Origin: Leptospiraceae bacterium
GTDB lineage: Bacteria; Spirochaetota; Leptospiria; Leptospirales; Leptonemataceae
Direction: 5' to 3'
Assembly: GCA_040217195.1 (NCBI GenBank)
Contig: JAVJNR010000008.1
Coordinates: 540,198 to 604,197 of the forward strand
DNA: 64,000 nt
Positions 1-64,000 of the stretch are shown here, piece after piece. The position numbers and the translations under genes are program-made. The notes beneath the pieces are model-generated. The model saw only the letters and a program-made list of their open reading frames with translations. It made no database searches and was not told the DNA's origin. How positions within the stretch are numbered: the first letter of the stretch is position 1; every line of letters begins with the position of its first letter.

Positions 1-21
1 TGAAAGCTTCCTCTCAGGCGC

Positions 22-900
22 TTACTGTTCTACCGGCGGGAAAGATTGCAAATAGAGCCATAAAGCGTCCAACTCCACGTCCGTCATCTGGCTAAACGAC
101 GGCCACGGCATAGTGCGATCGAGCACTCGACCATCCGGACGTACCCCCTGCCGCATGGCTCTGAAAAACTCCTCTTTGCTCCATTTACCAATACCGTACT
201 TTCTGTCGAAGGTGATGTTGGGTGCCCGAGGAGTACCCGGTGCTTCGCCCATCATCTTTTGCCCTCCAAGATCTACTCCGTGGCAATGGTGGCATCCCCG
301 GGATAGATATCGACCAAACTCTTCCGTTGGCTCCGCTTTCACAACCTTCGACGGATTGATGGCATGATTTATCCGCTCTACGGGTAGTGCACCAGGTAAC
401 CCGAGGGCGACCAGAAGAATGGGGCCCGGTCCAAGTTCGGTTCCGGGTAGTTCCTTATCTACCGCAGGAAGGGTGTTAATATAGGAAATGATCTTTGCGA
501 GTTCGTCATCGCTCAAATGAGCGTATTCATTGGATGGCATGAAGGCCAGTGGTCTGCCGTCCTCTCCCACTCCATGCCGCACAGCCCGCACGATTTCAGC
601 CGCTGTGGGTCTTCGGCTGCCGGCACCGCCCGTCAAATTCGGAACGACAAGGCGACCAATGAGAAAGCTTTCCCCGGTGATTTTACCCTCGAAGCCGCTC
701 ATATGGCAATCAATACATTGCCTGGCAGAGTAAAGTCTCTTTCCTTCGGCCACCGATATGGCATCTGCGGGAATCTCGATATTATCCGCCGGAAAATCGT
801 ACACCCGATGCATTCGCCAATAAGCAGTTCCATAAAGCGCCGCAGCCGCAATCAGTAGCACCGCGGCCGAACCCAGGATGATAGTTTGCAACGTTTTCAT
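22..900 (-). CDS. membrane-anchored dihaem c-type cytochrome
   Basis: 292-aa ORF with ATG at 898-900. N-terminal TM helix (IILGSAAVLLIAAAALYG). Two CxxCH haem motifs (CIDCH, CHHCH). Confidence 0.7.
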   Translation of the reverse strand: MKTLQTIILGSAAVLLIAAAALYGTAYWRMHRVYDFPADNIEIPADAISVAEGKRLYSARQCIDCHMSGFEGKITGESFLIGRLVVPNLTGGAGSRRPTAAEIVRAVRHGVGEDGRPLAFMPSNEYAHLSDDELAKIISYINTLPAVDKELPGTELGPGPILLVALGLPGALPVERINHAINPSKVVKAEPTEEFGRYLSRGCHHCHGVDLGGQKMMGEAPGTPRAPNITFDRKYGIGKWSKEEFFRAMRQGVRPDGRVLDRTMPWPSFSQMTDVELDALWLYLQSFPPVEQ

Positions 901-1194
901 TCACATACCTTGATAAAGAATCCCTCGCGGATGTTCTCTTCGGCATCGCCAGTCAGGGGCCGTCATTGGCAACCGCCTCCGAAAAAAACGAAACTCCCGG
1001 CCTGGCGCCACCGAGTAATAGGCTCTCCATTTCTCTGGTCAATCATTCTGCAAGTTCGCGAATTGGACGAATCAGTTAAGACCTATTGCTGCTTCGCTTC
1101 ACCGCGTTGTCAGTGTAGCATAATGAAAAAATACCACCTGAAATCCACATAGAAAAAGGGAAAAGGGTACATCCAGAGCAGCAACAATGAACCC

Positions 1195-2370
1195 CTAGCG
1201 CCTGGCCCGAATAAGAATTCGAATCGGGGCCGGAAGCCCATCTTTTAAAAAACCGGGGCGATCAGCATCCAGAAATTCTTCCAGGACCGGAAGTCCTGTA
1301 TCGGCATTCAATTCTGCGGAGTAGTCCCACTGCTTGAGAATTTCAATCTGGCGAAATCCGCTACGATGTAGATAGTTTTTTAGAGTGCCAGCATCCGGAA
1401 CATGCCAGATTCCTCGGGCCCCGGCATATTTTCCCGGCGGAAAAATGGCTCTTGGATAAGGAGCGGCCGGATCTTCCAATATGGCCATGGATTCTAGATA
1501 CAGGACCCCACCTGTCTTTAATGATCCATGGATGGTACGTAATAGATCGATGGGATCGGTACGATGGTAGATCACTCCCCAGCATAGAATGGCATCAAAG
1601 GATAATCCCGAAAGATCAGCCGTAGCCGGGGCGGTGTCCGAATCCTGGGCCGAAGTTTGCCTAATATTCACATCTTCGGGCTTTTCTCCACCAGACCTGA
1701 GCCCGGAGGCATTATAAGGTTTTTCAGTGCCGGCAGTTGATTTACCGAAGTCCCGGGCGGAAGTTCGATTAATATTCACATCTTCCGGCAGTTCTGCCCC
1801 CGCGTGGACACTGCTCCATCCGGATTCGTTGCATGCATTCGGATTCGAATTTAGTGCATCATGCGCGGCAGGAACAAAGCGAATCTTTCGAATGGGATGC
1901 TCCATGCTGAGCATTTCCTGTAGGAATCTAAATTGTTGAAAAAAGGAAGGGGCCGGATCCATTCCGATCAGTCGGCCACCGGTCTTGATCTGGTGCAAAC
2001 GAAGCAAGTAGTAACCATTGTTGCAGCCCAGATCCAGCACATCTCCATCCGTGATGGAAGAGTCTTCTCTCAGAAAGGGAAGGCAGTGCTGCCATTTGGC
2101 ATCGCTGTTCCAGTGCGATGCGACTGGCTGCCCGAAAAATGAAAACGGCCCTTTTCTGTATGGTCCCAGCTCTTCTAGATAGTGATTCAGTTCATCCCGC
2201 TGCCGGGACGAAAGATTGGATTTCGATTCCAGGTTAGCTAATGGGCCGCTCTCTATAGAAGAGGAACCCTCCTGAGAAGGACCTACCTGAATGGTAGGTC
2301 CGATCTCAAGAATACTGGTTTGAATGCTTTGAGCAAATTCCAGGGCTCGCTTGAACTTAACTTCATCCAC
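1195..2370 (-). CDS. cmoB: CmoB-like tRNA U34 carboxymethyltransferase (class I SAM methyltransferase fold) carrying a low-complexity insertion
   Basis: GTG start 10 nt after the clpB stop. Motifs match E. coli CmoB as recalled: YRKGPF, W.SD.KW, VLDLGCNNGYY, GVIYHR, and a C-terminal LPAPIRILIRARR like PAPKRAVLIARK. About 80 extra residues sit between the conserved blocks. Confidence 0.6.
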   Translation of the reverse strand: MDEVKFKRALEFAQSIQTSILEIGPTIQVGPSQEGSSSIESGPLANLESKSNLSSRQRDELNHYLEELGPYRKGPFSFFGQPVASHWNSDAKWQHCLPFLREDSSITDGDVLDLGCNNGYYLLRLHQIKTGGRLIGMDPAPSFFQQFRFLQEMLSMEHPIRKIRFVPAAHDALNSNPNACNESGWSSVHAGAELPEDVNINRTSARDFGKSTAGTEKPYNASGLRSGGEKPEDVNIRQTSAQDSDTAPATADLSGLSFDAILCWGVIYHRTDPIDLLRTIHGSLKTGGVLYLESMAILEDPAAPYPRAIFPPGKYAGARGIWHVPDAGTLKNYLHRSGFRQIEILKQWDYSAELNADTGLPVLEEFLDADRPGFLKDGLPAPIRILIRARR

Positions 2371-2380
2371 GCTGGATGTC

Positions 2381-4948
2381 CTATTTTAGAGCCACTCTGT
2401 CCTTTTCCAGACCCAGCTTATACTCTTTGTCTGTAGAGAAATCGCCTTTCAGGATAGCCTGGCTTAGAGTGTTTCCCACATCCTTTTGAATCAGTCGTTT
2501 CAGAGGTCGGGCACCGAATTGAGGATCGTAACCCTTCTTGGCCAGATGATTGATCAGTGTGCTTTCCACCTTCACATTCAGACCAGCCTCCCTGGCTCGC
2601 TGAACAATCTTTCGAAGCTGTATCTTTACAATGTCCTTCAAAGCTTCCTCTGAAATTGGATGATAGTAGATAGTATCATCCAGTCGATTCAAGAACTCGG
2701 GACGAAAAAATGTATGAAGCTCCTTTTCGATCAAAGCCTTCTTTTCTTTCTCGGATTTGGAGCTATCCATAAGATGATGGCTTCCAATGTTAGAGGTCAT
2801 TATGATTATGGTATTTTGAAAATCCACCATCCGGCCCTTGGAGTCCGTAAGTCTGCCATCATCGAATAGCTGCAAGAACAGATTGAATACATCCGGATGA
2901 GCCTTTTCCACTTCATCGAACAGAATTACCTGATAGGGCCTTCTACGCACAGATTCAGTGAGCTGACCGCCTTCATCGTATCCCACATATCCAGGAGGAG
3001 CACCGATGAGTCGAGCCACAGCATGCTTTTCCATGTACTCTGACATATCGATTCGAAGCATTGCATTTTCATCGTCGAATAGAAACTTGCTCAAAGCCCG
3101 GGCAGTCTCGGTTTTACCTACCCCGGTGGGACCTACAAACATGAAAACTCCCACCGGCCGATTCGGATCGCTCAATCCACTTCGATTCCTTAAGATTGCT
3201 TCACTTACTTCCTGAAGTGCATGGTCCTGACCTATGACTGTGGTTCTGAGTTGATCGAACATACCCAGAAGCTTTTCTTTTTCACCCTGCATCATTCTAG
3301 ACACAGGAATACCGGTCCATCGAGAGACTATGGTTGCGATGTCTTCATCAGTGACCTCTTCTTTCAGATACTGCTTCTTGCTCTCCTCAATCTTCTTTTC
3401 CAGGGCTTTAAGCATGTTTTCCAGAGTGACCAGCTTACCGTATCGGATTTCGGCCACTCGATTCAAATCACCAATTCGTTCTGCTTCCTTTTCCTGCATT
3501 CTCCAGGAATCGATTTCTTCGCGCAGGGACTTTGCTTTTTCCACATCCACGCGCTCAGCTTCCCAGACTCCTTTCTTGTTCATGAATTCTTCTTCAAGAT
3601 TGGCCAGCTCTCGACCCACAACTTCGAGCCTTTGCTTGGATACTGGATCCTTCTCTTTTTTCAGAGCCTCCCTTTCGATCTTCAGAGACTGAATCTTCTT
3701 GGATATGATATCCAGTTCTTCCGGAAGGGAATCCAGTTCGATGCGCATTTTACTCATGGCTTCATCGATTAAATCCACAGCCTTGTCCGGCAGGAATCGA
3801 TCGGTGATATAGCGATTTGAAAGCTTGGCTGCAGCCACTAGAGCACTGTCAGTTACTCGAATACCATGATGCAGCTCATAACGGTCTTTCAATCCCCGAA
3901 GAATGGTAACAGATTCCTCTTCAGAGGGCTCCTTGACATACACCGGCTGAAAGCGCCTTTCCAGAGCCTGATCTTTCTCAATGTATTTCTGATACTCTTT
4001 AAGAGTCGTAGCTCCAATACATCGTAGATCTCCTCGAGCAAGTGCAGGCTTGATCATATTGGATGCATCCAGGGAACCTTCAGCAGCACCAGCGCCAACA
4101 ATGGTATGGATTTCATCTATAAAGAGGATGATTCTACCATCGGATCTCTGAACCTCATTAAGCAAAGCTTTGAACCGGTCTTCGAATTCTCCGCGATACT
4201 TGGCTCCTGCAATCATGGATCCCAGATCCAATGCATAGAGTTCTTTATCCAGCAGGCCTTCCGGTACTTCACCGGCTACAATCTTTCCGGCAAGACCTTC
4301 TACAATGGCCGTTTTACCGGTTCCGGGCTCACCAATCAATATTGGATTGTTCTTCGTTCTTCGGCTGAGCACCTGCATGATTCGTCGAATCTCTTCATCT
4401 CGACCAATCACTGGGTCCAGCTTACCTTTACGGGCTGAATCGTTCAGGTTTCTGGCATATTTGGACAGAGCCTCGATCGTATCTTCGGGGTTGTCATTTG
4501 TTATGGGCTGACCGCCTCTCATTTCATTAACCGCCTGCTTGATCTCTTTTGGGTCCAGACCCAATCGTTTTAGTTCCCCGGTTAATTTCTGAGTATCATC
4601 TTCCAGATAGGCCAGGGCAATATGTTCCGTGGACAGATATTGATCGTCTCGATTCTTGGCGATCTTATCTGCCCTTTGAAGCAACTGGGCAAATCCCCTG
4701 GATGGTCGGATTTCCATTTCGCCTTCGGCTCTGGGAAGTGTTCCAAGATGACCTTCCAGAAGTCCCAGCACTGTGCTTTGAGACACTCCCATCCTTTCCA
4801 GAAGCATGGGACCCATCCCTTCCTCCTGGCGGAATATTTCGTAGAGTAAATGCTCCGGCATTACCTCAGGATTTCCTCTTTCCTGTGCTATCTCCTGAGC
4901 ATTTTCAATGGCCTCATGGGCTTTGGTTGTTAGTTTATCTAGTTTCAT
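2381..4948 (-). CDS. clpB: ATP-dependent chaperone/disaggregase ClpB
   Basis: Two AAA+ modules ([15 protein letters not shown] and [14 protein letters not shown] Walker A), a long coiled-coil middle domain and a Clp_N start ([18 protein letters not shown]). The ATG at 4946-4948 with an AGGAG 7 nt upstream is preferred over the longer track ORF. Confidence 0.95.
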
Positions 4949-5509
4949 ATCATGGCTCCTGGCGCCTGGACTAAACCTTCTGGTATTCTTTCCATCATGC
5001 ACATATTCATCTCTGCAAAGAGATCTGAACTTATATCAATATTGCTTTGTATACTACCGCTCTGTTGCATACCAGCTTACCCGGGATGAACCCTGTATAA
5101 CATAGATCGGTGATGAGCTGAATGGTATGGCAATGCTCATACTGTAGTGTACTCTAACTCTGCTTCTAGCATTCGTTCATTCACCAGAGGCCTATCAGTC
5201 TCTTCCATCTTTGTTCTATACATAAGGCCATAGCAAGGAATGGACCAGGCTCTGACAATTGCATCGGGCGATCCCTGTGATTCTGAAGCAAAGTCATTGT
5301 CGATTTGTCAGTGAGGTTGGAAACTCTGGCAGTTTCCATGTATTCTGAGATTGGTTCTCAACAAAAGGCAAAACCCGGAATTTTTACAGCAAAAGAATGC
5401 ACGGCTGGCAGATTCTATTGACAGCCTCATTGCAAATCCATTCTTGTTCAAGGCGGGATCAGCGATCATCGCGGCGCTTCCGCCAATTTGGAAAAAGGGC
5501 ACAGGCCAA

Positions 5510-6082
5510 ATGGCACCTCTTCTAAGAATCGCAAAGAAGCACGGAATCAAATTTGTATTACTCTTCGCTTTAATCGGCGCATTTGTGTACTTGTACGGAG
5601 TTAATCCGAAGTATCAGGGATACGCTGCCGATCAACCCATCCCATTCAGCCACAAGATACATGCTGGGGAGCTTGGCGTAGACTGCCAGTTCTGCCACAC
5701 TAGTGTGGACAAGAGTGCGATGGCAAGCGTACCGGACACAGCAACCTGTATGAAATGTCATGCATACGTTGCCTCCGACAGTCCGGATATTCAATACCTC
5801 CGAAAAACCTATGAAAAAGGGATCCCCATGCGCTGGAATAAAGTGCATGACCTCCCTGACCATGCAAAGTTTTCGCATAAGGTTCACATTGCCCGTGGCT
5901 ATGACTGCGCTCAATGCCATGGAAACGTTGCTGAAATGGACAAGGTGGAAGTAACCAGCGAGTTTAACATGGGCTGGTGTGTTAACTGCCACCGAGACCA
6001 GGCCAAGCAAATGAACCTGGATAAGGAGCCTGGAGGCAATCATAGCCTGGGCATTACCGACTGTAGCACCTGTCATTATTGA
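5510..6082 (+). CDS. actA: Alternative Complex III subunit ActA, pentahaem cytochrome c
   Basis: Five CxxCH motifs (CQFCH, CMKCH, CAQCH, CVNCH, CSTCH) after one TM helix (FVLLFALIGAFVYLYG). First gene of the act cluster. Start is uncertain: the track ORF begins at TTG 5351, and ATG 5510 is preferred. Confidence 0.85.
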   Translation: MAPLLRIAKKHGIKFVLLFALIGAFVYLYGVNPKYQGYAADQPIPFSHKIHAGELGVDCQFCHTSVDKSAMASVPDTATCMKCHAYVASDSPDIQYLRKTYEKGIPMRWNKVHDLPDHAKFSHKVHIARGYDCAQCHGNVAEMDKVEVTSEFNMGWCVNCHRDQAKQMNLDKEPGGNHSLGITDCSTCHY

Positions 6083-6114
6083 GATCACTGGAAGGATCGA
6101 CCTGGTTGGATTTC

Positions 6115-9100
6115 ATGGAAACAAAGAATAGAACTAGAAAATACTGGCAATCTCTGGAAGAGAGGAACGCTCCTCCTGCAGAGAACTATAAAGAGCCCGA
6201 GTTTGGCATGTCCAAGAATGAGATGGTTGCCGAACTCAAAAAGAAGCCCGTAAGCCGGAAGAACTTCCTCAAATTTATGGGTGCAGGCGCCGTTCTGGTG
6301 CAAGCCGCATGCCGCCGGCCCACCGAGCAAATCGTACCGGCTGTAATCCGACCGCCCGAGGATATTCCGGGCGAAGCAAACTATTACTCCACAGTAGCTC
6401 CCGATGGAACCGGCCTGGTGGTTCGGACTTCGAATGCAAGGCCAAACAAGATTTCGGGAAACCCGGAACATCCGCTGACTAAAGGCGGAGTATCCAGTTA
6501 TGATGTGGCCAGCATTATGGATCTTTATGATCCTGATCGTCTGCGCAAGCCAGCCAGGCTTACGAACAGGAAAAAGAAACGAGCTTCCCGGGATGCCCTT
6601 ATTTCCGAACTGCAAACCGAGATTAAGAAAGGCGATTATGTCCTGCTAACCGGTCCAATAGATAGTCCCACAAGCAAGAAGCTAATTCGAGACTTTCTAA
6701 ACGCTAATCCCGGCGGAAAGCATGTAGAGTTTCGCGCGGACCCAACTCTTCGTCAAATCGCAGAGGGTCAGCGGGCCTCTTACGGCGAAGCACTGATTCC
6801 CTACTATCGATTTGACCGTGCCAACCTTGTTCTGGCCATCGATGCAGACTTTCTGGGAACCATGGGATTCCCGGCCGCTCATACGGCGGATTTCACCAGC
6901 CGTAGGGATCCTACAAAAGGAAAACCGGCCAGGCTCATCGCCATTGAATCGATGTTCAGTCTTACAGGTTCCAACGCCGATATGCGAATCCCTGTTAAAC
7001 CAGGGGATCAAACATCGGTAGCATTATCTCTGGCCGCGCACATTACCCTGAACCTTAAAGTGGGTCCTTATACTGGAAATGCCCAGGTCCGCGGACTTCT
7101 GGAGAACTACACTCCTGAACGAGTGGCCGAGGTGCTGAAACTGGAGCAAACAGCTCTGGAAAAAACAGCGGAAGAACTATGGTCCAATCGAGGGAAAGGA
7201 CTGGTCCTGGGTGGATCGCCCTTGGCCGCCACCGGCCGTCAGGCAGCTCTTGGAATTGCCGTAAGTCTGCTAAATGACATTTGTGGCAACGACGGTATCA
7301 CCGTAGACTACCGCAACTCATTGAACTACTCTGTAGGCATCTCTGCACCGGATATGCTATCTCTGCTGGCGGACTGTAAGGCGGGTAAAATCAAAACCCT
7401 GATTGTGTCCGGCGCGAATATTCAGTATCATTTACCGGCCAGTGCTCAGGTAAAAGAGGCTCTGGCAGCCGTTCCATACGTTGCATCGATCAGCGATCGT
7501 ATCGATGAAACGGCTAAACTTGGAAATGCAGTGCTTCCACTGAGTCATTTCCTGGAATCCTGGGGTGACCGAGAGGTAATCGGTGGTATTGCTGCCATTC
7601 AGCAGCCGACGGTTCGTCCCATCTTTGACTCTGCCAGCCTGGAAGACTATCTGATTCAAATCAGTGGTGGCACCCTGGGTGGATCTTCTGATTATCATAG
7701 CTATTTGAAAGCGGCCTGGGCCGGACGTGGAGGCGCCAACTTCCAGAACTTCTGGGTGAAGATACTCCAGGACGGATTCTATGCTCCGGATGCTGGTAAG
7801 CTGAACGGAAATGCTCCAGCCCGTCGATTCAATGCAGGTTCTTTGAATAATCTGCCCAGAAGTGTGGATGAGAAGGACGGTCTGAAACTGGGTCTATTCA
7901 TGGGAGTAGCCGTTCGAGACGGAAGTCAGGCAAACAATGCGTATCGCCTGGAACTTCCTGATCCAGTGACCAAGATCGTCTGGGAAAACTATGCTGCCAT
8001 TCTTCCTTCTACGGCTCGCAAACTAAAACTGAAGCAAGGCTCTATTGTAAAAGTCAAATCAGGGGAAACCACTCTGGAACTTCCGGTGCACATGCAACCC
8101 GGTCTGCATCCGGATGCAGTACTGGTGGCCCTGGGCTACGGTCGCACGGAAGCAGGTAAGGTGGGCAACGACCGTGGTGTGAATGCCATTTCAGTGGCTA
8201 CCACCGGTGATGATTCTCTCACTCTTTCCGGTCATACGGTCACTCTGGAAAACACCGGAGACCGAAAGACTCTGGGCAATACTCAAACCGTGTATCGTAC
8301 TGGAATGAATGAGCCAGACAACTTTCCTGGCATCTCCGACGATATTCCTTACGCTCCTTTTGCTGGCTCAACTCAGTATACCAAAGAGCAACGGCCCATC
8401 ATTATGGAAGCCAGCTATAGCGAGTATAGCAAAGCGAAGGGCTTCCTGAATGAGTATACTGTAAAGCATCCTCAAAATGCACAGCTCATGGAAGCCTGGA
8501 AGTATGAGAACCTCCGCTGGCATATGGTGGTGGATCTCTCCAAATGTACAGGTTGCGGTTCCTGTGTGACCAGCTGTAATCTTGAAAATAATATTCCTAT
8601 GGTTGGCCCGGAAGAGGTATCTGTAGGTAGAGAAATGCACTGGTTGCGAATCGACCGCTATTACAGCGGATCGGAAGAAAACCCCGCGGTAAGCCATCAG
8701 CCCATGCTATGCCAGCAGTGCGAGAATGCTCCCTGCGAAAATGTATGCCCTGTGGCAGCTACCACCCATAATTCGGAAGGTCTAAATGTAATGACCTATA
8801 ACCGTTGTGTAGGAACCAGATACTGCGCCAACAACTGCCCCTACAAAGTGCGCCGCTTTAACTGGTTTGAGAACTGGTATTATATGGAAGGTCTGGAGCG
8901 CAAACTCCGTGATCCAATGCAGCTGGGACTGAACCCCAACGTAACCGTTCGATCCAGAGGGGTTATGGAGAAGTGTACTTTCTGCGTGCAAAGGATTAAT
9001 GCGGCTCGCCAGGATATGAAAGTCCGGGGCGATAAAAGAATCAAAGATGGCACGGTAGTAACGGCCTGTCAGGAAGTTTGCGGTGCTGGAGCCATCACAT

Positions 9101-9237
9101 TCGGCGACATCAACGATAAATCCTCGGCTGTATATCAGCTGGCTGAAAAAGACAAGAGAAGATACCGCGTCCTGGATTTTCTGGGTGTGGCACCTTCGGT
9201 GACCTATCTTGCGAAGATTCGCAATCCCATGGCTTAA
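6115..9237 (+). CDS. actB: Alternative Complex III subunit ActB (molybdopterin-oxidoreductase-like domain fused to a 4Fe-4S ferredoxin domain)
   Basis: About 1040 aa. N-terminal KYWQSLEE and a Tat-like SRKNFLKF. C-terminal Cys clusters CTGCGSCVTSC, CQQCENAPCENVCP, CVGTRYCANNCPYKVRRFN and CTFCVQR. Sits between actA and actC. Confidence 0.9.
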   Translation: METKNRTRKYWQSLEERNAPPAENYKEPEFGMSKNEMVAELKKKPVSRKNFLKFMGAGAVLVQAACRRPTEQIVPAVIRPPEDIPGEANYYSTVAPDGTGLVVRTSNARPNKISGNPEHPLTKGGVSSYDVASIMDLYDPDRLRKPARLTNRKKKRASRDALISELQTEIKKGDYVLLTGPIDSPTSKKLIRDFLNANPGGKHVEFRADPTLRQIAEGQRASYGEALIPYYRFDRANLVLAIDADFLGTMGFPAAHTADFTSRRDPTKGKPARLIAIESMFSLTGSNADMRIPVKPGDQTSVALSLAAHITLNLKVGPYTGNAQVRGLLENYTPERVAEVLKLEQTALEKTAEELWSNRGKGLVLGGSPLAATGRQAALGIAVSLLNDICGNDGITVDYRNSLNYSVGISAPDMLSLLADCKAGKIKTLIVSGANIQYHLPASAQVKEALAAVPYVASISDRIDETAKLGNAVLPLSHFLESWGDREVIGGIAAIQQPTVRPIFDSASLEDYLIQISGGTLGGSSDYHSYLKAAWAGRGGANFQNFWVKILQDGFYAPDAGKLNGNAPARRFNAGSLNNLPRSVDEKDGLKLGLFMGVAVRDGSQANNAYRLELPDPVTKIVWENYAAILPSTARKLKLKQGSIVKVKSGETTLELPVHMQPGLHPDAVLVALGYGRTEAGKVGNDRGVNAISVATTGDDSLTLSGHTVTLENTGDRKTLGNTQTVYRTGMNEPDNFPGISDDIPYAPFAGSTQYTKEQRPIIMEASYSEYSKAKGFLNEYTVKHPQNAQLMEAWKYENLRWHMVVDLSKCTGCGSCVTSCNLENNIPMVGPEEVSVGREMHWLRIDRYYSGSEENPAVSHQPMLCQQCENAPCENVCPVAATTHNSEGLNVMTYNRCVGTRYCANNCPYKVRRFNWFENWYYMEGLERKLRDPMQLGLNPNVTVRSRGVMEKCTFCVQRINAARQDMKVRGDKRIKDGTVVTACQEVCGAGAITFGDINDKSSAVYQLAEKDKRRYRVLDFLGVAPSVTYLAKIRNPMA

Positions 9238-9259
9238 TTAGAAAAGGGACAAACTAGAA

Positions 9260-10654
9260 ATGGCCAATAATACAGAAACCCTGGAAAAAGTAGAACTCGT
9301 ACAAGGTAATAAGAGCTACGGCGATGTTAATCAGGACATTACACGCCCTCTTGATACATTTCCCGAGAAATGGTGGTGGGGCGCTTTTGCAGTAGCTCTG
9401 GGCCTACTGACCCTGCTGATTGTGGAAATCGGCTATTTGATCGCAGTCGGCATGGGCGTAGTTGGTGTGAACGTTCCGGTAAGCTGGGGTTCCTTTATTA
9501 TCACGTTCGTTTTCTGGATCGGTATTGGACATGCCGGTACATTGATTTCTGCAATTCTGTATATTTTCCGACAGGAATGGAGAACGGCTGTAAACCGTTC
9601 CGCTGAAGCCATGACAATCTTTGCCGTGGCCTGTGCAGGTATTTATCCGCTAATTCACGTTGGTCGCCCCTGGTTTACATTCTGGTTGTTTCCTTACCCG
9701 AATGAAAGAGGAACTCTCTGGCCAAACTTCCGTTCTCCGCTTCTGTGGGACCTATTTGCTATTTCTACATATTTGACCATCTCCCTGGTATTCTGGTACA
9801 TGGGACTGATTCCTGACTTTGCTTCCGTTCGGGACAAAATCAAAGGCGGGGAATGGTTCAACAAGTTGCGAAAGAACCTCTATTCCGTGCTGTCTATGGG
9901 CTGGGTGGGCTCCGCCCGAGCCTGGTCGCATTATGAAACCACAGCTATGATTCTGGCTGGTCTTTCTGCACCACTGGTTCTTTCCGTTCACACAATTGTA
10001 TCTTTTGACTTCGCCACCTCCGTAATTCCTGGATGGCACACCACAATCTTCCCGCCCTACTTTGTGGCCGGGGCGATTTTCTCCGGATTCGGAATGGTGC
10101 TTACTCTCCTGATCCTCATGCGTGAGCTGTTTGGCTTTAAAGAATACATCACCGTAAAACACCTGGAGAATATGGCCAAGATTACCATGCTCACCGGGAC
10201 ACTGGTGGGTCTGGCCTATGCCACGGAGTTCTTTATCGCATGGTATTCCGGCTCCAAGTTTGAAGGTTTCGCATTCATCAACCGGATGCTCGGGCCTTAC
10301 TGGTGGTCCTACTGGATCATGGTATCCTGTAATGTAATTTCCCCGCAGCTATTCTGGTTCAAGAAAATCCGGACCAATCCTGCAGCACTGTGGATTATCA
10401 GTATCTTCGTAAACATCGGAATGTGGTTCGAGCGTTACGTGATTGTAGTAACCAGTCTGCATAGGGACTACCTCCCTTCGAGCTGGGATCTATATATCAT
10501 GACGATTCATGACTTTGGAATTCTAATTGGTTCCTTTGGATTGTTTTTCACTCTGTTCCTGCTCTTCATGAGGTTCTTTCCTACCATCGCTATGGCAGAG
10601 ATTAAAACAGTAATGAAAAGCCCTGGAGCCCGTGGCTACGGCGGAGGCCATTAA
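9260..10654 (+). CDS. actC: Alternative Complex III subunit ActC (NrfD/PsrC-like polytopic quinol-interacting subunit)
   Basis: 464-aa, roughly 10-TM protein immediately after actB (22-nt gap). NrfD-like hydrophobic pattern. Confidence 0.85.
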
Positions 10655-10678
10655 TCCAGAACTATCTGGCAGGTAATT

Positions 10679-11368
10679 ATGGAAAAGCTAAACGCTATGA
10701 CAGAAAAACTGGAACAATTCTTTGACCGGTTCTTTGAGAAGCAATACGTAGCCTTCCGGAACATTCTGGACAAGGCTTTCGAATACACTTACCGGGAAAC
10801 CGAAAAGGGAGTATTCGGACTGTTCAACACACCGGAGCAAATCTCGGATGCTGCAAAGAAAACAAAAGAAAAGGGATTTACGAACTTCGATTGCCTGACT
10901 CCATTTCCGGTGCACGGCCTGGAGTTTGACATGGGCTTCAAACGCTCCAGGCTCCCTTACGTAACATTCTTTGCAGGACTCACCGGGTTCACCATTGCAT
11001 TCCTGCTCCAATTCATCGTACATGAGCAGGTGATCAATTATACCATTACCCGCGCCATCGATGCATACCCGAACCTGAACTCCTATCCTCTGAATATTGG
11101 TGGGAAACCTACTTATAGTTGGCCGGCCATGATTCCTATCTGCTTTGAGCTAACTATTCTTTTTGGCGGACTGGCAACGGTGGCTGGATTGTTTATGATT
11201 TCCCGAATCCCCAGGCCATTCCGGAGGATTCTGCATCCTTCTATTACTGATGATAAATTCTGTCTCTGGATCCCGGAAGACTCAGCCAACTACGATGAAG
11301 AAGGCGTGAAGTCCTTTCTTCAAGAAATGGGTGCTGAGGAAATCACTTCGGTTAAGGAGTCGGCGTAG
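10679..11368 (+). CDS. actD: Alternative Complex III subunit ActD (DUF3341-type)
   Basis: 229 aa. Soluble N-domain with FDCLTPFPVHGLEFDMGF followed by two TM helices. Operon position matches ActD. Confidence 0.8.
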   Translation: MEKLNAMTEKLEQFFDRFFEKQYVAFRNILDKAFEYTYRETEKGVFGLFNTPEQISDAAKKTKEKGFTNFDCLTPFPVHGLEFDMGFKRSRLPYVTFFAGLTGFTIAFLLQFIVHEQVINYTITRAIDAYPNLNSYPLNIGGKPTYSWPAMIPICFELTILFGGLATVAGLFMISRIPRPFRRILHPSITDDKFCLWIPEDSANYDEEGVKSFLQEMGAEEITSVKESA

Positions 11369-11380
11369 CCCGGAAATACC

Positions 11381-12022
11381 ATGATCGACAAGGCAACGAA
11401 TATGAATCCCGTTTCCCGCATTATTACTCTGGCCATCTCTTCTGTGGCACTTGTGTTCGTAGCACAGTGCAATTTCGCAGGGAATCAGTCCGGTATCCAT
11501 TTCTTTCTGGATATGCATGATTCTCCGGCAGTAGAATCCCAGGAAGAGGATCCCAGCACCCTGGATGAAGCTTACGAAGGTAACTACGAAAAAACCATGG
11601 GCTCGCTGGAATCCTGGGGCGGTCCGGGCTCCACGGCTCGTACAGCTCCAGAAGGCACTGTGCCCAGGAACAAAACACCGTATTTGATTCCGGCCGCAGA
11701 CTTTGATCAGGCTGCGAAAATGAATAACCCGCTGCGCCCTACCAAAGAGGTGCTTGAACTGGGTCAGAAGAAATACAATACGTATTGTGCCGTTTGCCAT
11801 GGCAACACCGGCATGGGCGATGGACCGGTAACTCCGCGATTCGCTGATATTCCTGCTCTGGTAGGAGACGAATCACTGGTACTGAACTGGGAAGACGGTA
11901 GAATCTTCCATATCATTACCGTTGGCCGAGCCCGTATGCGGCCTTATGCAGCTCAGACTACAGAAAAAGAGCGATGGGCCATCATTCATTATATAAATCT
12001 GCTTCAGAAGCAGGGACAGTAG
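11381..12022 (+). CDS. actE: Alternative Complex III subunit ActE, monohaem cytochrome c lipoprotein
   Basis: Signal/lipobox (LVFVAQC), a single CAVCH motif and a GMGDG loop. 12-nt gap after actD. Confidence 0.85.
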   Translation: MIDKATNMNPVSRIITLAISSVALVFVAQCNFAGNQSGIHFFLDMHDSPAVESQEEDPSTLDEAYEGNYEKTMGSLESWGGPGSTARTAPEGTVPRNKTPYLIPAADFDQAAKMNNPLRPTKEVLELGQKKYNTYCAVCHGNTGMGDGPVTPRFADIPALVGDESLVLNWEDGRIFHIITVGRARMRPYAAQTTEKERWAIIHYINLLQKQGQ

Positions 12023-12040
12023 AAACAGGAACGATTATCT

Positions 12041-13282
12041 ATGGCAGCAAATCTGGAACAGGACAAACTGAAGTTTGAATTCCCTCCCCGGCTGAAGCAA
12101 ATCAGTCTGGCTTTGATAGCGCTGGGACTGATTCTCACAGTGGCGCAGATTTTCGTACCCTGGCACGGTCATGGAGAGCATGTGCCGGGACACAACCCCA
12201 GACTATTTCTTTCTATCCTCCTGGCTGTTCTGGTATTCTTACCTGTGGCTGTGGGCGGTATCTATTTCACGGCCCTGCATCATGCATCCGGCGCGGCCTG
12301 GAGTGTATCTGTACGGCGAATCGCAGAATCCTATTTCTGGTTTTTGCCTGTAATTCTTCTGGCTCTAGTCGCAGTATTCTTTGGACTCGGTGATGCGTAT
12401 CACCACTGGGTGGGAAAAGCTGCAGAAGACGAACTGATTCAATGGAAAGCTCCGTATCTGGATCAGACTTTCTTCATTGTAAGAAATCTTATTATCATCG
12501 GAATCTGGATTTTCTTTGGCCTTCTATTCTGGAAGAAATCCACAGCCCAGGACAATGATGGAAAGGTATCTCATACCAAATCCATGATCAAATGGTCCGC
12601 AGGATTTCTAGTTCTTTTTGGTCTTACATTCTCCGTTAGCTCCTGGGATCTTTCCATGAGTCTGGAGCCTCACTGGTTTTCTACAATGTGGGCCGTCTAC
12701 ATTTTCGCAGGTCTTGCTCTAACAACATTCGCATCCCTGATTCTCTGGGTGAACTATCTGAAAGGCCGGGGACTACTGGGCGATGCAGTGAATGAAAATC
12801 ATATTCACGATCTGGGAAAATATCTATGGGGCCATACGATCTTCTGGGCCTACATTGGAATCTGTCAGTATCTTCTGATCTGGTACGCACATATTCCAGA
12901 AGAGACCTACTTTTACAACAATCGACTGTTCACAGATGAAATGGGCTTCAACTCCTGGAGCTGGGTAAGCCTGGGACTTCTGGTTCTTCGATTCTTTATT
13001 CCTTTTTTCGCACTGCTAAAACGTGAGAACAAACGTAATATTAAGTTTCTGTCTGTCATCGCCTGGATTGTAATTCTGGGACAGATCGTAGATATGTACT
13101 GGGTGGCCTACCCAACCCTGGAACATGATGCTTCATTTGTCATGTTTTCCTGGCAAGAACTGGGCCCCCTTCTGGCGCTGGGTGGAGCTTTCATATTCGT
13201 TGTGGGCTCTGCTCTAACAAGAGCTAACCTGGTGCCTGTAAAGGATCCCAAGCTGGAAGAATGTCTGCACATGCACCAATAG
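12041..13282 (+). CDS. actF: Alternative Complex III subunit ActF (second polytopic membrane subunit)
   Basis: 413-aa multi-TM protein, 18 nt after actE, in the canonical ActF position. Confidence 0.8.
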   Translation: MAANLEQDKLKFEFPPRLKQISLALIALGLILTVAQIFVPWHGHGEHVPGHNPRLFLSILLAVLVFLPVAVGGIYFTALHHASGAAWSVSVRRIAESYFWFLPVILLALVAVFFGLGDAYHHWVGKAAEDELIQWKAPYLDQTFFIVRNLIIIGIWIFFGLLFWKKSTAQDNDGKVSHTKSMIKWSAGFLVLFGLTFSVSSWDLSMSLEPHWFSTMWAVYIFAGLALTTFASLILWVNYLKGRGLLGDAVNENHIHDLGKYLWGHTIFWAYIGICQYLLIWYAHIPEETYFYNNRLFTDEMGFNSWSWVSLGLLVLRFFIPFFALLKRENKRNIKFLSVIAWIVILGQIVDMYWVAYPTLEHDASFVMFSWQELGPLLALGGAFIFVVGSALTRANLVPVKDPKLEECLHMHQ

Positions 13283-13308
13283 GAATGTTTAGAGGGAAAG
13301 CGAAAGAG

Positions 13309-13878
13309 ATGCAATCCAACAAGTATATCATATCTGGAATCCTGATTCTGGCAGCAGCGGCCTGCGGAAAGGAGCCTGCGCCCATCTACAAGGCAACTGC
13401 AGACAGCCTGTACAATGGATCTGTCTACTACGCAAGTTCCGAGTACAACTGCAAGAGTTGCCATGGCATCGCCTGGGATGGCAATGGCCCGGAAGCAAAA
13501 GGCCTGAAAGAACAGGGAATTGAAGTACCTTCTTTTACAGATGCCACCTCCCCGGAAGTAACTCCCGTGGATTATTTCAAGGCCATGACCGTAGGAACTG
13601 AAAAGACCACTGATCTTCCTTCAGGCCATGCGTATCAATCCCATACAGACCGGGGACGTTGGGCCATGGCTCATTACCTGTATTCTCTGGCTCCTCCGGT
13701 TTCTTCCAAAGACAAGGCCAAACGCGAAGAAGCCATCCATGCAGCCATGGAAGAGGTTAAGCAAGCCTATGCCAGCAGTCGTCGCTGGAATATGGGTTTC
13801 ACTCCGCTAAAGGAAAGACCTCAACCTCCCAAACTTGAAGAGATGAGTGGATTCAATCCTGCACCGGCAGAAGAGTAA
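13309..13878 (+). CDS. monohaem c-type cytochrome lipoprotein (candidate electron carrier between ACIII and the downstream module)
   Basis: ATG 13309 gives MQSNKYIISGILILAAAACGK (lipobox). One CKSCH motif. 26 nt after actF. Confidence 0.7.
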   Translation: MQSNKYIISGILILAAAACGKEPAPIYKATADSLYNGSVYYASSEYNCKSCHGIAWDGNGPEAKGLKEQGIEVPSFTDATSPEVTPVDYFKAMTVGTEKTTDLPSGHAYQSHTDRGRWAMAHYLYSLAPPVSSKDKAKREEAIHAAMEEVKQAYASSRRWNMGFTPLKERPQPPKLEEMSGFNPAPAEE

Positions 13879-13902
13879 GGCAAACAGGAATCGATCATAA
13901 CT

Positions 13903-15387
13903 ATGAAACTACTGAGTAACGACTACAATCGAACAACAGGGCTTTATCTGATCATCTCCACTCTATGGCTCCTTCTGGGCGTTGCCATCCGCGTGGTGAA
14001 CGAGATTCAGATGATCACCTTCATGCCCGGACCGGATTCCTATTTTTCCTACGGATATCTTCGTCCGGTGGGTTCCAATCTGCTGATCTTTGGCGGATTG
14101 CTGGGCTACTTTTTCGCCCTTGGATATCAAATCATTCATGCTAGAGCAGGCTTTCGCATTGACCTGGCAGGTCTTGCAGCCCTGGGAGCTCATCAAACGG
14201 CCCTTCTATTTGGAATAATTACCATCTTTGCTGGCTACAATTCCGGTCGAGAATATGGTGAGCTGAACTGGATCGCCGACAACCTGATGATGGTTGTATT
14301 CACTGTATTTCTGGTCCTACTACTAATTGCACTATGGGGCAAAGAAGATCTAAAGGCCTATGAAAAGCTTACGGCTGCTACCATAGGCGGGATGATGGTT
14401 TTCTATTTCCTGGGTAACTTTGGCATGCCCAATGGTCTTCTGGTGACCACGGCCCCAACATCCGGAGCCCAGGATGCTCTGGTTGCTGAAATGTATCGGA
14501 ACGCAGTGCTTACGTTCTTCATTCTGTTCCCTCTGTTTACTATGGGATACTACTGGCTGGAAAAGCATTATGAACTTCCGGTATTCAGTGAGGCCACGGT
14601 ACATTTTCAGATCCTGGCCGGAGCTGTGATGGTGCCTGTGGCCGCCGGTGGCACTTTACTGGGCACAGCCGATGCCAAAATTCTGCAGTATGTGGGCACT
14701 GGTGCAGCCCTGGCTCTGACCATGTCTTTGCTTGCGGGAGTAGCCAATATTCATTATTCTCTGTCTCGAAGCGGTAAGATCATTGAGTCCGACCAGGATG
14801 GAAAAGCTCTTCGCTGGGGTCTGATTCTGGTGGGTGTTTACCTTGCGGTCCGATTTGTGCTACAGATTCCTCTGATTGGATCTGACTTTCGCTACATGGC
14901 CTGGAATAACCAGGACCTGTATTCTCTGGCCGCCACGGCAGTACTACCTCTGGCCCTGGCATCAGCCTATTTGCTGCTGGGCTACTGGAAACAAGCTTCC
15001 ACTCCTTCGAAGCTAAAGTCCTTCGGTAATTTCTTTCTCTATACTGGTATCATAACCTTTCTGGGTGCAGCGCTGACCCAGGGTTGGATTCAGGCCCTGA
15101 ATGCTTCTTCGCTGGCCGGAGAAGGCGCAGAAAAAGCTCTGGAAAATCCAGCCTGGGCACAGGTTCTCTTCGCAGGTAGCCTGGAATCAGAAGTAGGAAA
15201 GGATGCACTATTCAGTTATCTGTATTCTGTATATGGATTTGTATTAATCGGGCTAATCATGACTTTTATCGGTGCTCTGGCCGGCGTTTTGGCCGTGCTG
15301 GCAGGTTTGTCCGGAAAAGCGGCGGCTTATAGTCGCCCGAGCATGGTGAGTGAGGCCCCGGTGGCCCAGTCTGCCCAATCGCATTGA
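13903..15387 (+). CDS. CcoN-like (cbb3 oxidase subunit I family) polytopic membrane protein lacking the canonical haem/CuB histidine ligands
   Basis: 494-aa multi-TM ORF. CcoN landmarks are retained (LRPVGSNLLIF, REYGELNWIAD, EMYRNAVLTFF, GYYWLEKHYELPVFS..VHFQ). Only six His in total, with no HH pair and no HxH. Sits directly upstream of ccoO. Confidence 0.7.
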   Translation: MKLLSNDYNRTTGLYLIISTLWLLLGVAIRVVNEIQMITFMPGPDSYFSYGYLRPVGSNLLIFGGLLGYFFALGYQIIHARAGFRIDLAGLAALGAHQTALLFGIITIFAGYNSGREYGELNWIADNLMMVVFTVFLVLLLIALWGKEDLKAYEKLTAATIGGMMVFYFLGNFGMPNGLLVTTAPTSGAQDALVAEMYRNAVLTFFILFPLFTMGYYWLEKHYELPVFSEATVHFQILAGAVMVPVAAGGTLLGTADAKILQYVGTGAALALTMSLLAGVANIHYSLSRSGKIIESDQDGKALRWGLILVGVYLAVRFVLQIPLIGSDFRYMAWNNQDLYSLAATAVLPLALASAYLLLGYWKQASTPSKLKSFGNFFLYTGIITFLGAALTQGWIQALNASSLAGEGAEKALENPAWAQVLFAGSLESEVGKDALFSYLYSVYGFVLIGLIMTFIGALAGVLAVLAGLSGKAAAYSRPSMVSEAPVAQSAQSH

Positions 15388-15406
15388 GACCAAGGAAACG
15401 AACGAT

Positions 15407-16075
15407 ATGAATTCTCCGTTCAAAACAGTATCTTCTACCGTTGTTACCACCGTGGTGGCCGGGCTTGTTGCTTTCGCAGCCAGTATCGTGCTACCATTTG
15501 GAGCTCCCGATTTGCATGGAAAGCACCAGTATACGCAAGCTCCTGAAGACATTCTGGTTCTAAAAGGTCAGGAAGTCTACTATCAGGAAGGATGCCAGTA
15601 CTGCCATAGCCAGGGAATTCGAGCCCAGGCCTGGGAGGTTCTGCGCTTTAGCGATACAGAAAAGCTGGGGTACTATCCAGCTCCCCAGAAGCAGGCAAAT
15701 CTGTTTTTTACTCCTTCCGTGCAGGGCTCCACTCGCATTGGTCCTGATCTTTCGCACATTGGACTGAAGATGGATAAATCGGCGCTCAGGGCTCTGCTCC
15801 AGAGTGATCCGTATCAGAATCCCAGGAATCCTCAGTTTGATATGCGAACGGGAAATCATAACTACACGTATCTCTTCTCCCAGGATGAGCTGGATGCCCT
15901 GGCCCTGTCCTGGAAAGTGCGCTGGATGATGAACTTCGGCCTTCCGCTGAATGATCCCTATCAGCGCTCTGCATTCTCCAGACTGGAGGATCAGACTCGA
16001 GGAGATGCTCTGGTGGAATATCTGAACTTCCTGGGAAGCCGACAGGCTGCTTACGATGGAGAGTTCTACCAATAA
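15407..16075 (+). CDS. ccoO: cbb3-type oxidase subunit II (CcoO/FixO), monohaem cytochrome c
   Basis: ATG 15407 with AAGGAAA upstream. N-terminal TM helix. GQEVYYQEGCQYCHSQGIR and GPDLSHIGLK match CcoO signatures. Confidence 0.8.
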   Translation: MNSPFKTVSSTVVTTVVAGLVAFAASIVLPFGAPDLHGKHQYTQAPEDILVLKGQEVYYQEGCQYCHSQGIRAQAWEVLRFSDTEKLGYYPAPQKQANLFFTPSVQGSTRIGPDLSHIGLKMDKSALRALLQSDPYQNPRNPQFDMRTGNHNYTYLFSQDELDALALSWKVRWMMNFGLPLNDPYQRSAFSRLEDQTRGDALVEYLNFLGSRQAAYDGEFYQ

Positions 16076-16129
16076 GATCTCAGTATTGAGGCTTATCAGT
16101 TTTCGACTTAGAAGGATCTGGCAAGAATT

Positions 16130-16633
16130 ATGAGTGATAATAGCAATAACAAAGCCGTACCGGGATGGGTGAATTTCCTTTTCTGGGGAGCGCTGGTGGG
16201 TGGCGTGATGGTTGCCATCTTCTCCCAGGGCTTTCTGAATCAGCCGGATGCTGTGACAGTTCGTGACCAGCTGGGTCAGCGATATGTGGTTCCCAGCATT
16301 GATATTATTCCAGTTCGAGATGCAGCCGCCATTGAAGCTGGAAAAGAAACCTACGGCCGAGTTTGTGTGGCCTGTCATGGTCTCAATCTGGAAGGTGGCG
16401 TTGGCCCCAACCTCTCTGACAATGAATGGTGGCATCAGCCAGCAGCAGAGACCAATCTGGCGAAACTGGTCATGAACGGTGTTAGCGCCGGTGAGGCTCT
16501 GGGCCCCAATAAGGTTCCCATGCCTGCTCGTGGTGGCCAGGCTTTATCCAATGAAGAAGTGTGGCAGGTTATATACTATATATCTGACCAGAACGGCTCC
16601 ATTGAACAGGATGCTGTTCCAACGGCTCAGTAA
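16130..16633 (+). CDS. membrane-anchored monohaem cytochrome c (CcoP-like, single haem domain)
   Basis: N-terminal TM helix (VNFLFWGALVGGVMVAIF). One CVACHG motif with GGVGPNLSD. Last gene before the terminator. Confidence 0.65.
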   Translation: MSDNSNNKAVPGWVNFLFWGALVGGVMVAIFSQGFLNQPDAVTVRDQLGQRYVVPSIDIIPVRDAAAIEAGKETYGRVCVACHGLNLEGGVGPNLSDNEWWHQPAAETNLAKLVMNGVSAGEALGPNKVPMPARGGQALSNEEVWQVIYYISDQNGSIEQDAVPTAQ

Positions 16634-16713
16634 CTTAGTAGGCTCAGTCAAATCGCATAAGAAGATCAAAATAGTCGCCAGGCCATTCTCCTGGCAGCAA
16701 TGGGATCAAATTG

Positions 16714-16745
16714 AAAGCCGTGTTTTCTAGCACGGCTTTTTCTAT
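16714..16745. terminator. rho-independent terminator between the convergent respiratory operon and recJ
   Basis: Perfect 9-bp stem, AAAGCCGTG (16714-16722) with CACGGCTTT (16731-16739), an 8-nt loop, then TTTCTATTC. The A-run on the left flank would allow bidirectional function. Confidence 0.75.
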
Positions 16746-16833
16746 TCTAATGAGTTTCCAGTCCCAGCCTTTATGAGTTTCTACCTGTCCGGGCGGCGGC
16801 TCATGTCTACTTACCCTTCCCGCCAATCGAATT

Positions 16834-19068
16834 CTAGCCAGCATTCACTGCCGAAACAGTCTTTGCACCGGCTGTAGCGGCAGATTCTTCACTGTTCTTA
16901 AAAAGAGGACTGTCCAGGTCCTGAATCACAAACTGAAACTTAGAGCGCTTTTTGCCTCCCCGGAATACATCCGCCTCCAGGGTGCCCAGTATCCAGTCCA
17001 CAGGTATTTGAAGACCGGAAACGGTTCCTCTGGCTTCGGATTCCTGTCCTGACTGCAAAATCATCGTCTGAATAAGTCCACCTCGATTCCAGAGTACACC
17101 ACGTACGGTTCGATTACCCTGCAGCGTAATCTGAGCATGGAGCCCACCAGACATGAATTTAACCTCTGTTATCACTGTGTTTTGAATTCTGAATATTGGT
17201 TCTGGATTTCCCGGACCAAAGGGCTCCAGAAATTCCATTTGCTCATAGATCTGCTTGTTCAGTGCAGAAAGTGGCAGATCCACCACCAGACCTTCGCGCA
17301 CCGAATGCTCCTCTCCATTCCAACCGGTAGATTCCAACAGTGAATCCATATGAGTTAATAGAGCACCTTCAATAAATTCCAGAGCCTCCCGCTCCAGGGA
17401 GAAGCCCGCCGCTTCTGGATGGCCTCCATATTGGAGTAAATGATCGGACACTCCTTCCAGAATAGAAAGTGCACTCAAACCACCAAAGCTTCGCACGGAT
17501 CCTCGAACTCTTTCTCCATCGGGATTCATATAGACCACTGGCCTGCGATAGCGTTCCATGAGTCGACTGGCTAGAATGCCGGACACTCCGGGCTCCAGCC
17601 GATCATCATAACAGACGATTAGGGGAGCTGTGGTTTTTTCCGGATCCTTTTCCAGAAGTTCTTCTAGTATGGATTGATTCCTTCGCGTACGATCCTTGCG
17701 CTTTTCATTCAGTCTTACAAGTTTGCGAGCCAGGGCACTGGCATCTTCCGGACTGGAGCTACAGAGTAAATCCAGGGCAAGCTCCGTTTCACCCATTCGG
17801 CCTGCCGCATTCAGTACAGGACCAATCTTCCATCCGAAGTCTCGACCGGACCAGTCCGTTCGATCTATTCGCAAAGCTGAATAAAGGGAATCCAGCCCGG
17901 GCCGAAATTCCGGTTCAGGAATAACACTGCCCAATAGAGTATTCAATCGCATACCCAGGCGAGCCACTACTCGATTCTCTCCCAGGAGAGGTACCATATC
18001 TGTAACAAGACCGATGGCAGCCAGATCGGAGTGTTCTACCATGAATTCCAGAAGCCGAGGTCGTTGCATTACAGCGGATGCGAACAGATATTGCCCGGCT
18101 CGCAATCGACCTTCTTCGCTTTCCACCCATGGACTGCAATTCATGCGACTTTCATCCACCAGTTCCTCTTCCGTAATCCTTTGAATGTCTGGTTGAATGT
18201 TCATTATTCCGTTTAGGGCCAGCGGAGGCTGAATCTCTTTCTCCGCCATGAATTGGCCCATAGAGAGAAGGGATTGCTCCAGCTGTTGTTTGGCCAGGGA
18301 CTCATCAGCGGGCAGCGAAGCTGGCAACAAATCCCTTACTTCTGATGGAAGCACACTGGACGATGGATCTACCGAAGAATGCAAAAAGGCACCGGTCCGG
18401 TACAGATTATAACTTCCATCCTTGCTGGCCAGAATTTCCACTCGGTTCCACAGAGCAGTATGGGAAAGTGCATAGGCAATTAGCAGTTTATAAACCAATC
18501 CCACAGTGGCGATCTTTCCTCTATGTTCCAGACTTTCGCAGTAAGGTAATAACCTTGGGTTGATAAAGGCGCAGTAGGGAATACCCTGAGGATCGGAGAT
18601 AACATGGTGATCCAGAACGATAACCCTTTTACCCGCATCCAGAACTTGCTGTATCTCGCTTAAGTGAGCGCTTCCCATATCCATGAGAATGACCAGGGGC
18701 GCTCTGGATGCGATAATCCTGTCCAGAAAGCTACCTGCAAGGCCGTAATCATCCCCTTCGCTGGAGACCAGGGTATCGACCAGGGCCACTTCCGGACCGG
18801 TTCTTTGATCCAGAAATCGGTGTAGCAATGCCGTTGAGGTAACTCCATCCACGTCCCGGTCTCCTACAAGTAAGATGGGAGACTGCTTTTGAATGGCATC
18901 ATCCAGGTATTGAACGGCCAGAGCCATTCCAGGAAGGGATAAGGGACTGTGCATCACCGGATACTCTACAAAAAAGTCCGGATCGTTCAGATGCTCATAG
19001 GCAGAGTTGGCTTTTAGAGACTCCACCAGGTTTTTTCCGTCGGTTGAAATGCTATCCATCGGTTCCAC
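16834..19068 (-). CDS. recJ: single-stranded-DNA-specific exonuclease RecJ (DHH/DHHA1 family)
   Basis: DHH motifs GDRDVDGVTS, ILMDMGS, VLDHHV and DLAAIGLVTDMVPLLGENR, plus DHHA1 YGGHPEAAGFS. Start is GTG 19068 or ATG 19059. Confidence 0.85.
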   Translation of the reverse strand: MEPMDSISTDGKNLVESLKANSAYEHLNDPDFFVEYPVMHSPLSLPGMALAVQYLDDAIQKQSPILLVGDRDVDGVTSTALLHRFLDQRTGPEVALVDTLVSSEGDDYGLAGSFLDRIIASRAPLVILMDMGSAHLSEIQQVLDAGKRVIVLDHHVISDPQGIPYCAFINPRLLPYCESLEHRGKIATVGLVYKLLIAYALSHTALWNRVEILASKDGSYNLYRTGAFLHSSVDPSSSVLPSEVRDLLPASLPADESLAKQQLEQSLLSMGQFMAEKEIQPPLALNGIMNIQPDIQRITEEELVDESRMNCSPWVESEEGRLRAGQYLFASAVMQRPRLLEFMVEHSDLAAIGLVTDMVPLLGENRVVARLGMRLNTLLGSVIPEPEFRPGLDSLYSALRIDRTDWSGRDFGWKIGPVLNAAGRMGETELALDLLCSSSPEDASALARKLVRLNEKRKDRTRRNQSILEELLEKDPEKTTAPLIVCYDDRLEPGVSGILASRLMERYRRPVVYMNPDGERVRGSVRSFGGLSALSILEGVSDHLLQYGGHPEAAGFSLEREALEFIEGALLTHMDSLLESTGWNGEEHSVREGLVVDLPLSALNKQIYEQMEFLEPFGPGNPEPIFRIQNTVITEVKFMSGGLHAQITLQGNRTVRGVLWNRGGLIQTMILQSGQESEARGTVSGLQIPVDWILGTLEADVFRGGKKRSKFQFVIQDLDSPLFKNSEESAATAGAKTVSAVNAG

Positions 19069-19234
19069 GATTATATGTTATTATGTCCATGTGACAAGCG
19101 AGAAAAGCCGCAGAATTCAGGCAGGCGGACCAGGCGTCAGGCAGCAGACATTGCCAGGTCATTACCAATTCCAGAAACAGGAGGACCTATTCTGCCTGGC
19201 CTGTTTGTGCCCGGAAGACGGTAATAGCCGTAGA

Positions 19235-19693
19235 TCAGTAGGGCCCGGATGAGGATTTTAATTCCTCTGGATCCGCCAGCCGGGGTCTCTGGCCTGTGGA
19301 CGCTTCCAGAGGATCCAGGTATCTGGGGGTTTCGGACAAATGCCTGCCAGCCAGAGGAAATCGCTCGGACAGATCCCCTCCTTCTCGAAAGAACAATCTC
19401 TCAAGTGAAATCAAGAATCCATACCAGCCATGTTTGCGAATGGCCTTATGAGCGTAGGCGGAGCAGGAAGGATACATAGGGCATCGGGGGCCGTCCAGGT
19501 GGGTACCGGTGGTTCGATGATACTCAACCAGCGCATCCACAAGTCCCAGCCCGGGGGCCACATCTTCTTTTTCTGAAGCAGCGGTGCAGTGAATTACAGA
19601 AGAAATAGCCAGCGCTGCCAGAAAGAAAAACCTGAGCCCACCGGATCTTTCTGTGGATCTACTCCTTTTACTATGCTGGATATTACTATTCAT
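19235..19693 (-). CDS. YidD-like membrane protein insertion efficiency factor homologue with signal peptide and C-terminal extension
   Basis: Core CPMYPSCSAYAHKAIRKHGWYGFLISLERL matches the YidD/DUF37 signature (C.f.PSCS.Y...A....G). ATG 19693 gives MNSNIQ... followed by a hydrophobic signal (FFFLAALAISSVIHC). Confidence 0.6.
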   Translation of the reverse strand: MNSNIQHSKRSRSTERSGGLRFFFLAALAISSVIHCTAASEKEDVAPGLGLVDALVEYHRTTGTHLDGPRCPMYPSCSAYAHKAIRKHGWYGFLISLERLFFREGGDLSERFPLAGRHLSETPRYLDPLEASTGQRPRLADPEELKSSSGPY

Positions 19694-19730
19694 TTCCTTA
19701 TTTTTTCCGGTTGAAAAAAGGACCGCAACT

Positions 19731-20666
19731 ATGAAAAACATGCTACAGCCTATGCTGCCGCATAAAGCCCTGAGGCACAATCTTTTCTATTACCCGGCGC
19801 TCCTGCTATTTCTGGTCTTTGAATTCTACTCCACTGCATTGAGTGCGCAGCAAGTCCAGCCCTGCAATCGCCCGCAAGGCAATGCATTATACAATGCAGG
19901 TCAATACCCCCTGGCATCCCTTTCCTTCTTTGAATCTCCCTTCGAAAAATCAACTGATTGTGCAGAACGGTACGCACTGGCACGTATGCGAGACGGTGAT
20001 TTTCGCAGGGCCAGGGATGCATTACGCAATCGCTTTGACAATTCTTCGTTGCTGCTTCGAATGTTTGCAGGCATACCACTGGGAGAGTACAACGATGTAC
20101 TCTTCGATCGAGACCAATTTCTGGCCGGGGATGCGCCGGATAAACAGAAGGATATAGCGCGACTGCTGGGACTTTCTGTTTATCTTGATGCCGGGGATTA
20201 CAGCCGAGCCAACCCTGGACTGGAAAGGCTTCAAAAAAGCACAAGCCATGAAGATTTAAGATTACTTATTGGCCAGGTTCGCACAGACCTTCTGGAATAC
20301 GAATCTCTGGACCGAAAGTCTCCCTGGATTGCGGGCGGACTGGCAACTCTCTTTCCGGGGGCCGGACATGTATACACAGAGCATTATACGGATGCGGCCC
20401 TTTCGCTCTTCTGGAATGGGGTATTTCTGGGCGGTGGAGCGTACCTGTACAATCTCGAGCGAAAAGCAGATGTGAGCCATGGAGGCTCCATTGTATTTGG
20501 TCTTGCAGGACTGATATTCTACGCTGCCAATATCACAGGAGCCATCAGTTCTGCACATAGGTACAACTATTTTCAGGAAAGAAGGCTTCAGCAAAAAATT
20601 CGGGAACGATATTTTAATCTTGATTTTATTGAGAAACAATCCGGGCTTACATTCACTGTTCAATAG
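19731..20666 (+). CDS. hypothetical exported/membrane protein (helical-repeat N-part, two C-terminal TM helices)
   Basis: ATG 19731 gives a signal-like LLLFLVFEFYSTALSAQQ. C-terminal hydrophobic segments WIAGGLATLFPGAGHVY and SIVFGLAGLIFYAANITGAI. No recognisable catalytic motif. Confidence 0.5.
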   Translation: MKNMLQPMLPHKALRHNLFYYPALLLFLVFEFYSTALSAQQVQPCNRPQGNALYNAGQYPLASLSFFESPFEKSTDCAERYALARMRDGDFRRARDALRNRFDNSSLLLRMFAGIPLGEYNDVLFDRDQFLAGDAPDKQKDIARLLGLSVYLDAGDYSRANPGLERLQKSTSHEDLRLLIGQVRTDLLEYESLDRKSPWIAGGLATLFPGAGHVYTEHYTDAALSLFWNGVFLGGGAYLYNLERKADVSHGGSIVFGLAGLIFYAANITGAISSAHRYNYFQERRLQQKIRERYFNLDFIEKQSGLTFTVQ

Positions 20667-20708
20667 TGGCAGTAGCTCCCGGCTGGAAGGACAAATTAAG
20701 GATATACT

Positions 20709-21380
20709 ATGGAAAAGGATCCAAGACAGATTATTTCAGAGATGTGCCAGAATTTCTATCGCCAGGGATGGGTTTCCGGCACAGGTGGAGGGATTTCCAT
20801 TCGCCGGGATGACAGGGTCTACATGGCTCCCAGCGGAGTAGAGAAGGAAAAGATACGTCCGGAAGATTGCTTTGTTGTAAATCTACAGGGCGAAGTTCTG
20901 GAAACGCCAGCCAACAATACCCTGAAGCTCACTGAATGCGCTCCTCTATTTCTTTCTGCATTTGAACTGCGAGATGCCGGCGCCGTCTTGCATTCCCATT
21001 CCTCCAATGTTGTTTTAATGACTATGCTGGCCAGACGCCTGGACGAAGAATTGTCTGTGCTGGAATTCACTCAATTGGAGATGATCAAAGGCATTATTGG
21101 GCACGGATACTTTGATACATTTGAGTTACCTGTAGTGGACAATACAGCTCATGAATGCGACCTGACCGCATCTATGCGAAAGGCCATAGAGCGTTTTCCA
21201 GATAGTCCAGCTGTGGCCGTACGCAATCACGGAATCTATGTTTGGGGACCCAATGAAGTAAAAGCAAAGACCCAGGCAGAATGCATCGATTTCATCTGCG
21301 AGGTTTACTGGAAGATGCGCTCCGCTGGAATAGAATCTCATATCTCAGCGCCTCCTCAAACAGCTGCGCTACAGTCATGA
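20709..21380 (+). CDS. mtnB: methylthioribulose-1-phosphate dehydratase (class II aldolase/adducin family)
   Basis: GWVSGTGGGISIR, YMAPSGVEKE, LHSHS and NHGIYVWG are typical of MtnB/APIP-type class II aldolase proteins. Confidence 0.7.
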   Translation: MEKDPRQIISEMCQNFYRQGWVSGTGGGISIRRDDRVYMAPSGVEKEKIRPEDCFVVNLQGEVLETPANNTLKLTECAPLFLSAFELRDAGAVLHSHSSNVVLMTMLARRLDEELSVLEFTQLEMIKGIIGHGYFDTFELPVVDNTAHECDLTASMRKAIERFPDSPAVAVRNHGIYVWGPNEVKAKTQAECIDFICEVYWKMRSAGIESHISAPPQTAALQS

Positions 21381-21420
21381 TCTACCGACATCGCCAGGCC
21401 CCCCTCTGGAACCTACTATA

Positions 21421-21918
21421 GTGTCAGTCAAAGAACCTGATTTTGTATTGGACATATTCCTCCGTCCGGGGGAGTTTTTCTGGGGCGATGCTACCACCAG
21501 GATTCGCACTATCCTGGGAAGCTGCGTGGCTATCTGTCTATGGCATCCGGAACTCTGCGTCGGAGGTATGAGCCACTCCATACTTCCCCGCCGAAAAACC
21601 CCGGAGCTACCGGAAAAAGGCCAGGAAGCTCGCTATGTTGACGATGCTATTGACCTATTCTTGAGAAACATCAGGAAATCCGGTACAAATCCGTCCGAAT
21701 TTCAGGTGAAGGTATTCGGAGGAGGAAGCTTCTTCGCCGGTGGAGAAAATGACCGTTCCGTTGGGTCCATGAACGTGGCTATTACCCGGGAACTACTTCA
21801 GGATCATGGATTTCGAATTCACAAAGAACACCTGGGCGGAATGGAAGGCCGCAATGTATTGTTTCATCTATGGAATGGAGAGGTCTGGATGAAGCGCATT
21901 GCCATAACAAATCGATGA
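21421..21918 (+). CDS. cheD: chemoreceptor glutamine deamidase CheD
   Basis: GTG start. LGSCVAICLWHPELCVGGMSHSILP is the CheD catalytic-Cys signature. Stop overlaps the cheB ATG (ATGA). Confidence 0.85.
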   Translation: MSVKEPDFVLDIFLRPGEFFWGDATTRIRTILGSCVAICLWHPELCVGGMSHSILPRRKTPELPEKGQEARYVDDAIDLFLRNIRKSGTNPSEFQVKVFGGGSFFAGGENDRSVGSMNVAITRELLQDHGFRIHKEHLGGMEGRNVLFHLWNGEVWMKRIAITNR

Positions 21919-23003
21919 TCAATGTAGCCATAGTAGATGATTCAGCGGTTGTCCAGGAGACATTCAAGCTGCTCCTGAGCCAGGACCCGGATATCCATGT
22001 ATTGCATACTGCAGCAGATCCTATTTTTGCGCTGCATAAGTTTAAAAAGCAATGGCCGGATGTAATTATCACAGACATCGAAATGCCACGCATGGATGGC
22101 ATAGCTTTTATTCGAGAAATTAAAAAAACTCACGATACTCCCATCATCATCTGTTCCTCGGTTACCGGTGAACTTCCCCGGAGCACCATCGCAGCTCTGG
22201 AAGCCGGAGCCATCGAAATCATCCCCAAACCTCAGCTTGCAGTAAAACAGTTCCTCCAGGATATTGAGCACAAGGTAATTCATTTAATCAAGGCCGCCGC
22301 CGCATCCCATCCTTCGGCCCCTCCTCCTGCTCGCGAAAGCTCAGGCACCGGGACGGTACATACCATTTCCAGGTCAGTCCCTTCATCCACTTCCAACTTT
22401 GAACAATTACTGGACGATCCCAGAAGTAAGATGCCCTGCCGGATGGTGGCCATCGGAGCGAGCACAGGTGGTGTTCAGGCTCTTGAAAGCATTATCACAG
22501 CGCTCAGGCCTCCATTGCCACCCATAGTCATTGTTCAGCATATGCCGGAAAAATTCACAGAAGCTTTTGCCCAGAGACTGGACCATATTTCCACCGTACA
22601 TGTTCGGGAGGCCAGGGATGGAGAGAATCTGAAAAATAGCACGGTGTACATCGCTCCGGGCAACTATCATCTGGAGGTGCGCCCGGATGCGGCTGGATTT
22701 GCCTGCAAGGTATCCCAGGGGGATCCAGTGAACCGTCACAGACCGTCGGTCGATGTTCTATTTCACTCCGTGGCCCAGCACGTGGGAAAGCTAAGCGCTG
22801 GAATACTGCTCACCGGGATGGGCGCTGACGGAGCCCAGGGACTACTTGAAATGAGACAGGCAGGGGCCAGAACCTGTTGCCAGGATGAAGCCAGTTCTGT
22901 AGTATTTGGAATGCCGTACGAAGGTATTCGCATTGGGGCTGCGCAGACAGTTATTTCGCTGGACAGAATGCCCCAGTACATTGCCTCCCTTGTACACAGG
23001 TAA
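21915..23003 (+). CDS. cheB: chemotaxis response regulator protein-glutamate methylesterase CheB
   Basis: Receiver domain (VAIVDDSAVV..ITDIEMPRMDG). Methylesterase domain (AIGASTGG, VIVQHMP, LLTGMGADG). Confidence 0.9.
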   Translation: MINVAIVDDSAVVQETFKLLLSQDPDIHVLHTAADPIFALHKFKKQWPDVIITDIEMPRMDGIAFIREIKKTHDTPIIICSSVTGELPRSTIAALEAGAIEIIPKPQLAVKQFLQDIEHKVIHLIKAAAASHPSAPPPARESSGTGTVHTISRSVPSSTSNFEQLLDDPRSKMPCRMVAIGASTGGVQALESIITALRPPLPPIVIVQHMPEKFTEAFAQRLDHISTVHVREARDGENLKNSTVYIAPGNYHLEVRPDAAGFACKVSQGDPVNRHRPSVDVLFHSVAQHVGKLSAGILLTGMGADGAQGLLEMRQAGARTCCQDEASSVVFGMPYEGIRIGAAQTVISLDRMPQYIASLVHR

Positions 23004-23192
23004 TACCCTACCCCCCGTTCCCTGACCGGTTCCTGTATATATTTGACTTTACTTAATACATATTAATTGGTAGCGGCCAGATTTTGCTTGCAAAATGAAT
23101 TCACCTGCCGCTAAATCAGTTGAGATTTTCGTCAGATAGAATGAGATTAGTCCCCCTGCACTGGCATATAGAGTTTTCAAAAAGGAAATATT

Positions 23193-23573
23193 ATGAGTAA
23201 AAAGATACTGATCATAGACGACTCTCAATCCATGCGTAGCTTCACCCGCATGGCCCTGGAGGGAGCCGGTTATGCCGTTGAAGAGGCTGTGGATGGCCAG
23301 GATGCCCTGGATAAACTGGAAAAGGAGAAGTTCGATACAATCCTTTCCGACCTAAACATGCCGAACGTTAACGGAATTCAGATGATTGAAAAAATCCGCG
23401 ATGACGATCGCTATGAAAGCGCCCGCTTCACACCGATAATCATGCTAACCACCGAATCAGAGGAAGAGAAGAAGCAACAGGGGCAAATGGCCGGGGCTCG
23501 TGCATGGCTGGTAAAGCCTTTTGCGCCGAGCCAGCTGGTCGCCGTAATGCAGAAAATTTGTCCCCTGGACTGA
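23193..23573 (+). CDS. cheY: chemotaxis response regulator CheY
   Basis: 126-aa single receiver domain (ILIIDDSQSMR, ILSDLNMPNVNG, WLVKPF). Confidence 0.9.
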   Translation: MSKKILIIDDSQSMRSFTRMALEGAGYAVEEAVDGQDALDKLEKEKFDTILSDLNMPNVNGIQMIEKIRDDDRYESARFTPIIMLTTESEEEKKQQGQMAGARAWLVKPFAPSQLVAVMQKICPLD

Positions 23574-23580
23574 GGCATAC

Positions 23581-23946
23581 ATGCTGCAGATTGAGCAAGA
23601 AAGTAATCAGGGAGTCATCCTTAAAGCCTCCGGTTCCTGGACCATCGATCAGGTGGCCGGAATCTGGAAGTTACTGACCCCTCATCTTCATGGTAACGTG
23701 GCTATCAATGCTGAAGGCGTTGAGCGGATGGATTCTGCCGGACTACAAATACTACTTATGGCCAAAAAGAATGCAAACGATGCCGGCAATGTATTCAAGA
23801 TTCTGAATCACTCGATTGCTGTTCTTAAGATTATGGATCTATCGGGAGTTCTGGGCTCTCTTCGAGACCAGATTCGGATTTCCGCTTCCGAGAAAGAGGC
23901 CCTGAAGCTAACTTATAGTCGAAAGCGATATAGCCTCTACGAGTAG
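23581..23946 (+). CDS. STAS-domain protein (anti-sigma-factor-antagonist-like) embedded in the che operon
   Basis: 121 aa. The MDSAGLQILL motif corresponds to the SpoIIAA-type DSSGL phospho-Ser loop. 7 nt after cheY and 3 nt before cheA. Confidence 0.7.
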   Translation: MLQIEQESNQGVILKASGSWTIDQVAGIWKLLTPHLHGNVAINAEGVERMDSAGLQILLMAKKNANDAGNVFKILNHSIAVLKIMDLSGVLGSLRDQIRISASEKEALKLTYSRKRYSLYE

Positions 23947-23949
23947 ATT

Positions 23950-26142
23950 ATGGATCTCAGCGAAATCCAGAAAGCCTTTGTAATTGAGATTCGAGATCTA
24001 CTGGATCGCGTGGAGGACAGTCTATTTCAGCTGGAGCAACAGACCACTCCCGGCGAGCTGGATGCACTCTTTCGTGCTCTCCATACAATTAAAGGAAACT
24101 CTGGAATCTTTCAGGCCAGGCATCTAGAGTCTTTTGCACACACAGTAGAAAGCCTGCTCGATAAATACAGAAGCGACCCATCACTATTCAATCCATCCGA
24201 CGTACCTTTACTACTTTCCTGTAGAGATCATATTGAATCTCTATCCACTGCAGAACTGGCTGAAGGGGCCACCGGTCAGATCCCGGACGAAGTGTTCCAA
24301 CAGGACAAAGAACTCAAGAGTCAGATTTCGCTTCGCCTGGAGGAGCTTTCCGGTCCACAGGACAATACGGAGAGTATGACATCGGAAGAACAGGCCGAAT
24401 TCGGTGTCTCTATCGGACCACCATTAAATCATCTTTCTGGAAGCTATCATATTTCCTTCCGACCTCCCGGGGATGCTATGAAGGCAGGCCTGGACCCTTT
24501 AAACTTCGTTCGATTTCTAAGAAACCTGGGTCAGATTCAATGCGTATTTACTGTACTGGATGGGTTGCCAACCTACAGCGACCTTGATCCGCAAATGGCA
24601 TACCTGGGATTCGAGATCTTACTGGAAAGCGAAGAGCCCCCGGCTGCCATAGAGGATGCCTTTGAGTTTATCAAGCAAAACGGAATTCTACGAATCCATA
24701 CGTCCGAAAGCACTGCTGCAGATTATAGACAGACTATAGAGACACTTCCAGAATCAGAAGAAAGGCTGATCAAAATCTGGAAGGAGATGCCTTTTGCATT
24801 GCCTCTGGAAAAACTTCAGGCAGGTTCCCAGGCCGCGCCTGGACCGGCCCAGGCCCCGGTAGAGCCAAAGATACAGTCTCAGACCGAAGTACCATCCTCG
24901 GCGAATACCGCCAGGCCAGCCTCTTCGGCCCCCGGTTCTAACTCTATAAACTCTACATCCGCTCAGGAAGCATCGCAGACCACGTCTGCCAGTGCCCACT
25001 CCACATTGCGTGTAGATGCCTCGCGTCTTGATGCATTGATCAACCTGGTGGGGGAGCTGGTCATTCAGTCCCAGAGCTTGAAACAAATATCCCGTGTATC
25101 CAAGGATGCTTCCCTGGGGGCATCAACCGACACTATGGAAAGGCTTATAGAGGATCTGCGCCAGCAGAGTATGAGTCTTAGAATGATAGAGATTGGTACT
25201 GTATTCCAGAAAATGCGTCGGGTAGTACACGATGCATCCATCGATCTAAAGAAAAAGATTCAGCTAAAATTGCAGGGCGAAGAGACGGAGCTGGATCGCG
25301 GAGTGATTGAACGAATACAGGATCCTCTGATACACCTGGTAAGAAACTCCATCGACCATGGCCTGGAAACTCCTGAAGAAAGAACCCAGGCTGGAAAATC
25401 TGAGACAGGAACCATTGAGCTGCGAGCCTTTCAGGACATGGGCCATGTTGTGGTAGAAATCGAAGACGATGGACAGGGAGTGAGCACTGATGCAGTTAAG
25501 AGAAGAGCCATCGAAAAAGGGATCATGACCCAGGACCAGGAAGTGGATCCAGAGGCACTTCATCAATGGATTTTCCATCCTGGATTTTCCACCAAAGAAA
25601 CAGTGAATCAGTATTCTGGTCGCGGCGTGGGCCTGGATGTTGTGAAGCAGGATATTGAAGCCCTGGGCGGTTCAGTTCAATTGAGAAGCGTTGAGGGTCA
25701 GGGAACAAGAATTACATTAAGACTGCCCCTTACCCTGGCCATCATTGATGGATTCCTGATTCGGGCGGCTGGTGTACACTTCGTAGTTCCTCTGGATATG
25801 GTATTTGAATGTACGGAGCTTTCGGCACATAAACGAACCGGAAATGCAGGCAATTATATAAATCTACGGGGCGATGTGGTTCCCTGTGTAAATCTTCCAG
25901 AAGCGTTTCAGATGCAATCGCCGGGAGCAAATGATCTGATTGTACTCCAGCAGGGAGACAATCGAGTGGGCCTGGTGGTGGATGAGCTTCTGGGAGAATA
26001 CCAGACAGTGGTAAGAAAAGGCGGCAAGGTTCTCAGTAACCTTCCTGGAGTGAGCGGCGTTACGATCCTTGGAACAGGGCAGATTGCCTATATCCTGGAT
26101 GTGAGCTCATTTTTCGGGGATAGAGAAGCCAGAGCCAGTTAA
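23950..26142 (+). CDS. cheA: chemotaxis histidine kinase CheA
   Basis: Hpt box ALHTIKGNSG, a long low-complexity linker, HATPase motifs (HLVRNSIDHG, DDGQGV, GRGVGLDVV) and a C-terminal CheW-like domain. Confidence 0.9.
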   Translation: MDLSEIQKAFVIEIRDLLDRVEDSLFQLEQQTTPGELDALFRALHTIKGNSGIFQARHLESFAHTVESLLDKYRSDPSLFNPSDVPLLLSCRDHIESLSTAELAEGATGQIPDEVFQQDKELKSQISLRLEELSGPQDNTESMTSEEQAEFGVSIGPPLNHLSGSYHISFRPPGDAMKAGLDPLNFVRFLRNLGQIQCVFTVLDGLPTYSDLDPQMAYLGFEILLESEEPPAAIEDAFEFIKQNGILRIHTSESTAADYRQTIETLPESEERLIKIWKEMPFALPLEKLQAGSQAAPGPAQAPVEPKIQSQTEVPSSANTARPASSAPGSNSINSTSAQEASQTTSASAHSTLRVDASRLDALINLVGELVIQSQSLKQISRVSKDASLGASTDTMERLIEDLRQQSMSLRMIEIGTVFQKMRRVVHDASIDLKKKIQLKLQGEETELDRGVIERIQDPLIHLVRNSIDHGLETPEERTQAGKSETGTIELRAFQDMGHVVVEIEDDGQGVSTDAVKRRAIEKGIMTQDQEVDPEALHQWIFHPGFSTKETVNQYSGRGVGLDVVKQDIEALGGSVQLRSVEGQGTRITLRLPLTLAIIDGFLIRAAGVHFVVPLDMVFECTELSAHKRTGNAGNYINLRGDVVPCVNLPEAFQMQSPGANDLIVLQQGDNRVGLVVDELLGEYQTVVRKGGKVLSNLPGVSGVTILGTGQIAYILDVSSFFGDREARAS

Positions 26143-26240
26143 TGCGCCGTACGGATATTGTACCATCCGGCGGCCAGATTAGTGGAATGATCATATTTCG
26201 GATACCGGGTCAGAATTAATCCTGGATTTCCGATTGGAGA

Positions 26241-27914
26241 ATGAAAATGTTAAAGAATCTATCGGTGAAAGCAAAACTTGGAGTGCTGTTAACGTTACTG
26301 AGCACACTATTATTGGTCATCGGCTCACTGGGGCTGTATGGAATGAACGACGTAGTGACCAGTCTTCGCAGTGTCTACAATGATCGTACAATACCCCTCG
26401 AAAAACTGGCAAAAATTCGCGCCCTTCTACTATTAAACCGAGTTGCCATTACTGCAGCCGTAACATCGGAAGACGAAGCCTTCATTAGAGAAGAAATCGC
26501 ACAGGTGGAAAGCAACCTGAAGGCCATCGATGAGGAATGGTCTGAATACATGCGAACCAACCATACCGATGAAGAAGACCGACTGGCCCAGAAGTGGGAG
26601 ACGGACTATGCGAAGCTTCGAGATGATGGTATGGAAGTAGCAATAGCCCAGTTAAAGACGGGAAACCAGGAAGGAGCCAACAATACAATCGCCACCAGGA
26701 TCAGGCCACTCTATGAACCTGTGGGCAAAGATATGGATGATCTGGTGGAGCTTCAAGACCGGTTAGCAGCCGAATTATTCCATGCAGGTGAGGCCGAGTA
26801 CAATGTAATTTTGATTATCACCGTAAGCGCAATCGTGATTGGCGTGTTGTTCGCCATTATTCTGGGAGCTCTGATTATTCGAAGTATTACCAATCCGTTG
26901 GCCAGAGCAGTGGACCTGGCCAATCGCCTGGCCGAGGGAGATCTCACTCATCAAGTAACCGTAGATTCTAAAGATGAAATCGGTAATCTGATGGAAGCTC
27001 TGCGCAACATGGTGATCAAGCTATCTGCTATTATTTCAGAAGTTCGCCAGAATGCAGGAATCTTGAATCAGGTTTCGCAGCAGGTAAACTCCTCGGCTCA
27101 GTCCATGAGCCAGAATTCCTCCGAACTTGCAGCCAACGTAGAAGAAAGCTCCTCCACGATGGAAGAGATGGTATCTAGCATAGTACAGAATACCGAGAAT
27201 GCAGGACTTACGGAAAAGATTGCGCAGGAATCCGCCGGTGCAGCCAAAGAAGGTAGCGCCGCCGTGCGACGAACCATCGATGCAATGCAACAGATCGCAG
27301 ACAAGATTAACGTAGTACAGGAAATCGCCTACCAGACCAACCTGCTGGCACTGAATGCAGCCATTGAAGCAGCCCGAGCCGGCGAGCATGGCCAGGGATT
27401 TGCAGTTGTGGCCACTGAAGTGCGAAAGCTGGCCGAACGAAGTAGAGGATCGGCTCAGGAAATCAGCGAAATCGCAGCCAATTCAGTCGATGTGGCAGCA
27501 AAAGCAGGAACTTTGATCGAAGATATGCAACCAAGCATCCAGAAAACGGCGGATCTAGTCGTTGAAATCTCTGCATCATCGCGACAGCAGAAAGATGGTG
27601 CAGAACAGATCAATACAGGAATTCAACAGATGAGCCAGGTATCTCAGCAAAGTGCCTCCTCGGCTGAAGAACTGGCAGCCACTGCCGAAGAATTGTCCGG
27701 TCAGGCTGATTCTTTACTTGATAACCTGTCTTTCTTTAAAGTAGATGAAAGCAAGTCCGGCCAGAAGAAGCGTGGTGGCTATCAATCGGCCTCTACTGGC
27801 CTGGGAGCCGCCCAACCGACAAATGGCCGATCCAACGAACCTGCGAGAGCGGCGCAGCCCAGAAAACAGGATTCGGAAAGCTCTGGCAATCAGGCTGATT
27901 TTGAGAAATTCTAA
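26241..27914 (+). CDS. methyl-accepting chemotaxis protein (four-helix-bundle sensor, HAMP, MA domain, C-terminal tether)
   Basis: Two TM helices flank a ~170-aa periplasmic region. HAMP ([18 protein letters not shown]). Hairpin core [37 protein letters not shown]. Ends in ..DFEKF. Confidence 0.9.
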
Positions 27915-27917
27915 ACC

Positions 27918-28493
27918 ATGGCTGAAGATAGACAAATACTTTCGTTTAATTGTGGAGACCAGGTCTTTGGCCTGGAAATCTCATTCCTTCGAGAGATCAT
28001 CGAAAACCAGACTTTGACTCAGATACCTCTGATGCCCGAGCATATTCGAGGTGTCTTAAATCTACGTGGTAACGTGGTGCCCGTTATCGATCTGAAGGCC
28101 AGATTGTGGGGCATGACCACCAGGGTAAGCAAGCTCAGTTGCATTCTGGTTGTGGAATTTCATGGAAAGGCTACGGAAACCCTGGGCCTTCTTGTGGATT
28201 CAGTCAATGAGGTGATCCGCGTACCCGCGGAGAATGTGGAGCATACTCCTGAGCTGGGGGCACGCATCCGAACTGACTTTATGGACGGAATTGCGAAGGT
28301 AAACGATGAATTCATCATCCTGCTTAGAGCGGACATGGTTCTGAATCTGGATGAGCTGGCTCAAGTTCATGAAACACTGAAACTAACAGGCAAAGATCTC
28401 ACCGAGGAACTTCCCCCATTGGACGATACACTACCGGAAACTGAATCCGCTGGTTCTAAAACAGATCGTCCGGCCTCCTCTCAGTCCACGTAA
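27918..28493 (+). CDS. cheW: chemotaxis coupling protein CheW
   Basis: CheW-like domain (FGLEISFLREIIE, IRGVLNLRGNVVPVIDL) plus an acidic C-terminal tail. Confidence 0.85.
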   Translation: MAEDRQILSFNCGDQVFGLEISFLREIIENQTLTQIPLMPEHIRGVLNLRGNVVPVIDLKARLWGMTTRVSKLSCILVVEFHGKATETLGLLVDSVNEVIRVPAENVEHTPELGARIRTDFMDGIAKVNDEFIILLRADMVLNLDELAQVHETLKLTGKDLTEELPPLDDTLPETESAGSKTDRPASSQST

Positions 28494-28683
28494 GCTTATC
28501 CTGCCTGTGTCAGCGGAGTATCCGGTGGCTTTTTACTCGACCTATTGGCACAGGCCAATACATTGTCCCCGTTCCACGGTATAGAAATTTCAATTCAGGG
28601 ACCGACCGCTCCCGCACTCACAGCCATCTGGCCGGACCCAACAATGTACCGCAGTGGAGCCCAGTTCAAACCAGGAAGGCACA

Positions 28684-30438
28684 ATGATTCAGGGATTCAG
28701 AAAATCGATCTATCTAAGTATGACTCTGGGGCTGCTTTTCAGCACCGCACTGATGGCTGAAGAGGAAGCTCTGAAGCGTCTGGAGCCCATTCGCACAGAT
28801 AGCCCCCGGGAAACCATGCAATCATTCATGGAGGCCATGAATGATTATAGGACAGGCAAAGACCAGGGGATCGCTGAAAAGGAAGCCCGAATTCAAGATG
28901 CACTTCGAACCCTGGACCTATCTGAAATTCCAGCTGTAACCAGAGAAGAAAAAGGACGGGAGGCGGCCATGCTTCTCAAGGAGGTAATGGACCGGGTCAT
29001 TGTTATAGATTATCAGAGAATCCCTGCAGAAACGGATGAGGAACCTCTGCCCACTCGTTGGAGACTGGCAGGCACCGAAATAATAATTGTTGAGCAGAAG
29101 GATGGCGAACGTGCCGGCGAATATTTGTTTAGCTCCAATACCATCCAGCGAAGTCGGGAATTCTATGAAAAAGTGAGGGACCTGCCCTATCTGGAAGGAT
29201 CCGGTGGTGGGGCCGCTTACAAGGATCCCTGGATGGACCAGTACATACCCTCCTGGGCGCAGAAGAAGGTTCTGGGTCTGCTTACCTGGCAATGGATGGG
29301 ACTGGCCATCGTAATTCTAATAGGTTTAATCATTCGCACGATCGTTAAATTCTCCGTGGGCAAACTTGTTATCCTTGTTTCCAAGAGTGAAACCAAGTGG
29401 GATGATAAACTAATCGATGCGCTTCGGGGCCCCACGGGCTTCGCAGTGGCTACCTTGTTCTGGTATTTTTCATTGAAGTACCTGAGGTTCGACGGAGGCG
29501 TACTTACTTTCTTTAACGTAATCATCCAGATGCTTTTTAGTGTTAACTTCATCTGGCTGGCCTATCGCCTCACTGGTGTGGCTACAGAGTACATGACTGC
29601 AATTGCATCCAAGACCGAGTCCACACTGGATGATCAGCTTGTCCCCCTTCTTTCGAGAACTCTTAAGATCTTTGTTGTTGTTTTTGGAGTGCTGGTCACG
29701 ATTCAGAATCTAGGAATAAATGTAATGTCGGTTCTGGCCGGTCTGGGTATTGGAGGTCTGGCCTTTGCTCTGGCTGCCAAGGATGCTGTGGCTAACTTCT
29801 TTGGATCACTGATGATTCTATTCGACAAACCGTTTCAGGCCGGAGAATGGATCAAGGTGGGTGAAGCAGAAGGTACGGTTGAAGAGATTGGATTTCGCTC
29901 CACCAGGATTCGGACTTTCTATAATTCATTGATCTCTATTCCGAACGCGGAGTTGATGAATGCTAAAATCGATAATATGGGTAGAAGGGAGTATCGCCGA
30001 CTGCTTCTGAAGCTGGGAGTCACATACGATACAGGTCCGGATAAACTGGAAGGATTTCTGGAAGGCATTAAAAATATTATCAAAGCCAACCCCCATACAA
30101 GAAAGGATTACTATCATGTTGTGTTTCATGAATACGGACCGGATAGCCTTGTTATCATGGTCTATGTATTCTTCAAGGTTCCGGACTGGTCAACAGAGCT
30201 TGTGGAGCGCCAGAACCTGATGCTGGAGATCTACCGCCTGGCGCAGTCCATGGGAGTGGAGTTTGCTTTTCCTACTCAGACATTGCATGTGGAGACATTT
30301 CCAGAAAAGAAGGCTTACCGAGTCTCCCAGGAAAAAGCCGTGGAAGACATAAAGAAGATTGCTGCCGAGTACGGACCCAACGGCCCTCAGGCCAGACCAG
30401 CCGGCCAGGGAATCTTCGTCCCTCCCCATACAGAATAA
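28684..30438 (+). CDS. mechanosensitive ion channel, MscS family, with a large N-terminal periplasmic/TM extension
   Basis: MscS core GIGGLAFALAAKDAVANFFGSLMILFDKPFQAGEWIKV..GTVEEIGFRSTRIRT. Signal peptide starts from ATG 28684. Confidence 0.85.
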   Translation: MIQGFRKSIYLSMTLGLLFSTALMAEEEALKRLEPIRTDSPRETMQSFMEAMNDYRTGKDQGIAEKEARIQDALRTLDLSEIPAVTREEKGREAAMLLKEVMDRVIVIDYQRIPAETDEEPLPTRWRLAGTEIIIVEQKDGERAGEYLFSSNTIQRSREFYEKVRDLPYLEGSGGGAAYKDPWMDQYIPSWAQKKVLGLLTWQWMGLAIVILIGLIIRTIVKFSVGKLVILVSKSETKWDDKLIDALRGPTGFAVATLFWYFSLKYLRFDGGVLTFFNVIIQMLFSVNFIWLAYRLTGVATEYMTAIASKTESTLDDQLVPLLSRTLKIFVVVFGVLVTIQNLGINVMSVLAGLGIGGLAFALAAKDAVANFFGSLMILFDKPFQAGEWIKVGEAEGTVEEIGFRSTRIRTFYNSLISIPNAELMNAKIDNMGRREYRRLLLKLGVTYDTGPDKLEGFLEGIKNIIKANPHTRKDYYHVVFHEYGPDSLVIMVYVFFKVPDWSTELVERQNLMLEIYRLAQSMGVEFAFPTQTLHVETFPEKKAYRVSQEKAVEDIKKIAAEYGPNGPQARPAGQGIFVPPHTE

Positions 30439-30439
30439 T

Positions 30440-30661
30440 ATGCGCTCCCTCCGTGTAACAGTGAAGCCCAACTGCAAGACCGTGGGAGTGGAGAAGACCT
30501 CGGAGGACCACTGGGTTGTGCGGGTTCGCGAGCCGGCCACGGAGGGAAAAGCAAATCGCGCAGTCATACTTGCAGTGGCCCGGGAGCTGGAAGTCCCTCC
30601 CTCCGCGGTGACCATCCATAGAGGTGAAAAGGGAAAGGAAAAGCAGCTAAGAATCATTTAG
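30440..30661 (+). CDS. DUF167 (YggU-like) small protein
   Basis: 73 aa from ATG 30440, 1 nt after the mscS stop. Pattern VKPN..V.....W.VRV.EPA.EGKAN.A....A.EL.V....V.I..G..G..K is typical of DUF167. Confidence 0.7.
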   Translation: MRSLRVTVKPNCKTVGVEKTSEDHWVVRVREPATEGKANRAVILAVARELEVPPSAVTIHRGEKGKEKQLRII

Positions 30662-30947
30662 CTAGCCCGGGCCACTAACAACGCCTCGGGCTTCGAGCCA
30701 CTAACTCCATTTTGCCTCGGATGATGGCCAGGTCTATTCCGCTCACTGTTCTGGCCCCGGTGCCCGTCCATTGGCTGCATTGCGTTTTTGGGATAATTCG
30801 GAGCGACTTTCGAAAGTTATTTCTCTGCCGGCATTGACTTTCTTAAGAAGTGCAATGCCTGTCCTGAATATCCATATCTGCTTTCAAATCTAAAACAATT
30901 GACAGTACAGCGGTTCCTTCGCTTCCTCTTAGAAGCAGGAGAACTAA

Positions 30948-33623
30948 ATGTCTATCAAAGATGCATCCCTAAAATCACTTAAGACTTCCGCCGGTGACGT
31001 AAAAATCCATAAACTGGACATTATTGAGAAAGAAGGACTGGGAAAACTGGATCAGCTTCCGTTCAGTATTCGCATCCTGCTGGAAACAGCTATTCGTAAT
31101 CTGGATGGTTATCGCGTTGAGGAAAAAGACATCCATTCCGTGGCTGCCTACGATGCTCATAAGCCCTCTTCTAAAGAGTTTCCTTATTTGCCCGGACGAG
31201 TCGTCCTGCAGGACTTCACCGGCGTTCCCTGCGTAGTAGACCTGGCCGCTCTGCGAAGCGCCATGGTACGTATGAAAGGAGATCCGTCCCGAATTAATCC
31301 ACAGGTTCGAGTGGACCTGGTCATCGACCACAGCATCCAGGTAGATTTCTTTGGTCAAAATGATGCACTGATAAAAAATATGGAGCGCGAATTTGAGCGC
31401 AATCAAGAAAGATACGAATTCCTGAAATGGGGTCAGCAGGCCTTCCAGAACTTTGGAGTGGTACCTCCAGGAGCCGGAATTGTTCACCAGGTAAACCTGG
31501 AATACCTTGCAGGCGTTGTTTTACAGAAAGATGGAGTTGCCTTTCCGGACAGTCTTGTGGGAACCGATTCGCACACCACCATGATTAATGGTCTGGGTGT
31601 GCTCGGCTGGGGCGTAGGAGGCATCGAAGCAGAAGCCGTAATGCTTGGTCAGCCAATGTACATGCTTCTGCCTCAAGTCGTTGGATTCAAATTAATAGGC
31701 CAGCTACCCGAAGGTGCCACGGCCACTGACCTGGTTCTTACAGTAACTCAGATGTTGCGCAAGAAGGGTGTGGTAGAGAAGTTCGTAGAGTTCTATGGCC
31801 CTGGACTGAGTTCCATGGGCCTGGCCGACCGGGCCACCATTGCCAACATGGCCCCGGAGTATGGAGCCACCACCGGCTTCTTCCCGGTGGATGCAGAGAC
31901 CCTGAATTATATGCTTCGCACCGGAAGAACTAAAGAGCAGGTAGACCTGGTAGAAGCCTACTACAAAGAACAGGGAATGTTTCGCACGGACAGCACGCCG
32001 GATCCAGTGTACTCAGATTCTCTGGAACTGGATCTTAGCACTGTGGAACCATCTCTGGCCGGACCCAAGCGTCCTCAAGATCGCATTGCCATGACATCTC
32101 TGAAAGGCAAATGGAACGAATTATTGAAATCCTCTGTTAAAGATGGTGGCTACGAACTGGACTCCAGTGCCATTGAGCAGAAAGGTCATATCAAGAATGG
32201 TTACGAAGCAGACATCGGACATGGAGATGTGGTCATAGCAGCCATCACATCATGTACGAACACATCCAATCCAAACGTTATGGTGGGCGCCGGGCTTCTG
32301 GCCAAGAATGCCGTTGAGAAAGGACTGGAAGTTAAACCATATGTAAAAACCTCTCTGGCTCCTGGATCTCGGGTTGTGACTGACTATCTGGATCGGTCCG
32401 GACTAACCGAGTATCTGGATAAGCTTGGTTTTCAAACCGTAGGGTACGGTTGCACCACCTGTATTGGAAATTCGGGCCCCATTCCAGACCCAGTTGTAGA
32501 TGCAATCAATGAAGGTAACCTGGTGGCTGCCAGCGTCCTGTCCGGTAACCGAAATTTTGAAGGCCGAATTTCCCCTCACGTTAAGGCTAACTTTCTGGCC
32601 AGTCCTCCTCTGGTTGTTGCCTATGCATTGGCCGGCACCATGGACATTGACCTTTCCAAAGATCCTATTGGAAAAGGTAAAGATGGTAACGATGTATTCC
32701 TGAAAGATATATGGCCTACCACGGACGATATTCACAAGACCGTGGCCTCCGCCATCGAACCTGAAATGTACACATCCAGGTACGGAAACGTCCGCGTAGT
32801 AAATGAAATGTGGAATGATATTCCAGTGGCTGAAGGTCAGATCTATGAATGGCAGGACAAGTCTACCTACATTCAAGAGCCCCCTTTCTTCATTGATATG
32901 CCTCTTGAAATACCACCGCTGAGCGACATCAAAGATGCAAAATGCCTGGTAAAAGTGGCCGATTCAGTAACCACGGATCATATCAGTCCAGCCGGAGCGA
33001 TCGCCAGAGACAGCGCCGCCGGACAATATCTCCAGGATAACGGCGTTGAAGTAAAGGAATTCAACTCCTATGGATCTCGCCGGGGTAATGACCGGGTAAT
33101 GACTCGGGGAACGTTTGCAAATATTCGTTTACGAAACCAGATTGCGCCGGGAACCGAAGGTGGAATTACCAGGCTGCTCCCCGAAGGTAAGCAGATGTCT
33201 ATCTACGATGCAAGCCTGGAGTATAAGAAACGAAATACTCCGCTCATTGTGCTTGCAGGGGCAGAATATGGCACAGGTTCATCCCGGGACTGGGCGGCCA
33301 AAGGAACCTTTTTGCTTGGCGTTCGCGCAGTGATCGCAACAAGCTTTGAAAGGATTCACCGATCCAATCTCGTAGGCATGGGTGTTCTACCTCTGGTCTT
33401 TCAGGAAGGCCAGAGCCATGAAAGCCTTGGACTAACCGGAGAAGAGACATTCGAGATTCTGGGCCTATCTGATGATTTGAAGCCCCGCCAGGAACTGACC
33501 GTCAAAGCAGACGACAAAGAATTCAAGGTAGTTTGCAGACTGGACAACCCGGTGGAAATAGATTATTACAAGAATGGCGGAATACTTCAAACGGTCCTTC
33601 GATCTTTTGTTAAGAATAGCTGA
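30948..33623 (+). CDS. acnA: aconitate hydratase A
   Basis: 891 aa. Fe-S ligand regions [23 protein letters not shown] and [10 protein letters not shown]. Swivel-domain [16 protein letters not shown]. Confidence 0.95.
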
Positions 33624-33631
33624 TCACAAAG

Positions 33632-34015
33632 ATGCGCATGGGAAGGATAAAGATGCAAAGAAGGCTAAATCTGCTGCTCGGGTTAATACTCTTCGCAGCT
33701 GGCATTTCCTGTGGTGCAGAAGCCCATGAAAACCAGGAAAAGAGTATGAACGAGATCAAAACGATGATTGAGAATGGTGCGGCGATAATTGATGTGCGGT
33801 CTCCCATGGAGTATAATATGGGTCACTATCCTGAGGCTAAAAACATTCCCGTTACCGAACTTCAAAAAAGAGTCGATGAAGTTGGTCCAAAGGACCGGCC
33901 AGTTGTAGTCTATTGTGCTTCGGGAGGTAGAAGCGAAACAGCCCGCAACTTCCTGAAATCCATGGGCTATGAAACTGTAGTGAATGCCGGCGGACTATCC
34001 AGTATGCCGCGGTGA
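33632..34015 (+). CDS. exported single-domain rhodanese (sulfurtransferase)
   Basis: Signal/lipobox (LILFAAGISC). Rhodanese fold IIDVRSPMEY..GH. Active-site loop YCASGGRS. 8 nt after acnA. Confidence 0.8.
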   Translation: MRMGRIKMQRRLNLLLGLILFAAGISCGAEAHENQEKSMNEIKTMIENGAAIIDVRSPMEYNMGHYPEAKNIPVTELQKRVDEVGPKDRPVVVYCASGGRSETARNFLKSMGYETVVNAGGLSSMPR

Positions 34016-35541
34016 CAGTATTCGGAAAAAAATTCAGGGGAGTTTCCCTGATTCAAAAGGCCTGCCTGATCCTTATTGCAGGCCTTTTCCTTTATAGAGC
34101 GCCAGCCTACGCTCCGGATACAGAATTCATAATCGGTGGCTTCAGTAGCGATACGGCCATTCCAATTCTGATGGCCAACTCGGATTACTTCTCTCCTTTC
34201 AGTCTTTATTACTGGGGACAGGACCGGTTTGGCTCCTGGCCTTTTCTGGCATTTCGCGCCCTTGGAAATAACTGGGATTATTATTCTATTTATCTGGGAA
34301 TGTACATCTACCTCCACCTGGGCTTCATGTACTTCTTTCGAAATCGCAACCCATTGCTTCTTACACTGGTATTACTTCTCTTGCACTTCTGGCGACCTGT
34401 ATCCGGTTTCATTTTCGACATAGCCCAGCCTTATGGCTGGCAATTGGGTACCATCTTGTTCGCACTGGGGCTGACGGAAAGTCGCAGTCGAAAATGGCAT
34501 CCCTGGCTTTATTTCTTTTTATCCTTTCTTGGCATCTGGCTCAGTCCCTCCAGCGCGCTATATCTTCTGGGTTATCCTTTTTTGAAGGGAATCGCCCGAG
34601 AAGGTCCTTTGCTAAGGCGAGCCATGGACGGATTGAGGAAATGCCTTCCAGTGTTTCTCGCATACTGGGGCCATGGTCTGTTGAGACGCTATGTAGTTCA
34701 GTTCAATGGAAATGCCTTTTATCAGGAATACGAAACCCCGCTACGATGGAAACTGGAATACATAGGTACTGCCTGGAAGGCCGTTCTCAATGACGTTCTA
34801 GAAAATTGGGAACTGGCTATCTGGATTGTCTCTCTGGGATTCCTGCTTTCCGTGCTCTCAGTATTCAGCCTGAGAAACCGAAGCTTTAGTCTCCGGCGGC
34901 AGACAATGTCTGTGGCTTTACTCGCAGCTTCGGCGCTATTTCTACTATCAATCCTTCCTCTTAACTGGTTTACTTTGAATCAATTTGGTGCCAGATACCT
35001 GGCTCTACCTCGGTTCTTGATTCCAGTAGGATTGATTCTATTTCTATGGAATTTTCTGAAAGCAAGAGTGCCTGCCCTGCCCTGGTCAACTGGTCCACGG
35101 CCGGGCCCGAACCTGAGCGGCTTTGTTGCTTCATTGATTCTGTTGATTGTCCTGCTTCCCTCCATGCCCGAGCGCAAATTGTCTGAGCCGTTCGAGTACA
35201 GGCAGTCCATCGCAGCAGACCTGGAATCGAAGTATCCGGGGCTGCCACTTATCGGCAATTACTGGGAGACCTATGTTTATGCTGCTCTGCAACGTACCGC
35301 CAATATACCTCAACCAGGTCACGGACAGTATCAGAGAACCCCCTTTCTATTACCCGATGTTCTGGCCGGGCAGCAAATACTGGTAAATCATGAAGGACTT
35401 CCGGCTACGACGATAAAAAACGGTATTCCGTTAGGAGAATTTCGCTTCCGCGGACAAATCTATGTTCTAAAAGAAGAGAACGTATTGAATCGAAACCCAA
35501 GAATCTCGCTCTATGCAAAGAGCAGCGGCCAGAACAGATAA
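34012..35541 (+). CDS. hypothetical polytopic membrane protein (~10 TM plus a C-terminal soluble part)
   Basis: GTG start overlaps the rhodanese stop (GTGA). Many hydrophobic helices. No catalytic motif recognised. Confidence 0.5.
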   Translation: MTVFGKKFRGVSLIQKACLILIAGLFLYRAPAYAPDTEFIIGGFSSDTAIPILMANSDYFSPFSLYYWGQDRFGSWPFLAFRALGNNWDYYSIYLGMYIYLHLGFMYFFRNRNPLLLTLVLLLLHFWRPVSGFIFDIAQPYGWQLGTILFALGLTESRSRKWHPWLYFFLSFLGIWLSPSSALYLLGYPFLKGIAREGPLLRRAMDGLRKCLPVFLAYWGHGLLRRYVVQFNGNAFYQEYETPLRWKLEYIGTAWKAVLNDVLENWELAIWIVSLGFLLSVLSVFSLRNRSFSLRRQTMSVALLAASALFLLSILPLNWFTLNQFGARYLALPRFLIPVGLILFLWNFLKARVPALPWSTGPRPGPNLSGFVASLILLIVLLPSMPERKLSEPFEYRQSIAADLESKYPGLPLIGNYWETYVYAALQRTANIPQPGHGQYQRTPFLLPDVLAGQQILVNHEGLPATTIKNGIPLGEFRFRGQIYVLKEENVLNRNPRISLYAKSSGQNR

Positions 35542-35641
35542 CATCCATCCGCGAAACGAATATCTTCTATCTATTAAAACTGTCCGGCAGGGTTAAGTTA
35601 GCCTCCGAAAAATCGATATTTAAATTATCGGAGCGCCAGGA

Positions 35642-36010
35642 ATGAAAGCATCTCAAAACCAGATCGAATCAGCCAATACTAATCCAGGAGCAACCAGTGA
35701 ATTTCTGGCCCTTCTGGAAAGCGGAAATGAGCTACGCATTCGCCTGCGGGGACAGCTAAACCTGGACAATCATAGCAACCTGAGAGAGCTTTTGGAAGAG
35801 GTATTGAACCGCACCGAGCAACCGCTGATTATTCTGGATATGTCCGGTGTAAGCAGTATTGCATCCAGCGCCTTTGGTGCCCTTGTGGATTTCGCACGCA
35901 GGTCCTTCCTGAAACAGCGAACATTGATTCTAGACAACCTATCGCCGGATTGCGAACGAGTTCTGGATCTGCTCAGGCTGCGCCCTTTGTTTAACGTAAA
36001 TCAAAACTAA
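35642..36010 (+). CDS. STAS-domain anti-sigma-factor antagonist
   Basis: 122 aa. LILDMSGVSSIASSAFGALV matches the SpoIIAA/RsbV-type phosphorylatable loop. Confidence 0.75.
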   Translation: MKASQNQIESANTNPGATSEFLALLESGNELRIRLRGQLNLDNHSNLRELLEEVLNRTEQPLIILDMSGVSSIASSAFGALVDFARRSFLKQRTLILDNLSPDCERVLDLLRLRPLFNVNQN

Positions 36011-36097
36011 TAATAGCCCGGCAGAACTGCGAGTCCTGCCGGACCTTGAACGGAGACATGGCTCAGAAGCTCGGTCCTGCATTCGCCGGCTTTGAAC

Positions 36098-36955
36098 TCA
36101 GGCCGCTCTTTCTGCCTCCAGGGCAGGTTGAATACTGGCCTGTCCGGACTCTTTGCGGCGCGCCACTACCGCTTCGAAATATTCATCGTAATTTGGGAAG
36201 TTTGTGCCACAGACACGATCCCAGAAATTGAAATACAGGCTGAAGTTTCCATTAAAATGCGAATGATGCATATTATGATGGGTAGATGTGTTGATCCATT
36301 TCGTAATCCTGCCCTGAGTCCAGCCGGCGGGAAAGACTTCATAGCCAGAATGCCACCAGATATTCATGATCATCGCATAGCCTACGTGGACCAGGATAAT
36401 CACAGGATGCATGGGCACCAGAAATACAAACAAAGGCAGATAGATGGCTTCCAGAAACGCTTCGTATGCATTGAAAGCATACGCCGCAAAAGGACTTGGA
36501 TTCGTAGAGCGATGATGAGTGAGATGGATTAGCTTGAAGAATGGCTTTCTGTGAACCAGTCGATGCATCCAGTAAAACCAGGTTTCATGCCAGACCGTAA
36601 TCGCTGCAAGACTGAATATTGCATACTCCCAGCCAAAATCGGAAAACTCTTTATACACCTGGTTCCAGCCCGCCTTTCCCATCGTAATGCTAGCTATGGC
36701 TGTTCCCACAAAAACAAGCAGAGTGACGAAAGACCATCGAACCTCATGCCAGATCTTACTGGACTCCGGCCATTTCTGCTGGATTCGCGCTCCAATAAAA
36801 CGACGACTTCCCCAGACCCATACCACCAGAAAGACCAGCCCGGCCACAGGATAGTAACGCACTACATTCATAAACAGTTGAAAGATGGCCACCTCTGCGG
36901 TACAGCTCCAGGATAATTCACAATTCAATGGATCCATTCTATCCTCCCATTCCAT
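36098..36955 (-). CDS. fatty acid hydroxylase / sterol desaturase superfamily membrane di-iron enzyme
   Basis: Histidine boxes HRLVHRK, HLTHHRS and HHNMHH, spaced as in the FA_hydroxylase family. Four or more TM helices. Confidence 0.8.
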   Translation of the reverse strand: MEWEDRMDPLNCELSWSCTAEVAIFQLFMNVVRYYPVAGLVFLVVWVWGSRRFIGARIQQKWPESSKIWHEVRWSFVTLLVFVGTAIASITMGKAGWNQVYKEFSDFGWEYAIFSLAAITVWHETWFYWMHRLVHRKPFFKLIHLTHHRSTNPSPFAAYAFNAYEAFLEAIYLPLFVFLVPMHPVIILVHVGYAMIMNIWWHSGYEVFPAGWTQGRITKWINTSTHHNMHHSHFNGNFSLYFNFWDRVCGTNFPNYDEYFEAVVARRKESGQASIQPALEAERAA

Positions 36956-37101
36956 TTCTCTGGCAGCTGAAGGAGCAGAGCCTGCAGCCCGACCAGGAAT
37001 CAGTATGGAATCAGGATAGCATGGTCTTGCAGATCAGTCGTCCGGCGGTATAAATCCGGCGTAAAAATTGGGTCCAGATTTATACAATTGGTCTGCAACC
37101 G

Positions 37102-38205
37102 CTACAGGGAAGGTGGTTTCTTGCGATATTGACCGGGACTTATCCCTGTATGTCTCTGAAATGCATCGTTAAATGTGGATTTCGAATTGAAACCCACATC
37201 GTAGGCAATGGATAGAACGGTGCGCTCCTTCTCTTCCAGAAGCATTTTGCAGGCAGCCCTGACCCGGTACTGATTTACAAAACCGGAAAAGTTCTGATTC
37301 AAATGGTGGTTGATGTACTCCGAAAGTTGATGCATGGTTATGTCCAGACGAGAGGCCAGCTCTGGTAGAGAAAGGTCCTCCTCTTTGAAAGCCTGCTCCA
37401 TCTCCATAATTTTGCCCAGGCGACTTTCTAGATCCTTGACATCAATTCCTCCCAGCCTGGTCTTTTGGTAGCGGTTCTTTTCCTTTTCTCTCTGGTAAAC
37501 TACTTCCAGATCATGAAAGAACTGCGGATATCTTCTCTGAACAAAATAAACCATGGGCCCGTTTAATGCAATTATGGATATGGAGAGTCCCAGGTAACCC
37601 AGGTGACCACTTAATAAAGCCACAAGGGCCACGGATGATCCCAGTATGGTCAATCCTGGAAAAACCAGAGAAGCTCGTATAACTCCTTCCTTCTTGAGGC
37701 TATCCAGACTGATATCAGAGGACAGGTCGCGCACAGCCCATGCCATATAGAAAATATTATGGACCAGCCCCAGAGGAAAGATCCATACACCGGGCCCGGA
37801 TGGCTGCCCTCTATAAATGGCTTCAATTCGCGCCAGCTTCTCAGGTGTGCTTTCCAACAAGTTAGGAATCAATATCAGTGATACCAGAATTCCAGGAATA
37901 AAATGAAGTAGCAGTACCGACCAGGAAATTGGTCTTTGCGCCACCCTTTCCTCCAGGAAGGCTCGAATCATTGGCCCAATAAACATCAGGACCGGCATGG
38001 TAATCTCAAAGAATGGAGCCACCAGGTGCATTCGCATGGTCAGCAATAGCCAGGCTCGAATTAGGACCATGGCGAAACCAAGAAAGACAGCGGCCAATAA
38101 TATATTTCTGGACCTGATCTGAACTACAAACAGTTCCCCCAGAGAGAAGATTAATACCAGAAAGGCAAAAGCTGGAAGATAATCCAGGGGATGCAGTCCG
38201 CCCAT
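37102..38205 (-). CDS. membrane-embedded AraC-family transcriptional regulator
   Basis: About 220 aa of 6-7 TM helices, then a C-terminal AraC HTH (LSIAYDVGFNSKSTFNDAFQRHTGISPGQYR). ATG 38205; a TTG alternative lies at 38211. Confidence 0.8.
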   Translation of the reverse strand: MGGLHPLDYLPAFAFLVLIFSLGELFVVQIRSRNILLAAVFLGFAMVLIRAWLLLTMRMHLVAPFFEITMPVLMFIGPMIRAFLEERVAQRPISWSVLLLHFIPGILVSLILIPNLLESTPEKLARIEAIYRGQPSGPGVWIFPLGLVHNIFYMAWAVRDLSSDISLDSLKKEGVIRASLVFPGLTILGSSVALVALLSGHLGYLGLSISIIALNGPMVYFVQRRYPQFFHDLEVVYQREKEKNRYQKTRLGGIDVKDLESRLGKIMEMEQAFKEEDLSLPELASRLDITMHQLSEYINHHLNQNFSGFVNQYRVRAACKMLLEEKERTVLSIAYDVGFNSKSTFNDAFQRHTGISPGQYRKKPPSL

Positions 38206-38371
38206 GGGCAATTGCTAGAATATAGGCTTTATGAATCCAGCAGGATTTCATAATTCCTGCACCCGGGCTGTGGCTGCAGCTATCATTGTGCTGGACATCT
38301 GCTTATAGAAAGCATCCTATGATCAGGCTAATCGTCTATTAACCGGCCTACCATAGGCCAAAAGGCTACCG

Positions 38372-41300
38372 ATGACTGAAATCATTATCTTCTTTTTAGG
38401 TACCGTTGGTACAATCCTAACTTTTGCTGCATTTTTTATCCCTATCTATCTATTATTCAAAGTCTCCTCCCTGTCCAGGCGAGTCCGGGAACTGGAAAAC
38501 CAGATTTCTTCGCCAGCCGGCCAGAGCATGGTCCGGGAGCCAGAGCCGCCGACTTTTACCGCGGAGCAATCCTATTCTCGCAGAGAGCCATCAGGCGTTA
38601 CGGTTATTGAACAGAGCAAACAAGATACTCCGGCTGCAGAGTCCGCCTCTGCAGCCCGCTACATGGAAAGCCAGGGAAGAAACGCAACAGCCATCCCAAC
38701 CAGTCCTCAGGAAAGAGAAGTAGAATCGCCAGCAGTTCCCCCTCCTCCCACGGCATTTGAGCTGGGCTGGAAAAAGCTGGAGGCTGCACTGGCTGAAAAT
38801 TGGACCGGAATCCTGGGTACCATTATACTCGTAGTTGGCGTTGCCTTTCTGGGTGTGTATGCAGCACTCAAAATGGGACCGTTCTTACGCTTCCTGATGG
38901 TTCTGGGCATTGCAGCAGGACTGTTCGCAGCATCCGTCTATCTGGCCAGGAAAGAACACTGGAGACCCCTGGCCGTATGGATTCGTAGCGGATCGGGAGC
39001 CATCCTGCTTCTGGCCTGTCTGGGATCCGCTCTTTTCCCTGCCATGCGATGGGTTCATGATGAGAACCTGGCTCTTCTACTGATTTTGTTTGGAGTAGGC
39101 GCAAACCTGGCCCTGGCCTGGTGGTCTTCCGTTCAAACGGTGGCCTCAATTCATACGGCAATCAGTATACTTGCACTCTTGATCCTTCCAAAAAGTCCTC
39201 TTTTATACTCCATCATCGCAGGAATCAGTATTTTCAGTACATACCTTTCCTATCGGGCCAGATGGGAATTCCATTTGCTACAGGCAGTATCCGTTTTCTT
39301 TCTTGCGAACCTGGTTTATGGAATGCATTACGGGGCTCCAAACAACGAAATCCACGGTGGAATTCGCTGGATTGGACTGTTTTCTACCGGTGCAGTATCG
39401 GTACTTGCATTACTACTGCATTATCGTTCTCGTTATGGAAATAAATCCTTCGAACGATGGCCTTTCATTTCGCATATAGTCACCTGGGCTACAGCGGCTC
39501 TTGGATTTGCACTCTACAGTAGTGGGTCCAGGATCAATACCATCGTTCTATTTTCAGTGGCTCTGGCTGTTTACCTGCATGCGCGCAGGGCGAGGAATTC
39601 CAAAATTCGCTGGCTGTATCATACAGACTCCATAATGGCATTGCTGATTAGCCTTCTTGGTGCATTAACTTTGCAAAGATGGGAATGGGACCTGCTGGCT
39701 TCAGGACTGGTATGCACAGCACTGATGCTTGCATTCTCGGTGGCCGCCAGCATGGAAAGAGAAACTCTATTAAAGGGAGTCGGTGTTATTCTACTTCACA
39801 TCGCCTGGGTTTTTCTCTCGGTTATCTTTTTCGCAGAGCTAACTTCCCATCGATTGTGGTATCAATCCGGTATACTGCTTGCCTCCCTTATTCTCTCTCT
39901 GGCCTATATCTGGTTTGACAGGCATAGAATTAATGAAGAGGAGCGACTGGATGCATCCCTGGGATTATCCGCTGGAAGTCCGTTATCTTTTTCGGGAGTG
40001 TTTTCGGGCATTTTCGTTCTGCTTCTTGCCATTACGCTTCGTAACGTAGAGAATGCAGAGTATTACATCTCCGGCCTGTCTCTGGCTCTACTCTTTAGCC
40101 TGCATGGATTCAAGCTAAATCAGCTCTCTTCAGCAGTACTACCGGTTTTATTTGGATTACATTTCCTGGTATTCTATCGAGCCTATGACCAGTCTCCAGG
40201 GTTGCAGGTCTTTACCGATGCCCCACTGCTCATCTTATTTCTGGCAGGCATTCTTCTGGCACCCATGAATATTCCTGGCAAGCAACCATGGGTTCAAAGC
40301 AGGTTATTCGCAGTGCTTCTGATCATTCACGTAATCGCATTGACCTATATTCTGTCCAGTCCCCATTCCAGTCTTCTACCGGGAGTACTGTGGCTATCTC
40401 TTTCCATCGCTTTTCTGGAAATCGATCGCTGGTCTGTGTCCGGAAAATCAAAACTACTCTCTGGAATCCAGCTTGCCCGGCCAGTGTGGTTTCTGGGCGC
40501 CCTATCCATGGTACTTCTGTTTTTAATTTCGCATCTATTCGTGCATCTTCAGAGCGAAACCCTTCTGGGGCCTATTAGAGCCAGGCTCTTGATTCAGATC
40601 TACGCCATATCTGTATTTCTATACTGGGCCATGACCGGCCCTCTGGTTCAGAAATCCGATACTGGCATCCTTTCCAGGTTCGCAACGGTCTTCTGGGAGC
40701 TGGTAATCCTGTTTTTATCTATGGCTGTAGCCCTGGAAATGGGGCCGGTCTGGCTGCCTGTAATCTGGATCCTTCTGGCCGGGCTACTACGTTATTCTAT
40801 AGTCTGGAGCATCATTCCAGGCCGATTCGAGATCTATTCAATATTCTTTTTCTGGGCCTCGGTCATCCATACAGCGGTTGTTTCGAGCACTTATGCAACT
40901 CCTTCGAATTTCCTGGCAGACCAGGCATGGTTTGGCGGACTGATTGCAGTTGCCGGGCAACTAATCTATCTGCTCCTGCAGTATTCTCCATATCTGGGGC
41001 ATAGAGAGCGCAATACGCCGATTGACTGGCTGAGCCAGAGATTCCAGCGCTTCCAGACCGTAGCGGACCGAAAGGAGCTTTCGATTTTCTATCCACTGTT
41101 TCTGTCTGTTGCTCTATTTCTATTCTGGAGCTTCGATAGTTCATTGCTCACCCTGTTCTGGATGATTGAAGTATTTGTTGTATTTATCATTGGACTTCGA
41201 CTGAACCAGGACCACTTCCGATATGTTGCACAGATTGCCATGGTAATCTGCTTAATTCGTCTGATATTTTTTGATTTGAGCCAGTCCAGCGTCGCAATGC

Positions 41301-41398
41301 AAGCGTTTGTATTTCTGGGAGTTGGTGGTATCATGATTCTAATGAATGTAATCTACCGTAGATTTCGCTCGAATCAGAGCCCCTCTGATAAAACCTAG
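38372..41398 (+). CDS. very large polytopic membrane protein, DUF2339-like
   Basis: 1008 aa. N-terminal TM plus a short coiled segment (SSLSRRVRELENQIS), a Pro/Ser-rich spacer, then more than 20 TM helices. Architecture is typical of DUF2339 (from memory). Confidence 0.6.
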   Translation: MTEIIIFFLGTVGTILTFAAFFIPIYLLFKVSSLSRRVRELENQISSPAGQSMVREPEPPTFTAEQSYSRREPSGVTVIEQSKQDTPAAESASAARYMESQGRNATAIPTSPQEREVESPAVPPPPTAFELGWKKLEAALAENWTGILGTIILVVGVAFLGVYAALKMGPFLRFLMVLGIAAGLFAASVYLARKEHWRPLAVWIRSGSGAILLLACLGSALFPAMRWVHDENLALLLILFGVGANLALAWWSSVQTVASIHTAISILALLILPKSPLLYSIIAGISIFSTYLSYRARWEFHLLQAVSVFFLANLVYGMHYGAPNNEIHGGIRWIGLFSTGAVSVLALLLHYRSRYGNKSFERWPFISHIVTWATAALGFALYSSGSRINTIVLFSVALAVYLHARRARNSKIRWLYHTDSIMALLISLLGALTLQRWEWDLLASGLVCTALMLAFSVAASMERETLLKGVGVILLHIAWVFLSVIFFAELTSHRLWYQSGILLASLILSLAYIWFDRHRINEEERLDASLGLSAGSPLSFSGVFSGIFVLLLAITLRNVENAEYYISGLSLALLFSLHGFKLNQLSSAVLPVLFGLHFLVFYRAYDQSPGLQVFTDAPLLILFLAGILLAPMNIPGKQPWVQSRLFAVLLIIHVIALTYILSSPHSSLLPGVLWLSLSIAFLEIDRWSVSGKSKLLSGIQLARPVWFLGALSMVLLFLISHLFVHLQSETLLGPIRARLLIQIYAISVFLYWAMTGPLVQKSDTGILSRFATVFWELVILFLSMAVALEMGPVWLPVIWILLAGLLRYSIVWSIIPGRFEIYSIFFFWASVIHTAVVSSTYATPSNFLADQAWFGGLIAVAGQLIYLLLQYSPYLGHRERNTPIDWLSQRFQRFQTVADRKELSIFYPLFLSVALFLFWSFDSSLLTLFWMIEVFVVFIIGLRLNQDHFRYVAQIAMVICLIRLIFFDLSQSSVAMQAFVFLGVGGIMILMNVIYRRFRSNQSPSDKT

Positions 41399-41430
41399 CC
41401 ATTCGCTGTTCTAAAATTGGAGATTCTTTT

Positions 41431-42321
41431 ATGCCAGTACGCTTCTTTGCCTTTATCGCAATCCTGGTTTCAGGAATATTTTTATCTGCCGGGCTATTCT
41501 TCACCAGAGAAAGACAGCTTCCTCCCACAGCAGCGCCACTGTTTGAGTTACTGGGTAAGCCTCTGAAAACCGCTGACGTGGCGCTTACTCGTATACTCCC
41601 CATCAATGAAGTTGACGAAGCGGAACTGGGAAATGCCATCGCTCTGCGCTATGAGGCCTACAGAGATCCAGATAATCCAGACCAGAAATACCTGGAAAGC
41701 CTGGTACGTAGCCTTTCGCAGAACAATGAAAAAGGCTTCAACTACAGAGTCTTTATTCTACCCTATAGCTCTCCCAATGCCGCTGCAGCTCCAGGAGGAG
41801 TCTTGTTCGTAACCAGTGGATTGCTGGAACTGGTAGAAACTGAGTCAGAGCTGGTCTCTGTACTCGGTCATGAAATTGGACATGTGGAACTATCCCATTG
41901 CATGGACATGGTTCGATTTCAACTGCTGGCACAGAAAATAGAGGCACGCCCTCTGGGCGAAATCGCTGACCTGTCTGTTGGCATACTGCTTCGACCTTCT
42001 TTCAGTAAGACCCAGGAAGGGGATGCAGACCTTTACGGATATCAGATGCTAATTCGAGAAAACTATAATCCCTTTGGTATGGCCAATGCATTTGATAAGC
42101 TAGCTTCCCTGAATCCGGATGAAATGGAAGAATCCAACCCATTGAAAGAATACTTTAGAAGTCATCCCTATTCCAGGCTTCGAGCCGAGAGGTTCCGGGC
42201 AGAGGCCAGAAGTTCCGAAGTGGAACGGTATTACATTGGAAAGAAAAACCTTCAGGAAAGGTTAAGCAGGTACGAAACTGAATATCCGGAGGAATGGGAA
42301 GGAGAAAAAGAAGTAGATTGA
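41431..42321 (+). CDS. M48-family zinc metallopeptidase
   Basis: N-terminal TM helix. HEIGHVELSH zinc motif with a downstream E/D. 32 nt after the DUF2339-like gene. Confidence 0.8.
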   Translation: MPVRFFAFIAILVSGIFLSAGLFFTRERQLPPTAAPLFELLGKPLKTADVALTRILPINEVDEAELGNAIALRYEAYRDPDNPDQKYLESLVRSLSQNNEKGFNYRVFILPYSSPNAAAAPGGVLFVTSGLLELVETESELVSVLGHEIGHVELSHCMDMVRFQLLAQKIEARPLGEIADLSVGILLRPSFSKTQEGDADLYGYQMLIRENYNPFGMANAFDKLASLNPDEMEESNPLKEYFRSHPYSRLRAERFRAEARSSEVERYYIGKKNLQERLSRYETEYPEEWEGEKEVD

Positions 42322-42342
42322 ATCTGCTTCTTCATTCGCTGA

Positions 42343-43131
42343 CTATTTCTTCGCTTTTTTCAATTCGGCAATGTGGGCCTGGCATCGTTTCATGTTTTCT
42401 TCCATGGCCTTCTGCACCCGATTCTTTTGCTCTTCAAATTCGATTTCGTTAAGTTTCCCTGGAACATAGATGGGCTCACCATAGGAAACCACAACTCGAG
42501 TGAATGGCTTGGGTACACGATGCTTATCCCAGGCTTTCTCTGCAATCCATTGACGTACCCCTTCATAGTGGAATGGAACGATAGGCTTTCCGGACATCAT
42601 GGCAGCCATTATTAAGCCACTCTGAACCTGAAAGGCCGGACCTCGGGGCCCATCTGGAGTGATGGCAGCCGGCTGTCCTTTCTTCAGGGCTACCACGCAA
42701 TTCTTCAGCGCGCGCATGCCCCCTTTACTTGTGGATCCTCGAATGGCGAAATTCCCGAATTTTCTTACTACTTTTGTGATCATTTCCCCATCTTTGGAGT
42801 CACTGATCATTACATTGGCTTTCATTCCCCGGTTCAAATAGGGAGAGAATAGTACATTCGTATGCCAGATTCCATAGATCCAGGCCTTTCCGCTTTTATG
42901 GATTTCATTAAATGGCTGGCGCCCAATGTCAATCCTGCGCCAGGTGAGTCCCCACAGCCGCTGCAGATTTACAACAATGAATGGTAGAATCCAGACCTTA
43001 AGACCTCGCTTGGCCGCACCGTCAGGCTTCTCCATCTTTTCTGGTTTAACCGCGCCTTCCTGCCCTGACTCAGGCTCTAAAGCCTGCGCACTGGATACAG
43101 CAACGGACTGGTCTCTGGTCTTTTCTCCCAT
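42343..43131 (-). CDS. DUF374 (lysophospholipid-acyltransferase-like) protein
   Basis: SDSKDGEMITKVV..FAIRGSTSKGGMRAL....AITPDGPRGP is the DUF374 signature. Start is uncertain (ATG 43131 or 43035; the track ORF extends to 43263). Confidence 0.65.
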   Translation of the reverse strand: MGEKTRDQSVAVSSAQALEPESGQEGAVKPEKMEKPDGAAKRGLKVWILPFIVVNLQRLWGLTWRRIDIGRQPFNEIHKSGKAWIYGIWHTNVLFSPYLNRGMKANVMISDSKDGEMITKVVRKFGNFAIRGSTSKGGMRALKNCVVALKKGQPAAITPDGPRGPAFQVQSGLIMAAMMSGKPIVPFHYEGVRQWIAEKAWDKHRVPKPFTRVVVSYGEPIYVPGKLNEIEFEEQKNRVQKAMEENMKRCQAHIAELKKAKK

Positions 43132-43324
43132 GACACATGGGAAAAAAATGCCACTTTCGTGCAAACCACAATTCCCTTGCTTCTGTTCTACACGGAGATC
43201 CAGAGCCGCACCCGCTTGAATCCAAATTCTTCCTCGCACAGAAATAGATGGAATCATTTCCATTTTGGAAACAATACCCTGGTTCCGATTGCAATTTTAT
43301 GCCCGAAGATTTTCCTGACCCTCA

Positions 43325-43642
43325 ATGTTGATCTGTCGACCTTCTCTTTGTTTTAGTCTGGCTCTTCTAATTGTGCCTCTGAGTTGCGATACATCGAACG
43401 ATGACTCGGTCCAGATAGAAAACCAGGACATGCGTACCGTTACTGCGGCCAGCGGACTCGTACTGCGCGAAAAACCCAACACTACGTCCACGAAACTCGC
43501 ACTGATACCTGAGGGAACGAAAGTTCAGGTGCTGGAGGAGAAATCCGAATCGGAGCAGATCGGAAATGTCACCGGCAAATGGACACGAATCAATCACAAT
43601 GGAATCAGAGGCTGGGTTTTCGGAGCCTATCTGGAGCAGTAG
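43325..43642 (+). CDS. small SH3b-domain lipoprotein
   Basis: Lipobox LIVPLSC. The C-terminal GLVLREKPNTTSTKLALIPEGTKVQVL...WTRINHNGIRGWVFGAYL looks like SH3_3. Confidence 0.7.
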   Translation: MLICRPSLCFSLALLIVPLSCDTSNDDSVQIENQDMRTVTAASGLVLREKPNTTSTKLALIPEGTKVQVLEEKSESEQIGNVTGKWTRINHNGIRGWVFGAYLEQ

Positions 43643-43720
43643 ATTTCCAGTCCCACGGGTCCGGGTTCCAGGCCATTGATTTAGATCGCTTACTTCGCCC
43701 GCATAATATCTCAGGGCGCC

Positions 43721-46402
43721 TCACTGAGTAAAAGTGGTATCGCTAAGCAGAAAGAAATCCACATGACCGTTCATGGGAACACCAGGAATACGAATCTGGT
43801 TTCCCACGCCCATTGTTCGCAGCTGCTGGTAGGTAAATAACATCAGAGCATTCTCTTGTACATAGCGATCCAATTCTTTAAGAGCCTTTTCATGCTCCGC
43901 CGGATCTGCCTTCTTCATGGCAGCTTCGTATACGGAATCGTAGTCCGGATCGCTTAGAAGAGAGAACAATCCAGCAGAGGATAGAAAAAGCCCTGCATGA
44001 AAGGCCATGGTATAAACCGGATTGTCCACCATGTTGAATGCAATGTCGCCTTCGTATGGATTGCCCATGACTTTACCCACAACAACCCTTTCGGCCCATT
44101 TAGGACGGGAGACCACTTCAAGCTCCAATTCCACTGAAATTGTGGCAAGTTGCTCTTTTACAGTCCGGGCAACGTGCTCGGCAACGTCCGAGGTAATCGC
44201 TCTGAGACTAAAACCCTGCTCATATCCAGCCTCTTTCATCAGCTTTCGCGCCTTTCGCAGATCGTAGTCATACGGCTTTAGCTGATCATTGGCTCCAAAG
44301 GAACCCTTCAATCCCAGAGAGGACAGTGGCTCTCCATTTCCATTCTCTGCGCTCTGAATTAAGGCTTTTCGGTCGATGGCAAAATTCAGGGCCTGGCGGA
44401 TACGAACATCAGCAAGCGCTCCCTGATTTTTTAAGAATACCCAGGGACTTTGCAATACCAGTCGTTTCTGAATATTTGCCACATCGGAACTTGCCAGAAG
44501 GTTTTCTTTACTTCCGGACAGATAGGGAACCAGATCCACCTCACCGGCCAGTAAGCGATCGGCCCATCGACGCTCGGGCAGAATTTTGATCTCCAGCTCC
44601 TGGGCGGCGGGAAAACCCTTTCTCCAGTAGCGGGCATTTCGCTTAAGCCTGTATCTTTGCCCGGGTTCATGATCAATAAATTCAAAAGGACCGGTGCCCA
44701 CTGGATGTTTTAAAGCTTTTTCCAGGCCGACCTTCTTAACGTAGCGGCTGGAGCTAATCAATCCAAACATGGTAAGACGGTTCAAGATCATTCCATCTGG
44801 CTCTTGTGTGCGAATGATTACTGTGCGGGGATCCTTTATTTCCACGGACTGGATAGTAGACATGATCCATCCAGTACCGCTTCCGGTGGTCGGATCCAGG
44901 ATGGTATCCAGAGTAAATTTTACATCGCTTGCATCGAATGGACTACCGTCATGAAACCTCACTCCAGAGCGTAATCTGAACTCATAGGATCTATCATCCA
45001 ATTGCTTCCAGGAAGTGGCCAGTCCAGGTACCATATTTCCATCCAGATCGTTGTGAATCAGACTGTCATAAATTTGACTCTTAAGCGAATAAGAGTCAGG
45101 ATCAAAGGATGGACTGAGGGTGCTCAATGCCGGGACATCTCCAGAGAACATTGTAACTGAAAGAGTATTCTTCTTTCTTTCCTTCGTACGCTTTCGTTCC
45201 GAAATTCGAACTACATCTCCTTTTGTCTTTTGAACAATATCTTTTAGCTCCTCGCTATTTACTGAAACCTTGTGAACTGATTCCGAAGCCTCCAGCGATA
45301 ATTGATATGATTTATCCAGTCTGGATATTATATCTTTGATACTGAGTGCCTGCTCATCGGAAAGGTCCTTAATATTTGCACCACCGGAAGCAATACTGTG
45401 CACTGCACTGGTGATCTCTTCCATAGTGCTGGCATGATGGCCCATGGCACCGGAAATGTGTTCAATTCTATCCCGAGTTGTATGAACGGATTGCGCAATT
45501 GTTCCCAGAGTCTCCACCATTTCCTTCGCACTTTCCACGGCGGATCCAACATCAGATGAGGCATTGTTTACTTCTGCGGAGAGATTGTTCATCTCCTTTC
45601 GAGTGCCCTGGATCAATTGATGAATGGCCCGGGTGGAATCCTGGGATTTCTCGGCCAGCTTCTTAACTTCATCAGCAACCACGGCAAAGCCCCTACCAGC
45701 ATCACCCGCTCGGGCTGCTTCAATAGCAGCGTTAAGGCTCAAAAGATTAGTCTGCTCGGAGATATCATCTATGACTTTCGTAATCTGTCCCACTTCCTCA
45801 ATGGACTGACCGAGCTTACGAATCTGTTTCTGAATGCTTTCGAATACAGCAGTAATGGAGGCAACATTCTGGCGGTTGCGCTCCATAAGTTCACCGCCCC
45901 GAGCGGCCCTTTCGCTCATGGTACGCGCCGCCTCGGATGTTTCGGTAGCGTTGCGAACAACTTCCTGAATGGTTTCCGATACGGACTGAATTGCAGTGGA
46001 TGTTTCTTCTGTGGACCCGGTCTGATCCCCAACCTGATCCACCGCTTTTTGGGCCAGATCATTTAGGCCGCCCAGTCTCTCCTGAACTTCCATTACACTG
46101 TTAATCTGATGGTTCACGGCTTCCTGAATAATACTCACATCATCGGCAAGGTTAATAACGTATGTTTCCAGCCGTTGAGCTGTGGTTCTTAAATCTCTTA
46201 CACGATGCAGGTTACGGCGCTCATCGCCGCGAAAACGTTGAAGAAGAAATACTATGGACAGAAAGAATAACCCAATGGCTGTGCTTTTGAGGAGCAGCCA
46301 TTGCCAGCCAGGAAGCCATCCCGGTTCTATGTACCATCCAATATCTACGACCATCCCGGTAGCTGCAATTAGGCCCGCCAGAATGTAATGCTTAACCCTC
46401 AT
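43721..46402 (-). CDS. chimeric chemoreceptor: 2 TM + MCP signalling domain + C-terminal family-5 solute-binding-protein domain
   Basis: One continuous 893-aa ORF. TM1 aa 6-24 and TM2 aa 34-55. MA hairpin [38 protein letters not shown]. From aa ~413 come SBP_bac_5 signatures: [59 protein letters not shown] and [13 protein letters not shown]. Confidence 0.85.
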
Positions 46403-46650
46403 ACCCTCTCCCTTCAGAACTTCAGGACCTGAATTATTAGTCCGGAAAGGAAATGCGTCAAGATTCTTTTGTCCAGGGTACTAAAAACCTAAAGAAAACG
46501 TCCTAGATTATACCAGTAGAAACTAGGAGGGAACCTACAGACAGTTCATGTCCGTACTCTCCGGGTTAAGGTTTGCCAAGGCGTATTTACATTGAGTATG
46601 AATCTCAAAGATTTCTATTGGCTGTATGCTAGTAACAGGAGGGCTGGATC

Positions 46651-46800
46651 ATGACAGGCAGTACTGCCGATTTCCCTCCGTGCCCGCAACTATGGGCCCG
46701 GAATACAGGTTTCAATCTCTCACAGAATGACAGTCCACGCAAACGGCAACTTGGTTGGCAAGGTATCGACCTCGCTCTATGGATTCCGAGCTATTGTTAG
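46651..46800 (+). CDS. possible 49-aa small ORF
   Basis: ATG preceded by AGGAGG, 8 nt upstream. Below the ORF-track cut-off. No recognisable family. Lies in a 657-bp ORF-free spacer. Confidence 0.2.
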   Translation: MTGSTADFPPCPQLWARNTGFNLSQNDSPRKRQLGWQGIDLALWIPSYC

Positions 46801-47059
46801 CTTCAAAGTCCGGATAACCCTCTCAGGGTAAGTCCAAAAACAGATAGAGAAGCAGTGCACAAATTCAAGCAATGAAAAGGAAAACCATACCCGCGTCTAG
46901 CTTCTTCATGCAAACAGGCATCCCGGATATGAAATTCGGTCAACTGAGAACCATTGGGACCTGGAGTTCTGGAAGCGAAAATTATGAAGCGAGCATTTGG
47001 TAGTTCCGAAAAGGGGCAGACCCTTCCAGTCAAAGCCCCTTCCCCGCTTGACTATTCGC

Positions 47060-47548
47060 TTAATTCAATCCCTTTAGTTTGGGCAAAAATTGCTTAAGTG
47101 CTTCCTTTTCAACCTTTGGTCCGGAATAGTCTTCCATTGCATCCAGATCGAAAGTTAAAATAAAATCCCGGAGAACTTCAGTCTTTCGATAGGCAGGGGC
47201 TTTACTATCTCCTATCAAGCGAATCTCAAATCGATTACCAACCAGCATCCAAATATGCATATCCTTCGCCACTTTCGCAGGATACGGAAGCAATTCCGGG
47301 GCGGAACGACCGTTGTAACTATCGATGGTCTTTTGATCGTCTACCTGATCAAATAATTGAAACCAGATCACCCTTTTATCGGTCCCTGCTTCCATTACAT
47401 CTGCCTGTAAAAAGCCATAAGCCGATACTCGACCATACTCCAGGTCGTCCAGATCTATACTACCAGATCCTCCACCTGAAGTGCTACATCCCAGGGACAA
47501 CAGCAATACTAGTAGTAAATACCCCGCTCTTTTCATGAATTCTGGCAT
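47060..47548 (-). CDS. hypothetical lipoprotein
   Basis: ATG 47548 with AGGAGA upstream gives MPEFMKRAGYLLLVLLLSLGCSTSGGGSG (lipobox followed by a Gly/Ser linker). Confidence 0.6.
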   Translation of the reverse strand: MPEFMKRAGYLLLVLLLSLGCSTSGGGSGSIDLDDLEYGRVSAYGFLQADVMEAGTDKRVIWFQLFDQVDDQKTIDSYNGRSAPELLPYPAKVAKDMHIWMLVGNRFEIRLIGDSKAPAYRKTEVLRDFILTFDLDAMEDYSGPKVEKEALKQFLPKLKGLN

Positions 47549-47681
47549 TTCGTTCTCCTGATTTAAACTGGTCTGAAATTCCTTCCAAGGGCATTCTCTG
47601 GCAAGGGAAAATCTAAATTTGTGCGATGAGGTGCGACTGGGCGCACCGATTGCTAGATGCTTGCGAAATACCATAACCAAT

Positions 47682-48809
47682 TCAATTCCATTCGATAGTC
47701 TTAAGAAATTCTGGAAATGGCATCGGAGTCATCTCCTCTGCTGTGGCGCGATCTTTTCTAATATATGCTTTACTATTATGCTGCTTCTCGGCTCTGGAAA
47801 TCATATCAGAATCCGGTTTCGCTCCGGGTATCATTATTTCGTGCACCTCCCGAATGAATTCAATGGCCTGGTCGGAGTACCAGAGAAGGCCACTGCTTTG
47901 CTGATTCAAAAAGGTCGGATGCTGGAAAATATCCTTCCATTCTAAATCGAAGTATTCATGGAATATCTCTTCTCTAACCTTAAGCATGCCCGGTTCGCAT
48001 TCCTGCGTACGCTCAATGTTTTTTTGAGTCTGCGCCCTGGAGTTCACGCCGCCCATACCACACCATCGCTCATCATGAGGAGCAAAGCTGCAAAATGAAT
48101 CCACCCAGTCCTGCACCATGTCCAGCATTCGATCCCATCGGTCTTCAATGGCCTTCCAGAGTATCTGCCGTGGTTCGTATTCCCATTCAATTCTCTGCCT
48201 GGTAATTTCCCATTGTACAGGATCCGGATAACCGTAGGCGGATTTCTTCACCAGATCCTGGTATGCGGACCATTGCTTTGCGTACATTTCCTGATCCAGA
48301 GGGCGAAAAGAGATTTTTGCGCAATAAATATCGTACTGGATGGTGGGACCTGCCCGGGGACTATCCAGCCCCAGAAAAATACCCTTCTCTTCGCATTCTT
48401 TTAGAAACAGTGGATAGCTCAGACCGGATTTTCCTTTATCCACTACTTCCTGCAGAACCGGTACAGCATGGGCAGCCCCTGGCTCACTTTTGAGCGTGTT
48501 CAGTGCATCCTCGTAGGATTTCAGGGTATTGGCCATTAGCTCTGTATCGCTACTATCGCCATCTACCGACGTATTTGCTGCCAGGGCACGACCATAGGCA
48601 GTTGAGAAGTCGGTAAACAATCCATCTACGCTGAGTTTTGTGGAATAAGCTGCCAGGTCATCCATTTCCCGGGCCAGTTGCTCCATCTTTTCCAACACTG
48701 CATAACATTCCCGGGCGTCCTCAGTATCGTTACCTGCATCTTTTAGCTGCTGGGCCATGCCTCGATAGGTACCCAGCATGGAGTCTGCCATTGTCGGATC
48801 CAGGGGCAT
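47682..48809 (-). CDS. hypothetical cytoplasmic protein (375 aa, Trp/acidic-rich)
   Basis: Long ORF whose ATG overlaps the upstream gene's stop (TAATG). No signal peptide. No motif recognised. Confidence 0.6.
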   Translation of the reverse strand: MPLDPTMADSMLGTYRGMAQQLKDAGNDTEDARECYAVLEKMEQLAREMDDLAAYSTKLSVDGLFTDFSTAYGRALAANTSVDGDSSDTELMANTLKSYEDALNTLKSEPGAAHAVPVLQEVVDKGKSGLSYPLFLKECEEKGIFLGLDSPRAGPTIQYDIYCAKISFRPLDQEMYAKQWSAYQDLVKKSAYGYPDPVQWEITRQRIEWEYEPRQILWKAIEDRWDRMLDMVQDWVDSFCSFAPHDERWCGMGGVNSRAQTQKNIERTQECEPGMLKVREEIFHEYFDLEWKDIFQHPTFLNQQSSGLLWYSDQAIEFIREVHEIMIPGAKPDSDMISRAEKQHNSKAYIRKDRATAEEMTPMPFPEFLKTIEWN

Positions 48810-49477
48810 TAGTTGATCCCCCGGTACTCTTGGTGCTCTTTAAGGCGTCGCTCCACCACTGAATCCGGAACGGGTATCTTTCTTCTATGCCTTTCCTCGC
48901 GAATCAAAGAGTAATCGAATTTCCAGCCGGGATCCCATTGTCTGGCATTGGGAATTACCTGTTCCTGCCAGTCTTGCTTTCCTTTGGCGATGGTATCCTT
49001 GATGTAATCTTCTTTTTCACTCTTCCAGCGAGAGGGCACTTCTGCACGACGGGCCACCTCCAGAGTTTCCAGCACTGGAAAATCGCTAAAGAAATAGTCT
49101 GCGAATCCGTCCACGCTAATCGCAATACTGTTTTTTTGCTGTAGCTTTGGAATCTCGGTGGTAATCTCCGCTTCGGTTTCAAAAGAATCCACAACGTCCA
49201 GAATCTCCTGACATCCCCGGGCCCGTATGGGTTCTTTGATTTCCTGATAATGTTTCAGTCGCGCTGTTTCTCTGTCCTTTGCCAGTGCAATGGCATTTTT
49301 GATGTTAAGCTTCTCTCCAAAGAATTTTTTCTGATACTCTTCTTTTGTCTTTGCATCTCGCATCAATTCGTAGAGTGCTTTCTCTGTTTCATATGAATTC
49401 TTATACATGGGATTGCCCTCATATCGCTTCATTCGGGCATAATAGTATTCTGCATATTCCTTCTGGCGCTGATCCAT
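48809..49477 (-). CDS. hypothetical cytoplasmic protein (222 aa, Lys/Glu-rich helical)
   Basis: ATG start. Translationally coupled to the downstream 375-aa ORF. No motif recognised. Confidence 0.6.
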   Translation of the reverse strand: MDQRQKEYAEYYYARMKRYEGNPMYKNSYETEKALYELMRDAKTKEEYQKKFFGEKLNIKNAIALAKDRETARLKHYQEIKEPIRARGCQEILDVVDSFETEAEITTEIPKLQQKNSIAISVDGFADYFFSDFPVLETLEVARRAEVPSRWKSEKEDYIKDTIAKGKQDWQEQVIPNARQWDPGWKFDYSLIREERHRRKIPVPDSVVERRLKEHQEYRGIN

Positions 49478-49765
49478 GAAACGATTCTAGCGCCTGCGAT
49501 GAAATAGGTCCAGCGAAATTGAGATTTATGAATTCAGGATTGCAGAAGATACAATGATAACGTTGTATAAAACGGACATTTCGTCCCGGACGGACACTCT
49601 CAGATACAAAGAAAACTCGAAGTGAGGACCTGGTATCTACTGTTTCTTCCCGGTTTCAGGGCCGGTGTATTGATTGATGGGTTGAGGATTCCAGGGTTAA
49701 TTTCAGAATTCGATAAAGGAGTCCAGGGTCGATTCACAGATCGAACGAAGACCAGGGGAATGTAT

Positions 49766-50329
49766 TTACTCTAGAATGATTTCGCTCCAGTCTTCGTGAA
49801 CTGTCTCCATGTTAGATTCGATAAACTGACTTACCCGATGCCGGTCCAGGAAAGGAGGCTTCTCCTTCCAGTTATCCAGCTCGTCCAGTTTTTCAATCTG
49901 TATGCGATAGACTCCAAGGGTCAGAGGATTAAAAAGGTCTTCTATGTCCCGGAATGTGAGCTTAACCTGAATATCTGCTACCTGGTCATACTTATCTGCA
50001 ACGAACATGCATTCCATGAATCCGGCAATGTCCCGGCGACTGGACCTTATGGCTTCCTCCACAGAACGGGCCTCCGCGCCCAGAGAAACATTTAGATCTG
50101 TGTTAATTCTCCATCCCTTACCATTCCAGAAAATCTGAGACTTTCCGTAGTTCAGGAAATACCCGGGACTGCAAAGATTTGCCAGTTCTGAATAGAATTT
50201 CACTCCTTTGTCTTCCGTTGCAGTTGCGTACTCCTGAGCTTTTTCCAGAGTCGGGTTGCAGGAAACCAGGAGAGTCAGAGAGATAAGAAGGAAGGATGCT
50301 GTAATCAGGCGCATAGGACTATGGAACAT
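49766..50329 (-). CDS. hypothetical lipoprotein
   Basis: ATG 50329 gives MFHSPMRLITASFLLISLTLLVSC (lipobox). No family recognised. Confidence 0.55.
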   Translation of the reverse strand: MFHSPMRLITASFLLISLTLLVSCNPTLEKAQEYATATEDKGVKFYSELANLCSPGYFLNYGKSQIFWNGKGWRINTDLNVSLGAEARSVEEAIRSSRRDIAGFMECMFVADKYDQVADIQVKLTFRDIEDLFNPLTLGVYRIQIEKLDELDNWKEKPPFLDRHRVSQFIESNMETVHEDWSEIILE

Positions 50330-50425
50330 CGTTTTCCCATTTGTCAATCCGGAAGCTCAGAGATGGGCATCTTTTCTATGGTGGCGTTGGACTTGACACC
50401 GACCTCGCCGTGAACACTTTGCAGC

Positions 50426-51202
50426 ATGGCCGGAATAGGAAAAGAAATCAAGAATCAGATACTGGAAATCACATTCCAGATGAATGAAAAGAATACAGTC
50501 GATGCTACGTTTGGAAAGGACTTTGCCTCTATCCTGACCGATGCAGAAAAGGACCCTTCCGTTCGAGGAATGATCATTCGCGGAAGCAACGGATTCTTTT
50601 CCAATGGTTTTGAGCCAGACAGCTTCGTCGGAACATCGAAAAAAGAGATTGAGGCAGTGATTGGACCGGCTTTTCACATCTGTGGACAGGTACTGAACTT
50701 ACCCTTTCCGGTGGCCATGGTGCTCAACGGACATGCAATGGGTTATGGTGCCATTCTAAGTCTGTATGCAGATTTTCGTTACATGCAGAGCAAACAGGCC
50801 CGCTTCGGATTCCCGGAGATTAACATTGGACTTCCCATCCCTTCCGCTCCCGCATTGATGCTACAGGATATGACAGGGCGAACTATGACCAGGGATATGA
50901 TCCTGGGAAAGGCACTTAAAGCTGATCAGGCTCTGCAGGCTGGAATCATAGATGGAGTCTTTGACGATGAAGAATCCATGATGGACCGGGCCAGAAAGGA
51001 TATCTCAGCTCTATTCAAGTTCGCACGATCGACAGTTCGAATGAACCGGGAAATGATGTATGCCCGATACAAAGAAATCATTCCTCCTGCCATAGAGCAT
51101 GATATTGAGCTCGCATCCCATGCAATCATGGCCCCCGCCGGTCAGGAAGGCCTGGGAGCACTGAAAGAGGGGCGGCGCCCAGATTTCACAGCTGTAGAAT
51201 AG
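50426..51202 (+). CDS. enoyl-CoA hydratase/isomerase (crotonase) family protein
   Basis: Crotonase-fold pattern: GFFSNGFE, NGHAMGYGAILSLYAD and FPEINIGL. Confidence 0.75.
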   Translation: MAGIGKEIKNQILEITFQMNEKNTVDATFGKDFASILTDAEKDPSVRGMIIRGSNGFFSNGFEPDSFVGTSKKEIEAVIGPAFHICGQVLNLPFPVAMVLNGHAMGYGAILSLYADFRYMQSKQARFGFPEINIGLPIPSAPALMLQDMTGRTMTRDMILGKALKADQALQAGIIDGVFDDEESMMDRARKDISALFKFARSTVRMNREMMYARYKEIIPPAIEHDIELASHAIMAPAGQEGLGALKEGRRPDFTAVE

Positions 51203-51352
51203 AGAAATGGTTTCCAGGGCAGTGAGCTGACGCTTCCCGATTAAATCCAATGGAACTGTTTCGCACCAGTTGCCCTGGCTATTGCTGTGGCCCGGGCCTA
51301 CTTTTTCAGATTTCTGCAAACCCGCGACCAGGGAATTCTCAAAGAATCTCGG

Positions 51353-54300
51353 TCATTCCACCTCAATGGCTATGACAGCAATGTCATCATCAATCTCACC
51401 TGGCCCACCGGAGTAATCGATTAGCCGGTCCATTAGTTGCGTTAACCAGGCATGGATTTCAATCTCTGTTGATTCTGCAAAGCTGCGGACCAGTTCCTCC
51501 ATTCCAAAAAGTACCCCCTCTGGAGAGGAAGCCTCAAATGCACCGTCCGTATAGATAAAAACCCGGTCCCCGGATTCCAGCGAAACAGGTTGGCTCAATT
51601 CATAGGCACCATCCGTAAGCAGTCCCATGGGCCGTCCGAACGGTCTGTATTGCGCAATTTCTTTAGTAGATTTCTTCCAGTGCAACAAAGGTGGATGCCC
51701 TGCATTGGCCAGGTACAGAACCTTCTTCTCCAGATCGATTTGCAATGCACAGGCAGTTACAAATTCATGCCCAACGTTGCCATAAAGCATTTCGTTCAAG
51801 CCGGCCAGCAATTCATGCGGTAGAATGGATTCCTTGCCCTGGAATACGTATGCCATCTTGAGCACAGAGACAATCAGTGCTGCAGGTACTCCATGGCCGG
51901 ATACATCAGCGATGATCAAGGATAAACTCCTTTCATCTTGTTGAAAATCATAGAAATCACCTCCAACATTTACCATAGATCGATAGAGGTGCGCTATTTT
52001 AATCCCCTGCGGAGATGGCAGAGTTTCCGGAATAAGAGATTGCTGGATCATCCGTGCCATGGAGAGTTCATTCTGGATGACTGCCATGTCTGCCTGAGTT
52101 CTGGCCGCCTCTTTCAATGCCAGAATATTCTGGACTCGCGCACGAAGCTCCTCCGGCTCAAAAGGCTTGGCCAGATAATCGTTTGCCCCGCTGGCCAGAC
52201 CTTCTACTACATCCTGGGTTCTACTTCGCGCAGTCAGAAGGACAATGGGAAGGTCAGTGTAAGAATGGGACTGGCGAAGAATTCTGCAAACCTCATAACC
52301 GGTCAATCCAGGCATCATTACGTCCAGTAGAACCAGATCCACCGGACCAAATTCCTGCAGGGCCGTGAGCGCTTCCGTGCCGCTGGATGCCTCCAGAATT
52401 ACATGATTTTCTGCAGATAAGAAATTGCGTAATACCTGCAAATTCACAGGGTCATCGTCCACGACCAGAGTGCGAATTACACCGTTCCCACTTTGTTCCC
52501 GGACGCCATCATCCTCTATAACCTCGATTTCAGCCCGTGGCTGGTCCAGCGACCCTGTATCAATTGAATATACCTCTTTGGAATCGATTCCAGTGCTCCC
52601 GGAAGGAATCTGTAGAGGATGAACGGGCAAATCACTTTGCTCCACGGATGCCTGATTTTCTTTGCTAAATACCGGCAATGTGAAGCTGAATTCAGAACCG
52701 CGTCCCTGAGAAGAATTTACATCTATTTCACCACCATGAAGCAACACAAGGTGACGAGTGATGGAAAGCCCCAATCCGGTACCGCTGTATTTTCGACTTA
52801 TGGATCCGTCCGCCTGGGTGAATGATTCAAAAATTGCATCCTGACGATTTTCAGGTATTCCGATGCCGGTATCTCGAACACTGATTCGAACAAATTCGCC
52901 TTCTTCCAATGCCTCCACCTCAATCCGGCCCCGGTTCGTAAACTTGATTGCATTTCCGAGAAGATTAATCAGTATCTGGCTCAATCTTTCTGGATCGGCC
53001 AGGACGGCGGACACCTCTGATCGCCTGTGTATCAAATCTACTGGCTTATCTCGCAATAGGGGTCGCACCAGAGACAGAGCAACGTCCACAGCATCAGGCA
53101 CTTCAACTTTCCTGAGCTGCAACACCAGGTCTCCATGGTTGGCCCTGGAAAAATCCAGAATATCATTTACAAGGGTTGTGAGTCTCCGGCCACTGGCAGC
53201 CACAAGTCGCAAATTCTCTCTGGTCTGTTCGGAGATTTTGCCTGTGGCCCCCTGAAGCACAGATTCAGTAATTCCAATAATACCGTGCAAAGGAGTTCTC
53301 AGTTCATGGGATGTATTGGCAAGAAAATCATCCTTCAATTCGTCCAGCCTTTGTAAATCCCTGTTTTTTTCGCTCAATTCATGCGAAAGCTCCTCTACCC
53401 TGTTGAATGACCGGGCATATCGAAACGAAAGTAGCGCGGATTGCAGAAAAACGAATGCCAGCAGACTTGCCTCACCAAACTGAATCGTATTGATAGTTCC
53501 TCGGGCAGAGAGTACATCGTTCAGTACACCCAGAAATAATGGAATCCCTCCCATTAGAACGGCCAGACTGTTATCTCTATTCTGGTATACGGCTCTGCCG
53601 AGCATAAAGAGTCCGAAGGCTCCAGATAAAAGCATCTGTGCTTGATAATACCCCACTGACTGACTGAGGGTCAGTGAATCTAAAAAGAATGGAGTCAGAA
53701 GTAGAATCAGACCTGACACTCCAGAGATTATCAAACCTGGGCGGAAAATTGGATCTGGAAACAGACTCCATAAAAACATCAAAAAGAAAAATACGGATAA
53801 TGGAAGACTGCAGTATTCAAGAGAGAGATAGAAATGCCATCCAGGAAGTGCGAATTGATGAAAAAGAAACTCCTGACCTGTGGTCAGTGGACGAATTGCA
53901 ATTGATAAACAATGCAACCCAAAGAATGCCGGTGCATGAGTCCTCCTTCGCACAGCGAACATAAAGATATGATACAACCCAACGATGGAAAAAGCTCCGG
54001 CAAGGAATAAATCCCAGGATAGATCCAGACGTTCCCTTTCCAGAAGAAATTGTGCAGGACCCAGGCGAATTGGTTTACGGATGCCCCCTTCCCGGTAATG
54101 AAAGTTGGATACCGGAATAGTCAAATCCAGACTTTTTGTTTGCGACGGAAGGAATACCAGCCCTGAACGAGGACCGGCAATAGAACTGGCAGCCGTGCCT
54201 GGTTTCCCGCTCCGAATCAGCAGATGTCCGTCTGCATAAACGGCCCAGGCGGTGTAGATCCCTTCTATTCGAAGGGCCAACAAATCGGATGTTTCAGGCA

Positions 54301-54619
54301 AAAGAATTCGAAGATGATATGTACCAACCTTCTCTGGACCGGCTTTTCCCGGATAATCATTCCAGGGGCCCGGTATAGAAACAATTTCAGGCCTGATAGC
54401 TTCAGGCGGAGAGGATACAAGTATTCCCTCGTAATAAGCCCATTCTCCAGCCAGAGAAATGCTCCTGGAATCCAAGGCACTCTGTTGCAAATCCAGAACT
54501 CCATGCACTGCCACAACGTCCGATACTGTGGGCTCCCGACATCCCGTAGCCAGAAATGGAATAAGAAGCATCAAGGTCCGCAGCCGGGGAAGCATTCCTG
54601 ATAATCGGCTTCCGGGCAT
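51353..54619 (-). CDS. multidomain sensor: exported N-domain + 7 TM (7TMR-DISM-like) + histidine kinase + receiver + PP2C/SpoIIE phosphatase
   Basis: Lipobox-like FLATGC. About 170 aa extracytoplasmic, then 7 TM. H-box FLANTSHELRTPLHGI. N/G boxes NLLGNAIKFT, DTGIGI and GTGLGLSI. REC LVVDDDPVNL..LLDVMMPGLTG. PP2C GGDFYDF..IADVSGHGVPAAL. Confidence 0.85.
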   Translation of the reverse strand: MPGSRLSGMLPRLRTLMLLIPFLATGCREPTVSDVVAVHGVLDLQQSALDSRSISLAGEWAYYEGILVSSPPEAIRPEIVSIPGPWNDYPGKAGPEKVGTYHLRILLPETSDLLALRIEGIYTAWAVYADGHLLIRSGKPGTAASSIAGPRSGLVFLPSQTKSLDLTIPVSNFHYREGGIRKPIRLGPAQFLLERERLDLSWDLFLAGAFSIVGLYHIFMFAVRRRTHAPAFFGLHCLSIAIRPLTTGQEFLFHQFALPGWHFYLSLEYCSLPLSVFFFLMFLWSLFPDPIFRPGLIISGVSGLILLLTPFFLDSLTLSQSVGYYQAQMLLSGAFGLFMLGRAVYQNRDNSLAVLMGGIPLFLGVLNDVLSARGTINTIQFGEASLLAFVFLQSALLSFRYARSFNRVEELSHELSEKNRDLQRLDELKDDFLANTSHELRTPLHGIIGITESVLQGATGKISEQTRENLRLVAASGRRLTTLVNDILDFSRANHGDLVLQLRKVEVPDAVDVALSLVRPLLRDKPVDLIHRRSEVSAVLADPERLSQILINLLGNAIKFTNRGRIEVEALEEGEFVRISVRDTGIGIPENRQDAIFESFTQADGSISRKYSGTGLGLSITRHLVLLHGGEIDVNSSQGRGSEFSFTLPVFSKENQASVEQSDLPVHPLQIPSGSTGIDSKEVYSIDTGSLDQPRAEIEVIEDDGVREQSGNGVIRTLVVDDDPVNLQVLRNFLSAENHVILEASSGTEALTALQEFGPVDLVLLDVMMPGLTGYEVCRILRQSHSYTDLPIVLLTARSRTQDVVEGLASGANDYLAKPFEPEELRARVQNILALKEAARTQADMAVIQNELSMARMIQQSLIPETLPSPQGIKIAHLYRSMVNVGGDFYDFQQDERSLSLIIADVSGHGVPAALIVSVLKMAYVFQGKESILPHELLAGLNEMLYGNVGHEFVTACALQIDLEKKVLYLANAGHPPLLHWKKSTKEIAQYRPFGRPMGLLTDGAYELSQPVSLESGDRVFIYTDGAFEASSPEGVLFGMEELVRSFAESTEIEIHAWLTQLMDRLIDYSGGPGEIDDDIAVIAIEVE

Positions 54620-54703
54620 TTCAGGCAAGCCAAACGCGAATAAATGAGCGCTGAAAGAAGAAAGACCATAGACCTTGACCGTAATGCAGGGCTTCAGAGA
54701 TTA

Positions 54704-55642
54704 ATGATCCTGGTGCTTCGAAAATTACACATAGTGCTGATTTCATTGCTTTTCCTGAGCGGGAATGAACTTCGCTCCTGGCCATTAATTCAAAAAGAGT
54801 CCGAACAGAATCAAATACTTCGATTCCGATTCCAGGACGGAAACACATCCGTACAGATCTATGCTCTACTCTATGCCCCGGCCTTCGGTTTATCTGGCGG
54901 AGCGGGTATGGTAGTTTCAATCGTTCACGATGGGGAGCATACCACCGGCGGCTATCATTACATCTGGAATGACGTGGAGCTCACAGAGGAGCTGTTTTCA
55001 ATGGGCCCCCACTCTGTGCAGATGAATCGGAATAGATTTTTTGTTCGATTCCAGTCGAGAGATGTGGCGCTGAGTCTCCGCGCAGACAGAATGGAAACAG
55101 TCCCGGAAAAAGGATTCTCAATTGACCGTAAGGGTAATTCTTTGCTCAGCATTGAAGGAAGAAAATTTGCGCCGGACTCTGCGATCGATATGACGCTTTA
55201 CGGAAAAAGAATCCGGCTTCGTGGAAATGCTATGATAGATCACTGGAAGCTATCCAGGGATTTGCCAGATGATGTTGGCAGTATTCGCATTACAACATCC
55301 CTGAATGAAAAACCAATCTTACTTGCTCAGTCTAGTTTTCCGAAGGGCACAGATACCTATGTCCAGTACGGGCAAACCAAAAACACAGTTCTATTCCAGA
55401 ACCGAGCCACAGACGCAGAACCTCTGGATTGGCCCTATGAGTCAAAGTGCAGACTGAGGCTTCATATGGGTCCGGCCGTACATATTCTGGATCAGCAAAC
55501 AATTCCCTCGACCAGTCGTCTTTTGGGATTCTATCTGGGAAAAAGGCCCCGCATTGTATCCTACCGAAGTGTCCTATGGGATAAGTGCGGAGACTCGTCC
55601 ATTCGGGTTCCGGCCGAAACAACGATTGTCACACTAGAGTAA
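54704..55642 (+). CDS. hypothetical exported protein
   Basis: ATG 54704 gives the signal-like MILVLRKLHIVLISLLFLSG. The track ORF starts at 54644, only 24 bp from the divergent sensor start. No family recognised. Confidence 0.5.
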   Translation: MILVLRKLHIVLISLLFLSGNELRSWPLIQKESEQNQILRFRFQDGNTSVQIYALLYAPAFGLSGGAGMVVSIVHDGEHTTGGYHYIWNDVELTEELFSMGPHSVQMNRNRFFVRFQSRDVALSLRADRMETVPEKGFSIDRKGNSLLSIEGRKFAPDSAIDMTLYGKRIRLRGNAMIDHWKLSRDLPDDVGSIRITTSLNEKPILLAQSSFPKGTDTYVQYGQTKNTVLFQNRATDAEPLDWPYESKCRLRLHMGPAVHILDQQTIPSTSRLLGFYLGKRPRIVSYRSVLWDKCGDSSIRVPAETTIVTLE

Positions 55643-55680
55643 CCTCGGACTGGGCCGGACGATTGAAAAACTAGTTCGAA

Positions 55681-56127
55681 TCAGCTTTCCGCTTTACTTC
55701 TTTTTCCGGTGGCCTTGCTTTGAGTGGGGGCATTTTTGATGACGAATCGCTTGCCCTCCAGAAGCTGAAGCAAATCAAATGAACTGATCACCCCGGCCAG
55801 TTTCTTATCATCAATGACTACAAGATGGTGAATCTTATGCTTTCGCATCATTCGTGCGGCCAACTCTACATCCCCATACCGGGGTATGGTGTAGATCTTT
55901 TCTGTCATAAACTGTCCCACAGGCTTATTGTCGGATACCTTCTTGATGAGATCCGCAGAGGAAACCACTCCCAGAACCTCTCTTTCCGGACCAACTACCG
56001 GGACTATGTTTATCTTATTCTTTTCGAGCAGTTCACGAACGTGTCCTGCTGTCTGATGGGGCGTTACCGTGATTACACGGGACTTCATTATTTCGTCTAT
56101 CTTCAGGCTCATGTTTGGACCAGACAT
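55681..56127 (-). CDS. CBS-pair domain protein
   Basis: 148 aa with two CBS repeats (IMKSRVITVTPH..NIVPVVG and FMTEKIYTIP..HHLVVIDD..LAGVIS). Confidence 0.8.
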   Translation of the reverse strand: MSGPNMSLKIDEIMKSRVITVTPHQTAGHVRELLEKNKINIVPVVGPEREVLGVVSSADLIKKVSDNKPVGQFMTEKIYTIPRYGDVELAARMMRKHKIHHLVVIDDKKLAGVISSFDLLQLLEGKRFVIKNAPTQSKATGKRSKAES

Positions 56128-56635
56128 GGATTGAGCATATCCAGGTCAAGCGCGAATGCCATCAGAAAGCAATGAGCTTATCGCATCCCAATAACGATAC
56201 GGAAAACCCGGAACGAATTTTGAAGCAAGAGTTTTGCCGGGACCCGGACAAAAGCAAACCGGGATTTGAAAGCCGGGGAAATAGAAACATATCCACAATT
56301 CGCGCAAATGAAATCTGACTGTGCGTTCACTTACCTTTCCGGGAAGATGCTCTTTCGAGATATCCGCTGCAATTTGCCTGTTAAGGAAACCAATGGTGGT
56401 CAGGGCGCCATACCATCTAGCTCCCTTCTCTCTTAAACCGCCCCCCCTGGATGCAATGACGAATCTCTGGTACGCTAGATCTAAAACTTTGAAAAACAGT
56501 ATCATTGGCCCGAGATTCCCCTGTAGCCGTCTCCAATGCTTTTTTGCAGGACGCATCCATTAATCAGGGACGGATTCCAGAAACGACTGCCGGTTTTACC
56601 TTCTTTTACGCGGACAGGCCTCCGGTGATTCAGAT

Positions 56636-58795
56636 TTATGGAAACGTTGCATCCGCCTCACCTGGAGCGATTCTTTTATATATCCCATTTTCCCAGTTTT
56701 TCACATCGGATGCATACCACCTGGAAAAGCGACGATCCGAAGGGCCCCCGATGAGGTTTGTGTAGCAGACATCTGTTTCCATCTCTATAACTGTGCGAAT
56801 GGAAGGAGCAAAACTGGTGCGCCGGCCGGCGCTATTGTAAATCTGCCCTTGGTGGGGAGTAGCGCGGCCCCCTATTAAAGTAACGGGGCCCCGGTCAAAT
56901 CCCAGGAAAGAAGGCATTTTTCCGCCAAAAAGAATGTGGCTGAGTTTGATGGTCTGCGATTGCCCCCATTGCCGTGTCTTTTTCTGTAAGGACTTCCCAA
57001 TAACCCTGCGATATATCTCTTCTCTGGATTCTCCACCGAACCAGCTTGAATTCTCGGATAACAGTATTCGATCGAAATTAATATAGAAATCAATGAATGT
57101 ACCGGTTTCAGAAGCCAGAAAATCTACCACGTTTTCTCCAATACCTTTTCGCCCAAATACTTCCAGGTAAAGGTTTCGATAAATACTTTCGAATAAATGC
57201 GCACCTCTGGACTCCGCATTGTAGCGAAAGTCCCATTCGCGCAAAACAGCTGCCTCCTCTGTCTGTGGCAAAAGCGGACGAATAATCTGCATAAATTGTC
57301 TGGCCTGTGAAGACTCAACATCGTAATGTAAATCGAACATATCTTCTCTGGCAAAATCATCCCTGCCATTCAGGACTTCGGCAATTCGATCCGCTCGATA
57401 GGGCCCCATGGGCATGTTCAAGGGTTTGAGTTTGCCCCATTCGTTCAAATCCTGATTTGTGGTAATAAAGAATCCCTGATCCGGGTTTAAGATTCGAGGA
57501 AGATCTTTAGTGCTTGCGAACCCCTGCCAGTCATTTTCACTTTTCCATCCAGGAACTGGAAATAAGCCACTCCAATTTCCGTTTCGCAACGGCATCAAAC
57601 CGGACATTTGAAATCCTATATTTCCATCCCGATCCGCAAATACGAAGCTCCAGGAAGTTTCAACCCTTCCCAGAATATCCATACCCTGTTCCACCTTCTT
57701 TGCGTCCCACATTTCCAGGATTCGCGTAAGGGATGCACCGCCTGAATCGTTGCAGGCCCAGCGAGTGGCCAAGTAATTTCCCTCTTCGTAAGGATTTCCA
57801 TCCAGAACGCCATGATTATTCTCATAGAAGGTAACTTCATGGGAGGGCTTCTTCTTTCGCTTAATAACTTCTTTTCTATGCGAAAAATCCTGCCATCCAC
57901 TGTCTTCGCGAAAATACTTTCCATCTTTGCATTTCTCAACCCAGGAGTCCTCGGAATCCATAAAAGAATATGTAACTCCCCAGGACAGATCCGGATTCCT
58001 GCCGGTGAGCACGCCAGGTACTCCCGGCATACTACCACCCATTACGTACCGATCTTCTGTTCTAAGAACGATTTCCTGCCAGACATTGGGTATGCGATTG
58101 ATTTCCAGATGAGGATCATTACACAAAATGGGCTGTCCGGATGCAGTTTTCTTTCCTGAGATGACCCAGTTATTGGAGGCCATCATTCTTGGCAGACCGA
58201 TTTCCCACAGCCTACTACTTGGTACGATTCTTTCACCCAATTTGATGGACTGAATCAGTTCCAGATCCAGGCATTGCAGATGGCCTGCAAATAGTTCCTC
58301 CAGCATTTCGCGGGGAACTCCTGCCTGAACCATTTCAATGAGTAGTCTTTCCACTTCTCCCTGGGACTGGGAAAGCGTTAGATATCCAACCATGCGCGAA
58401 ATTAGAAAACTGTCCTCGATTTTCCAGGGCTCAAAAGGAACTCCTAGAAGTTTAAATTCCCAGGGCACTTTGCCATTGAAGCCTGCATTTGCGCCCTCAG
58501 CATAGGCTTGAAGACAGGCGCTGGAGAAATCTGTAAGTGCCTGAAATTGCTTTTGCATGCCTCCAGTCCAATTCATCTTGCGAAAGAAAATGTCGATGCC
58601 CAGCATCTCATCGCTGGAGTCCAGAAGCTCGCTGGCCCGGCCCTGCCCCAGGATTCGCATTAATATCATCTGCATTCCGCGATCAACGGCATGTACATAG
58701 CCCTGGCCATAGCAAAGATCCTCCATGGACTTTGCTGTAATGTGTGGAATCCCGCTGGCATCCCTTTTAATATCTATACTTTTGTTCTTGATCAT
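56636..58795 (-). CDS. penicillin/acyl-homoserine-lactone acylase family (S45 Ntn-hydrolase)
   Basis: The alpha-subunit start I.RD.SGIPHI.A...DL.YGQGYVHAVDR, and the autoprocessing/nucleophile site MASNNWVISGKKTASGQPILCNDPHL. Confidence 0.85.
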   Translation of the reverse strand: MIKNKSIDIKRDASGIPHITAKSMEDLCYGQGYVHAVDRGMQMILMRILGQGRASELLDSSDEMLGIDIFFRKMNWTGGMQKQFQALTDFSSACLQAYAEGANAGFNGKVPWEFKLLGVPFEPWKIEDSFLISRMVGYLTLSQSQGEVERLLIEMVQAGVPREMLEELFAGHLQCLDLELIQSIKLGERIVPSSRLWEIGLPRMMASNNWVISGKKTASGQPILCNDPHLEINRIPNVWQEIVLRTEDRYVMGGSMPGVPGVLTGRNPDLSWGVTYSFMDSEDSWVEKCKDGKYFREDSGWQDFSHRKEVIKRKKKPSHEVTFYENNHGVLDGNPYEEGNYLATRWACNDSGGASLTRILEMWDAKKVEQGMDILGRVETSWSFVFADRDGNIGFQMSGLMPLRNGNWSGLFPVPGWKSENDWQGFASTKDLPRILNPDQGFFITTNQDLNEWGKLKPLNMPMGPYRADRIAEVLNGRDDFAREDMFDLHYDVESSQARQFMQIIRPLLPQTEEAAVLREWDFRYNAESRGAHLFESIYRNLYLEVFGRKGIGENVVDFLASETGTFIDFYINFDRILLSENSSWFGGESREEIYRRVIGKSLQKKTRQWGQSQTIKLSHILFGGKMPSFLGFDRGPVTLIGGRATPHQGQIYNSAGRRTSFAPSIRTVIEMETDVCYTNLIGGPSDRRFSRWYASDVKNWENGIYKRIAPGEADATFP

Positions 58796-59275
58796 TTCAC
58801 TCTCTTCCTGAAAGGCAACAGTCCTTCATCCACTTTATGGACCTGAAGGCACTCGTAAGTGGTTTCTACCCGCTTCGCTTCATCTATTCCCAGGTTAATG
58901 TCCGGTTATTGATCCACAAGCGAAAAAGGCATTCCCCGAATCAGATGATCCGACGATTAGATCTATCCTCTAATATCGATGAACCCGCCAGAGAAACTAT
59001 GTAGGCAGTTTTTCAGTTGAGCAATTCCAGACTGAAGGGGCGGTTTTTTTGAGAGTGAATGGATTGGATTCCCGCTGGATTCAAGAAAGCTATTCTGGAG
59101 GGCCGAGTATGGATGGAAGACAGCCGGGACGATCATTCAAACGTGATCTGATTGCCACTTGCTGCATCTGATTCAGAAATATGAATTCGCACTCCGGCTG
59201 CGCCAGAGTATCAATTCCGAATTAGTCCGCTCAACCTCAAGAGAAGAGCAAGGATGGGAGGGTTGACTTCTGGAA

Positions 59276-60442
59276 TCAACTTTGCGCGATTTTCTGCAGG
59301 TATTTGCAGATTTCCGGGCTACTCAGCAAGCCCAGGTGACCGGTGGTCATAAAGGCATGATATTCGATCTTTGCCGGCGGATTTCTGCGTTTCAACCATG
59401 CGAAAGGGGAGCGAGGCTGACTGGAAGCTTTTTGGTTGAATTCTACAAATTCCTTTCCCAGGGCGCTTCTGGTGCCTACCAGTCCATCTCCAAAATACAT
59501 GGCCAGCGGGGAAACTACTGTCTCGGACATGCTTCCAAGAAGCAGATGGTAATTCAATCCCGGCAGAGGCGGTACTTCAGTCTTTTTAACATTCATCAGT
59601 TTATTGGCATCTTCCCCTTTCCAGTCCTCTACCATGAAGCCCCAGCGAAGATCCTTGATACCGTCACTTCTTTCATCTGCTATTCGTCCGATGATTCGCG
59701 TGGGATAGTTCCAGATGCTTTTTAGAACGAAGGTAGCCACATGGCCAAACTTTTCCAGAAATGATCCGTCGTTAGGGGCTCCTATCAGTACTACATCACT
59801 CAATTTCTTGATCCATTTGCTTCTTCCTTGTTTGCCGTAGTAGCCGGCGCTTCGCACAACAAGGCCACCCATGGAATGCCCGACCAGAATGATTCTGTGG
59901 ATTTCATTTGACCTTTCCCGGATCAACTGATTCAGCAAAAGGTCCAGCGCTTGTCCGTTTTGCGAAATGTGTCGTCCGGTATTATATCGCACGTACAGAG
60001 GTTTCACATCTTTCTTTCTGGAAAGCTCCGGTCCATAGCCAGTTTTTTCCGGCATGGCCGTTTGCCAGGGAATTTCATCTGCCATCAGCCCATGGACGAA
60101 TATTACGCAGGTAAATTTTTTCGGACCAACATTATTCGCATCTCCCCAGGCGTCCGCAACCGAACAGTCTGAACCATTCATGCGAAAGCTCATTTGAATT
60201 GCAGCCGGATCATTGAATTCCTGGAGGCGATGCCCAACCAGACCATTTATGGCCGGAACGATAAAATGCTTGTTTTCGTCTCCCTTTTCATAGACATACT
60301 TCAATGTCTGTCCAGTGGCAAGAGCAACGTCTACAATGCCTTTGCCCAGAGACTGCCAGAAAGAATCCCTAACCGAGGATTCCTGAGAATTCACAGTGGA
60401 TTGTTCGGCTGACTCATAATCAGGTCTTTCAGAAGATCCCAT
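59276..60442 (-). CDS. alpha/beta-fold hydrolase (PGAP1/DUF676-like esterase-lipase)
   Basis: VIFVHGLMADE oxyanion region and the nucleophile elbow LVGHSMGGLV. ATG 60442; a TTG alternative lies at 60448. Confidence 0.75.
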   Translation of the reverse strand: MGSSERPDYESAEQSTVNSQESSVRDSFWQSLGKGIVDVALATGQTLKYVYEKGDENKHFIVPAINGLVGHRLQEFNDPAAIQMSFRMNGSDCSVADAWGDANNVGPKKFTCVIFVHGLMADEIPWQTAMPEKTGYGPELSRKKDVKPLYVRYNTGRHISQNGQALDLLLNQLIRERSNEIHRIILVGHSMGGLVVRSAGYYGKQGRSKWIKKLSDVVLIGAPNDGSFLEKFGHVATFVLKSIWNYPTRIIGRIADERSDGIKDLRWGFMVEDWKGEDANKLMNVKKTEVPPLPGLNYHLLLGSMSETVVSPLAMYFGDGLVGTRSALGKEFVEFNQKASSQPRSPFAWLKRRNPPAKIEYHAFMTTGHLGLLSSPEICKYLQKIAQS

Positions 60443-60936
60443 GAACAACTTTGAGAGCTTTGTCCAGCCAGGTCATTTCTTTTTCCGGCAGCGATCTGGC
60501 GTATTAGGCCCCCTTCCCTGGGATGCAATCATCCTGGCTTGCTTCTGTTTCCTCAAGTTACCTTCGAACAACAATGACCTTTCGATCCTCTGGCCGGATT
60601 TCGCCGCAAGGGCTAAACGAATGATGGTTTCTGTTCCAAGCTATTGATTCTGAAATTAAAGACTGGTAAAGACAGGATCTTAGATGTAATAAGCTCTTCG
60701 GTTCCATCGTTGACCATGCACTCCTTCTCACCCGGTCCTCTCATTGGGCACAGTACCTGCAACTTTAGAAGTTCGAGTCCTGGCGTGGAAAATTTGATGA
60801 CAGCTTCTGGTTGAAGCGATATTTGCTGCTTATCCGGGAAATCCGATACCCCAGATAGCGCGCACAGGAAAAAAGCCTGAAGGGCTGAAACGTTGAACCG
60901 AAAGTATGCCCCGGGCAGAGTGGGCAGTAGGTAACC

Positions 60937-61395
60937 ATGGAAGTAAGACAATTCCAGAGTGGAATTCGAAAACTGGCTATTTTTTGCCTATTTGTATTTC
61001 TTGCTGGCTGCTTTTTGCAGTCCGATGAATCTGAGTGGGACAATGGAGATGATATCTTTTATACGGCACTCTTTCTTCAGCTGGCCAGTCAGCCCGTGCA
61101 GCCCAGAATACGATTTCTTAATAGCTCCGGAGGAACGGACAAATACGCCCTCTATTCAGCCTCTGATTGCTCCGGAAGCGCTTTTGCTTCTTTCGCAGAT
61201 GCAGCACCTGGTCAGTATACTGTGTACTATCAAACCAGTTCCTTTTACTTGAATATTGATACTTCTGAATGTGTACCGGGCCAGTTCAATTTCGGAATGC
61301 CTGGCACCGCCTTGAACCGCGTTGAAATCGATTGTGAAGTGAGTGCCAGCCAGATCCAATGCAATGACCAGGCCAGCACCACCATCATACGATGA
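60937..61395 (+). CDS. small Cys-containing lipoprotein
   Basis: Lipobox FLAGC. 152 aa with several paired Cys. No family recognised. Confidence 0.55.
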   Translation: MEVRQFQSGIRKLAIFCLFVFLAGCFLQSDESEWDNGDDIFYTALFLQLASQPVQPRIRFLNSSGGTDKYALYSASDCSGSAFASFADAAPGQYTVYYQTSSFYLNIDTSECVPGQFNFGMPGTALNRVEIDCEVSASQIQCNDQASTTIIR

Positions 61396-61532
61396 TACAA
61401 ACGAAACGATTTTCCCGGGGACCCAATCCACTTAATTCCCCCTGAACGAATCTACCATTACGCCTAAAGACCGGGAACTGGAACGAAACAGATGGCTCCA
61501 GACCGTGTTGCATTCGAAATTAAGAATTCGGC

Positions 61533-62501
61533 TCAAGGCTCGATCATTCTAAGAGCCAGGTTCCCTCTCTTATGGCCTTTCTCTGCATGTTGATGCCCCT
61601 GAATCACCTCTGTCAGCTCATAGGTCTTTTCCAGCACGGGAGTGTAATCACCGGATTCTACTATCTTGCGAAAGTACTCCATATCCTCCACTGACACCGC
61701 CGCCACACCCGTATGAACCTTAACCTTCCAGAGCAGACTTCGCACAGTTGCCAGTAGCATATCCTTCATACCAGCCGAGACCAGCACCAGGTGTCCGCCG
61801 GGCTTGATCAGTTTTCGCAAAGTCTTAATATCCGTGCGATCGACGGTTTCCACAACAACATCGTACTTTTCGCTCCTATCGGAGAGCGCTTCTTTCTCAT
61901 AGTCGATCACCTCTTTCGCACCCAGTTCCCTTACCAGATCTACATTTCTGCCGCTGACCACGGCAGTGACCTGACAGCCAGTAATGCAGCCCAATTGCAA
62001 CGCTGCACTACCGACGGCTCCCGAAGCACCGATGACTAGAACTTTCATTTTGGGATCCAACTTCACTCCTTTTAAAAAATGAAAGGCAGTATGTAACCCA
62101 AACGGAATAGAGGCAGCTTGCTCATGGCTAATGGACTCTGTTCCTTTAACGATGGGAGCGGTTTCCGGCAGACAGATATACTGAGAGTAGCATCCCATGG
62201 CCAGATCAGACATTCCAAATACTCGGTCTCCCTGTGAGAATCGCCCCACTCCTGGCCCGATTTTGTCCACGGTACCGGACAAAACCGATCCCAGAACTCG
62301 TGCGGATCTCCTGGGCTTGAACAAACCGAAGAATAGACGGACCAGAAAAGGATCCGCTTTGCGAACTCTCCAATCTCCACTGTTAATGGCCGTGGAATGG
62401 ATCTTGATTCTTACCTCTCCCTTTTTCGGTTCTGGGACACTCTTCTCTACAATATGCAGCACATCCGCCGGTCCATAGTTCTCGAATTGAATAACTTTCA
62501 T
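61533..62501 (-). CDS. NAD(P)H-dependent medium-chain dehydrogenase/reductase (quinone-oxidoreductase-like)
   Basis: GroES-like N-domain (GEVRIKIHSTAINSGDW) and a Rossmann GASGAVGSAALQL. Confidence 0.8.
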   Translation of the reverse strand: MKVIQFENYGPADVLHIVEKSVPEPKKGEVRIKIHSTAINSGDWRVRKADPFLVRLFFGLFKPRRSARVLGSVLSGTVDKIGPGVGRFSQGDRVFGMSDLAMGCYSQYICLPETAPIVKGTESISHEQAASIPFGLHTAFHFLKGVKLDPKMKVLVIGASGAVGSAALQLGCITGCQVTAVVSGRNVDLVRELGAKEVIDYEKEALSDRSEKYDVVVETVDRTDIKTLRKLIKPGGHLVLVSAGMKDMLLATVRSLLWKVKVHTGVAAVSVEDMEYFRKIVESGDYTPVLEKTYELTEVIQGHQHAEKGHKRGNLALRMIEP

Positions 62502-62532
62502 TTTTGCTTGCCTCCTGCAGCCAGGCTGATAT

Positions 62533-62572
62533 CCTTACAGCGTAAGGCACAAAAATATCTTACAGTGTAAGG
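62533..62572. promoter_or_regulatory. two tandem palindromic operator-like sites in the oxidoreductase/TetR divergent intergenic region
   Basis: CCTTACAGCGTAAGG (62533-62547) and CTTACAGTGTAAGG (62559-62572). Both have a CTTAC-N3-GTAAG core, with starts 26 bp apart. They lie between divergent starts at 62501 and 62600. Confidence 0.6.
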
Positions 62573-62599
62573 TGTCAAGTTAATTGAGGTCGGATTGAA

Positions 62600-63343
62600 T
62601 TGAAAAAAAAGAAAGCACCGCAAAACCAGACAGGCAACAGCCCAATTCGGACGGTTAAGAAGAAAGAAACGAGCAGGCCGGACTCCGCAAAAGCAACCAG
62701 ACTATCCAGAGAAAGAATCATTGAGGCGGCGCTGAATCAGGCAGATCGAGATGGAATCCAGGCTTTGAGCATGCGAAAGCTGGCCGGCAGCCTGGGAGTG
62801 GAAGCCATGTCTCTCTATCATCATGTATCCTCTAGAGAGAAGCTTCTGGATTGGTTGGTAGACCGGGTCTTTGAAGAATTAAGCCTACTGGAAACAAAGA
62901 AGAAGCAAAATTGGAAACAATGGATGACTCAGCTGTCCATTAGAATGAGAGACGTCTTACTCCGGCATCCATGGGCTGTTGGATTGCTGGATTCCAGACG
63001 GAACCCTGGGCCAGGTACACTTTACTATCAAGATACCAGGCTGGGTGGATTTCTTGGTGCCGGATTTCCCCTGGACCTTGCTGCACATGCGATTGCAATC
63101 CAGGATAGCTTTGTATATGGCTTCGTCATTCAAGAGCTGGCACTCCCCTTCGAAAACGGTGAACTGGACCCGAACGATTTGGAAGGATTCACCAATTCCA
63201 TAGAACAAGGAACGTATCCCAATCTCCAGGAAATGGCTGAGAAGATAGTCTTCAAAAAGGGATATAGTTTTCGGCGGGAATTCGATTTTGGGTTGAATCT
63301 AATCATAGAAGGGCTTGCAGCGCGTTTTGATACGAGCCACTGA
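62600..63343 (+). CDS. TetR-family transcriptional repressor
   Basis: TetR_N HTH (RIIEAALNQADRDGIQALSMRKLAGSLGVEAMSLYHHVSSREKLL) and a TetR-type C-terminal ligand domain. TTG start; no in-frame ATG lies before the HTH. Confidence 0.85.
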   Translation: MKKKKAPQNQTGNSPIRTVKKKETSRPDSAKATRLSRERIIEAALNQADRDGIQALSMRKLAGSLGVEAMSLYHHVSSREKLLDWLVDRVFEELSLLETKKKQNWKQWMTQLSIRMRDVLLRHPWAVGLLDSRRNPGPGTLYYQDTRLGGFLGAGFPLDLAAHAIAIQDSFVYGFVIQELALPFENGELDPNDLEGFTNSIEQGTYPNLQEMAEKIVFKKGYSFRREFDFGLNLIIEGLAARFDTSH

Positions 63344-63407
63344 GTCTTAACAAGGTCCCGGAATTACATGGCTGCTACCACGGCCTCAGGACAAACTTCG
63401 GTCCGTA

Positions 63408-63940
63408 CTATTTCCATACTCCAGGAATCATCTGCGCATTCAGTGGAAGCCAGAAAGCCATCGATTCGACTATCCGCCTTGTTGCAAAGACCTCGATGGT
63501 CTGCCCGGCAATGATTCGATACCTAAATCGAAAAGGATCTGGAACGGAATGGGGGCCTATCCCATCCTTTGGAAGCTGCAGGTAGATCGCTGCAATCGGC
63601 GGCCGCTCGGGGATCCGACTTCTGGCTTTGATTCGGATTGGAGGCGCGATGCACACCACTGTAGCCTACCGGTAGAAACATGCTGATAGCTAAACCCTTC
63701 TTCACGAAAACAAGGTTTGATAAGCACAGTCAGCAGATTTCGCACTGCATTTGACGTAACAGGGAAACTATTAGAACTTGAATTAGAGAGATCCGGCTTC
63801 CTTCTTTCATTGAAGCAACCCGGAAAACCTATCCAATTGTTGAATTCAGGCATGGACAGGAAAATAGTGATAGTTCCAAAATGACTGTTAGTAAAAGCGA
63901 GAAGCCTTCGAATCTTCGATAGCTCCTGGATGCTAAACAA
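63408..63940 (-). pseudogene. possible frameshifted/decayed gene of unknown family
   Basis: Three overlapping minus-strand ORF pieces in different frames (63557-63940, 63523-63705, 63408-63659) tile one ~530-bp stretch. The first piece has only a TTG start. Confidence 0.2.
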
Positions 63941-64000
63941 TTTTGCTGGAAACAGACCTTTTTTGAATTACATATTAATTCTTAGTTGTACCGTTGGTCC

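Follow-up and report, generated by a model that had tools for sequence, protein, structure and literature searches.

The chemoreceptor DcrH of Desulfovibrio vulgaris is an MCP with a C-terminal hemerythrin domain (PMC13401364), and TlpD of Helicobacter pylori is an MCP with a C-terminal CZB domain (PMC13001251). In the literature on DcrH, the entry of a signal through the C-terminal helix is described as poorly understood (PMC13401364). Solute-binding proteins (SBPs) act as the primary ligand sensors of signalling receptors in other systems, with DppA, AibA and CBP as examples from the SBP_bac_5 family, and the genes of the known chemoreceptor-linked SBPs mostly adjoin transporter genes (PMC8050422). 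The same fold serves as a cytoplasmic sensor in SgrR/DsvR, where an N-terminal HTH is combined with a C-terminal SBP_bac_5 domain lacking a signal peptide (bioRxiv 10.64898/2026.04.01.715812). SBP_bac_8 has been catalogued for chemoreceptors of Haloarcula in a column apart from the extracytosolic and N-terminal lists, which is read here as a C-terminal position (PMC9680633); MCP-attached domains of the SBP type have therefore been noticed before.

The window analysed here, a stretch of 64,000 nucleotides from a Leptospiraceae bacterium, encodes a protein that joins a membrane hairpin, an MCP signalling domain and an SBP_bac_5 domain, in that order (Table 1). The single unbroken ORF of 893 aa described in the initial annotation was re-found at 43721..46402 (minus strand); it is initiated by ATG, contains no interruption and ends with a stop codon at 43721-43723. 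The Shine-Dalgarno-like sequence GGGAGAGGG supports M1 rather than M17 as the probable start, and the residues N-terminal to M17 are kept in the alignment of orthologues. P0001, the gene call in the public record, has 877 aa and seems, from that length, to begin at M17. The promoter candidate is a pattern match only, the consensus scan having returned 7 sites against 5.0 expected in shuffles.

Table 1. Features of the fusion gene and of the chemotaxis operon in the window (positions count from the first nucleotide of the window).
Feature	Position	Strand	Basis
Whole gene: TM hairpin / MCP signalling domain / SBP_bac_5 fusion, 893 aa	43721..46402	(-)	ORF list, Pfam, orthologue alignment
Sigma-70-like promoter candidate TTGACG-17-AATAAT, 10/12 matches	46433..46461	(-)	31 nt upstream of ATG; consensus scan
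Shine-Dalgarno-like, purine-rich GGGAGAGGG	46404..46412	(-)	Directly upstream of ATG at 46402
TM1, aa 7-25, conserved acidic D20	46328..46384	(-)	KD hydropathy 1.77; AF2 helix 2-25
TM2, aa 35-55, conserved basic K39	46238..46300	(-)	KD hydropathy 2.28; AF2 helix 32-127
N-terminal arm of signalling hairpin, aa 58-231	45710..46231	(-)	AF2 helices 32-127, 132-231
Methylation-site consensus 1, aa 128-137, E132 invariant	45992..46021	(-)	Regex and orthologue alignment
Hairpin tip / CheA-CheW contact motif, aa 219-253	45644..45748	(-)	Translation, invariant columns
C-terminal arm of signalling hairpin, aa 238-401	45200..45691	(-)	AF2; PDB alignment to 2ch7
Methylation-site consensus 2, aa 324-333, E329 invariant	45404..45433	(-)	Regex and orthologue alignment
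Short basic non-helical linker, aa 402-412	45167..45199	(-)	AF2 coil
Complete two-lobe SBP_bac_5 (cluster C), aa 413-893, predicted cytoplasmic	43724..45166	(-)	Pfam, PDB matches, Foldseek
Chemotaxis operon, not adjacent: CheD-like, CheB, CheY-like, STAS-like, CheA, 4HB-HAMP MCP, CheW	21421..28493	(+)	Pfam and ORF list

A periplasmic ligand-binding domain followed by a HAMP domain, the canonical class I input, is typical of MCPs and does not define the family. This input is absent from the fusion protein. In a Kyte-Doolittle (KD) scan with a 19-residue window, TM-like segments are confined to aa 7-25 and 35-55, and the loop between them measures 9 residues, in line with the initial proposal of two N-terminal TM helices, a loop of ~10 residues and no periplasmic sensor; nor did Pfam return a HAMP match at E<=0.1, as expected from the lack of a recognisable HAMP-like segment. 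Beyond aa 57, no segment exceeds a KD value of 1.45 in the same scan, and the peak of 1.45, at aa 798-816, belongs to the conserved core of the SBP fold. Both membrane helices carry a conserved charge: the acidic residue of TM1 (D/E) is kept in 6 of the 7 sequences that cover the position (P0009 lacks the region), and the basic residue of TM2 (K/R) is present in all 8 sequences of the orthologue alignment. In the AlphaFold2 (AF2) model, TM2 runs unbroken into the N-terminal arm of the signalling hairpin as a single helix (32-127). The distribution of charges, with R2 and K4 before TM1 and a 17-residue stretch after TM2, is biased such that both termini are placed inside. The predicted topology is based on hydropathy, on this charge bias and on relatives that have no TM segments.

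The MCPsignal domain (PF00015) is matched at aa 185-338 with 137.6 bits (cut-off 34.6). The canonical MA hairpin motif reported earlier lies at aa 219-253, and N219-A243 form a run of invariant columns in both clades of fusion proteins. In the AF2 model the arms pair as long, antiparallel helices (32-231 and 238-401), the tip comprises residues 232-237, the helix of the C-terminal arm ends at 401, and a break in this arm at 337-341 (SGGAN) mirrors the break in the N-terminal arm at 128-131. Methylation sites were predicted with the expression [ASTG]2-x2-[EQ]2-x2-[ASTG]2. The best PDB match of the hairpin, covering both arms, is Thermotoga maritima TM1143 (2ch7), which we take to be a 44H-class receptor; the alignment begins 22 residues past TM2, with no HAMP between TM2 and the bundle. 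Compared with TM1143, ~7 extra residues are needed per arm and the helices reach ~3 heptads further toward the membrane. The signalling hairpin is long, with about 25 heptads per arm. By its tip motif, its match to TM1143 and its two predicted methylation sites, the MCP module is predicted to be competent.

The chemotaxis operon of the window lies ~15 kb from the fusion gene, CheW ending at position 28493. CheB, CheA, the MCP and CheW of this operon were named by Pfam, and CheD, CheY and STAS by reading the translations. No che genes adjoin the fusion gene, and a second (alternative) che cluster was not seen within the window. The MCP of the operon belongs to a different length class, its N-terminal arm being 14 residues (2 heptads) shorter than that of the fusion. 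The operon shows that the organism has a chemosensory pathway that the fusion receptor could feed.

Between the signalling hairpin and the SBP domain lies the basic linker noted initially, located at aa 401-412. Its sequence is variable in orthologues and its basic character is kept, and its position corresponds to that of the signal peptide in free (stand-alone) relatives. The first strand of the SBP domain comprises residues 413-418 in the AF2 model, and the residues that directly follow the linker share homology with strand 1 of the free SBPs in their mature form. No signal peptide or lipobox precedes the domain: what precedes it is the MA helix and the linker, and both the Kyte-Doolittle scan and the AF2 model agree with the initial annotation that no hydrophobic segment, whether TM or signal, separates the two domains.

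That the SBP_bac_5 domain is complete from aa ~413 to the C-terminus, as also proposed at the outset, is borne out by sequence and fold. PF00496 is matched at aa 457-773 with 235 bits (cut-off 32.4), so that Pfam places PF00015 and then PF00496 in the protein, both far above threshold. Foldseek gives TM-scores, normalised to the target, of 0.82 with 5u4o and 0.83 with YliB/GsiB (1uqw) over 474-487 residues; this fold assessment was taken from the full-length AF2 model, a monomer of moderate confidence (mean pLDDT 68, pTM 0.54). Sequence matches in the PDB include 5u4o, 8upi, AgaA, NikA and YliB, with E-values down to 1.5e-46. The nearest solved structures are binders of glutathione, opines, dipeptides, Ni-chelates and sialic acid, and the assignment of a ligand from them was set aside as guesswork at 19-24% identity; the peptide, nickel and opine-like ligands suggested in the initial annotation are candidates. 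None of the named equivalogs (NikA, GsiB, DppA, OppA, CntA) is indicated, all NCBIfam scores lying far under their cut-offs (for example, nikA 145.6 vs 393 and GsiB 122.3 vs 594). The SgrR model matches weakly at aa 439-611 (E 6.5e-11).

Conservation within the SBP domain was compared with that of 59 free relatives. Out of 96 positions conserved in at least 90% of these, 84 are kept in 7 or more of the 8 fused sequences, including D434, D436, W465, R478, H484, R766, W769, K777, D793, N794 and H802, many of the retained residues being polar or aromatic. Of the two halves, the SBP one is the better conserved: its identity with L110 is 59%, against 37.5% for the MA half. Together, these two features argue for the fused SBP being a still-functional binding domain. 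Some residues that are invariant in the free members of the subfamily differ throughout the fused members: Y653 has become P, and I584 and F445 have both become Y. W578, 88% conserved among the free members, is likewise replaced by H in every fused one. These replacements could mean an altered specificity or the loss of a receptor-docking surface.

The junction between the domains is kept in 7 full-length orthologues at 47-78% identity, with partial ones reaching 85%, and the sequences come from many independent assemblies (Leptospiraceae/Spirochaetaceae MAGs). One orthologue, P0002, is seen on 123 contigs, whose sources include Tara Oceans surface water. L103 had been counted among the free SBPs, beside a convergent MCP; this was rejected, the tree and a run-off ORF identifying it as a truncated fused gene. 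An exhaustive profile search of a library 1.84 billion strong found both domains in 79 of the best 150 representatives (50%-identity clusters), the check that the initial annotation had proposed for other proteins with MCPsignal followed by SBP_bac_5, and the number rises to 96 when earlier matches are added. The order is always MA and then SBP. About two-thirds of these representatives have no predicted TM segment, and their SBP domain can therefore only be cytoplasmic; a doubtful hydrophobic stretch between the domains occurs in only 2. Furthermore, the order has a separate origin among TM-less receptors, where the SBP_bac_5 domain is a different one, of the peptide type. The architecture is rare and recurrent, not unique. 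The initial annotation had named as a counter-argument that it might prove common and already characterised; no publication describing MCPsignal followed by SBP_bac_5 was found in the literature on chemoreceptors with SBP_bac_5 and on cytoplasmic chemoreceptors, although an earlier mention in the review of Collins et al. (2014) is possible.

The free relatives, at 42-57% identity, bear signal peptides. Of 17 informative loci, 16 have a receptor gene directly beside the free SBP gene and in the same orientation, with gaps of -8 to +155 bp. The adjoining partners are of the MCP, HisKA/HATPase, GGDEF-EAL and HAMP-GAF types and comprise (d)Cache/HAMP receptors, histidine kinase and GGDEF-EAL partners being as frequent as MCP partners. 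The closest free SBPs are paired with ordinary HAMP-MCPs, and in L094 and L106 the MCP gene is immediately upstream of the SBP gene, with a 4-bp overlap in the former and a spacing of 23 bp in the latter. By motif, none of 14 subfamily loci has an ABC ATPase, compared with 33 of the 76 control loci with a generic SBP_bac_5; the detector is a crude regular expression (Walker A then LSGGQ in one ORF) that finds a transporter in 43% of controls, and the numbers are a comparison and not a census. The control set consisted of 80 loci from a genome-contig scan with a generic SBP_bac_5 peptide pattern, in which the matches listed were ordinary SBPs at <=36% identity only, with no subfamily members among them. 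No ORF with Walker A and LSGGQ occurs anywhere within the 64-kb window, and no ABC genes are present in the orthologous loci. In a neighbour-joining tree the fused clade has 100% bootstrap support and is sister (98%) to SBPs with a downstream MCP. On this sequence evidence, the fused domain is a descendant of transporter-independent SBPs encoded beside signalling receptors, and not of a transport SBP. The free relatives look like co-receptors that presumably dock on (d)Cache/HAMP receptors.

The explanation that we regard as reasonably probable is that the protein is a membrane-anchored MCP without periplasmic sensor or HAMP, whose input is a captured signalling SBP placed in the cytoplasm at the C-terminus, as the sensors of DcrH or TlpD are. 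It agrees with the first alternative of the initial annotation, a cytoplasmic ligand-binding domain C-terminal to the kinase-control module, which is favoured by the topology, the TM-less relatives and the conservation; the cytoplasmic location itself is a prediction. The mechanism takes the observed anatomy, conservation, sequence-based topology, domain origin and gene-neighbourhood pattern as its starting point, and for ligand binding, the direction of signalling and the choice of CheA we infer the following. The SBP would have been captured from a lineage bearing signal peptides and independent of transporters, specifically from its branch of MCP-adjacent genes. Tethered by the 11-residue basic linker to the helix end of the C-terminal arm, it would sit at the membrane-proximal end of the bundle. 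A small cytoplasmic ligand, possibly the extracellular ligand of the free relatives once it has been internalised, would close the two lobes, and closure may alter how the C-terminal helix packs or moves; the signal would then enter via the C-terminal arm and not via TM2, a HAMP or the N-terminal arm. The change would travel to the hairpin tip and modulate the CheA/CheW complex, with adaptation via the two conserved EE methylation sites.

Several points sit less easily with this explanation, among them the replacements at subfamily-invariant positions, the lack of che genes beside the fusion gene and the different length class of the operon's MCP. The closest free relatives are extracytoplasmic, so a ligand shared with them would be needed on both sides of the membrane. 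By our own estimate, two ~53-kDa domains per dimer near the membrane may fit a canonical 12-nm lattice poorly.

In a different explanation, which we consider unlikely though worth keeping in view, the SBP fold would no longer sense a small molecule. It would act in docking to proteins or to the membrane, for instance in array assembly, in polar localisation or in holding a cytoplasmic partner much as the free relatives would hold receptor ectodomains, and the TM hairpin would be the source of any sensing. Receptors and not transporters appear to be the docking targets for which the free relatives are specialised, the replacements Y653P, I584Y and F445Y are found in every fused member, and the conserved pair of D/E in TM1 and K/R in TM2 could itself be functional. 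The C-terminal region of TlpD, moreover, is required for polar localisation (PMC13001251). A docking module would, however, have to account for the 84 of 96 subfamily-conserved positions that are kept, and the independent origin of the MA-to-SBP order with a peptide-type SBP_bac_5 is more easily explained by ligand sensing.

It is less probable still that the protein senses a ligand as an MCP-type transducer and feeds a non-motility ('alternative cellular function') pathway rather than flagellar chemotaxis. The canonical tip motif and methylation sites, the lack of an alternative che cluster within the window and the pairing of the closest free SBPs with ordinary HAMP-MCPs all argue against such an output, even though the gene lies outside any che operon, its N-terminal arm is 2 heptads longer than that of the MCP in the window's che operon, and the histidine kinase and GGDEF-EAL partners of free relatives represent non-motility outputs elsewhere.

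That the SBP lies outside the cytoplasm, carried there by a cryptic signal or TM element or because the protein is inverted in the membrane, and acts as a tethered periplasmic SBP seems highly improbable. All close free relatives have signal peptides, and read-through in a layout such as that of L094 and L106 would first yield a fusion with an internal signal or TM segment. The fused protein has no KD value above 1.45 after aa 57, though, and what follows its linker corresponds to strand 1 of the free SBPs after signal-peptide removal; the linker itself has a strongly basic sequence, contact with CheA/CheW requires a cytoplasmic MA domain, and about two-thirds of the proteins with the same order are predicted to have no TM segment at all.

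Finally, there is a negligible chance that the fusion is really two genes, through an error of assembly, a frameshift artefact or the decay of a pseudogene. One could cite for this the split copy in L097 (a single metagenome contig, broken within the MA domain and not at the junction) and P0005-P0007 among several partial database entries. It is already contradicted by an ORF that is unbroken here and in independent ENA, NCBI, JGI, Logan and Tara assemblies, by orthologues that keep the junction down to 47% identity, by an SBP part without its own start codon plus signal peptide and by the 79 representative clusters with both domains among the best 150.

The captured cytoplasmic SBP may be part of a broader picture, which we advance tentatively and rate somewhat short of an even chance: an unrecognised, transporter-independent SBP_bac_5 co-receptor family exists, and its MCP-partnered branch has moved inside as a 'reverse-wired' chemoreceptor. 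If so, members of the family would be coupled in translation with (d)Cache/HAMP receptors whose outputs (MCP, histidine kinase, GGDEF-EAL) can be exchanged for one another, and SBP clades would follow the type of partner. In marine Leptospiraceae-like spirochaetes, this branch would have crossed the membrane and become wired firmly to the C-terminal helix of an MCP that has neither sensor nor HAMP, and the receptor would read the intracellular pool of a ligand that its relatives read outside. Together with the independent TM-less clades, Venus-flytrap domains would then be a general class of cytoplasmic C-terminal chemoreceptor input. The fusion also provides a Rosetta-stone link that connects an unnoticed, orphan subfamily of periplasmic SBPs with signalling receptors and not with transport, and it points to testable SBP-receptor pairs with MCPs, histidine kinases and c-di-GMP enzymes. 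Since P0002 is seen on 123 contigs, with Tara Oceans surface water among their sources, the receptor may matter for the behaviour of planktonic spirochaetes.

Among the systems described, DcrH and TlpD resemble the fusion in that a sensor is placed C-terminal to the MCP signalling domain and in the cytoplasm (a predicted location for the fusion), implying input via the C-terminal helix; McpA of Salmonella, too, is an MCP with a C-terminal CZB domain. The sensors of DcrH and TlpD are small four-helix hemerythrin or CZB domains, whereas that of the fusion is a bilobed SBP_bac_5 of ~480 aa, the sole domain that Pfam finds after MA, with no hemerythrin, CZB or PilZ. A periplasmic domain and a HAMP are also present in DcrH, and TlpD is a soluble protein, while the fusion has a bare TM hairpin and no HAMP. 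An SBP, with its large and well-understood closure and a short linker to the C-terminal helix, could be a tractable model for signal entry at this end.

In the trans systems (DppA-Tap, AibA-TlpB, CBP-ChiS, NspS-MbaA), a separate periplasmic SBP docks on the periplasmic domain of the receptor; in the fusion the connection is covalent, C-terminal and predicted to be cytoplasmic. The free relatives resemble such co-receptors by gene neighbourhood but, unlike the known chemoreceptor-linked SBP genes, are not beside transporter genes as judged by the crude ABC motif. The cluster-C SBPs of importers (5u4o, YliB/GsiB, AgaA, NikA, DppA, GbpA) share the full-length fold (TM-score 0.66-0.83, normalised to the target), and in contrast to them the fusion has neither a signal peptide nor ABC permease/ATPase genes nearby. 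The Haloarcula case is archaeal, uncharacterised and concerns SBP_bac_8, with no SBP_bac_5 entries in that supplement (PMC9680633). Like SgrR/DsvR, the fusion is predicted to place a cytoplasmic SBP_bac_5 domain C-terminal to the output module; the outputs differ, DNA binding in the former and a chemoreceptor hairpin in the latter, where Pfam finds no HTH and the N-terminal part consists of the TM hairpin and MCPsignal. Periplasmic SBPs, at 42-57% identity, are much nearer to the SBP domain of the fusion than SgrR is. An intracellular SBP_bac_5 sensor was previously described for regulators of the SgrR type only, and the present protein would add this fold to the cytoplasmic sensors of chemoreceptors.

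The fusion protein is the product of a single unbroken ORF of 893 aa (43721..46402, minus strand, ATG start), as the initial annotation had read it. Both of its claimed domains exceed the Pfam cut-offs: MCPsignal (PF00015; hereafter MA) at aa 185-338 (137.6 bits, cut-off 34.6) and the solute-binding domain SBP_bac_5 (PF00496) at aa 457-773 (235 bits, cut-off 32.4). HAMP, noted as missing, has no Pfam match in the protein even at E ≤ 0.1. The two N-terminal TM helices, described with a loop of about 10 residues, were found at aa 7-25 and 35-55, the only TM-like segments in a 19-residue Kyte-Doolittle scan, and are joined by nine residues (EPGWLPGWQ). Past aa 57 the hydropathy maximum is 1.45, at aa 798-816, a conserved core stretch of the SBP fold; the claimed lack of a hydrophobic segment between MA and SBP thus holds. 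The hairpin motif and basic linker picked out earlier lie at aa 219-253 and aa 401-412. R2 and K4 precede TM1 and the loop reads as acidic or neutral; together with the 17 residues after TM2, this charge pattern fits an N-in, C-in hairpin. Because a promoter-like site (TTGACG-17-AATAAT, pattern match) and a Shine-Dalgarno-like element (GGGAGAGGG) lie upstream of the ATG, and residues preceding M17 are conserved in the orthologue alignment, M1 is preferred over the public call (P0001, 877 aa). Two charged residues are conserved in the TM hairpin (aa 7-55; 46238-46384, minus strand): acidic D20 in TM1 (D/E in 6/7 sequences that cover it) and basic K39 in TM2 (K/R in 8/8 aligned orthologues). They may form an intramembrane ion pair, the hairpin being otherwise devoid of a sensor.

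The full-length AlphaFold2 monomer is of moderate confidence (mean pLDDT 68, pTM 0.54), with clear predicted secondary structure (Table). The modelled hairpin breaks are symmetric, each about 104 residues from the tip, a spacing that a chemoreceptor glycine hinge should give. Among solved structures, T. maritima TM1143 (2ch7, E 4e-25) comes closest to the helical part and aligns over both arms from 22 residues past TM2, so that no room is left for a HAMP domain. Since the arms are almost equal (177 residues from the TM2 end to the tip, 167 from the tip to the last helix end), the SBP domain should be held by an 11-residue linker at the bundle end nearest the membrane. There are two methylation-consensus sites (aa 128-137 and 324-333), with E132 and E329 invariant in orthologues, and the fusion protein has no C-terminal pentapeptide. 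The SBP domain is complete, as proposed: its part of the model superposes on whole periplasmic cluster-C SBPs (target-normalised TM-score 0.82 with 5u4o and 0.83 with YliB/GsiB, 474-487 residues). Sequence searches agree on these neighbours (5u4o at 1.5e-46, then 8upi, AgaA, NikA, YliB, CtaP and HbpA). The nearest solved SBP structures share 19-24% identity and bind glutathione, opines, di-/oligopeptides, Ni-chelates or sialic acid. All NCBIfam equivalog scores fall far under their cut-offs, and no named specificity can be assigned.

Table. Modelled segments of the fusion protein, chemotaxis genes of the window, and genes beside free SBP genes.
Feature	Position or locus	Strand	Basis or remark
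TM1 helix	aa 2-25		AlphaFold2
Unbroken helix, TM2 into cytoplasm	aa 32-127		AlphaFold2
Short break	aa 128-131		AlphaFold2
Helix	aa 132-231		AlphaFold2
Hairpin tip	aa 232-237		AlphaFold2
Helix	aa 238-336		AlphaFold2
Break at SGGAN	aa 337-341		AlphaFold2
Helix	aa 342-401		AlphaFold2
Coil	aa 402-412		AlphaFold2
SBP first strand	aa 413-418		AlphaFold2
CheD-like ORF	21421-21918	+	Reading of translation
CheB	21870-23003	+	Pfam
CheY-like receiver	23193-23573	+	Reading of translation
STAS-like ORF	23581-23946	+	Reading of translation
CheA	23950-26142	+	Pfam
Canonical 4HB/TarH-HAMP MCP	26241-27914	+	Pfam MCP
CheW	27918-28493	+	Pfam
dCache_1-HAMP-PAS-HisKA-HATPase	L099, L102, L100, L101		L101 judged from N-terminus
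733-aa HATPase_c protein	L089		
HAMP-GAF	L096		
(dCache)-HAMP-PAS-GGDEF-EAL	L092, L105, L098, L104		
(dCache)-HAMP-MCPsignal	L007, L090, L107		Downstream
HAMP-MCP	L094, L106		Directly upstream (4-bp overlap; gap 23 bp)
Partial downstream gene	L111		Overlapping ORF only; provisional count
K+ channel gene	L006 (Desulfobacula toluolica)		Downstream; exception

Among 5.8 billion clustered proteins, the relatives recovered all have PF00015 and PF00496; identity is 47-78% for full-length sequences and reaches 85% for partial ones. Their sources are ENA, NCBI, JGI, Logan and Tara assemblies; those that carry a name belong to 'Leptospiraceae bacterium' and 'Spirochaetaceae bacterium' MAGs and are annotated merely as hypothetical proteins. 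The MA-SBP junction is conserved in an eight-sequence alignment, with a basic yet variable linker; as judged from these sequences, the fusion is real and conserved, junction included. A truncated database entry (P0007, 651 aa) stems from a split copy on a marine metagenome contig (L097; 1684-2394 / 2407-4362), where a frameshift, stop or assembly error falls inside MA, not at the junction. The locus of one relative (P0002) is syntenic with the window: in both, the fusion gene is flanked by DUF374, M48 peptidase and DUF2339 genes on one side and, on the other, by a 7TMR-DISM kinase gene and two unknown genes. Neither locus has che or ABC transporter genes next to the fusion gene. Synteny in orthologous contigs is kept for a 1091-aa 7TMR-DISM / HisKA / HATPase / receiver / SpoIIE hybrid sensor (51353-54628, minus strand) and a 1008-aa polytopic DUF2339-like membrane protein (38372-41398, plus strand). 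Those contigs also carry a 325-aa cytochrome-c-like gene directly upstream of the fusion gene (8615-9592 on L001); the gap in the window (46403-47059) is about 650 bp, so the gene is seemingly absent from this strain.

The architecture was surveyed with a profile of 14 fusion proteins against 1.84 billion 50%-identity cluster representatives, without a word index, and the best 150 matches were annotated by phmmer and hydropathy. Both domains occur in 79 of these 150 representatives (96 once fusions from the 5.8-billion-protein search are added), and MA precedes SBP in every two-domain protein, never the reverse. By hydropathy, about two-thirds of the MA-SBP proteins have no predicted TM segment (800-845 aa; tandem-MA, 1050-1137 aa; apparent [MA-SBP]x2, about 1600-1690 aa); in the remainder (about 1036-1073 aa; window clade 881-909 aa) the N-terminus carries a TM hairpin, or one or more TM segments. 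A doubtful hydrophobic stretch between MA and SBP is found in two proteins only. Fusions P0012-P0014 and P0016-P0018, whose genes are complete on their contigs, have no hydrophobic segment at all. Without a signal peptide or TM segment, the SBP of TM-less fusions must be cytoplasmic, and these proteins are the strongest indirect support for a cytoplasmic SBP in the window protein. The C-terminal cytoplasmic binding domain first proposed is supported by hydropathy, charge pattern and TM-less relatives. Public names are generic ('methyl-accepting chemotaxis protein/ABC-type transport system substrate-binding protein', 'ABC transporter substrate-binding protein [Thermoanaerobaculia bacterium]'). 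A literature search found no description of MCPsignal followed by SBP_bac_5; a comparison of archaeal chemoreceptors (PMC9680633) has SBP_bac_8, apparently placed C-terminally, on Haloarcula receptors and no SBP_bac_5. Far from being an isolated case, MA-SBP is shared by at least 79 representative clusters, though the architecture appears uncharacterised. P0246, P0247, P0257 and P0244 are the apparent tandem [MA-SBP]x2 forms, and P0252, P0254, P0263, P0285 and others apparently have two MA domains and then one SBP; both groups may be either single polypeptides or merged gene calls. Soluble fusions P0014 and P0016 (loci L003 and L004) are surrounded by peptidase genes (M16, PmbA/TldD, S10, M20, M28) and their SBP retains the peptide-type W-x-GD-x-GDPDNF motif, which hints at cytoplasmic or uptake-linked peptide sensing.

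The main new result concerns the origin of the SBP domain. With aa 413-893 alone as query, the fused proteins are followed by a compact block of stand-alone proteins (about 500 aa, 42-57% identity) and then by a sharp fall to at most 39%. Where these free members are named, their sources are Desulfobacula, Syntrophobacteraceae, Aliikangiella, Colwelliaceae and Rhodospirillales. The block has the motifs SFDPDSYS, VVSRPEWAxRVVVGK and NLVDNPIxxxAFHxGLFL in common; because every one starts with a typical signal peptide, the free subfamily is extracytoplasmic. ABC transporter genes do not lie beside the free SBP genes. Informative stand-alone loci numbered 17, drawn from four direct look-ups and from 21 metagenome loci recovered by a DNA motif specific to the subfamily. 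In 16 of the 17 (L111 counted provisionally) the SBP gene has a signalling-receptor gene next to it in the same orientation, mostly immediately downstream and often overlapping the SBP stop codon (gaps -8 to +155 bp). By a crude control for ABC transporters, an ORF with Walker A and then LSGGQ, such ORFs are absent from the window and from all 14 subfamily loci spanning 6 kb or more, but present in 33 of 76 generic SBP_bac_5 loci. In a neighbour-joining tree of SBP domains (480 columns, 200 bootstraps), the subfamily, free and fused, is monophyletic (100%, 100 replicates), as is the fused clade (100%), whose sister is a group of three free SBPs with a downstream MCP (98%). SBPs partnered with histidine kinases (100%) or GGDEF-EAL proteins (82%) form clades of their own; in this tree, free SBP clades follow partner type. 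The SBP domains of TM-less fusions P0012, P0015 and P0016 fall outside the subfamily, so the MA-SBP_bac_5 fusion arose at least twice.

We consider it reasonably probable that the fusion protein is a chemoreceptor with a cytoplasmic SBP as C-terminal input. The main rival, in which the SBP domain now serves as a docking or scaffold module and not as a ligand sensor, is rather unlikely. Across 59 free members, 96 positions reach 90% conservation or more; 84 of these are unchanged in at least 7/8 fused orthologues, including many polar and aromatic residues, and at the most distant orthologue locus (L110) identity is 59% in the SBP half and 37.5% in the MA half. Switched in all fused proteins are Y653 to P, I584 to Y, F445 to Y and W578 to H (88% conserved in free members); such fused-specific substitutions could reflect a lost receptor-docking surface or changed specificity. 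The window protein has no cysteines and free members have 0 or 1; on this count disulfides are not needed by fused or free SBPs. An output other than motility, though compatible with the chemoreceptor model, is less likely still. The che operon (21421-28493) lies about 15 kb from the fusion gene, no CheR was seen within the 64-kb window, and the N-arm of the MCP encoded there is 14 residues (2 heptads) shorter than that of the fusion protein, which may serve another array or pathway. By our own estimate, two domains of about 53 kDa per dimer below the membrane may strain a standard lattice. A periplasmic SBP domain, very improbable, and an artefactual fusion, whose probability is negligible, are both contradicted by hydropathy, the orthologue alignment, the architecture survey and the AlphaFold2 model.

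The protein is anchored by its TM hairpin, with no outside sensor, and its signalling hairpin is a competent MCP module in which the tip and the EE sites are invariant; CheA, CheW and CheB are present in the organism (Pfam, window), with a CheD-like ORF by reading of its translation. Its complete SBP domain descends from MCP-partnered signalling SBPs, has lost the signal peptide and is predicted to lie in the cytoplasm, where the C-terminal helix ends. These steps come from sequence analysis. From there we infer that the lobes would close upon binding of a small ligand, that closure would alter the C-terminal helix through the short linker, and hence bundle packing, and that CheA would be modulated at the tip, with adaptation by methylation.

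Chemoreceptors with C-terminal cytoplasmic sensor domains are already known as a concept. What is added is a sensor domain that would be a relocated periplasmic SBP, and free relatives that appear to form a previously unremarked, transporter-independent SBP family linked with MCPs, histidine kinases and c-di-GMP enzymes. The 'C-arm input' route resembles that of DcrH, with a C-terminal hemerythrin (PMC13401364), and TlpD, with a C-terminal CZB domain (PMC13001251). SgrR/DsvR likewise use SBP_bac_5 as a sensor in the cytoplasm, C-terminal to an output module (bioRxiv 10.64898/2026.04.01.715812); on this precedent, the receptor would signal how much of a compound is present inside the cell, the same compound being tracked by related bacteria in the periplasm.
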